Below, piece after piece: positions 1 through 34,436 of a stretch of 34,436 nt of DNA. Position numbers and translations under genes: made by a program. Source of the stretch: an uncultured archaeon (lineage in GTDB: Archaea > Asgardarchaeota > Lokiarchaeia > Sigyniarchaeales > SOKP01); assembly GCA_964525635.1 (NCBI GenBank), contig CAZGJX010000039.1:1-34436 (forward strand). The letters run 5' to 3'. The first letter of the stretch is position 1. Each line of letters begins with the position of its first letter. The notes below the pieces were generated by a model, which saw only the letters and a list, made by a program, of their open reading frames with translations, did not search any database and was not told the origin of the DNA.

Positions 1-41
1 TCTAATTTTGCTCTATCTTCATTTATATCATTATCCTGCAT
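1..41 (-). CDS. 5' part of small hypothetical protein (MQDNDINEDRAKL...), truncated by window edge; paralog of 15599..15763
   Basis: Manual translation; ATG preceded by GAGGTGA SD; near-identical to the intact copy at 15599..15763. Confidence 0.6.
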   Translation of the reverse strand, partial: MQDNDINEDRAKL

Positions 42-172
42 TTTTATTTCACCTCATTTTTTTAATTAGATAATTTATGATTTAAATTATTTTAATTATC
101 TTTACTATAAGTTAATAGTCTATTTTTCCATAACTCATTTTAAATTACTTAATTTTAATTGATTTACAAAAA

Positions 173-364
173 TTAATTATTAAGAACACCAATTCTTTTT
201 ATTTCTTTATTCGTTGGATGTTCAATAATTTTACTAATTAAATAAGACTCTTTTGTTCTATTATCCAATATTTGTAATGAATTACAAATTCTACATCTAA
301 GTACTTTTTTTCCATTATTTTTCCCAGGTAGTAACAATCCATCACATTCTTTACAAAACTTAAT
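173..364 (-). CDS. 63-aa zinc-ribbon protein resembling the N-terminal domain of TFS/RpoM (Rpb9-like), probable ATT start
   Basis: Manual translation IKFCKECDGLLLPGKNNGKKVLRCRICNS...GVLNN*; two CxxC; GAGGTG SD just upstream of ATT; conserved second copy at 15865..16056. Confidence 0.7.
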   Translation of the reverse strand: MKFCKECDGLLLPGKNNGKKVLRCRICNSLQILDNRTKESYLISKIIEHPTNKEIKRIGVLNN

Positions 365-475
365 ATTTTTTACACCTCATTGTTATTTTTTATCAAATAT
401 ATTATTTTAAAAATATCTCAAGTAATGAAATAATTATAAATAGTCGAATAGTTAATATAATCGAAAAAAAAAATA

Positions 476-1129
476 TTAGTATTGATTCTCAATTGAATGA
501 AGCTCTTGCTTTAAGGTAGAAATCTTTTCTAATGCAGAATTATAAAAGTCTACTTCAATCGTTATAATATTGTCTAAAATATTATTAAATTTCTCTTCTT
601 TTTCTTTTTTAAATACTTTCTTTGTTATTCTTACATTAGAATCTCCATGTGCTACTATTCTTTTTGCTTTATCTAATTCTAGTTTAGCATTTAATAATTT
701 ATCATCTTGTTGATTTTCAATAGATTTTGATTTTTCTTTATTATAGTTAACTTGTGCTTTTTCAAGTGCATCTTGAGCATTCTTTAAATTATCTATGTCA
801 TCTTTTAACCTATTGAAAGTTTTTAAAAGATCTTCTAATTGACTTATATATTTAAATTTTAGCTTACTTACTTTTAATTTTCGACTTTTTTCAATTTTTT
901 CATAATTATTTGCCAGAGTATTTAAAAGAGAACTTATAGGATCATCCTCATTTTTTGAAAAATTTTTGATAGAGTTAGCATATTCCATTGAAACTTCAGT
1001 TAAGTGTAATTGAGCATTAAAAAAATTATTACTTTTCTCTATTAAATCTTCTATCTTATTTTCATCAGGATTAGAAAGATCTACAACACTTTCAGCAAAT
1101 GATTTTAGTTTCTCTTTTATATTTGTCAT
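476..1129 (-). CDS. Standalone BAR-domain-like helical protein (copy 1)
   Basis: 217 aa, predicted all-helical; C-terminal FKKEKEEKFNNILDNIITIEVDFYNSALEKI recalls helix 3 of SNX/FAM92-type BAR domains; paralog at 16137..16790. Confidence 0.6.
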   Translation of the reverse strand: MTNIKEKLKSFAESVVDLSNPDENKIEDLIEKSNNFFNAQLHLTEVSMEYANSIKNFSKNEDDPISSLLNTLANNYEKIEKSRKLKVSKLKFKYISQLEDLLKTFNRLKDDIDNLKNAQDALEKAQVNYNKEKSKSIENQQDDKLLNAKLELDKAKRIVAHGDSNVRITKKVFKKEKEEKFNNILDNIITIEVDFYNSALEKISTLKQELHSIENQY

Positions 1130-1282
1130 TATTTTTTCAAATCTTTATTGGTTTCTTATGTATAATAAAATGATTTAGAATATTTAAGTATTAGCATATA
1201 TTAATATAATAATATGATGAAGAAAAGATATTAACATTAAAGCTAAATTTCCGAACCAAATTAATTTATATTAAAAACAAGA

Positions 1283-1311
1283 GAAACTCCATTTCTATAG
1301 GAATGGGATGA
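1283..1311. mobile_element. IS200/IS605-family-like end hairpin (orphan)
   Basis: GAAACTCCATTTCTATAGGAATGGGATGA forms a CCATTTC-TATA-GGAATGG stem-loop of the style seen at IS605 ends; no transposase adjacent. Confidence 0.45.
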
Positions 1312-1439
1312 TTTTTGTTGAATATCACTCATCTTTCTTACCCTTTTTTGGTGTATGTTAGTTTAAGAAAACAGAATTGGAACAAAATAGGAATAATTAT
1401 TTTTGTAATTTTTATAAGTAAACAAATAATAATAAAATT

Positions 1440-2387
1440 ATGAAAAAAGTTTATTATTTAATATATATGATAATCCTACTTACAATTTCTTTATGGATCT
1501 ACTTATTCTCCAGCTGGGAGCAACTTATAGTTAATTTAATTCTCATAAATATAATAATTTACGTAGTACAGAAACCTATAATTGGTTTGTTAAGATTTTT
1601 AATTAAAAAAAAGATTATACAAATCTTTATATCAAGTATTATCAATATTGTATGGTGTTTTTTTATTTTTTGGCTAGTTTTAGTTATGTCAGTTGATTTT
1701 TTTATTGCTGTAGTTTCCTATGTTTTAATATCTATTTCTTTTACTTTTAAAGATATAATCAGTAATATAACTGCTGGAGCAATGATGCTGACTTCAGAAC
1801 AGTTTGAATTAGGGGACTTAATTGAAACAAATAATATTCAAGGAATAGTATATCAAATAAATTTAAATCATACAAAAATAAGAGAATTTGATGGTGTATC
1901 AATTATATTACCTAATGATATTGTTTATGGATCATCACTCCTAAAATTTTCGCATCGAAGATATAGCATGCTTGATCAAGAAAAAAAAGCGGAGGATATT
2001 AAAAATAAAAAACAATATAGAAAATATATAAAAAAACTTGAGAAAGTTATTGCTAAGAAACAGAAAATAACAAAATATGTTAAAAGCCTTGAATTTTTAG
2101 GCGAAATCCCTCCTAAACAACTTGATGCTTCCTTAAATATTGTATTTAATAAATATGAAGCCCTATTAGGATATCGTCCTAATTATAGAGTAGATACAAC
2201 AACTTATGGTAGAATTAAAGTATTTATATATTTAATCTCTAATACTACTGAAGAAATACTAAATAATATTGATAGCTTTTTGCGAGACATTACCTATAAA
2301 ATATATAACAAAATGATTTATGATGGATGGGACACCTATAAAAAAGGGCAATTAAGGTCAAATTCTAAAGGGGAGGTATCAAACTAA
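1440..2387 (+). CDS. MscS-family mechanosensitive channel protein
   Basis: N-terminal TM helices then KDIISNITAG...FELGDLIE...G.V..INL.HT.IR.FDG..IILPN (MscS beta-domain motif). Confidence 0.85.
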   Translation: MKKVYYLIYMIILLTISLWIYLFSSWEQLIVNLILINIIIYVVQKPIIGLLRFLIKKKIIQIFISSIINIVWCFFIFWLVLVMSVDFFIAVVSYVLISISFTFKDIISNITAGAMMLTSEQFELGDLIETNNIQGIVYQINLNHTKIREFDGVSIILPNDIVYGSSLLKFSHRRYSMLDQEKKAEDIKNKKQYRKYIKKLEKVIAKKQKITKYVKSLEFLGEIPPKQLDASLNIVFNKYEALLGYRPNYRVDTTTYGRIKVFIYLISNTTEEILNNIDSFLRDITYKIYNKMIYDGWDTYKKGQLRSNSKGEVSN

Positions 2388-2388
2388 A

Positions 2389-3279
2389 ATGTCGATATTT
2401 AGAACTGATTTAGAAGCTATTATATATATAATCATCATTATGATTACAATATTTATTCTAAATAGAGGAATCTCCTTTTTATTAGGACATTTGGAAGGAC
2501 TGCTTGCAAGACAAAAGAATAAAATTAATTTTGTGTTGAAATTATTTTCAATCGGAATCATAATATACCTTCTAATTGAAGGTTTTCCATCATTTACTAC
2601 GATTAATCCTGAATACACAGCAATTATAACTAGTGCAACAAGTACAGCTTTAGCATTTGCCACAAGTGGGGTTTTTGCTAATTTTATGGCCGGTATATTA
2701 TTATTAATAATAGATCCATTTGATATTGGAGACATTGTGAAGATTAAAGGTCAAAAAGGAGTTATTAAGGATATAAGACTTACAAAAATAGTAATCCAAA
2801 CATTTGATTTTATATTATTAGAAATATCCAATAGAGAAGTTATCAAATCGCAAATTCTCAATTATACCATTAATTTGAATAATATCAAAACTTATGAAAA
2901 TTTTAAGAAAAAGATATTAGCACCTCAAGATATTGGAAAAGCTAGATTAGATATAGATATATTAAAAAATAGTAATGAAGAAGATGAACATGAATTGAGA
3001 GAATTGTATTCTCAAGTATCTAAAGAACAGTATAAAAAGATACATTCTTTCACATTTAAGATGCAATATCCTTATCAACAATTTCGTATTAAAGTGGATA
3101 AAACAGAAAAAATATGTTCACATTATAATGACATTTTTGGATTTAAACCACATTTTCATATTATGGATTTAGGTTTTGAAATCGGAGTAAAATTTAGAAT
3201 ATTTAGTTTGAAAACGGTAAAATTACTTACTGAACAACCATTATTTGCAAAAGAAATTTATAAAATAATTATGGAATAA
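2389..3279 (+). CDS. MscS-family mechanosensitive channel protein
   Basis: ALAFA...NFMAGILLLIIDPFDIGDIVKI.G..G.I.DI.L..I.I.TFD; 1-nt gap to upstream MscS; GGAGGT SD. Confidence 0.85.
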   Translation: MSIFRTDLEAIIYIIIIMITIFILNRGISFLLGHLEGLLARQKNKINFVLKLFSIGIIIYLLIEGFPSFTTINPEYTAIITSATSTALAFATSGVFANFMAGILLLIIDPFDIGDIVKIKGQKGVIKDIRLTKIVIQTFDFILLEISNREVIKSQILNYTINLNNIKTYENFKKKILAPQDIGKARLDIDILKNSNEEDEHELRELYSQVSKEQYKKIHSFTFKMQYPYQQFRIKVDKTEKICSHYNDIFGFKPHFHIMDLGFEIGVKFRIFSLKTVKLLTEQPLFAKEIYKIIME

Positions 3280-3805
3280 TTTTTTAAAATTTTATTTTTT
3301 TATTGTTTATCCTTTTATAATAATAGAGTTGTAGGTATAAGACATGATCACATAACTTATGACTTCATTTTAATATATAAATCTATATATATACATAGAC
3401 ATATGATACATCTTTGGAGTTTTCTCCAATTATATTTAAGTGGTTATTCGAGCAAGACGAGGATATCGAAGCTTGTTTGAAATAAAGTAGTCCTTCCTTA
3501 AAGTTAAATTAGCTGTATTATAGTAGTAAGTATTGTGGGATAACTTCCTTCAAAACTTCTGAGATAATGATAATATTATTATTAATAAAGTATTTTATGA
3601 ACTCATAGATATGCGAACAGCTTGATAACCTTAGTTAGGGCTGGTCTTTTTGAAAAAAAATATCGATAACCAGAATAGAAATTAGTAGTTTTTATAATCA
3701 ATATTAGAATTTTATAAATAGTTGTAAGGTTAAGTGATAATATCTAAATACTGACAAATGATAATACTATTATATATTAAATTTAGATAAATAAAGGGTA
3801 AAAAA

Positions 3806-4213
3806 ATGTCGAAAGAACTTATAAACGGTCAGATTATAGCAAAACAAGATGAGATTAATCGTCTTGAAGAAGAAGCTAAAAATAAACATGCTTCTGCTAA
3901 GAATGAAGTTGAGGAAAAGTATGATGATCGAATTAATAAAATAAAGGATCAATTACAATCAGAACAAGGAGATCTTGAAGAAGCTGTTCAAGAAAAGATT
4001 AAATGGACTGAAAAAGTAAAAGAATTAACTATATCCACCAAAAATTTTACAAAAGATCTAACTAATCTAAAAAAACAAAAAGATTCAGAATTTTCAACAA
4101 AAATCAAAGCAATTGAAAAGGAAGAAAAAGAGAAAAAGAAAGTTGTATTAGGAGAGATTAAACAATTAGAGAAAGAAAAGAAGGAACTAGAAAAGAATGA
4201 AGCTAAAGAGTAA
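3806..4213 (+). CDS. Charged coiled-coil hypothetical protein
   Basis: 135 aa, E/K-rich heptad pattern. Confidence 0.7.
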   Translation: MSKELINGQIIAKQDEINRLEEEAKNKHASAKNEVEEKYDDRINKIKDQLQSEQGDLEEAVQEKIKWTEKVKELTISTKNFTKDLTNLKKQKDSEFSTKIKAIEKEEKEKKKVVLGEIKQLEKEKKELEKNEAKE

Positions 4214-4382
4214 AATTTTTTCCCATGTTTTTTAAATTAAATAAATCAAAGTTTTTAACATAATTTTAGTTGGATTTTTAGAAGTTTTTAATTAATATAG
4301 TAATCAAATTATAATCCTACATTTTGGTTATAATCTCATACTAATATTTTTTTCCTTTATATTTTTGAATGACGTTTATCGC

Positions 4383-5254
4383 TCAGTCATCAAATAATTC
4401 ATCTTTTATTTTTCTTATCGTTATTCCATTAAGCTTTACAAATCGATGAATGAAAATAGTTGTAGAAAAGATTATCCCTGCTAAATAAAATACTTGAATG
4501 GTCCAGAAGTATGATTCAATTGATGTAAAGAACACAAGATTAAAACTATAAGATAAACACGCGATTGTTGTGATCCATATTATAGAGATAAGTAAAATGA
4601 TTCTCTCATAAGTCTTAGGTTCACTTTTGCTAAACACAATTATTTTTAACCAAAAGATAATACAAACAAATGTTATGGGGTAAAAATAAGAGAACTTATA
4701 CCAATTGGGAGTAATAAATATACTGCAAACCGAGTTCTCCAGATCTCTAAGATCTCACCTAAGGTCATTTGATCTTGAATTTGGACTTTTGCATAGTTTC
4801 CTCGCCAGCTAAAGTATCTTTTCTTCATTTTTCTCCCTATTTTTTTTGCACCTCTACTAATACGCTTAAATATTCCTTTATCTACAGCTTCCTGAAATTC
4901 TTCCCTAATTAATGGAATTATATATAGTGATAGCATTAAAGAAAGAATTCCATAGAGAAATATTAAAAGATCAAACCAATATTGCATATCTGTTGGAGGT
5001 AATGAGGGAGGTAAGTTTGAAATTATACTATATATAGCATATCCAATAAAAATTCCTGGAATTATAACCTGAAAAATAATAAGAATCTGAATATGTTTTT
5101 TACTAAATTTTTCAGTAAAATGATTTAGAATCCATAAAATACCATTTGAAACAGTTAAGATTAGTCCAAAACCAGCAAGAAGTTTCATTGTCCAAAAAAA
5201 GAATAAGAAAGTGATATCTATACTAATAAAACCAAAGATCAATTCAAGAATCAT
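4383..5254 (-). pseudogene. Multi-pass membrane protein split by a 1-nt frameshift (ORFs 4673..5254 and 4383..4637)
   Basis: Adding one base to the GGGG run at 4677-4680 joins ...LIFTP to ITFVCIIFWLKIIVFSKSEP..., giving one continuous hydrophobic protein. Confidence 0.7.
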
Positions 5255-5501
5255 AAAAATAGTAATTGTACATAGACCAATTATGTAAAGTACTTCAAAT
5301 TTTTAAGATTTAATTTCATAAATAGAAATAAATATTCAATATTTTATAAGTATTTGTTTTGGGACTTTAGGTTATTACTTTTCTTTTAAGCATTATTAGA
5401 ACAATGATTTTCACTCTTCTAATTATTTATACAAATTTAATATCAATTAGAGTTTTCTAAAACTTTAAATACACTTCATTAAATTAATCAATTAGATTAA
5501 G

Positions 5502-6716
5502 ATGGTTAGATCTATTGATGATTATTATGATATTGTAGGACCAAGAATAATTGCTGAGATTCATAAGAAAGCCAGAAAATTATATGGAAAACATATTGTA
5601 CATATTAATTCTACTTCTCATGGTGGTGGAGTAGCAGAAATGCTGCTTTCGCTAATCCCACTAATGAATGATATAAATGTAGTTACAGGTTGGAGAGTAT
5701 TAAATGGAAATCCAGATTTTTATACTATTACTAAAAAGTTCCACAATGGGCTACAAGGAGAAGATTTTAATTTTTCAGAAATAAAACAACAAATTTATCT
5801 CGAAACAAATGAAGATTTCTCACAACTAACTCATTTAGACCATGATTGTGTTATAATTCATGATCCCCAACCATTACCTATTATTAAGTTTTTTAAAAAA
5901 AACCAGCCATGGATTTGGAGATGTCATGTTGATTTAACTTCCCCTCATCAAGAATTATGGGATTTTTTAAAACATTTTATCGTTAGATATGATTATATGA
6001 TTGTTTCTAATGAAAAATATAAAAAAGAGGATATGCCAATCCCACAACACATTATTTGTCCCGCTATTGATCCCATGGATCCTAAGAATAAAGAAATAGA
6101 TTCTGAATTAGTTAATTATACTCTTGATAAATTCGAAATTCCTCATGATAAACCATTAATCACTCAAGTTTCAAGATTCGACAAATGGAAAGATCCAATC
6201 AATGTTTTGAAAATCTTCAAAAATGTTAAAAAGAAAGTTGATTGTCGCTTAGTTTTATGTGGAAGTATGGCATCTGATGATCCAGAAGGAGTTTTCATAT
6301 ATGAACAGGTAAAAGAAGCAGCAGGAAATATGCTTGCAGATAAAGATGTGATAATTACTACAGTTGAAAATGATATATTAGTAAATGCTTTACAATCAGC
6401 ATCTTCTGTGATAATTCAAAAATCTCTGAAAGAAGGATTTGGATTAACTGTAACTGAAGCTTTATGGAAATCTAAACCAGTTATAGCATCAAATGTCGGG
6501 GGAATTCCAATGCAAATTACAGATGATGAAGATGGATTTTTATTTGATCCCCAAGATCTAAAAGGATTTGAAAATAAAACAATTGAATTATTAGAACATC
6601 CAGATTTAGCAATTGAAATCGGGAAAAAAGGAAGAGAAAAAGTAAAAAAAAATTTCCTTATTACACGACAAATAATTGATTATTTGGATGAATTAAATAA
6701 CATTATCAATAAATAA
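5502..6716 (+). CDS. treT: Trehalose glycosyltransferring synthase (GT4 family)
   Basis: HINSTSHGGGVAEML, HDPQP, WIWRCHVD, QVSRFDKWKDP, QKSLKEGFGLTVTEALWK motifs. Confidence 0.85.
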   Translation: MVRSIDDYYDIVGPRIIAEIHKKARKLYGKHIVHINSTSHGGGVAEMLLSLIPLMNDINVVTGWRVLNGNPDFYTITKKFHNGLQGEDFNFSEIKQQIYLETNEDFSQLTHLDHDCVIIHDPQPLPIIKFFKKNQPWIWRCHVDLTSPHQELWDFLKHFIVRYDYMIVSNEKYKKEDMPIPQHIICPAIDPMDPKNKEIDSELVNYTLDKFEIPHDKPLITQVSRFDKWKDPINVLKIFKNVKKKVDCRLVLCGSMASDDPEGVFIYEQVKEAAGNMLADKDVIITTVENDILVNALQSASSVIIQKSLKEGFGLTVTEALWKSKPVIASNVGGIPMQITDDEDGFLFDPQDLKGFENKTIELLEHPDLAIEIGKKGREKVKKNFLITRQIIDYLDELNNIINK

Positions 6717-6796
6717 TTAATATTATAATTTTAATATTCAAATTAATTAAATAAGATTCTTTCTTTCAAATTTTATTATCAATCACCTATTTAAAA

Positions 6797-7351
6797 ATGT
6801 TATCAAAAAAGAAAATAATCCAAATCTTGCTTATTAATCCAAACTTAGGTCATCCAAAAATTATAAGTAAAGAAAAAATTTCTAAATCTGAATCATTTTC
6901 TATTAATTTAGTATTTTTGAGTAAATTAGATGATTTATGTGAGTTTGAAAAAATAATCACAAATAATATTGAGCTAATACCCCTTTTGGATTTAAAATCT
7001 CGAAGGGATCAAAAAAAGGTTTTTGAAAAATTAAGATCTTTTTGGAAAGGATTTAAACTAAAGATTAGGAATTTATTCTCAGGAGAGAAGATAGTTCCGA
7101 AACATTTTAATAAGAGAGCATTTAGAGATATTCCTATTAAGACTGAAATTTTAAACATCAAAAAGTCAAATATTAATTTAATGAACAAGATCATAGATAC
7201 AAATGAGGAATATTATATCCCAAAAAAAAAATTCCAAAAGATTAGATTTTTTCCATCTGAGGAGCAAGAATCAATTCTCTGGATATTATCGGGAAAATGC
7301 CGTCTCTTATATAACTTTGCGTTAGCTGAGCGAATAGAGAATTGGCAATAA
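6797..7351 (+). pseudogene. Truncated hypothetical gene fused in frame to a TnpB N-terminal fragment
   Basis: First ~145 aa unrelated to the last ~38 aa, which are TnpB-like. Confidence 0.55.
7235..7351 (+). mobile_element. tnpB: IS200/IS605 tnpB (OrfB) N-terminal HTH remnant
   Basis: QKIRFFPSEEQESILWILSGKCRLLYNFALAERIENW matches the K.R.YP..EQ...L......R..YN.AL pattern of TnpB N-termini; stops immediately, no RuvC. Confidence 0.8.
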
Positions 7352-7495
7352 AAACTTAATTAAAAAGCACAAGAGATATAGTAGGAATTAATACTTGACG
7401 AAATATATACTTAGATATATGATATAAGGATAAAAACCATCAAAAAATCATATCATTTTCTCTTTCACTAAACTATATCATTTCCAAAAAAATAA

Positions 7496-7780
7496 TTAAG
7501 AATTTGTTTCATAAAGAATAATTCTATTAATTTCTCTAATATAGAATTTATTGTGCTTTGTAGTTTTCATTTTATCAAACAATCGAGATATTTGCCTTCT
7601 AGCTATAGGACGTAATTGATCCATATTAAAATCCAAAATCTTATCTTTTGGAATTTTTTTTTTTTTTATTTTTTTTTCTTCATACTGTAAATGATTCTCA
7701 TAGATTTTACCACGATAATGATATTTATTACATTTTGAACAATAATATTTTGTAATCTTAAATTCAACTCTTTTCTGCAA
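7496..7780 (-). CDS. Small basic putative zinc-finger protein
   Basis: YYCSKCNKYHYRGKIYENH (CxxCxxxH...H); TTG start. Confidence 0.6.
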   Translation of the reverse strand: MQKRVEFKITKYYCSKCNKYHYRGKIYENHLQYEEKKIKKKKIPKDKILDFNMDQLRPIARRQISRLFDKMKTTKHNKFYIREINRIILYETNS

Positions 7781-7830
7781 TATCTGAATTTATTTATTCA
7801 AATCAGTAATATTAGATTTAAAAAGGTAAA

Positions 7831-8097
7831 TCAATTAGATTCTAATTGAAATAAAATGAATCCATTTGGAATATAGAATTTATCTTTTTCCTGAATAACA
7901 ACTACATGATAATAATTAGCTAATCCTAAAAATCCTTTAATAACAGATTCATCCTCATTATATTTAAATAATATAGTTATTATTGTGTTTTTTGAATTAA
8001 AGCTTGCTTTATTATAGACTTTTTCTGTAATTAAAGGAATTTTTAGTTCTGACGCTATATCAAATATTTTTCTAACAAAAAGTTCATTTATTGTCAT
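7831..8097 (-). CDS. Hypothetical protein (likely start MTINELF at 8097)
   Basis: ORF track 7831..8178; the upstream extension is low-complexity AT sequence. Confidence 0.6.
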   Translation of the reverse strand: MTINELFVRKIFDIASELKIPLITEKVYNKASFNSKNTIITILFKYNEDESVIKGFLGLANYYHVVVIQEKDKFYIPNGFILFQLESN

Positions 8098-8449
8098 TTT
8101 TAAATAGTTCTCGGAATTATTGAATTGATTGATTTTATTGATTTGTAATATTATTTCATTATAATAGTATAAATTCATAATATATAAATATACTTGTATG
8201 ATAATATTATAATATGTGAAATAAATAAAAAAAATCTAAATTCATATAATAAGTAATTAAGCTATTTTGAATATAATTTTGACAATATTATATTCATATT
8301 TATTGAATATATATTTAAAATCAATGGGTTTCAATCTGATTGATATTAAGTAAGTATAACTTATAAAATAACATAAATATTTCTTGGATCGAGGTATTGT
8401 TATTTGAATTTAGGTTTTAAAATAATCCTTTTAAAAATTGAAATAAAAA

Positions 8450-9280
8450 ATGTTAAATATACATAAAAAGAAAAAATATAGTACATCTTTTATAAAATTA
8501 ACTGAAAAAGACATTAATTCTTATTTTTACTCAGATTTATCCTTAATGGGATCAAATTTTAAGTATTTTTGTAAAAAGAATAATATAGATTATATTCAAG
8601 CCAAAATAATTGGCTTAGACAAGAGTAAAGATCTATTGAGAAGATATTTTACAGATGAGATAGATGGGAATTTATCTAAACAAGATTGTGAAAACCTTTA
8701 TACATTATTTGAGGATCCATGGGATAATTCTAAATTAGAAAGGCACAGATTATTGGTTTCTTTTATTAATACCATGAACAACAATAAGAAATCACCATTC
8801 AATAAAATCCTAATATTAGGTGCTGGAACAGGAGGAGAATATGAACAATTAAATAAATTTTATCCCAAGGCGATCTTTATTATTACAGATATTTCAGAAA
8901 AAGCATTAACTTCTTTTCATTTGAAATATAATGAAAAATGTAATTATACTACTCATATACTCGACATATTTTCTAATAAATCATTATCAAATTTTATCAA
9001 ATTATATGATAAGTTTGATTTAATAATTGCGTCTGGAGTATATCGTTATGCTCCAACCAAACAAATAAAATATAACTCCGCCAAATTTATCTATAAAAAT
9101 ATCCTAAAAGAACAAGGTCTTTTTTGTATCGTTGAAGTAAGTCAAGAACCTAAATATGATGATCCATTCATCCTAAGAAGAATAATACCAATATTTAAAA
9201 GAAAAGTACAAACTAAGATGAGAATTAATCCCGCCCAGTTTGTATTTTATAAAAAAAATTTTACTACTAAACATAGGTGA
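8450..9280 (+). CDS. Class I SAM-dependent methyltransferase
   Basis: ILILGAGTGG motif I, ITDISEKAL, FDLIIASGVYRY; ENLY...EDPW segment resembles NodS-like N-methyltransferases. Confidence 0.85.
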   Translation: MLNIHKKKKYSTSFIKLTEKDINSYFYSDLSLMGSNFKYFCKKNNIDYIQAKIIGLDKSKDLLRRYFTDEIDGNLSKQDCENLYTLFEDPWDNSKLERHRLLVSFINTMNNNKKSPFNKILILGAGTGGEYEQLNKFYPKAIFIITDISEKALTSFHLKYNEKCNYTTHILDIFSNKSLSNFIKLYDKFDLIIASGVYRYAPTKQIKYNSAKFIYKNILKEQGLFCIVEVSQEPKYDDPFILRRIIPIFKRKVQTKMRINPAQFVFYKKNFTTKHR

Positions 9281-9285
9281 AATAA

Positions 9286-10497
9286 TTGATAATAGGTTTA
9301 CTTAAAGAAATTAAGAAAGATGAATTTAGGGTACCAATTATACCTAAGGATATAACAAAGATAGTTAAAGAAGGACATGAAGTTATTTTTGAACCAAACT
9401 GCGGTAAGATGGCGGGATATCCTGATAAAGAATATAAAAGAGCAGGAGCTTTACCAAAAGATAAGGATTTTATTTTTAAAAATGCAGATATTGTAGTTAA
9501 ATTGAAGACCCCTCAAGGAATCGAGCTAGAAAGATTTTCTAAAGGACAAATACTTTTTTCCTATTTACATTATGATGGAAATGAATCTTTAGAGGGGGCT
9601 GAGAAATTAAGAAAGTCTGGAGTAATTGCAATCGCATTCGAATGGGTTGAAGAGCAAGGTCCTGAATATCCATTACTAAAGCCTATGAGTGAATTAACTG
9701 GTACTCTTGCAGCTATTAAAAGCTTAGAAATATACCGGATAATAACAAGAAAAATTGCTGGTTCTTTTAGTGAAAATATTAAACCTGCAACTATAATGAT
9801 TATTGGACTAGGAACTATTGGTACAAATGCTTTAAATGTTTTTCTTCATCAAGGAATTCAAATAATTATTTTTGATAAAAATCCTGAATCTATTGAGGAG
9901 CGTGTTTTAGAATACATTCCAAAATATATATGGTTAAAATATAAAAATGAAATTAAGGTTGTAAAGTCTGATGAAGAAAATATAAAACAAACAAAAGAAG
10001 ACCTCAGGAAAGAATTACCAAATATAGACATACTTTTCTTTTCTGCTGTTCGTAGATCCACATTTAAAGAGGATCATTTAATAGATAAAGAAATGTTAAA
10101 TTTAATGAAAGAAAATAGTATTCTAATAGATGCAGGGGCTAATGATAAAGATTTAGTGGAATCAAGTATTTCTTCTCCAGAAATACATAAAATTTATAAA
10201 ATAAATAATGTATGGCACTATGTAAATGATCATATTCCAACAATAGCAGCTAATGATGCTTCAAGAATACTTTCACATGCAATATTACCTTATTTAATGA
10301 AGTTAATAAAGGGAGATCCTATAAATGCTATACTTGAGAATTCTTCATTATTAAAAGGTACAATTATCGCAGGATATCAATATACTCATAAATATACTTG
10401 CAGAAAGAAGAATATTCCATATATTCCTATTAAAATAGCTATAAAAAATTATTTCTCACATGAGAAAAGTATCAAGAGAAGATTAAAAACCATTTAG
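9286..10497 (+). CDS. Alanine dehydrogenase/PNT-family NAD-dependent oxidoreductase
   Basis: MIIGLLKEIK.DE.RV, VVKLK.P, FSYLH, PLLKPMSE, IIGLGTIG Rossmann motif; divergent C-terminal motifs, so substrate uncertain. Confidence 0.8.
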   Translation: MIIGLLKEIKKDEFRVPIIPKDITKIVKEGHEVIFEPNCGKMAGYPDKEYKRAGALPKDKDFIFKNADIVVKLKTPQGIELERFSKGQILFSYLHYDGNESLEGAEKLRKSGVIAIAFEWVEEQGPEYPLLKPMSELTGTLAAIKSLEIYRIITRKIAGSFSENIKPATIMIIGLGTIGTNALNVFLHQGIQIIIFDKNPESIEERVLEYIPKYIWLKYKNEIKVVKSDEENIKQTKEDLRKELPNIDILFFSAVRRSTFKEDHLIDKEMLNLMKENSILIDAGANDKDLVESSISSPEIHKIYKINNVWHYVNDHIPTIAANDASRILSHAILPYLMKLIKGDPINAILENSSLLKGTIIAGYQYTHKYTCRKKNIPYIPIKIAIKNYFSHEKSIKRRLKTI

Positions 10498-10547
10498 TTA
10501 AAAATTAATTATTAAAGTCTAAAATAAAAAATTAGGGTAAATTAAGC

Positions 10548-11339
10548 TTGGAAATAAAGAAAGTAATTAATAATGTTCAAGAAATTGATATCTCAGAGCT
10601 AAAAAACAATCTTCAGAGATTTTGTGTTAAAAATAGAATCAATTTTAATAAGGTTAAGGAAATAGGAATTAAAAAAAGTAAAACACTTTTAGAGCAATTT
10701 TTTACGAATCAATTAGAAAGAGACCTGTCAGAAAAAAAATATGAAAATCTCTATCATCTTTTTTGTCATTCTAGTAATCAAGAACAAATAAATGTATTCA
10801 GAAAAATAATTGATTTAATAAAAGTACATCAAAAGAAAAGAAAGCTAAAAATTAAAAGGATTTTAATAATTGGAATAGAGCCATATTGGGATTTTAATGA
10901 TATTTTAAAAGAATATTCAAAAGCGAAGATAATAATAACAGATATTTCAAAAGAGAAATTAAAAAAAGTAAAAAATATATCTCTTCTAAATAAGAATGTT
11001 GAAATAGAACCTCTAAATATCTATAATGGACGTGTTCTTTTCAATTTTGTTATGGAATTTGGTAAATTTAATCTTATAATTGTTTCAAATACATTAAATT
11101 TTGCTCCAAATAAGAAAAAAAGAGAATTAAGTGCTCATTTTATTTATCAACATATATTAAAAAAAAGAGGAATCTTCTCTATTATAGAATTGGATCAATT
11201 TAATCGGTTTAAAAATAAGTTTTTATTAGAAGGAGTAATCCCCCTTTCTGATTCAGTTATTAGATTAAAATCTTCTAAAACAAAAATATCTATTATAAAT
11301 TATTATAAAAATGATATAAACTCATCTTTTAAGGTGTAA
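10548..11339 (+). CDS. Degenerate methyltransferase paralog of 8450..9280
   Basis: Colinear similarity (FC.KN.I...K.IG..KSK.LL..F, ENLY.LF, ITDIS, KF.LII.S...AP, SA.FIY..ILK..G.F.I.E) but GAGTGG replaced by GIEPYW. Confidence 0.75.
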   Translation: MEIKKVINNVQEIDISELKNNLQRFCVKNRINFNKVKEIGIKKSKTLLEQFFTNQLERDLSEKKYENLYHLFCHSSNQEQINVFRKIIDLIKVHQKKRKLKIKRILIIGIEPYWDFNDILKEYSKAKIIITDISKEKLKKVKNISLLNKNVEIEPLNIYNGRVLFNFVMEFGKFNLIIVSNTLNFAPNKKKRELSAHFIYQHILKKRGIFSIIELDQFNRFKNKFLLEGVIPLSDSVIRLKSSKTKISIINYYKNDINSSFKV

Positions 11340-11341
11340 TG

Positions 11342-12886
11342 ATGTCAGGTTTTTTTATCTATTATGAAAAAGAATCCTTAAGTAAGGTAATCAAATCAAA
11401 GCTATAAATATGTTCAGAAAAATTCCATCATAGAGGTAATAAAGTGGTACAAATCTTAGATAGGTTTCCTCTAAAATTAATCTACTATCAGAATAAAAAA
11501 GAATCTAAACATAATCAATTAAAATTATATTTTGACAAAGAACAGGAAAGGATTGTACTTATAGATGGAGATATTTATAATATAAACGAGATAAATAGAA
11601 AATCTCTAAATAATAATCATTCTCTTAGGAAAGAGGATCAATTTCTAAAAGGTGTATTAAATAAGTATATGAATAATGATTTTAATGTTCTTAAGGATTT
11701 GATAAGTAATTTTAATGGTGTTTTATTTAGTGGACGGGATTTAATTGGATTTGTAGATCCGATTGGTACAAAACCACTTTATTTCTGTGAGACAAAAGAA
11801 GTTATGGTTTTTTCATCAGAGATGAATGTACTTTTTCCATTAAAGAAAAAAATAAAATCTATACCTCCAGGATATAATATTTCCTCATCAGGGAATAAAA
11901 GCAGATATTATCAATTCCCTCAATTTATAGAAAATTATAAATTAAATTCTAATTTAGTAAAGAGACTTACTAAACACTTAAACATATTAATAAAAAAAGT
12001 AGTTAAAGAATATATAAATATAAATGAAAGAATAGGTGTTTTATTAACTGGAGGAATCGATTCTACAATAATCTGTCATGTGGTAAAAAATATTGTTGAA
12101 AATATTCATGTTTATACAATTGGTACAGAAGAAAAAACACAAAATTTATTTTATGCTACAAAATACGCAAATTCTCATAATCTTAGACATACTAAAATAG
12201 AAGTTGAAGAAGAAGATATTCTATCCATAATTCCCAACATTATTCATACACTAGAATCTTTTGAAGTTCCATTAGTTAGAAGGGCAATTCCATTGTTTTT
12301 ACTTTGTAAACAAATAAGAGAGGAAAATAATATTGATCTTTTACTCATAGAAGGGGGTGGAGATATATTATTTGGGGGAATTGACCATTTTACTAATTTT
12401 AAATCACATGAAAAATTTAATAAAGAATTGTTTAATCTTTTAGAAGGAAAATATATAAAAGAATTGCATGGAGTAAATAGTATTTCAAATTTCTTTTCAA
12501 TTAAAATAAAAATACCTTTAATCGATAAGAGAATTATAGAATTTTCTTTTAAAATCCCTATCGAATTAAAAATCCTTAAAAAAGAAGGAGTGGGGATTGC
12601 AAAAAAATGGATTTTAAGGAAAGCATTTGAAACAGAAATATCCGAAGAGTATATCTGGAGAAAAAAAAAAACACACCCAAATGTAGAAGAATACCTAGAT
12701 AAATTATTTAATTATATGGAAAAGATCATTTCTGATGATGAATTTGAAGAGAAAAAAAATATAACTCCCTCATTTTCTCTTAATTCTAAAGAAGAATTAT
12801 ATTATTGGAGAATCTTTAATTTAAAATTCCATCCTGCTCTGGAGACAATAAATGAGTTAGGATTTAATAAGGTATATCCGTTTTGA
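11342..12886 (+). pseudogene. Asparagine synthetase B-like amidotransferase, divergent, with in-frame TAA at 11405-11407
   Basis: ATG at 11342 gives MSGFF..., in frame with ORF 11444..12886; HHRG, DPIGTKPLYF, LLTGGIDST, KWILRKAFE motifs; N-terminal nucleophile Cys is Ser. Confidence 0.7.
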
Positions 12887-13470
12887 GTATAGATAATAAA
12901 GAATTTAGATGTATTAAATGTGGTAAATGTTGTAAAGCAGGTTATATTGTTCCTATTCAAAAAATTGATATTAAAAAATGGAAAAATATGGAAAGAAATG
13001 ATTTATTAAATAATATTATGATAAATCCAAAATCTTTCAATATTAAAATAGATGTTAAAATACATTATGGTTCTAGTTCAGAAAAAAAAAAAGCAAATAT
13101 TATTTATCAATCTTATAATAAAAAAAAACAACTCTTAGTTAGATTTATAGAAAATAATCATAGATATTATAGAAAGAAAGAAATTCCTTTATCTTCATAT
13201 AAAAAAACTATTGGTTTTTATAAACAATATTATCCTGTAATAGTTCCAATTGATTTTAATACAGTTATTAATGGTTTGGAATTGGGTATAGAATATATAA
13301 TAAAATTGAATCCAATTGGTCGATGTCCTTTTTTAAGAATAAATCTATGTACAATTCATAAAGTAAAACCAATTGCTTGTAAGAAATTTCCATATGTTAA
13401 GGATAATTGTTTAAGAAATAATTATCAATTCATCTCAATTTATAAAAGAGCAAAAAAATTAAAAAAATAG
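12883..13470 (+). CDS. YkgJ/CxxCxxCC cysteine-cluster protein
   Basis: FRCIKCGKCC...CPFL..NLCTIHKVKPIACKKFP; 4-nt overlap with upstream gene. Confidence 0.85.
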   Translation: MSIDNKEFRCIKCGKCCKAGYIVPIQKIDIKKWKNMERNDLLNNIMINPKSFNIKIDVKIHYGSSSEKKKANIIYQSYNKKKQLLVRFIENNHRYYRKKEIPLSSYKKTIGFYKQYYPVIVPIDFNTVINGLELGIEYIIKLNPIGRCPFLRINLCTIHKVKPIACKKFPYVKDNCLRNNYQFISIYKRAKKLKK

Positions 13471-13748
13471 AATAAAAAAAAAAATTTTAGATTTTTTTTT
13501 CTTAAAATTTATGATGATTACTGAGAATTTATATTATTAATTCTCATTATTTAAAAGATATTTTATTCTCATAGTTCGGTTTCAATCCGATTTTCCATTA
13601 AAAAGAATATATTTTCCATGTAATTATTAATAAGACATTTTATTATAAGAAAATTCTGCTATGAGATATATAAAATTAAATATTATTGATTTGGAGAACT
13701 TTACCTAATGGAATTTAATACCAGAAATAATATCTATCTTCTTTGAAT

Positions 13749-14166
13749 TTAATAAATTCTATCAATTATTCCATCAAAATGATTATCAAATGAAATAATT
13801 GAATTGCATTTTGAAAATTCTTTTAAAAAAATTAATGAGGCATCTACAAAACTAAGAATCTTATTTGAAGATGTATATTTATACATTATTTCAGAGATCT
13901 CTCTATAGTTTTTCTTATTTAAATATATAATAGTGAAGAAACAATCATTACTCCAAAATAAGTGACCTAAATTTCTAATCGCTTCAGAATTTCCTCTTGT
14001 CCGGGCATTTATCAAGGTATATATTTCATTCACGACTAAGCTAGATGTAAAAAATTCATTTTCATCCCACTTGAGTTCTTTAGATAATTCTTTTGCTCTC
14101 TCATGATATTTATCATTTTTTACCTCTAGAGCAAATAAAAATCCTTGTATCTAATAAGATTTTCAT
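13749..14166 (-). pseudogene. vapC: VapC PIN-domain toxin with +1 frameshift near codon 7-8
   Basis: Removing one A gives MKILLDTGFLFALEVKNDKYHERAKEL...TSSLVVNEIYTL...SFVDAS...IISFDNHF, with the PIN acidic residues. Confidence 0.8.
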
Positions 14167-14193
14167 AATGTTTTATAATTATTTAATTAGTAT

Positions 14194-14462
14194 TTAGGGG
14201 ATCCCGTATAATAATTCATCATCAGATTTATCTAAATCATATAATTGATATTCTTTAGCATTGGTTAAAATTCTCTCTATTTTTTCAGAATTTGTTCTTT
14301 TTCAGCAGGATCTTCGTTAATTAATTCATTTAAATGTTCTTTTGAAAATTTTAAGCACTTTTCTAAAATCTCTTCATCAGAAAAGGTCTTGGAATATTGA
14401 TTTTGAATTGCTTCTTTTATCTTTTTTAGAACTTTATTATAATTTTCATTAATACTTTTCAT
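14194..14462 (-). pseudogene. Putative VapB antitoxin, frameshifted in an A-run
   Basis: ORF ends ...EQILKK*; adding one A continues KIERILTNAKEYQLYDLDKSDDELLYGIP*, a DELLYG tail typical of archaeal antitoxins; directly upstream of vapC. Confidence 0.6.
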
Positions 14463-14767
14463 AATAATAATAAAGAAAATCAAAATAATATATCTATTTA
14501 CTCTAAAAGTTACTTTTGCAACTAGTGGTTAATGCAGATTATTTTCTGAGTAAAACTGAATTCTTTTATCATTATATTCGAGAATTTTCTGATAAAATAT
14601 ACAATTTATAAATATTGAAAATTGGGATCAATTGATGTTCTCTTTTTTAAATATTATCTGAAAATTTAATTTTCCTACTAAGATTCGATATATTATGCAT
14701 TAATAATCTTATATATTAATGATATGACTGTTATCATTCATTAGAAGGAGTTTAGCAAAATCTAAAT

Positions 14768-15186
14768 TTCAATTCGATTTTCCATTAAAAAGAATATATT
14801 TTCCATGTAATTATTAATAAGACATTTTATTATAAGAAAATTCTGCTATAAGATATACCACGATAATGATATTTATTACATTTTGAACAATAATATTTTG
14901 TAATCTTAAATTCAACTCTTTTCTGCAATATCAGAATTTATTTATTCAAATCAGTAATATTAGATTTAAAAAGGTAAATTAATTAGATTCTAATTGAAAT
15001 AAAATGAATCCAGAATTCCTCATTATCAAAAGGTACAATTATCGCAGGATATCAATATACTCATAAATATACTTGCAAAAAGAAGAGTATTCCATATCTT
15101 CCTTTAAAAAAGGCTATAGAAAATTATTTTTCACATGAGAAAAATTTCAAAGGAAAATTAAAAACAATTTAGTTAAAAAGTAATTA
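14768..15186 (+). repeat. Mosaic of three direct-repeat fragments copied from ~13581-13670, ~7708-7864 and ~10337-10511
   Basis: Direct sequence comparison by eye; the third piece encodes the AlaDH-like C-terminus. Confidence 0.9.
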
Positions 15187-15357
15187 ATTTTCATTTAATA
15201 TTTGATCTTTATTTTTCAAGTAAACTATACATAACTTAGAGACAAAGGGATTTTCTTGAGTTATTATGATATAATGAATTAATATAATTATTTGGATATT
15301 TTCCTTTTATTGGTATATCTTATTTGAACAATAATGTTATTTATTTCTATATAAGAT

Positions 15358-15567
15358 TTAATTTGAACTTATAAATATACTATTTTTAATTTTGAATTCA
15401 TCAATCTCTATATAATCATCAAATTCTCCATAACTATTAATTGGTATTTTTAATACAATTTTTTGATTATTTAAATAGTAGTTATTGTATAATTCACTAC
15501 TATTTTTATCAAAATCAATGTATTTCTTAATCTCTTCTTCACGTTCATCATACATATATATACTCAT
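15358..15567 (-). CDS. Small acidic hypothetical protein
   Basis: 69-aa ORF, co-oriented downstream of the 54-aa ORF. Confidence 0.45.
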   Translation of the reverse strand: MSIYMYDEREEEIKKYIDFDKNSSELYNNYYLNNQKIVLKIPINSYGEFDDYIEIDEFKIKNSIFISSN

Positions 15568-15598
15568 ATATCACACTTTTTTTTTATTTTTAAATTTA

Positions 15599-15763
15599 TT
15601 ATACCAAATCTAGTAATTCTGATTTTAAAATTTCTTTTTCTTCCATAGTCAGTGAAGAAAAATGTTTTGTCTTTTCTCCTCTAAATAATATTTTTTTTCC
15701 TTTTATGATAGGAATTGAATTTTCTAACTTTGCACTATCTTCAGTTATATCATTATCCTGCAT
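15599..15763 (-). CDS. 54-aa hypothetical protein MQDNDITEDSAKLENSIPIIKGKKILFRGEKTKHFSSLTMEEKEILKSELLDLV
   Basis: Manual translation; GAGGTGA SD; paralog start at 41. Confidence 0.6.
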   Translation of the reverse strand: MQDNDITEDSAKLENSIPIIKGKKILFRGEKTKHFSSLTMEEKEILKSELLDLV

Positions 15764-15864
15764 TTTTATTTCACCTCATTATTTTAATTATCTTTACTAT
15801 AGGTTAATTGTCTATTTTTTCATATCTCATTTTAAATTACTTAATTTTAATTAATTTATAAAAA

Positions 15865-16056
15865 TTAATCATTAAGAACACCAATTCTTTTTGTTTCTTT
15901 AATCGTTGGATGTTCAATAATTTTACTAATTAAATAAGACTCCTTTGTTCTATTATCCAATATTTGTAATGAATTACAAATTCTACATCTAAGTACTTTT
16001 TTTCCATTATTTTTCTTAGGTAGTAACAATCCATCACATTCTTTACAAAACTTAAT
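15865..16056 (-). CDS. 63-aa TFS/RpoM N-terminal-like zinc-ribbon protein (copy 2), probable ATT start
   Basis: IKFCKECDGLLLPKKNNGKKVLRCRICNS...GVLND*; GAGGT SD; frame preserved relative to copy 1. Confidence 0.7.
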   Translation of the reverse strand: MKFCKECDGLLLPKKNNGKKVLRCRICNSLQILDNRTKESYLISKIIEHPTIKETKRIGVLND

Positions 16057-16136
16057 ATTTTTTACCTCTTGTTATTTTTTTTTTTAATTTAGAATAATTA
16101 GAACTCATATGTAATAAAAAAATCATAGTTAATTTA

Positions 16137-16790
16137 TTAGTTCTGAGCATTAATTGACTGAACTTCTTGTTTAAAAATAGAAATTTTATCTAAAGCAGAT
16201 AGATAATAATCCTCTTCAATTGAAGCAATATTGTCTAAAATATTTTTTAATTTTTCTTGTTTTTCTTTTTTAAATACCTTCTTCGATATGCTTAAATTAG
16301 AGTCTTCACATGCTACAATTCTTTTTGCTTCTTCTAATTCTGATTTAACCTTTCTTAATTTATCAGTCTTTTGATTTTCAATAGATTTCGATTTCTCTTT
16401 ATTATAATTGATCTGTGCCTTTTCAAGTATGTGTTGAGCATCTTTTAAACTATTCTTATCATCTTCTAATCTGTTATAAGTTTTTAAAAGTTCTTCTAAT
16501 TGACTTATAAATTTAAATTTTAATTTATCAGCTTTTATTTTTCTGAATTTCTCTATTTCTTCGTAACTATCAGCTAGAATATTTAAAAGATTTTTTAGAG
16601 AATCTTCTTCATTATTTGATAAATTTCTTATTGATTCAACTGTATCTATTGAAATCTCTGCTAAGTCTAATTGAGTATCTAAATAATCTTTGCTATTTTC
16701 TATTAATTCTTCAATTTTATTTTTATTAAAATTAAAAAGATTTTTTATACTTTGAGCAAATAATTTTATTTTACTTTTTATGTTTGTCAT
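16137..16790 (-). CDS. Standalone BAR-domain-like helical protein (copy 2)
   Basis: 217 aa, gap-free alignment to 476..1129; AAGGTGA SD. Confidence 0.6.
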   Translation of the reverse strand: MTNIKSKIKLFAQSIKNLFNFNKNKIEELIENSKDYLDTQLDLAEISIDTVESIRNLSNNEEDSLKNLLNILADSYEEIEKFRKIKADKLKFKFISQLEELLKTYNRLEDDKNSLKDAQHILEKAQINYNKEKSKSIENQKTDKLRKVKSELEEAKRIVACEDSNLSISKKVFKKEKQEKLKNILDNIASIEEDYYLSALDKISIFKQEVQSINAQN

Positions 16791-17096
16791 TTAATTTCAC
16801 CTTATAGATAATTTTATTGATCTCTCATAATAAATATAAGAAATTAATATATTTAAATATTATCATATGCTGATATAGTAATATAATCAACTATATTTTT
16901 TATAATTGAAACTTAATTTCTGCATCAAATATAGTATCTTGAGAATATCTATCAATTTTTTTTAAAAATATAAGTATTTATAAAAAGAGAAAGTTTCAAT
17001 ATTCATAAGAAATAATACAAAATCAGAAACACCTAAGTATCAAATATGTTAATTATCTGATAATAAATATTATATTTAATGATATAGGATTAAAGA

Positions 17097-17663
17097 ATGA
17101 ATTTTGATATATTTGCTTTAATTGTAATTCCATTATTAATTTTTTTTGCTCGAGTTATTGATGTATCCTTACAAACCTTGAGAATTATTTTTACTTCAAA
17201 AGACAGAATATATTTAGCTCCAATAGTGGGATTTTTTGAAGTTCTTATATGGTTAATTGCAATTGGTCAAATATTTAGAAATTTATCATATATAAGTTAT
17301 TATATTGCATATGCGTCTGGATTTGCTGCGGGTAATTTTTGTGGAATTTATTTAGAACGAAAAATTTCAATTGGAATGGTAAGTATTCAACTAATTCTTA
17401 AAAAAAATCCCGAATATCTTTTAACAATGATAAAAAATGCAGGATATATTACAACAGTATTATCTGCTGAAGGAAAAAATGGAAATGTAAAATTAGTCAT
17501 TCTAATTATTAGGCGAAAAAGATTATCAGAAATACTTAATATTATAGAAATACATTATCCAAATGCATTTATTTCGATAGAGCAAGTTCAATCTGTGAGT
17601 GGTGGTGGATTTACTTCAACATTAAGAGGGCGAAGCTATTTTATTCGAAGAAGACGAAAATAA
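17097..17663 (+). CDS. UPF0316 (DUF5698/DUF2179) membrane protein
   Basis: IFFARVIDVSL.TLRIIF, GFFEVLIWL.AI, AYA.GFAAGN..G..LE, P.AFI motifs. Confidence 0.9.
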   Translation: MNFDIFALIVIPLLIFFARVIDVSLQTLRIIFTSKDRIYLAPIVGFFEVLIWLIAIGQIFRNLSYISYYIAYASGFAAGNFCGIYLERKISIGMVSIQLILKKNPEYLLTMIKNAGYITTVLSAEGKNGNVKLVILIIRRKRLSEILNIIEIHYPNAFISIEQVQSVSGGGFTSTLRGRSYFIRRRRK

Positions 17664-17804
17664 AATATCTTCTTCTTAAAATCATTGTATTTTTACTTTT
17701 TAATTATATTTTTAAGATAAAAAATCAATATGAATAAATTGGTATTAATAACAGAAGGAGCAAAATTAGCAGAAATAAAAGCAATCTATATAGAAGCAAG
17801 TATT

Positions 17805-17868
17805 TTTACCATATTCCACTAGAAAGCCATTTCCTTTTAGCCGTGGATGAATAATGGAATATGGTAAA
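17805..17868. mobile_element. Small palindromic element with an IS605-end-like core
   Basis: Perfect 14-bp inverted repeat TTTACCATATTCCA (17805-17818) / TGGAATATGGTAAA (17855-17868) enclosing AAAGCCATTTCCTTTTAGCCGTGGATGA. Confidence 0.55.
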
Positions 17869-18148
17869 TTAATTTCACGATATTAAAGCAATTTTTAAAA
17901 AAAAAAAATTCTTTATCAGATTATGATATTAATAGATTATTTTATTTATTAATTAACTGATAGTTCAATCTTCATACTAATTTATACTTTTATTTATATT
18001 ATTCTCGTCATTTATAAATTATAGTCTTAATCTTGATTATTAGCATAAGTTTTGCAAAATCTAAATTTCACGATGAATCTCTTAAAAAAACCATTATTTA
18101 ATACATATTTCCCCTTATTACTAGTTTATTTTATATTTATGAAATATT

Positions 18149-18436
18149 TTATTTTATAAGTTGATTTAAATTCAATTCTCCCAACATATCTTCTAAGATG
18201 ATTTTTCTCTCACCTGGTGATAACGCAAGCATTTCTCTGATAAATAGCTGCTTTTCTTCTTCTTGCCATTTAAATTGATTTACTTTATCAAAAAAGTCTA
18301 AATCTAATAAAGTTATTTTTATATCTTCTAGTTTCCCTATTTTTTCAAAGAAATTCTTTTCATTTAATATTTGAAGCAGATGATTGTTTCCAAGATTTTT
18401 TCTTTTTTTTAAATTATTAATATTTGAGTTCCTCAT
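18149..18436 (-). CDS. Hypothetical helical protein
   Basis: 95-aa ORF; no recognised family. Confidence 0.55.
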   Translation of the reverse strand: MRNSNINNLKKRKNLGNNHLLQILNEKNFFEKIGKLEDIKITLLDLDFFDKVNQFKWQEEEKQLFIREMLALSPGERKIILEDMLGELNLNQLIK

Positions 18437-19143
18437 ATTATTTCTTCATACTTTTCTTAATCTTCTGATAAACTTCATCTATAATTTGCTCTCTAATAGT
18501 TGATACTTATAATAGCAGCATCTCCAGCCCCAATACCTTAATTATTTAAATATTATCAAGAAAAGATTATGGGTTTTTTATCTTTTGTTAGTTATATTTA
18601 GATATTATAGGATAGATTTCCTATTAATACTAAAAGTAATCATCTTCTATATATAAATCTTCCTAACGAGAGTGTTTTTCTTATTGGTTTAATAAACGGA
18701 TCTAATTATATTAAATAAAATATTACTTTAAACAGATTAGAATAACTATTTCAATAGGTATTTTATCCTATTAACTCTGTATTATTTAAAAGATATTCAA
18801 TAATCTCTAAGATGATCAAAACATTTAGTAACTAATACTAGATTCACGAAAATAATCTCATGCTTAAGCTTAATAACAAAAGTCATCTAAGCTTGCATCA
18901 TTTAATCCTTTTGAAATATTTTATCGATCATTAGTTGTTTATAATAGGATTTCACTTTGTTACCAGACTATTATATATTAATCAATAAATATTATTATAT
19001 TGAGATTGCTACAGAAAGGAATACTTAGTAAAGAAATTAAGTTCAAGAAATCAGTAAATATTTTATATAATCGTAACAATATAATATTGAAATACCTAGC
19101 TATTATTAAATGTGAATTAAAAAGAAATTCAAATTGAGCTATA

Positions 19144-19701
19144 ATGGAAAATTATAATCCAAACTCTAAAAACGTTCAGGTGCTTATTTCAGAGAATGCT
19201 TATCTATCTCTTCTTCGCAATAGTTTAAAATATCGAGTATCAACAGGAAATTTAGCTGGATTCAAAAAAAATAATTTGATTGTTATAGGTAAAGCTAAAC
19301 ATTTTGTTGGTACAAATAAGCTTAATGAAGATATTTCATTTAAAAATGAAGATTATGTTAAATTAATGACTTGGGAAGAAAAATTGTATAACAATGATCC
19401 TCCTCATTATATCGTTGGATGGTATAAAATTTGGAAAGGAGATTTCATACCCCGGGGATATGATATAACAACTCAAATGGGTAAACAAGGGCTTAATCCT
19501 GAAGCATTTATGATAATCTTAAATCCAGATCAAATAACGAATGTAGATCCGGGTCTCAGAATAATCCGATTTAAAGATTTAACAGATCCGAGGGATGTTG
19601 AACTTGAATATCTTGATTTCAAAGTAGTTTTCATTGAGAAAAATAGGAAAATGTCTTATATTGATATTTTAAACAATTATCAAGTTAAAGTAGAGATTTA
19701 A
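19144..19701 (+). CDS. MPN/JAB-domain protein lacking the JAMM metal motif
   Basis: V.ISENAYL.LL..S, G.L.G, YIVGWY, DITTQ...Q.LNPEAFMIILNP follow Rpn11/CSN5/eIF3h-type MPN topology; HSH replaced by KIW. Confidence 0.75.
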   Translation: MENYNPNSKNVQVLISENAYLSLLRNSLKYRVSTGNLAGFKKNNLIVIGKAKHFVGTNKLNEDISFKNEDYVKLMTWEEKLYNNDPPHYIVGWYKIWKGDFIPRGYDITTQMGKQGLNPEAFMIILNPDQITNVDPGLRIIRFKDLTDPRDVELEYLDFKVVFIEKNRKMSYIDILNNYQVKVEI

Positions 19702-19773
19702 GCATACGGAAAAAATTATTCAATGGATAAGGAAAAAATAGGGGATAGATTTTTATTTTTATATATAAGAGTT

Positions 19774-22614
19774 TCAAATATGCTTTTTTATAACTCTCCA
19801 TCTTAAAAAAATAAAAATAATAATAAATACAATTCCACAAATTAATGACATTAAGATATCGATCAATGAGGTAATCCAAACTATAGTTATTCCTGATCCT
19901 ATCGTAAAGATGTATTGGATAAATATTCGTAAATTTTCATTATGTTTTACATAGATAAATATGCACGCGCCTATGCAAACTCCTATTGAATAACTAATGT
20001 TAGTTGTTTCCTTTAATGTGCTATAATCCATAATTGCGAGTGAAAAAGCACCAATTATTCCAAAAATTAAAAATTGCCAGATATTCCTTTTTTCTTTTTC
20101 ATCGAAAGCTGTTTTTTTTATATGTCCAATCCCATTTCTATACAACGACCAAAATACCAAACCCGTACCAAAAATCTTTAAGAAAAAATGGCCAAAAAAG
20201 AGGTCTATATTTTCCAAAAAAGTAAGTTCTATATTATATCCAAGATTAACAAGAACATTAAGTAATTCATCAGGTATTGAGTATTCAAACAGAAAATTCA
20301 CAGCAGGAATTAGTTCCACAGTGAGTGTTGTTTTAACTACTGATCGTATAGCCCAAATTAATAAAATAACAACAAAAATATCAAAGATTTTATATATTTT
20401 TTTTTGAAAAACTACAACAGTAATTTTGATATAGCTTGAAATTGTAGGGATGATTGAAGCACCGATAAATAGATTTATTAATAGAGCTATCACAAATATG
20501 AGCCAAATTATTGGAAAAAAAGAGGGATTAGAGGTGAAATCAATAAAAAAATTGAAGGTAAAAAATCCTATTAATGCTATAATAGTTGCATACGCCAACA
20601 TACCGAATATGTTTTTTTTATTCCTTCTTCTAGTTCTTTTAACATCTCTATATTTTATTTCTTCTTCCAATTTACACATTTCTGATAAATTCATTAACCT
20701 ATCATACTCTTTTCCAGATGTTTTAAATGCTAAAGCTTTGAATTTTTTGGATCCCTCTTTAGATAAGAAGTTATGAGTTAAATTAACCTTCTTTAAATTA
20801 ACTAAATTACCCAAAGAATCTGGTAGGTATTTTAGGTTATTATTCTCTAAATTTAGAATTTCTAAATTCTGAAGATTTCCAAAAGATTCTGGAAGAATTT
20901 TTATTTTATTACCATATAAATTTAATTTTCTTAAAGATTTAAGGTTTCCAAAAGATTCTGGAAGAATTTTTAATTCATGAGAATCAAAATCAAGTATTGT
21001 CAAAGATTTTAAATTACCAAAATATTCTGGAAGTTCACTTAACGTTGCTTTATAAAAATATTTCGGAGCTTCCATATGTAATTCTTTAAGATTCTCTAAA
21101 ACACTGAAAAAATATGGAAGTTTTTTTAATGGATTATTATCTAAATACAATACTTCTAATAATTTTAATTTCCCAAAATCCTCGGGAAGGGTATTTAATA
21201 TATTATTCTCAATATGAAGTGTTTTTAATGATTTTAGATTTCCTATAGATGCTGGAATCATCATCAATCTGGTTAAAGCTAAATCTAAATCTTCAAGATT
21301 TTCCAATTTTGATATCTCATCTGGAAATGCAGATAATGGATTGCATCTAAGACTAAGTTTTTTCAGTGATTTTAATTTTTCAAATGATTTTGGAAGTTTT
21401 GTAAGTCCACAATTAAATAATCCAATACCTGTAACCCGTCCATTTGAGACCTTTATTCCAAAAGAGGTTTCAGATATATTAAATATTTGAGGAAAACCTC
21501 TTTTTTTAAATTTATCTATATCATGTGTGAATCTTACAAGAACAGAAGTTTTTAATTTGTTTAAAATTATATGTTCTAGATCTTCTAAGGCTTTAATTTC
21601 TTCAACATTGAAGATACAATTATTGTATTTTTCATTTGTGATATGAATTTCTTGGTTTTTTTTATTTTCCTCCAATAAACCGATAATATTATCAGCAATT
21701 TCTATGAAAATCTCCCTAATATTATATCCAGTTTTTGCAGATGACAATATATATGGGATACCAAATTTTTCAGCATTTTTTTTTAATTCTTTTTCTTTGA
21801 TAAAAGGTTTATCTATTAAATCTATTTTAGATCCAATTATCAAAATTGGAATTTCATATAGAACTGATTCATTTATTTCATCATACCATCTTTTTATACT
21901 TTTATAATAATTATTTTGAGTAATATCAATAACAATAATAACAGCATCCGCAAAATTATAGATTTTTTCTTTTGTTGGGTTGATTTGACAAATAAAACCA
22001 CCTGTATCCCAAATAAGGTAGTTAATTTTTGTATTTTCCGATATTTCTATATCTTTTTTATGAACCTCAAATCCTATGGTTGGTTTCAAATCTTCAAAAA
22101 ATATATCTTCAACGAATTTCTTTATTATTGAAGATTTTCCTGATTTATTATCTCCTATAAATACAATCTTTAAGGAGAAATGACCTTTGGGAATGATTCC
22201 ACCCTCAGATTTTGAGAAAAGTTTTAATATTCCGGGTATTTCAGAAGATATTTCTTGATTTCCCATTTTTATCGATTCAATTTTATCAGCAAGATGTACA
22301 GAATATACTTTTAATTCAATATCTGTGGTTGAGATTTCTGCAATTGTGGTAATCATTGTATATCCAAATGAGCAAATAACGTATTTTTTATCCTCTACTA
22401 TAAAGATTTCTAAAAAGGATTTGTCAATTCCATATTTATCATATATTTTATCAGTTTTTTTTTCAAGGAATTCTAGGATTAGTCCAATGGCAGACATTTC
22501 CCCTATTTTAATCATAATATTAGAGCTATCTATCCTATCTGTAATTATAACACCTATAATTCCCTTAACATTCTCCATATAGTTGAACAATAGTGTTTTT
22601 AGACGGTTTTCCAT
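19774..22614 (-). CDS. Roadblock-like / Rab-like small GTPase / leucine-rich repeat / multi-pass membrane fusion protein
   Basis: N-terminal VKGIIGVIITDR; G1 GDNKSGKSS, G2 PTIG, G3 WDTGG, G4 GSKID, G5 SSAKTG; ~9 LPESFGNLKSL..L.L..N repeats; ~7-8 hydrophobic segments at C-terminus. Confidence 0.85.
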   Translation of the reverse strand: MENRLKTLLFNYMENVKGIIGVIITDRIDSSNIMIKIGEMSAIGLILEFLEKKTDKIYDKYGIDKSFLEIFIVEDKKYVICSFGYTMITTIAEISTTDIELKVYSVHLADKIESIKMGNQEISSEIPGILKLFSKSEGGIIPKGHFSLKIVFIGDNKSGKSSIIKKFVEDIFFEDLKPTIGFEVHKKDIEISENTKINYLIWDTGGFICQINPTKEKIYNFADAVIIVIDITQNNYYKSIKRWYDEINESVLYEIPILIIGSKIDLIDKPFIKEKELKKNAEKFGIPYILSSAKTGYNIREIFIEIADNIIGLLEENKKNQEIHITNEKYNNCIFNVEEIKALEDLEHIILNKLKTSVLVRFTHDIDKFKKRGFPQIFNISETSFGIKVSNGRVTGIGLFNCGLTKLPKSFEKLKSLKKLSLRCNPLSAFPDEISKLENLEDLDLALTRLMMIPASIGNLKSLKTLHIENNILNTLPEDFGKLKLLEVLYLDNNPLKKLPYFFSVLENLKELHMEAPKYFYKATLSELPEYFGNLKSLTILDFDSHELKILPESFGNLKSLRKLNLYGNKIKILPESFGNLQNLEILNLENNNLKYLPDSLGNLVNLKKVNLTHNFLSKEGSKKFKALAFKTSGKEYDRLMNLSEMCKLEEEIKYRDVKRTRRRNKKNIFGMLAYATIIALIGFFTFNFFIDFTSNPSFFPIIWLIFVIALLINLFIGASIIPTISSYIKITVVVFQKKIYKIFDIFVVILLIWAIRSVVKTTLTVELIPAVNFLFEYSIPDELLNVLVNLGYNIELTFLENIDLFFGHFFLKIFGTGLVFWSLYRNGIGHIKKTAFDEKEKRNIWQFLIFGIIGAFSLAIMDYSTLKETTNISYSIGVCIGACIFIYVKHNENLRIFIQYIFTIGSGITIVWITSLIDILMSLICGIVFIIIFIFLRWRVIKKHI

Positions 22615-22993
22615 TTTATAACTATAATATAAAAATTAGAAAATAAAAGGTTTAATTTTAAGAAATAGAGAAAAATAATATATGAATTCTATAGTTTTAT
22701 TATTAAATGGTTCAATAAATGATTAAAAAATAGTATCTTAGATTTTAAATCATTTAAGTAAATTTAAGATTTATTATCTATTAATTGTGTTAAATTCTGT
22801 TTTTTTCATTGAATTAAAGTTTAGATTTAAGAAATTTAATACTGACAATGCTTTCAAATTATAAAATTAAAGACAAATGTTATACAATTAAAATTTTAGA
22901 CATAAAAGATTGTTTTTTTTATAACATTTGTAAATATTTAAAAATAAATTCTATTAATTAAAGTGTAAAGATAAATGAAAAATATGATTTAAA

Positions 22994-23398
22994 TTGTCTA
23001 AAAAAGAAATTATTGAAAATCTAAATAGTTTAATTCAGGAATTCACAAATTCTCAGAGTGATGTTCAAGGTCAAATTGTCATTGCTTTTCCTTCGGGTGT
23101 CCCAATAGCTAATAGTTGGGAAGGAACAATTAATCCAATTTTAGTTGGAGCACTATCTGCAGCTGTTAAATTAACTTTTCAGAATTTATGTGTACATTTA
23201 AACAAGGGAAATCTTAAAAGATTATTAATGAATAGTGAATATGGAAGAGCAATCATCCAAAATGCTGGTGAAAATGCTATTTTAACTACTTTAATTGATG
23301 GAGAAGCAGATATGTTAAGAATAGCATTTGGGGTAACTAATTTGGCTTTAGATATTGAAAAGATAATGAAAGATTATGAATTTACAGGTGAGATCTAA
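22994..23398 (+). CDS. Roadblock/LC7-domain protein
   Basis: 134 aa; DVQGQIVIAFPSGVPIAN, VGALSAA, L.KG.L....MNSEYG..II..AG..AIL pattern. Confidence 0.85.
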   Translation: MSKKEIIENLNSLIQEFTNSQSDVQGQIVIAFPSGVPIANSWEGTINPILVGALSAAVKLTFQNLCVHLNKGNLKRLLMNSEYGRAIIQNAGENAILTTLIDGEADMLRIAFGVTNLALDIEKIMKDYEFTGEI

Positions 23399-23400
23399 AA

Positions 23401-24372
23401 ATGACAGAAAAAACAGATTTATTAGAAATATTACAGGAAATTGAATTTATAACGGATATTAATGGTTGTTTTTTTATTAATGCAGAAGATAATAGTTTAA
23501 TAGAATCAACTATCCCATTTAATATTCGTAAAGAGATTTTATGGGAAATATGCGTATTGAAAGATACTTTTCAGCAATTCTCAGATGAGATTAAACATGG
23601 AGACCTTTCAGAACTGATGTTAGAAGGTGATAAAGGATATATTTTTCTTTTCAGTATTCCCCCTCACTTGGTTTTATTAGCTATGGCATCATATGAAACA
23701 AATATCTCTTATTTAAAATTAGCTATGATTGATATTTTAAAAAGAGTTAAAGTACGAATAAAGGAATTAGGTGATGATGTTTTAGCAATACCAGTTAAGG
23801 AATTTGTTGATATAGAACCGGCTAGACGTGCTCAAATTGCTATTAAGCCTACCAAACCAATCCCAGTTGCTACAGAACCTGCTAAACCTATTAAGGTTGT
23901 TAAGCCTATTCCTGTTGTTGCTGAACCTGCTAAACCTATTAGAGTTGTTGAACCTACTCCTATTGCTACTGAGCCTGCTGAACCTATTGAAGTAGTTGAA
24001 CCTATTCCAGTTGCTGCTGAACCTACTCCATTAGTCTCTATTGCTAAAGTTTCAGAAGCAGAGGAAATGAATATTGAAACCATGATTGATTCTATAAATA
24101 GTAAAGAACTCACAGATAAATATATGGTTCTTAAGAAAATATTCGATAAATTAAAAAATGATATAAAAACACTTACTGGCGTAAAGATTTCAAAAATTCT
24201 CGATCTTCTAAAGGATTCTATATTAAATAATATAGGAACTTCGCTTGCTCTTTTTGATCTCTCAAGAAGTTCTAAAGATTTAAGTAAAAATTATGAATCA
24301 TTACAACCAGATGAAATAAATAAACTTAAAAACAAAATAGACAATTGGTCAAGTCGAATTATAAAATTATAG
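23401..24372 (+). CDS. Roadblock-like domain, Pro-rich repeat linker and helical C-terminal domain
   Basis: HGDLSELMLEGDKGYIFLF...LVLLAMA roadblock pattern; 2-nt gap to upstream gene. Confidence 0.75.
   Translation: MTEKTDLLEILQEIEFITDINGCFFINAEDNSLIESTIPFNIRKEILWEICVLKDTFQQFSDEIKHGDLSELMLEGDKGYIFLFSIPPHLVLLAMASYETNISYLKLAMIDILKRVKVRIKELGDDVLAIPVKEFVDIEPARRAQIAIKPTKPIPVATEPAKPIKVVKPIPVVAEPAKPIRVVEPTPIATEPAEPIEVVEPIPVAAEPTPLVSIAKVSEAEEMNIETMIDSINSKELTDKYMVLKKIFDKLKNDIKTLTGVKISKILDLLKDSILNNIGTSLALFDLSRSSKDLSKNYESLQPDEINKLKNKIDNWSSRIIKL
23854..24030 (+). repeat. Coding tandem repeat, 48 bp/16 aa, ~3.7 copies
   Basis: KPIPVATEPAKPIKVV / KPIPVVAEPAKPIRVV / EPTPIATEPAEPIEVV / EPIPVAAEPTP. Confidence 0.9.
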
Positions 24373-24383
24373 AGGTGATAAAA

Positions 24384-24893
24384 ATAAGTCTGATTTTATA
24401 TGAAGTAGAAGGTAGAGAAATACTTCCAGTAGAAGAAGCGACATTCGAGAGTAATAAGATTTATATTATAATAGATAAACACAGAAAAAAAAGATCAAAA
24501 ATATGGATATGGAGTGGTCCTGACTCAAATATATTAGACAGATATTTCGCTGGAGTATCTGCAACCAGAATTAAATCAAAAGAGAAACTTTATGGAGCTA
24601 GCATAGAAGTTGTTGAGAGTGGAAATGAACCTAAACAATTTCCGAAACTCACAAAAGATAGGATTATGAAACCAACTGAAGAAGAACCATCCTTTATGTC
24701 TGAAGATATTGTAGAAGAAGTATCCAAAGCTGAGGATATATTCATAGAAGAAGTTCATTCTGAACCATTATTAATACCAAAGGAGAGTGGAGATATGATA
24801 TCCATTCAAAAAATGACTGGTTTCTTAAAAGAATTATCACTAGATCTTGGAAAAATGAGAGAAAAAATCAACAAGTTTTTGTCAGATTTGTAA
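24384..24893 (+). CDS. Single gelsolin-like domain protein with acidic linker and C-terminal helix; probable ATA start
   Basis: LYEVEG...FESNKIYIII...IWIWSG..S...R..A..I......IEVVESGNEPKQF is a gelsolin-domain signature; GAGGTGA at 24372-24378 precedes ATA. Confidence 0.75.
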   Translation: MSLILYEVEGREILPVEEATFESNKIYIIIDKHRKKRSKIWIWSGPDSNILDRYFAGVSATRIKSKEKLYGASIEVVESGNEPKQFPKLTKDRIMKPTEEEPSFMSEDIVEEVSKAEDIFIEEVHSEPLLIPKESGDMISIQKMTGFLKELSLDLGKMREKINKFLSDL

Positions 24894-24960
24894 AATAAGG
24901 AGTTTAATCAGAAATTAAATTAATTTTATTAATATTTTTAGTAGAGAGGTTGAATATTTT

Positions 24961-26277
24961 ATGTTAGACGCAAGTGTAGGAATAACAACAGAAAAAGATA
25001 GTTATTTGGCAGGAAAAAAAGTTGCTAAAGAGACCTTAGGAGGGATGAGTTCAAAACCTAAATTAGCAATATTAGCTATAGATTCACTTACTCGAAGACA
25101 TTTTAATAATAAAGAAGTCCTAAGGGGAGTAAGAGATGAACTTGGTCCAGATGTAACACTAATTGGTAGTACTGTTAATGGAATATTGGTAAAAGATCGT
25201 TTCGCACTAAGAAGTATAGGTTTAATGTTATTAGGTGGTGATATATCTGTCGATTCATCTTATAATTACAATAAATCGAGGATAGAATATAAAAGTATTG
25301 CAGAAAAAATATACCAAAAAGCAAGTGCTTTAGAACCTAAAGATAATCGAATTATGATAATGTTTCAAGATGGAATGAAATTTCCCCCCGAAATCTTAGC
25401 TAAACAGAATTCATTAAATAGTCGAGTAGTTTCCTTATTATCTGGTTTAGTAAACAGATTTTTTAAAAGACAACTAGAAGATATGAAAGAACAAGGAATG
25501 GGAATGCCTACGGTTCAAGAATTACTTGAAGCCCTTTATGCAAAAGGATATAATCTTCCAGTAATTGGAAATATTTCAACTAATATACGCGATTACGATT
25601 CTGAAGAATTTTATAATGATGAAGTTGGGACAGACAAGGTTGTTGGAGCTATTTTATCTGGAAACAGTTCAACTAAATTTGGTTTTGGATTTGCTGCAGG
25701 AGCAGAATCTATGGGAAAAAAATGCAAACCTACGAAAAATATAGGAAATTTTATTTTAAAGATTGATGGAAAACCTGCTTTATTAGGTTTGTGTTCAGCT
25801 GTGGGAATAAATATAGAATCATTACATGAGTTAAGATCTTCAGATTATCTGAATTATTATTTAATATTAGGTACTAAAGAAATGATAAAGGATAAAGAAT
25901 ATATACATCTAACAGCGACAATCACTAATCCTGAGCTTGAAAGTCTTATTAATACAGGATTTCCATTTGATCGAGTTCCTGACGAAATTGAAATCTTTCA
26001 GAGTAATATGAATATACTCCATAAAACAGCAGAAAGATCGATAAGTCAAGCTTTAGCTAATATTTCAAATCCTAAATTTCTTTTAGGAATAGATTGTGCA
26101 ATACGATTTATCGCGTATGGTGATAATTTCCCAAAGATTATAAAAACAATTGATGATATTATTGGTAAAGATATTCCTAGAATGATCATTGGTTCTGGTG
26201 GTGAAATATATGGAACCAAAGATGTAGATTGGTATTTTAACAATATGACGTATGTAACCTTGGCAGGAGGAGATTAG
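24961..26277 (+). CDS. Standalone FIST N/C-domain sensory protein
   Basis: DSY.AG...A, LIGST..G, N.ILKIDGKPAL, DCAIRF, GGEI...FNNMT.V.L motifs. Confidence 0.8.
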   Translation: MLDASVGITTEKDSYLAGKKVAKETLGGMSSKPKLAILAIDSLTRRHFNNKEVLRGVRDELGPDVTLIGSTVNGILVKDRFALRSIGLMLLGGDISVDSSYNYNKSRIEYKSIAEKIYQKASALEPKDNRIMIMFQDGMKFPPEILAKQNSLNSRVVSLLSGLVNRFFKRQLEDMKEQGMGMPTVQELLEALYAKGYNLPVIGNISTNIRDYDSEEFYNDEVGTDKVVGAILSGNSSTKFGFGFAAGAESMGKKCKPTKNIGNFILKIDGKPALLGLCSAVGINIESLHELRSSDYLNYYLILGTKEMIKDKEYIHLTATITNPELESLINTGFPFDRVPDEIEIFQSNMNILHKTAERSISQALANISNPKFLLGIDCAIRFIAYGDNFPKIIKTIDDIIGKDIPRMIIGSGGEIYGTKDVDWYFNNMTYVTLAGGD

Positions 26278-26420
26278 TTCATCTATATGAAATTGGAAAA
26301 TAAAAGTATTATTTAATTTTTTTTTTAACTTAAATAAAGGATAATCTTTATAATTAAATTTTATCTTATTCGATAAATATTAAAATAATTATTATCACCA
26401 AATGGACAAACATTTATTAA

Positions 26421-27611
26421 TTGATAAAAATGATAATAGATGAGTTATTAACTAAGGGTAAACAAAATTTTCGTGAAGACAATCAAGAAAAAGTTAAAAA
26501 TGAACGTTTTAAAGCAATATTAGAAACGGTAAAGCATCAATTTGAAAAATGTGGTTTCTATCGTCAATTTTGTCGACAAAAGAATTTTAATCCTACCAAC
26601 TTGAAATCAATTGATGATATTGCTAAAATACCTTATTTAACTACAGCAAACTTTAAAAAAAGATCAGGAAGACCGAAGGAATTATTATGTGTTCCCGAGA
26701 GTGATATTCTTGTCTGGACTATGTCAAGTGGCACTTCAGGAGACCCTTCTTTAATTGGAAGAGATTTAAAGCATTTAGAACGATATTTCATAATGTTTGA
26801 TTTTGTTCTAGAAGAATTATGTAATTTGACACATTATGATTGGTCTTTCTTTTTTCAACCAAAACCCAGACAGAGATTAACGAATAAAGATAAGGTCCCT
26901 CAACCTCTAAACCATATGGGTTACATATTCAATGTTGCAAATAAACTTCCTATGGAAAAACGATATTATGCTCTAAAATTAGCAGATGAAGAATCAAGGA
27001 AAAAAGGTAAAATTTTTGAATTTGATGCTGAAACAGCATTTGGATTCTTTAATTCAAATCCAGTAGAAAAGGGGATTGGTTGGATTGGAGGTGCTGTTCC
27101 TTTAATGTATGGATCTTTAAAAGGATATTATGAAAAAACAGGTCAAGGATTTAATGTTGGGAAAGATACTATATTTGTATCTGGAGGGGGATGGAAATCT
27201 TTTTCAGGAGAGGCTGTTTCACCCGTTAAATTTCGGGAAGATATGACAAAAATCTTAGGAATCCCAAAAGAACAAATCTTAGATGTATATAGTTTTACTG
27301 AGACAGATTGTGTTCATGCTGAATGTGAATATCATAATAAACATCTTCTACCTTGGCAAGATATTGTAGTAAGGGATGTTGAAACTTTAGAACCTGTGGA
27401 AATGGGTGAAAAAGGTCTTAATAATGTAATTAATCCTATTGCTTATAGTTTCGCTGGTGTATCAATTCTACAAGATGATATTGTTCGGGTTGTTATGGAA
27501 GATGATTGTCCTTGCGGAAGAAAAGGTAAAGTTATTGAGGTTTTAGGTAGAGCAGAAGGTGCAGAAGCTAAGGGATGTGGGGCTCAAATGACAGAAGAAA
27601 CCAATATATAA
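26421..27611 (+). CDS. luxE: LuxE-family acyl-protein synthetase (fatty-acid activating)
   Basis: IPYLTTANFK, SSGTSG, GGGWK, DVYSFTE, SILQDD, CPCGRKG...VLGRA.GAEAKGC with the C-terminal acylation Cys; start may be ATG 26430. Confidence 0.85.
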   Translation: MIKMIIDELLTKGKQNFREDNQEKVKNERFKAILETVKHQFEKCGFYRQFCRQKNFNPTNLKSIDDIAKIPYLTTANFKKRSGRPKELLCVPESDILVWTMSSGTSGDPSLIGRDLKHLERYFIMFDFVLEELCNLTHYDWSFFFQPKPRQRLTNKDKVPQPLNHMGYIFNVANKLPMEKRYYALKLADEESRKKGKIFEFDAETAFGFFNSNPVEKGIGWIGGAVPLMYGSLKGYYEKTGQGFNVGKDTIFVSGGGWKSFSGEAVSPVKFREDMTKILGIPKEQILDVYSFTETDCVHAECEYHNKHLLPWQDIVVRDVETLEPVEMGEKGLNNVINPIAYSFAGVSILQDDIVRVVMEDDCPCGRKGKVIEVLGRAEGAEAKGCGAQMTEETNI

Positions 27612-27703
27612 AAATATAAGAATAATTGAATTATACTTTAAAAAACATTATCTTATTTTTATTTTTAAAAATAATTATATTTTATTTTTTTTATTTTATT
27701 GTT

Positions 27704-29392
27704 ATGAAAAAAAGAATTAATATTCCTGGATTTATTTTTAAACCTATTTATTCTGAAAGTACTACAAAAGAGGAAATTAAACGTCAGGAGGATATTTTAG
27801 AGATTGAATTTCCTGTTTTTAATAAGAATCAAGTTTTAAAAACAGCTGAACTCCTTGCTCTAAAAAAGAGAAGAGCTCATGATAGACATATAGATGATAT
27901 TTTAGATGTTATTGATCAATTAGGTGCATTATGGCGGGATCCATATTATGATCTTCGTAAAGAAGCATTAGAAATCCTTCCAATGATAACAGGACAATCT
28001 AAAAAATTAATTGAAATTGAACTCATGGCAACCCTAATAATGTGCGAAAGAAAGATTGCAGAGGCTCAATTAATTGGTGAGATTGGAGGCAAACAATATT
28101 TAGAAGATTGGATTCCAAGAGGTAATACAAGAATTCATGCTCAACCTCGAGGTCTCGTTTTTCATAATCTTGCAGGTAATGCATTTAACTTAGGATTATT
28201 AACACTCTTTTTTGGTCTAATAACTAAAAATGTTAATTTAATCAAATTATCCCATGGAGAACCATACTTTTTAATAAGAATTTGCGAATCTATTTATGAT
28301 ATTGATAAAAAAATAGCGAAAGAAATTGCTGCAATTTATTGGAAAGGGAGTAGTGGTGACATTTATGATGAATTGTTTAATTCTGGATATGTTGATTGTG
28401 TTTTAGCTTGGGGGGGAATTCAATCAATCGAAGAAATAAGAAGAAGAGCATATCGTTATGGTATAAAAATAATAGATCATGGACCAAAACTATCTTTTAG
28501 TGTTATATCAGATGATATATTTAAAAATATTGAAGTAATGAGAGAATCCGCGAGGAAAATTGCCTTAGATTTAGTATACTGGAACCAAAAAGCATGTTTA
28601 AGCCCAAGAATAATATATATTGTGGAAAAACCCCAAAAAGTTGATTTTTTTAAAAAATTTAGTAATGGAACATCAGAAGAGAATGATAATAATAAAATAT
28701 TTTCTTCAATTGAAGAAGTTCTTTCTGATAGTATCACGGAATCTTCTTATACTTTAAATTCAAATAGTATTATTTCTCAAATGCAACGCTCAATGAAGTT
28801 ACTTAAGGATGAAATTTCGGAATTATCAACAAAAGCTTTTGCAAAATTATTAGCTCAAGGATTAAAAGAGGCAAATATAATGCTTCCCCGTTCTCACCTA
28901 ACACAAGCAGATGGTATACAGATGAATAAAAAGAGAGAATATTTTATGATGAATTATGCTTTTAAAAAACGTGCTATCCTTTATTATCCTTCCAAAGATA
29001 AATTAGATTGGACTGTTGTTTTTTTGCGAGATTTGCCTTCCATGCTTGAAGTAGATATGTGCCAAGACCGATTTGTTATAGTTACAAGAATTTCAAATAT
29101 ACAAGATTTAATATATTCTATAAGAAAAGAACATTTACAGCAGTATCTTCAAACAGTATCAATCTATGGTTCAGATAATTTTGTTAAAGAAGTATCTGAA
29201 GAATTATCATTATTAGGAGCAAATAGATTTCCAAGAATAGGCGAACATAACATTCAATCTATTGGGATGCCATGGGATGGCCATTATACACTTCAAGAAA
29301 TGATAAAATGGGTTTATATTGCATTTCTTAATAAAGAATCCGAGGAAGATGACAATGGAAGGATTAATCTAATGGATGGGTTTGATGGATAA
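27704..29392 (+). CDS. luxC: LuxC-family acyl-CoA/acyl-protein reductase
   Basis: PRGLVFHNLAGN, AWGG, HGPKLSF, WNQKACLSP catalytic Cys, YLQTV, GMPWDG..L motifs; likely start MKKRI at 27704. Confidence 0.88.
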   Translation: MKKRINIPGFIFKPIYSESTTKEEIKRQEDILEIEFPVFNKNQVLKTAELLALKKRRAHDRHIDDILDVIDQLGALWRDPYYDLRKEALEILPMITGQSKKLIEIELMATLIMCERKIAEAQLIGEIGGKQYLEDWIPRGNTRIHAQPRGLVFHNLAGNAFNLGLLTLFFGLITKNVNLIKLSHGEPYFLIRICESIYDIDKKIAKEIAAIYWKGSSGDIYDELFNSGYVDCVLAWGGIQSIEEIRRRAYRYGIKIIDHGPKLSFSVISDDIFKNIEVMRESARKIALDLVYWNQKACLSPRIIYIVEKPQKVDFFKKFSNGTSEENDNNKIFSSIEEVLSDSITESSYTLNSNSIISQMQRSMKLLKDEISELSTKAFAKLLAQGLKEANIMLPRSHLTQADGIQMNKKREYFMMNYAFKKRAILYYPSKDKLDWTVVFLRDLPSMLEVDMCQDRFVIVTRISNIQDLIYSIRKEHLQQYLQTVSIYGSDNFVKEVSEELSLLGANRFPRIGEHNIQSIGMPWDGHYTLQEMIKWVYIAFLNKESEEDDNGRINLMDGFDG

Positions 29393-29420
29393 AAAGGAAT
29401 TTTAAAAAAATTTGAATTTT

Positions 29421-31217
29421 TTAAATCACTAAAATATCTAAATCTTTCTTTATTGTATGAAGTTTGTTCTTTTTTTTATATAATGCGATAATACTTAATT
29501 TACGTGATTTTAAATTATCCTCTTTATCATAATGTTTTTTAAAATTCCATTTTAAAAGAAATGCCTCGTTTGGTCCTAAGATTTTAGGGATATGATTTTT
29601 TAGTTCTTTTTTTTTTTTTTTTTTAAAGATATCTTTAGGATAATCTATAATTATATATAAATCAGTTATTATTTCTGAAGATAAATTCTTAATTTGTATA
29701 AATAATTTTATTACTGAATTAAAATCTTGAGGTTTACGAATTAACTTCCATTGTTTTAAAAATAAAAGATCATTATTAATATCAGATTTTGGTATAATGG
29801 ATTCTAAAACATTTTCAGTAATTTTGGCACTTATCAAATTCTTTTTCAAGAGTATTGATATAACATCCGTAATTTTTGACTTATGGATATTATATTTAAA
29901 ACATATTTCATCAAGATTTACTGCTCTTTTTTTTATCTCCAATGATAACCACTCGCTTAAATCTAAATAGGAAAGTTCAGGCATTACTTCACTTAAAAAT
30001 GCAATTAATTCTTTTCTTAAGGTTTCCGCTTCAAAATCTTCTAGTTTTCCTGCTTCATTTAATTGATGATATATGTTTAAATAGATATCATATTGTGGAA
30101 CCGCTTTTAATAACATCCTTAATTTTGTATAATTTGCCAAATCAAATTTTTTTACCATCTCAATGATTAATTGTGAAAATAATGAATCTACAAATTTTGG
30201 ATCCCTAATATATAATTTTTTAAGAATATTTGTAAGAGTGATATTGAATTGAATATCTATTAAGGTTGTATGTATAAATAAATACTCAAATCTTAAAAAA
30301 CCATGTTTTTTTATTGAAAATTTTAAAAGATTTTCAATTGCTTCAATATTATCAAAGGTATCATCATTTAAATATGAGAAAAATGCATCATCAAATAATT
30401 TAACATGATATTCCATTATTTCTTTGATAGCTTTAGAAACTGCTTTGTTTACTAAAAAATCATCATGATCTAGGAATAATACTATTTCTCTAGTGAGGGG
30501 TTGGATTAAATCTTTCTTTTTTATGCCTAATTTTCCTATCAGAAAAATTATCTTTTCTTGAGCTATCCAATTCCTATTAAGAATTGAATTTACTAAGCTT
30601 TTAAAATCTTTAATAGAATAAGTTTTAATAATTAAATTAAATAAAAAGTCTAAAATTTCCCATTTAACATCTTTATCTTCTTCATCATACAATACATCTA
30701 ATTCATTATTAAATTCCTTAATGAATTCAGCTCTTTCTAAAATTATATCATTTAAGAATCCTATTATCTGCATTCTTATGTTCCAAAAATCATCTTTTAA
30801 ACATTTAATTAAACTAATAATAATTTTATTCTCAAATTTTGGACATTCATTAAAAATTTTAATTAAAAAATCGATAAATTTACGTCTTACAATAGGTTCA
30901 AAATGACTTAATTTGGAGATTATAAAATCAATCTCATCATCAATTAGATTAAGATCATTAATTAATGTATTTGTATATAAATTAATTGACATTTCCTGTA
31001 TATTCTCATCATAGGAATCTATTAATTTTTTAATTTCTTGGAAGTGATGTTGTGATAAATAGTTCCCCTTTTTTTGTATCTGTTGAATACCTTCTAAAAT
31101 ATCTGATAAAGGTAAAATATCTTCTTCATTGATTAATGATACTAAGTTATTTAATGCTTTTTCATAATTACCAGATTTAATATCTTCTTTTATTTTATTT
31201 AAGTTAATTTCTGTTAT
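29421..31217 (-). CDS. HEAT/ARM-repeat protein with a putative winged-helix and C-terminal beta-sandwich; frame extends to a probable ATA start at 31217
   Basis: LKDDFWNIR, DEEDKDVK, LDHDDFLV HEAT motifs; frame open 75 codons upstream of ATG 30992; C-terminal LFIQIKNLS..ITDL.I.IDYP...LGPNE...KW.F. Confidence 0.75.
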   Translation of the reverse strand: MTEINLNKIKEDIKSGNYEKALNNLVSLINEEDILPLSDILEGIQQIQKKGNYLSQHHFQEIKKLIDSYDENIQEMSINLYTNTLINDLNLIDDEIDFIISKLSHFEPIVRRKFIDFLIKIFNECPKFENKIIISLIKCLKDDFWNIRMQIIGFLNDIILERAEFIKEFNNELDVLYDEEDKDVKWEILDFLFNLIIKTYSIKDFKSLVNSILNRNWIAQEKIIFLIGKLGIKKKDLIQPLTREIVLFLDHDDFLVNKAVSKAIKEIMEYHVKLFDDAFFSYLNDDTFDNIEAIENLLKFSIKKHGFLRFEYLFIHTTLIDIQFNITLTNILKKLYIRDPKFVDSLFSQLIIEMVKKFDLANYTKLRMLLKAVPQYDIYLNIYHQLNEAGKLEDFEAETLRKELIAFLSEVMPELSYLDLSEWLSLEIKKRAVNLDEICFKYNIHKSKITDVISILLKKNLISAKITENVLESIIPKSDINNDLLFLKQWKLIRKPQDFNSVIKLFIQIKNLSSEIITDLYIIIDYPKDIFKKKKKKELKNHIPKILGPNEAFLLKWNFKKHYDKEDNLKSRKLSIIALYKKKNKLHTIKKDLDILVI

Positions 31218-31582
31218 CTTGCTACATCTCTTATGAAACTATTTGCTAATTTTACATATTATTAATAACTGAATTAAAATATAAAAATTTAGAAAACTTA
31301 AATAATTTCAAAAAAAAAACTTTTCACCTATAAAGATTTGATAATTTATTTAAGAAGTATTTATTTCATTTCATTCTGATTTTATAAATAATAGAAAAAT
31401 CTTTACTTTTTTATTCTAAGATTAGTTGAAATATATCTTTTTAACCTAATAGAAGTGATTACCGATATTTAATTATTAATTTTTATATAACTACCTACTA
31501 TCCTAATTAAACAAAGAATCTTTTTATTTTATTATATATAAATTCAGAATTATAATATATATTTAAAAAAAAAAGAAAAATT

Positions 31583-31840
31583 CTATTTTTTCATTTTTAC
31601 TCGTAATTCTGCAATCTTCCAGCAAAGCTCATCGTTACCATATGATAGCTCAGAAATTTCTTTAGCTTTTTCTTCTATTTTAAATTTGGAAATCCTTCCA
31701 GGAATCTCTCTTTCACTTTGAATTGATTCTTCAGCAAAGATCCAACATAATTCATCATAAGATAATTTCTTTTCAGAGAGGTAATATGCTTCCTGTTCAA
31801 TTTTATTTTTTAAATCCTCTAGATTATCGGATTCAGTCAT
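31583..31840 (-). CDS. Small protein with an internal duplicated motif (DUF2934-reminiscent)
   Basis: KIEQEAYYLSEKKLSYDELCWIFAE / KIEEKAKEISELSYGNDELCWKIAE. Confidence 0.75.
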   Translation of the reverse strand: MTESDNLEDLKNKIEQEAYYLSEKKLSYDELCWIFAEESIQSEREIPGRISKFKIEEKAKEISELSYGNDELCWKIAELRVKMKK

Positions 31841-31978
31841 AATTAAATATCATTTAATTTTATTTGAATTTTATAATTGAAGATTATAATTAAAAACTTG
31901 TATTTAAATTTAGGTTGTTTATGAACTTTTTATTTTATAAATAAAAGACTTTAATTTAGTATTTTATTTTCCTTTTTT

Positions 31979-33159
31979 ATGAAATATCGAAAAATGGGAT
32001 CATTAGACTGGGATGTATCTATATTGGGATTTGGTGCAATGAGACTTCCAATAAAACAATCATGGGATGATATAGATTATGAAAAGGGAATAAAAATGGT
32101 AAGATATGCTATTGATCACGGAGTTAACTATGTAGATACTGCTTGGCCTTATCATGTTGAAAAATCAGAAGTATTCTTAGGAGAGGTATTGAAAGATGGT
32201 TATCGAGAAAAAGTAGAATTAGTATCTAAAAGCCCTATTTGGTTAGTACTAACTCAAGATGATCTTGAAAAATATTTAGATCTCCAATTGAGTAAATTAC
32301 AAACAAGTTATTTGGATATCTATTTATTACATGGATTGAATCAAGATAAATTGAAGAAAATTAAAAATTTAGATCTTTTAAAAAGATGGAGGAATTAAAA
32401 GCTAAAGGTAAAATCAAACATATAGGATTTTCATTTCATGGTTCTTATGAAACCTTCAAAGAAATTATAGATTCTTATCCTTGGGAAATAGCTCAGATCC
32501 AATATAATTATCTTGATGTTGATTATCAAGCAACTATTAAAGGATTAGATTATGCTTATTCTAAGAAAATTGCTGTTGTTATCATGGAACCCTTACGTGG
32601 TGGTAAATTAGTGGAAAGTAATTTGACAGTAGAAGAATTACTAAAAACAGCTCCAAATAAGAGAATATTAGCAGATTGGGGGCTCCAATTTACCTGGAAT
32701 CATCCGGGAGTTTCTGTTGTCTTAAGTGGTATGAGTAATTTACAGCAAGTAAAAGAAAATATTGTAAGTGCTGAAAATTCTAAGTCAAATTCGTTAACTG
32801 AAGAAGAATTAGGATTCATTGAGAAATTGAGAAATTATTATAAGTCAAGAATCAAAGTAACATGTACTAATTGTAAGTATTGTATACCATATCCACAAGG
32901 AGTAAATATACCTGAGAATTTTAATCTTATAAATAGTGCCGCATGGGAGGGCATAGTTGAGGATTGGGTTCAAAATTCGTATGATGAATTAGATGATGAT
33001 AGTATAGATACAGATTGGCATGGTAAAGGAAAAGCAAATCTTTGTATAAAATGCGGGGAATGTCTTGAGAAGTGTCCTCAATTAATTGACATTCCCACTG
33101 AATTAGAAGATGTGAAACTTATCTTTGAAGAAGGTAAACCAATTAAAGACTTCATATAA
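31979..33159 (+). pseudogene. Aldo/keto reductase with C-terminal 4Fe-4S domain, frameshifted at ~32376-32385
   Basis: LGFGAMRLP, GVNYVDTAWPYH, IGFSFH, MEPLRGG, CIKCGECLEKCPQ; one added base joins the two ORFs; CxxCxxCxPCP has Cys to Tyr. Confidence 0.85.
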
Positions 33160-33594
33160 TACCCTTTCCTTTTATATACTTAATTGAATATTATATTTCT
33201 TTTAATAGTATAGAATAAAAATTATATCATTTGATAATATCAATCAGTAATAATCTTTATTTTTACTAATTTAATAAATTTTTATACTATATTCTTTTAT
33301 AGAAAAAGAAACTAATTTTCTGTTAACAATATACTCATAAGCTTTGATGAGATATATAAGATGTGGTGAAACACCACCCCTACTTCCGCTCAATGTTATT
33401 CCAATGGATTATCATAGTTAGGGAGGTTAATAATGATCTTTGTATTGAAAGAAGCAATTTAATGAATATATATGGAAAAGGAATCCCAAATGCCATTTTG
33501 GTGGATGGGATAGAGGCATTCGGACTGATGCCACAGATAAAGTATCATAATCTTTATGATATTATCATTTGAAATAAAATGAGTATCATTTTAT

Positions 33595-34359
33595 TCATTT
33601 TGATGGTCTAAATGGCATAAACATAGGAACTTTATTTTTATATGTTCTATATGTCTCTCTAAATTCTTTTATTAATTCTTTTTCTTCTTTTTTTATCATA
33701 ACATAGATCACCAGAAATATAATAGGTGTCACTATAAGTGAAAAAAATGCGGATATTAGAAGAGAAATACCAATATGAGCTAAGAATCCTCCAAAATATT
33801 GAGGATGTCTAATATATGAATACATTCCAGAGGTGATCACTTTTTTAGCTTTGTGTGTTTCTGCAACTTCAATTGACATTATACTTATTGCTTTTAGTGG
33901 GATCCATGCTCCTACCACTATAAATGGTAAAGCGATTGATAAATGAATCATATAAATTTTTAAATTGATTAAGGGAACTATAAAATAATATTCATCCAGA
34001 ATTTTTATGGTAAATTTTGGTTGTGGAGAAATCCATATTCCTATCCAAAATAAAAAGAATAATTCACTTGAAATTAATCCTAAGGTTTGAGTAATTTTTT
34101 CTCCTTTTTTTTTTCCATACTTTTTCTCAAATCTCTCATGCTCTAAAGACCAAAAATACAGAGGTAATATTGAAATAATCCCAATTAGATTAATTATAAA
34201 CCATCCAGAATAATCAATGGGAAAAATAACCATTAATAAGATTAATAAAATAAAGAGCAATGAAAACAAAATATCATAAATAACAGTTATAGGAACAGTT
34301 TTCCTTTTTTTTTCATTCACATATCCAAAAAAATTGTATGACTTAATAAATATTATCAA
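33595..34359 (-). CDS. Isoprenylcysteine carboxyl methyltransferase/PEMT-family membrane protein (start uncertain)
   Basis: ITSGMYSYIRHPQY, EEKELIKEF...Y..YK.KVPMF.P; multiple TM segments. Confidence 0.85.
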   Translation of the reverse strand: MIIFIKSYNFFGYVNEKKRKTVPITVIYDILFSLLFILLILLMVIFPIDYSGWFIINLIGIISILPLYFWSLEHERFEKKYGKKKGEKITQTLGLISSELFFLFWIGIWISPQPKFTIKILDEYYFIVPLINLKIYMIHLSIALPFIVVGAWIPLKAISIMSIEVAETHKAKKVITSGMYSYIRHPQYFGGFLAHIGISLLISAFFSLIVTPIIFLVIYVMIKKEEKELIKEFRETYRTYKNKVPMFMPFRPSK

Positions 34360-34436
34360 TCGTCTTGATTAAAATATGGATTTATTTATAACGCATTAAA
34401 CAATTTTTCATAACTACACCTAGATTTAATTTCTCG

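Follow-up and report, generated by a model that had tools for sequence, protein, structure and literature searches.

The closest described relatives of the genes studied here belong to separate systems. LuxC and LuxE of P. phosphoreum (PDB 7XC6; PMC9157457) are encoded in tandem, and LuxE forms a transferable thioester (PMC9157457). NosP, of the NosP-NosK-NosR system, is a stand-alone FIST protein with N- and C-terminal domains that shares an operon with the presumed partner, and the FISTs characterised in this group are heme binders (PMC12570481). In the FIST domain of human FBXO22 (PDB 8UA3), Cys326 forms a reversible hemithioacetal with aldehydes, described for synthetic ligands only (bioRxiv 10.1101/2023.11.01.564830, 10.1101/2025.08.29.673087). 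Roadblock proteins such as MglB, LAMTOR2-3 and those of Asgard archaea form dimers known to bind proteins on the face made by the N- and C-terminal helices; Asgard genomes encode many of them, their partners are usually unreadable from gene order, and roadblock-GTPase partners in MK-D1 are usually unlinked (PMC10933270). The Asgard mini-gelsolins 1DGelX and ProGel pair one gelsolin domain with a helical tail (PMC7444086), and the large subunits of adaptin and coatomer have a HEAT trunk with an ear Ig domain. At the locus described here, genes with similar domains lie side by side.

The window, that is, the whole stretch of DNA analysed (34,436 nucleotides), holds the following features:

19774..22614, minus strand: roadblock-like/Ras/LRR/multi-TM gene, a neighbour in this genome only (Ras 2.7e-34; ~7 hydrophobic segments)
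22994..23398, plus strand: RB1, roadblock/LC7 protein, 134 aa (weak Pfam match; profile match to PDB 9JUE 2.6e-19 and 7F8M 6e-8)
23401..24372, plus strand: RB2, roadblock (1-135), Pro/Glu linker and C-terminal domain (orthologue alignment, profile search)
24384..24893, plus strand: gelsolin, single domain, acidic linker and C-terminal amphipathic helix (Pfam 2.7e-5; orthologue alignment)
24961..26277, plus strand: FIST, stand-alone, 438 aa, FBXO22-like fold (Pfam FIST N 2.7e-16, C 3.2e-7; structure model)
26317..26326, plus strand: T10 tract after the FIST stop, terminator-like (sequence; orthologous gaps)
26430..27611, plus strand: LuxE-family acid-adenylating enzyme with C-terminal carrier Cys (LuxE Pfam 2.6e-41)
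about 27680..27699, plus strand: T-rich tract between luxE and luxC, terminator-like (sequence; orthologous gaps)
27704..29392, plus strand: LuxC-family acyl-thioester reductase, 562 aa (LuxC Pfam 1.9e-79)
29421..31217, minus strand: HEAT trunk (TOG-like), winged helix and adaptin-ear-like Ig domain, ~598 aa (probable ATA start)

All open reading frames and domain calls of a first-pass annotation were confirmed. Aligning orthologues placed the most likely gelsolin start at ATA 24384, after a GAGGTGA motif, the luxE start at ATG 26430 and the luxC start at ATG 27704, leaving 152 bp between FIST and luxE (corrected from 143 bp; the T10 run noted there stands) and 92 bp between luxE and luxC.

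A seven-gene neighbourhood in Lokiarchaeia

RB1, RB2, gelsolin, FIST, luxE, luxC and the convergent HEAT/adaptin-ear gene very probably form a genuine unit, referred to here as the module. Its presence is all-or-none across 81 related genomes, of which 20, roughly one in four of the Lokiarchaeia sampled, carry it with gene order conserved; among the 20, orthologues were counted in 19 for RB1, 17 for gelsolin and 16 for the HEAT/ear gene. Flanking genes are common to close kin only while all seven module genes are shared more widely, and their linkage is retained at 35–40% identity. Rearranged versions are found in G072, a member of another order, as a tight run FIST-luxE-luxC-RB1-RB2 (gaps of 36 bp between FIST and luxE, and 51 bp each for luxE-luxC and luxC-RB1), and in L097 as FIST-luxE-RB1-RB2; that linkage survives rearrangement in another order counts for the module as one unit. 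The proposal that the six co-oriented genes form one conserved neighbourhood was thus upheld by synteny, although its limits needed revision: the seventh gene (29421–31217) had been missed, and the GTPase gene does not belong. The combination had also been called undescribed, and our literature searches likewise found no description of the seven-gene module. Its novelty, as judged from sequence, appears to lie in its composition and in the defining features of known systems that it lacks, while its function is predicted.

The earlier model had cast the divergent membrane roadblock-GTPase-LRR protein as the dedicated receptor and GTPase of the system. The 379-bp divergent region that this gene shares with RB1 was confirmed, and in G009 a different, Arf-like GTPase sits upstream of RB1. 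However, full-length orthologues of the GTPase-LRR-TM gene have different surroundings in G002, G003 and G026 and occur also in G001 and G025, which are without the module; the gene is therefore not part of it. The gene upstream of RB1 varies genome by genome, and a search with the GTPase-LRR-TM gene as query found no full-length orthologue in most module genomes. We consequently rejected it as a member and regard the full receptor model as highly improbable; the N-terminal roadblock of this protein is itself plausible, though statistically weak (hhalign E 0.03; Atlas 0.84). It is also very unlikely that RB1-RB2-gelsolin-FIST and luxE-luxC-HEAT are two independent units co-travelling on one gained or lost island. 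Such a history would fit the patchy presence of the module inside single genera and the terminator-like tracts that separate the two units, but is opposed by the unshared flanks, by the interleaving of both units in one tight run in G072 and L097, and by the linkage held at low identity.

The LuxE and LuxC enzymes and their gene spacing

LuxE carries an SSGTSGD loop (99), K256, R374 and C383, all conserved in orthologues, the last three being equivalent to K238, R355 and C364 of P. phosphoreum LuxE (PMC9157457); Cys298 of LuxC, the catalytic residue of an ALDH fold, aligns with Cys296 of 7XC6. The pair therefore shares with its P. phosphoreum counterpart the tandem families, the adenylation loop, the GGGWK Lys, the Arg, the carrier Cys and the LuxC Cys. 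By contrast, the module is without luxD, has no luxAB nearby, is linked to FIST and roadblock genes, has Gly at the LuxE position equivalent to R354, and encodes a LuxC insert of ~65 aa (about 309–374) with a conserved amphipathic helix, which is module-specific (the non-module LuxC of G050 lacks it). Scores fall far under the NCBIfam equivalog cut-offs (LuxE 105 vs 550; LuxC 133 vs 750). Both proteins fall in a distant Asgard clade, where the tree groups module LuxE with the non-module LuxE of G050, and other Lokiarchaeial luxEC pairs lie in ACP/ligase/ADH clusters without FIST or roadblock. From these residues, LuxEC is very probably an active acid reductase; retention of the catalytic Cys of LuxC, together with its constant association with LuxE, points to reduction. 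A bioluminescence operon (luxCDABE) was rejected, as luxAB and luxD are not linked to luxCE at any module locus; PF02273 (luxD) was not found in this genome, which is 100% complete by markers, and its one luciferase-family gene (PF00296) is unlinked to the module.

An earlier caveat, that luxEC may be transcribed separately, was reinforced by conserved T-tracts, and the linkage of the module still stands. T-runs of at least 6 are found in 14 of 14 orthologous FIST-luxE gaps (at least 8 in 8 of the 14), compared with at most 5 in gelsolin-FIST gaps, and runs of at least 8 in the luxE-luxC gaps of 14 of 15 orthologues versus 17% of comparable gaps in this genome. T-runs alone are weak evidence because A-runs are equally common in the co-oriented gaps of this genome; the conservation of the tracts before luxE and luxC argues against a single transcript in the main lineage and suggests that the two genes are often transcribed separately. 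Counts from a sigma-70 promoter/terminator scan, whose model is ill-suited to archaea, were at chance level.

FIST and its predicted roadblock partners

The FIST model (pLDDT 94.7) best matches FBXO22 (PDB 8UA3; Z 20.3, rmsd 3.5, 277 aligned, 14% identity), followed by the enzymes chorismatase (Z 12.6) and barbiturase (Z 11.1). Cys379 (codon 26095–26097), which like Glu415 is invariant, aligns with the aldehyde-reactive Cys326 of FBXO22 (E 1.6e-4), the site exploited by aldehyde degraders in the human protein. An equivalent Cys is kept in at least 90% of the diverse FISTs aligned, so this candidate reactive residue is not specific to aldehyde sensing. Unlike FBXO22, module FIST has no F-box, and we found no ubiquitin-ligase evidence. 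With NosP it shares the stand-alone architecture, an operon with a presumed partner, and the Cys-x-x-Arg and GE motifs; it differs in its separate clade, in an amphipathic helical insert at about 154–177 (insert of ~45 aa relative to NosP-type FISTs), in its predicted partner, a roadblock heterodimer, and in the absence of a histidine kinase and c-di-GMP/chemotaxis output among the seven conserved genes.

RB1 and RB2 share the roadblock fold and a tandem, heterodimer-like arrangement with MglB, LAMTOR2-3 and Asgard roadblock dimers. The RB2 alignment profile matches solved roadblock proteins at 3.6e-8 (its Pfam match is weak), and the start of helix 3 (residues 100–111) is more conserved than the remaining domain (0.75 vs 0.61, p 0.008). 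In contrast to MglAB and Ragulator, the module has no cognate GTPase (an unlinked one is possible, as in MK-D1) and RB2 has an extra C-terminal domain, conserved, helical, ~100 aa long and absent from the first-pass annotation, with which an Atlas search gave no usable match. The Pro repeat of RB2 was rejected as a functional motif, since this linker is variable and its sequence unconserved among orthologues.

Structure prediction of RB1/RB2 with FIST gave a score of 0.92, against 0.25 for the best control and 0.01 when RB2 was replaced. The mark set on this score was reached by 58 of 80 solved pairs and 2 of 110 mismatched pairs, calibration pairs from which our complex differs in being folded with custom alignments and three chains; within it, the FIST contact alone was scored. 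At least 83% of contacts recur between runs, with partner pLDDT of at least 89. On the FIST side, the predicted interface comprises the 80–85 hairpin and the helix from Cys379 to 392; on the roadblock side, it is the helix-1/helix-3 face, with RB2 residues 100–111 as the main FIST contact. Interface conservation is significant for RB2 only (RB1 and FIST non-significant). These models suggest that FIST probably binds the putative RB1/RB2 heterodimer.

The coupling of FIST to roadblocks, proposed at the outset, gains support both from this prediction with its controls and from other Asgard classes, where the two genes are neighbours. FISTs encoded beside a roadblock gene group in a single clade (SH-aLRT 100), and in every sister locus examined with upstream DNA a roadblock directly precedes FIST. 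The layout there is KaiC-roadblock-FIST(-Ras), for which we found no paper: it has one roadblock, with a similar helix-3 start motif, and a KaiC ATPase and Ras GTPase in place of luxEC, gelsolin and HEAT. The roadblock-FIST pairing is older than its link to luxEC. In two related genomes only, G398 and L098, genes for an EhpF-like adenylating enzyme (PDB 3L2K match, E 1e-40) and for an ALDH-fold protein carrying a Cys motif lie divergently to the sister operon, a second, non-orthologous enzyme pair beside FIST. No reductase pair was found near the loci of the large KaiC-roadblock-FIST-Ras group or family f20, whose EhpF-like genes are unlinked and lack an ALDH gene within 1.5 kb. The data do not support a general link between FIST and EhpF, the EhpF-like genes of family f10 being unlinked as well. 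Pairs of the EhpF/ALDH type we take to be aryl-acid reductases (GriC/GriD type). The module thus names FIST as a roadblock partner, with a predicted interface and a pairing that recurs in several Asgard classes, which makes it testable with three small soluble proteins.

Candidate signalling roles of the module

We tentatively favour, at somewhat below even chances, a Lokiarchaeial small-molecule signalling unit in which an aldehyde made by LuxEC is sensed by FIST and relayed via the roadblock dimer. LuxE, whose residues are in place, would adenylate a carboxylic acid and hold the acyl group as a Cys383 thioester, from which LuxC would take it on Cys298 for reduction to an aldehyde; the acid could be something other than a fatty acid. 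In the predicted complex, FIST docks by its hairpin and Cys379–392 helix on the helix-1/helix-3 face of RB1/RB2. The aldehyde may then bind Cys379 reversibly, as at FBXO22 Cys326, altering the FIST-roadblock contact. In the weakest step, the helix-2 face of the dimer might relay this state to a GTPase encoded elsewhere or, alternatively, to the gelsolin and HEAT/ear scaffold of the module, with effects on how actin or membranes are organised. That the LuxEC product is the FIST ligand is possible, if slightly doubtful; ligand-making enzymes possibly encoded next door would offer a route to FIST ligands.

The direction could be reversed, with FIST-roadblock sensing the acid substrate, heme/NO or redox and LuxEC as controlled output, for instance through contact with the helix in the LuxC insert; the aldehyde or alcohol would then serve as a metabolite or lipid precursor. 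FISTs of the NosP type sense heme and regulate their partner enzyme by binding it (PMC12570481), the conserved amphipathic helix could be a docking motif, and the roadblock-FIST pair is the older; a heme ligand, however, was not identified in FIST, and we consider this reading unlikely. Less probable still is FIST as a pathway enzyme, supplying acid in place of LuxD or converting the aldehyde, with roadblocks, HEAT and gelsolin as scaffold or for localisation only. Its enzyme-like structural neighbours, its invariant Cys379 and Glu415 and the missing LuxD-family gene are consistent with catalysis, but sister FISTs lie in KaiC-roadblock-Ras operons without metabolic enzymes, and both residues are conserved throughout the diverse FISTs aligned. 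Ragulator is membrane-anchored via a lipidated subunit, and the transferable thioester of LuxE might similarly place an acyl anchor on roadblock, gelsolin or GTPase; because LuxC keeps its catalytic Cys and always accompanies LuxE, the module has no acyltransferase and RB1 Cys66 is not retained in G072/G073, such protein acyl-modification, named in the title of the first-pass annotation, is very improbable indeed.

Returning to the favoured aldehyde-sensing unit, the module is a so far undescribed candidate for coupling a chemical signal that the cell makes itself to signalling components of eukaryote-like type. A cytoskeletal or GTPase output is rather doubtful; if the gelsolin link is true, it would give the Asgard actin cytoskeleton an upstream chemical input other than calcium. 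Quite unlikely as a whole is the complete chain, in which a self-made aldehyde messenger is read covalently at the FIST Cys and passed by roadblocks to small GTPases, and with gelsolin and HEAT/ear to actin and membrane shape. If true, this chain would connect a metabolite to the cytoskeleton through eukaryote-like components, a new type of pathway, and would point to a class of natural ligands for FIST domains, human FBXO22 included.

Actin genes are encoded in this genome. The gelsolin, whose profile matches Thor 2DGel3 (1.9e-12), has orthologues confined to module genomes and is missing in 3 of the 20; its layout resembles that of 1DGelX, whose single domain is followed by a C-terminal coiled-coil domain X, but its tail is a linker and one short helix, it matches 2DGel3 and the second domain of CapG/gelsolin best, and actin binding is putative. 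Of the 20 module genomes, 16 carry the HEAT/ear gene, which was found in none of the other 61; hhalign comparison of this gene with the short HEAT-like one next to FIST in G072/G073 gave a probability of just 7%. Helical-repeat scores of the HEAT/ear trunk point to no single family. In a model of the G036 orthologue (pLDDT 84.9), the trunk matches CLASP2 TOG1 (Z 15.5, rmsd 3.1 over 198) and the ear domain GGA2 GAE (Z 10.4, rmsd 2.6 over 101); unlike adaptin and coatomer, the protein has a winged helix between the two folds and no platform subdomain.

A conserved seven-gene module

ORF, domain and profile searches recovered every gene of the first-pass annotation, each with its claimed domains, in a window that spans one entire contig of a 4.45-Mb genome of 27% GC; its close homologues carry Promethearchaeota/Lokiarchaeota labels. 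Alignment of orthologues shifted some of the starts. Two window genes apparently start at ATA.

24384: gelsolin start (ATA)
26430: LuxE start (ATG)
27704: LuxC start (ATG)
29421-31217, minus strand: convergent downstream HEAT/adaptin-ear gene, start at ATA 31217
19774-22614, minus strand: divergent roadblock-like/Ras/LRR/multi-TM gene (GTPase-LRR gene), 946 aa
19144-19701, plus strand: JAB/MPN-like protein (Pfam E 0.036), convergent with the GTPase-LRR gene
13470-19100: gene-poor, AT-rich stretch (about 20-23% GC), few ORFs >80 aa with standard starts
8450-13470, plus strand: clustered genes, namely two methyltransferases, an alanine-dehydrogenase-like and an asparagine-synthase-like gene
476-1129 and 16137-16790, both minus strand: homologous gene pair, 217 aa each, the former weakly matching FAM92 (BAR-like; E 4e-6)

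A FIST orthologue (identity of at least 35%) is present in 20 of 81 related genomes, accompanied by the first roadblock protein RB1 (19/20), LuxC (19/20), LuxE (18/20), gelsolin (17/20) and the HEAT gene (16/20); these genomes include close kin, hence the counts are not independent. Absences of RB1, LuxE and LuxC fall at contig ends or in incomplete genomes, and the RB1 calls in G072 and G073, thin in margin, were assigned from adjacency. In the remaining 61 genomes nothing matches the module genes at these levels apart from the luxEC relatives of G050, a pair in a different gene cluster, and the module was not found in the sample's complete 4.4-Mb and 6.0-Mb genomes. The order RB1-RB2-gelsolin-FIST-luxE-luxC is found on one contig in G002, G006, G009, G011, G024, G036 and G042, and the convergent HEAT gene accompanies most single-contig loci; the G061 module has no gelsolin. 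Two genomes outside the taxonomic order carry a rearranged FIST-luxE-luxC-RB1-RB2, with short gaps in G072, locus L097 reads FIST-luxE-RB1-RB2, and a search of 400 genomes of the phylum added one further module. Chance adjacency does not account for patchy presence in genera together with linkage through rearrangement at 35-40% identity: as the synteny search proposed at first pass bears out, the six co-oriented genes are a conserved unit. A literature search found no paper describing it. In G011, the HEAT gene lies ~14 kb from the module, next to remnants of luxC/FIST and a second copy of the gelsolin gene (L058:6213-9219), which suggests local duplication or inversion; two genomes of genus g6 have six ~180-aa paralogues arrayed near the module (L050:3884-8017, L054:5874-10405).

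The divergent membrane GTPase had been proposed as the system's dedicated receptor. Upstream neighbours of RB1 differ (PIN, acyl-CoA synthetase, FGGY kinase, acyl-CoA dehydrogenase, BNR), with an Arf-like GTPase, unrelated to that of the window, in one genome only. Full-length orthologues of the 946-aa protein occupy other neighbourhoods in G002, G003 and G026, and orthologues also occur in G001 and G025, both without the module. This variability and these unlinked orthologues rule the gene out as a member and leave the receptor model barely credible.

Runs of at least eight T follow the FIST stop in 8 of 14 orthologous gaps and the LuxE stop in 14 of 15; comparable gaps show them at a rate of 17-22%, and the gelsolin-FIST gaps have none. 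A-runs occur just as often across the genome, which leaves the tracts no more than suggestive. From sequence, RB1-RB2-gelsolin-FIST is likely one transcript, and luxE and luxC are likely either attenuated or transcribed apart from it; the G072 locus looks like one operon.

FIST and its predicted roadblock complex

The FIST model is confident (pLDDT 94.7) and best matches FBXO22 (Z 20.3, rmsd 3.5, 277 aligned), followed by chorismatase and then barbiturase. Cys379 and Glu415 are invariant, and in a broad profile Cys379 aligns with FBXO22 Cys326, which takes aldehydes as a reversible hemithioacetal (bioRxiv 10.1101/2023.11.01.564830; 10.1101/2025.08.29.673087). Since its equivalent is near-universal among the FISTs aligned, this cysteine indicates a capacity for aldehyde binding, not the identity of the ligand.

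When RB1, RB2(1-135) (the roadblock domain of RB2) and FIST were folded together, a check also named at first pass, the prediction scored 0.92 as compared to 0.25 for the best control, and replacing RB2 reduced the score to 0.01. Among 80 solved complexes 58 attained the score mark, as did 2 among 110 mismatched pairs; because our own alignments and three chains were used here, these figures are a rough guide only. Runs had at least 83% of contacts in common with partner pLDDT of at least 89, and structure searches found no solved FIST-roadblock complex usable as a template. In the predicted interface, FIST 80-85 and 383-392 meet each roadblock where its helix 3 begins, and the FIST interface helix starts at Cys379; the roadblock helix-2 face, which the GTPase binds in MglB, is absent from the contacts. 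Conservation of the interface residues exceeds the rest of the domain in RB2, and does not exceed the rest in RB1 or FIST. These models predict FIST bound to a roadblock heterodimer.

Sister FISTs in other Asgard classes lie immediately downstream of a roadblock gene, and FISTs adjoining roadblock genes form one clade. Family f10 has KaiC-roadblock-FIST-Ras, with FIST in 28 of 31 genomes, and family f20 mostly KaiC-roadblock-FIST. The f10 operon (L065:6716-10364, L113-L116, L118-L120, L124-L126, L129) ends in a ~105-128-aa gene, often adjoins EF-1alpha, and would test a FIST-roadblock-GTPase link more cleanly than the window does. In G398 and at L098, the roadblock-FIST operon is divergent from genes for an EhpF-like adenylating enzyme and an ALDH-fold protein. 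Pairs of the EhpF/G and GriC/D type convert aryl acids to aldehydes; this would be a second association of FIST with acid reduction, on the basis of two related genomes. A ~160-aa gene is common to L117:2484-8921 and L098:817-6912, which both hold KaiC-roadblock-FIST, EhpF-like and ALDH-fold genes. EhpF-like genes of f10 (L132-L141; 22 of 31 genomes) are unlinked to the FIST operon, with no ALDH neighbour found within 1.5 kb, and this query found no EhpF-like enzyme in most other Asgard families.

LuxE, LuxC and readings of the module

LuxE retains the adenylation loop and equivalents of P. phosphoreum K238, R355 and C364, and LuxC that of catalytic Cys296. Such pairs convert a carboxylic acid to an aldehyde using ATP and NADPH (PMC9157457; PMC12041015), and by this established chemistry the module pair is a putative carboxylic-acid reductase. 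The sequence does not point to a substrate, as the enzymes share at most about 30% identity with their bacterial counterparts and fall below the NCBIfam cut-offs. The module is not a lux operon (no LuxD family gene was found in the genome, whose sole luciferase-family gene is unlinked), and it fits neither MglAB nor the NosP systems, whose FISTs bind heme (PMC12570481). Its LuxC has a ~65-aa insert containing a conserved amphipathic helix.

Non-module luxEC pairs of Lokiarchaeia fall into a clade of their own, and the ACP/ligase/alcohol-dehydrogenase clusters that hold them contain neither FIST nor roadblock. In this clade (L079-L084; present in two complete genomes) the gene order is ACP - AMP ligase - Fe-alcohol dehydrogenase - luxE - luxC, and a further gene runs convergently, in G067 one for an alpha/beta hydrolase; in G025, ADH and LuxE are apparently fused (734 aa). 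The nearest non-module luxEC lies in G050 (L048:1732-14180), in what resembles a biosynthetic cluster, with a B12 radical SAM enzyme and a paralogue of it, an SDR and a pair of U32-family proteins alongside LuxC and two LuxE-like genes.

The catalytic residues, the FIST fold and the cysteine homology are firm, and on them we build, tentatively, a reading that falls somewhat short of probable: the aldehyde product of LuxEC would be the FIST ligand, its sensing relayed via the roadblock dimer, with output perhaps to an unlinked GTPase or to actin. The direction may be reversed, the FIST-roadblock complex sensing something else and controlling LuxEC; we consider this unlikely, if worth keeping in mind. 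That FIST is itself an enzyme of the pathway, a reading for which its chorismatase and barbiturase matches speak, seems improbable. Two functionally independent units may be co-travelling, as the likely transcript boundary would allow and the linkage through rearrangement would not lead one to expect; we give this little credence. Protein acylation, in which the acyl group bound to LuxE is moved onto a protein, would use the retained LuxE cysteine and sits beside a LuxC with its own catalytic cysteine; it appears very improbable.

Gelsolin, HEAT protein and the RB2 C-terminal domain

The gelsolin has a single domain and a helical tail, a layout resembling that of 1DGelX, a calcium-independent severing protein of Thorarchaeota (PMC7444086); actin genes are present in the genome. 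In the model of the G036 orthologue of the HEAT protein, a winged helix stands between a TOG-like trunk and an adaptin-ear-like domain, an architecture that suggests a scaffold. The ~100-aa helical C-terminal domain of RB2 also ends two ~640-aa proteins of the same genome (L108:4220-6154, L109:6077-7981), one of them with a TrmB HTH domain; the L108 gene has a gelsolin gene 1.2 kb away. The same genome encodes a 991-aa paralogue of the HEAT protein (L110:3103-6078), with HEAT repeats, a PCI-like winged helix and a C-terminal Ig-like part.

Follow-up and report, generated by a model that had tools for sequence, protein, structure and literature searches.

The window analysed here is a stretch of 34,436 nucleotides from an uncultured archaeon with a genome of 4.45 Mb and a G + C content of 26.8%. 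On its minus strand, 19774..22614 form one stop-free ORF encoding a 946-aa protein, in which a roadblock domain (aa 1-122), a Rab-like GTPase domain (aa 146-312), an LRR domain (aa 330-615) and an eight-helix membrane domain (TM8, aa 669-939) follow one another. The gene assignment rests on this ORF and on 23 other 90% clusters with a GTPase-LRR-TM chain, and Met1 is invariant across the family alignment.

The fusion gene and its homologues

A search with the TM region recovered 24 clusters (90%), the window protein and 23 others, every one of them with Ras and LRR domains. They originate from NCBI, JGI, ENA and Logan, on contigs of up to 700 kb. The homologues, labelled Lokiarchaeota/Promethearchaeota by NCBI, are collinear over their full length with the 946-aa protein at 44-66% identity; the roadblock is carried by the 14 clusters of about 946 aa and missing from the 10 of about 800 aa. 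Adding six members from genome searches gave a set of 30 fused members.

The four modules in one chain that an earlier note had read from the sequence were borne out by Pfam, the AlphaFold2 model and the collinear homologues. That note had also raised the possibility of a chimeric assembly, which now has a negligible probability. Four independent sources supply the 23 other clusters with this chain, no long genomic repeat spanning any domain junction was found in a genomic repeat check, and the GTPase and TM trees largely agree on subclades. Because the same chain is found in independent assemblies, the fusion is not chimeric, and the chimera reading is refuted. The fusion gene is broken or partial in several assemblies. 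The full-length AlphaFold2 model (pTM 0.44, TM part mostly at pLDDT <50) is uninformative on contacts between domains.

GTPase domain

The Rab-like small GTPase domain (21679..22179, minus strand) was assigned from Pfam, matches to solved structures and the family alignment. Pfam Ras matched residues 149-310 with an E value of 2.7e-34, ahead of Roc (3.5e-20) and Gtr1_RagA (3.5e-07), and the closest solved small GTPases were Rab22A, Rab31, Rab6A and Rab1 (E about 1e-23 to 1e-22). The Ras fold and the G1, G2, G4 and G5 motifs of the superfamily are kept. All 24 members have G1 Gly/Lys, G2 Thr, G3 Gly-Gly, G4 Lys/Asp and G5 Ser, and core nucleotide-binding residues are retained in 23-24 of the 24 despite 44-66% overall identity.

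The G3 motif, WDTGGF (21994..22011, minus strand), was compared in an alignment of fused members and stand-alone parents, which puts Phe207 at the position of Ras Gln61. Among the 24 members it is occupied by Leu in 17 and by Phe in 7, and all 30 fused members have Leu or Phe there; the stand-alone roadblock-GTPase (RB-GTPase) parents have DxGGQ, with Gln in 26/26. Therefore, the loss of Gln dates to the fusion. The two motifs, G3 DTGGF lacking the catalytic Gln and G4 SKID, are as the note had read them, and the Gln loss proved to be fixed family-wide. SKID itself is no defect, as Lys and Asp are invariant, and the Thr or Ser that replaces the G4 Asn in 22/24 members also stands for Asn in many GTPases of the same genome. 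Position 157 in the P-loop is Lys, Gln, Glu or Arg and never Asn, so that the Asn of K+-activated TEES-type GTPases is absent. Switch II has a conserved motif of its own in the fused members and is one residue longer than is typical.

Gln-to-Leu exchange serves as an experimental block of hydrolysis in Asgard ArfR proteins (10.1101/2024.02.28.582541). With Leu or Phe in place of the catalytic Gln, the fused G domain probably hydrolyses GTP slowly and is mostly GTP-loaded at the membrane. We infer slow hydrolysis rather than state it, because FeoB and other HAS-GTPases that carry a hydrophobic residue there have different means of hydrolysing GTP (PMC3153494); the catalytic Gln can also come in trans from GAPs (PMC4316618). 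The domain is under purifying selection yet changes faster than TM8, and between the same genome pairs its identity is 57-70% as against 70-77% for the parent. One member, L093, forms a long branch in the GTPase tree.

Roadblock domain

No Pfam match was obtained for the N-terminal 122 aa of the window protein (22249..22614, minus strand), which were assigned as a degenerating roadblock domain from the model, profiles and the family alignment. In the AlphaFold2 model the order of elements, alpha-bb-alpha-bbb-alpha, is the roadblock topology. A profile of the domain matched independent PF03259-labelled proteins (E 1e-6 to 3e-5), and hhalign against a roadblock set gave a probability of 98.4%. 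As this set was grown by iteration and contains related fusions, the direct PF03259 matches are the cleaner evidence. The domain is paralogous to the roadblock of a stand-alone RB-GTPase of the same genome (G000:C20:34580-35539).

The roadblock is present in 19/30 fused members and absent in 11/30, and strongly supported branches of the GTPase tree force at least three changes for its loss. At a single syntenic locus, with a HAD hydrolase upstream and a GTPase cluster downstream, it is present in two orthologues and absent in three. Positions D26, G29, S31 and G44, invariant in the parent, drop to 0.2-0.4 in the fused roadblocks, and identity between the same genome pairs is 47-60% for the fused roadblock versus 72-78% for the stand-alone parent; some residues are invariant among the 19 members that retain the domain. 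Judged by these alignments, the fused roadblock is decaying and has been lost at least three times. The note had proposed a built-in regulator; since the domain is repeatedly lost, even among syntenic orthologues, and eroded at parent-invariant residues, an obligatory regulator of this kind is unlikely. The faster change of the fused G domain and roadblock relative to the parent is also compatible with decay.

LRR domain and C-cap

An N-cap and nine LRRs (aa 330-615; 20770..21627, minus strand) were delimited from Pfam (LRR_8/LRR_14), the model and the alignment, and SHOC2 gave one of the best matches to a solved LRR (E 8e-47). The length is fixed in the fused members: the spacing from G3 to the C-cap is 408-424 aa in 29 of them, so that repeats were neither gained nor lost, and about 350 aa of LRR stand between the G domain and the membrane. 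GTPase-less relatives have 5-12 N-terminal repeats.

Concave-face positions are conserved at 0.67-0.80 versus 0.40-0.50 for other exposed positions, and they are largely acidic, with D444 at 100%, E469 at 93%, E515 at 100% and D542 at 90%; the genome-wide background for those repeat positions is 7% Glu and 22% Asp. The acidic, conserved concave face suggests a fixed, basic partner. The LRR is followed by C-cap helices with an FKALAFK motif and a basic helix (aa 616-668; 20611..20769, minus strand), which the model and alignment predict to continue into TM1.

Eight-helix membrane domain

TM8 (aa 669-939; 19798..20610, minus strand) was defined by the model, loop charges and family searches. The C-terminal part, folded with 48 homologues, gave eight membrane helices (pLDDT 85, pTM 0.77); of the seven to eight segments counted in the note, eight therefore stand in the model and seven do not. 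The family mean of Lys+Arg per loop is 6.3/0.4/5.1/1.4/5.2/0.7/3.0/0.0/3.2. Because these residues alternate loop by loop, both termini are placed in the cytoplasm (N-in/C-in), and with an N-in topology the roadblock, GTPase and LRR are all cytoplasmic. No signal peptide is apparent in the 946-aa protein. The LRR, being cytoplasmic, is not a receptor ectodomain.

The only large outer loop, the sole sizeable outer part, is that between TM3 and TM4 (aa 763-805, 43 residues; 20200..20328, minus strand). In the model and alignment it is acidic, has three short helices and includes the near-invariant residues E767, P781, Y793, N802 and D804. Conservation peaks over TM3, this loop and TM4, with D745 at 96% and R757, E767 and D804 at 98%; P781, Y793, N802, W822 and G828 are likewise conserved within 96-100%. 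N714, H809 and K813 are further conserved polar or charged residues in or near the membrane. The C-cap and TM regions have the lowest dN, which in nearly all domains and pairs stays under the uncorrected synonymous difference; the C-cap and TM8 are the slowest-changing and best conserved parts of the chain. The suggestion that the TM region goes beyond a simple anchor has thus held up: TM8 with the LRR C-cap is the best conserved part, and, going by the alignment, a plain anchor would not need near-invariant residues of this kind.

TM8 lies outside the Pfam and NCBIfam families. Its sequence had no match at cut-off in Pfam, NCBIfam or PADLOC, its 48-row profile had none among PDB sequences, and ESM Atlas features gave no usable match. 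No internal repeat of TM1-4 against TM5-8 was found (hhalign probability 0.8%). Homodimer prediction for the C-cap and TM8 region gave a score of 0.16 (mark 0.42). By these searches, TM8 is an unnamed membrane family.

Distribution and origin

The TM8 profile matched 25/400 genomes of the phylum, once each, with five candidates scored per genome and many genomes incomplete. Scored in the same way, matches fell in 22/134 genomes of the window's own family, with two weak matches elsewhere. A deeper search of 41 relatives matched six, from two genera, and an unfiltered search of 1.84 billion representatives returned only 24 matches. The patchy occurrence of the gene (22/134 own-family genomes) was counted against the reading preferred below. 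TM8 is nearly always accompanied by an LRR and its C-cap motif. Several matches of the unfiltered search have no GTPase and show the arrangements LRR-TM8, LRR-TM8-LRR and TM-LRR-TM8, one being labelled Helarchaeota and one Lokiarchaeota. Two short stand-alone TM8 matches on contigs of 1.3-1.5 kb look truncated.

RB-GTPase architectures have been described for MK-D1 (PMC10933270). The own-genome paralogue of the first 315 aa is the stand-alone RB-GTPase of 319 aa (G000:C20:34580-35539), with 36% identity in the roadblock and 41% in the G domain. Orthologues of this stand-alone protein (about 320-330 aa) are found in most of the 41 relatives; within the order the protein is near-core. The GTPase tree groups all 30 fused members in a single clade (SH-aLRT 99), placed inside the stand-alone RB-GTPase family, which is itself split from the other GTPases of the genome at 99. 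The TM tree, built from rows of at least 230 aa, unites the GTPase-bearing members in one clade (SH-aLRT 95) and leaves the GTPase-less proteins outside it. Both trees come from quick searches with no bootstrap, and long branches lead to the GTPase-less outgroup. On these trees the most economical account is that a duplicated RB-GTPase fused once to an older LRR-TM8 gene, and TM8 appears to predate its GTPase partner.

Gene neighbourhood

Two roadblock genes lie 380 bp upstream of the fusion gene in divergent transcription, as part of an operon (22994-29392) of two roadblocks, gelsolin, FIST, LuxE and LuxC. The operon stays together as a unit in congeners, though at other sites. In two congeners it does not adjoin the fusion gene, and in genomes G002 and G003 it is on other contigs than the fusion gene. 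In G001 and G002 the fusion gene adjoins an aldo-keto reductase region, which in the window starts about 9 kb away (31583-34359). Other members are surrounded by redox genes, an ESCRT region or GTPase clusters. A system formed with the roadblock-gelsolin-FIST-LuxE-LuxC operon was rejected by synteny, and the role once envisaged for the neighbouring roadblocks loses its basis in the two congeners. Among the loci compared, no gene neighbour common to the whole family was found, nor were conserved transporter- or metal-related neighbours. The lack of a conserved neighbour to supply input or output speaks against the reading preferred below.

Comparison with known systems

By sequence, the 946-aa protein belongs, in derived form, to the Asgard RB-GTPase fusions (Tran et al. 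2024, PMC10933270). As in these, the roadblock is N-terminal to a small GTPase, and the N-terminal 315 aa are a paralogue; unlike them, it has LRR and TM8 added, Leu/Phe for Gln, a degenerate or lost roadblock and a membrane-integral chain. Like Roco proteins (LRR-Roc-COR; PMC4316618), it combines an LRR with a Ras-like G domain in a single chain, and Pfam Roc matches it (E 3.5e-20). Pfam confirmed the earlier observation that the order differs from Roco: the GTPase precedes the LRR and no COR domain was matched in the window protein. The Ras model also scores higher, there are eight TM helices, and the G domain is RB-GTPase-derived. Like FeoB (PMC3153494), the protein pairs an N-terminal, cytoplasmic G domain, in which a hydrophobic residue takes the place of Gln61, with a C-terminal polytopic membrane domain; unlike FeoB, its G domain is of Ras/Rab and not TEES type, it has no K+-binding P-loop Asn, an LRR is interposed, and TM8 also occurs without a GTPase. 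By profile, the FeoB membrane domain had no Pfam or NCBIfam match in the window protein and no Pfam match in the 48 aligned members.

In contrast to eukaryotic Rabs, the chain has no C-terminal cysteines (it ends RVIKKHI), no Gln61 and its own membrane helices, and it differs from a GPCR/LGR-type receptor in having eight helices, an N-in/C-in topology and no apparent signal peptide. LRRC8/VRAC has four TM helices and a C-terminal cytoplasmic LRR, and LGR4/5 has an extracellular LRR and seven TM helices. Both join an LRR solenoid to a multipass membrane domain, as here, and the LRR of LRRC8 is also cytoplasmic; however, sequence matches are confined to the LRR, and the present protein has eight TM helices and an N-terminal cytoplasmic LRR. 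A membrane protein, roadblock and GTPase come together in SLC38A9-Rag-Ragulator, and in SHOC2-MRAS an LRR binds GTP-loaded Ras. These two are analogies only, the homology seen being limited to generic LRR and G-domain folds. In Rag GTPases the roadblock follows the GTPase, whereas here it is N-terminal, and Gtr1_RagA scores E 3.5e-07 versus 2.7e-34 for Ras. On the tested features we place the protein outside Roco, Rab, Rag, FeoB, GPCR/LGR and LRRC8, with a resemblance to FeoB in logic.

Proposed mechanism

Our preferred reading, tentative and given somewhat less than an even chance, takes the LRR-TM8 core to be a sensor or docking protein of the membrane that has a conserved outer loop and carries a slow, mostly GTP-loaded switch. 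The functional core would be the LRR-TM8 unit at the plasma membrane, with sensing at the outer loop presumably passed through the eight helices and the continuous TM1 helix to the cytoplasmic LRR, which would dock a partner. On the simplest history, a housekeeping roadblock-Rab-like GTPase was duplicated in the ancestor of the clade and the copy joined to the N-terminus of LRR-TM8. The fused G domain has kept its nucleotide-binding motifs and swapped Gln for Leu/Phe, so it probably hydrolyses slowly and stays mostly GTP-loaded. It would serve the membrane sensor as a docking or regulatory element that depends on the nucleotide state, presumably coupled to the LRR and to any output. Switching off would occur only via a trans-acting GAP or a shift in GTP/GDP. 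The roadblock would have come along as a passenger of the fusion and is now being lost. We consider unlikely the more specific proposal of TM8 as a sensor or channel of undescribed fold, in which an outer-loop ligand acts through the TM1 helix and LRR on the fused GTPase.

The main rival, a FeoB-like GTP-gated transporter or channel, is also given a low probability. TM8 would carry an ion, solute or lipid, the re-entrant TM3-TM4 loop would confer selectivity, and gating would fall to the G domain without Gln. An N-terminal HAS-type G domain with a polytopic membrane domain, as in FeoB (PMC3153494), the conserved polar and charged residues N714, D745, R757, D804, H809 and K813 in or near the membrane and the three short helices between TM3 and TM4 all fit such a transporter; against it, several relatives have TM8 without any GTPase, the LRR of about 350 aa stands between G domain and membrane, the P-loop does not have the Asn typical of K+-activated TEES GTPases, TM1-4 and TM5-8 show no internal repeat, and conserved transporter or metal-related neighbours were not found among the loci compared. 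Less probable again is a membrane tether replacing prenylation, by which a constitutively active Rab-like GTPase would mark a membrane domain and recruit effectors, with TM8 serving position or lipid preference and not sensing. Thorarchaeal and MK-D1 Rabs have no C-terminal prenylation cysteines and were not membrane-localised, and lipid anchors are missing from the Asgard Rabs examined to date (PMC10933270); every soluble domain here is cytoplasmic, and Gln was lost at the fusion. Tethering would not, however, need eight helices and a near-invariant outer loop, and TM8 is better conserved than the GTPase and appears older.

The repeated roadblock loss, the G domain diverging faster than its parent, the change of the G4 Asn to Thr/Ser in 22/24 members and the long branch of L093 could instead mean that the roadblock-GTPase half is a passenger decaying toward a pseudo-GTPase, and that only LRR-TM8 matters. 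This is quite improbable in view of the core nucleotide-binding residues kept in nearly all members at such overall divergence and the conserved motif of switch II. Moreover, no clearly complete fused-clade member lacks the G domain, the few short ones being on small contigs or near contig ends. We regard as more improbable still a self-contained receptor, whose own or next-door roadblocks would act as GAP or GEF on the fused GTPase. Roadblock/longin dimers are GEFs or GAPs of small GTPases, e.g. MglB-MglA (PMC10933270), two roadblock genes lie divergently 380 bp upstream, and the domain is kept in 19/30 members with some residues invariant; but it is missing in 11/30, same-locus orthologues included, its parent-invariant D26, G29, S31 and G44 have eroded, and the fusion gene lies by the aldo-keto reductase in G001 and G002, with the roadblock operon on other contigs in G002 and G003.

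Implications

No published description of the roadblock-GTPase-LRR-TM8 architecture was found in a literature search that covered subscription papers only in part. From the trees and profile searches, the family is a Rab-like switch fused once onto an LRR scaffold and an unnamed eight-helix domain, found mostly within a single Lokiarchaeia family. It is an open question by what route small GTPases of Asgard archaea get to membranes, or act there, in the absence of prenylation (PMC10933270), and almost all Asgard LRR proteins are of unknown function (10.64898/2026.10.28.762692). The family offers a defined, expressible case of a Rab-like domain joined covalently to an LRR and a membrane domain, the fusion fixing the switch in the membrane. 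Lineage-specific shuffling of ESP domains is common in Asgard (10.1101/2020.10.19.343400), and a late, lineage-restricted fusion such as this one shows the potential of the parts, not the inventory of the eukaryote ancestor. Were the sensor/channel reading true, it would be an archaeal one-chain receptor-coupled G-protein switch, independent of GPCRs and built from eukaryote-like parts. Natural controls exist in the Gln-bearing soluble parent, the roadblock-less orthologues and the GTPase-less LRR-TM8 relatives.

Stand-alone and GTPase-less relatives of the fusion protein

The parent of the fused module, the roadblock and Rab-like GTPase part of the fusion protein, is a stand-alone roadblock-Rab-like GTPase, encoded in the window's own genome at G000:C20:34580-35539 (locus L029). 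Across the order this protein is near-core and in most cases single-copy, and its G3 Gln, at the position of Ras Gln61, is invariant; it is a worthwhile target independently of the fusion. The eight-helix membrane domain TM8 was also found in five proteins without a GTPase (P0028, P0031, P0033, P0048 and P0047), which constitute an LRR-TM8 family without a name. The group comprises proteins in which TM8 is flanked by two LRR arrays, both of which are cytoplasmic according to the topology, and one protein that carries an additional multipass domain at its N-terminus.

Broken copies and surroundings of the fusion gene

In genome G231 the fusion gene lies in two frames, with the break within the LRR (L096:4771-7619), and in G203, G217, G223 and G228 it is present as fragments only; these copies are pseudogenes or assembly breaks. 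In one subclade a convergent tandem array of four small GTPases, with roadblock genes nearby, is located downstream of the fusion gene (L009:11700-14280, L012:11691-14516 and L024:7574-10305). Some 5 kb separate a member lacking the N-terminal roadblock (L010:363-3202) from a cluster of ESCRT genes (Snf7, Vps4, ESCRT-II, EAP30), and the gene order of L017 resembles this arrangement. The proximity to ESCRT genes is probably only positional.

In the window, the fusion gene is separated from its usual neighbours by a block at 22994-30992, comprising an operon for a roadblock protein, a roadblock protein with Pro-rich repeats, gelsolin, FIST, LuxE and LuxC, together with a 523-aa gene on the opposite strand. 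The roadblock-gelsolin-FIST-LuxE-LuxC block is kept in the congener G002 (L105), and in part in the congener G003 (L106), at a different site. The gene for an ICMT/PEMT-like membrane methyltransferase (33595-34359) likewise lies close to the fusion gene in both G001 and G002, but not in other genera. In G001 and G002 the aldo-keto reductase with a 4Fe-4S domain is encoded by one gene of 393 aa, whereas in the window it is split into two overlapping ORFs of 139 and 257 aa (31979-33159), the result of a frameshift or an assembly error. The convergent gene downstream of the fusion gene (19144-19701), with a weak JAB/MPN match (E 0.036), was absent from this position in the other genomes checked. 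A highly AT-rich stretch of about 2.6 kb (13470-16137) has only short ORFs, all on the minus strand, which by eye appear PIN-like, antitoxin-like and zinc-ribbon-like; it possibly represents decayed genes.
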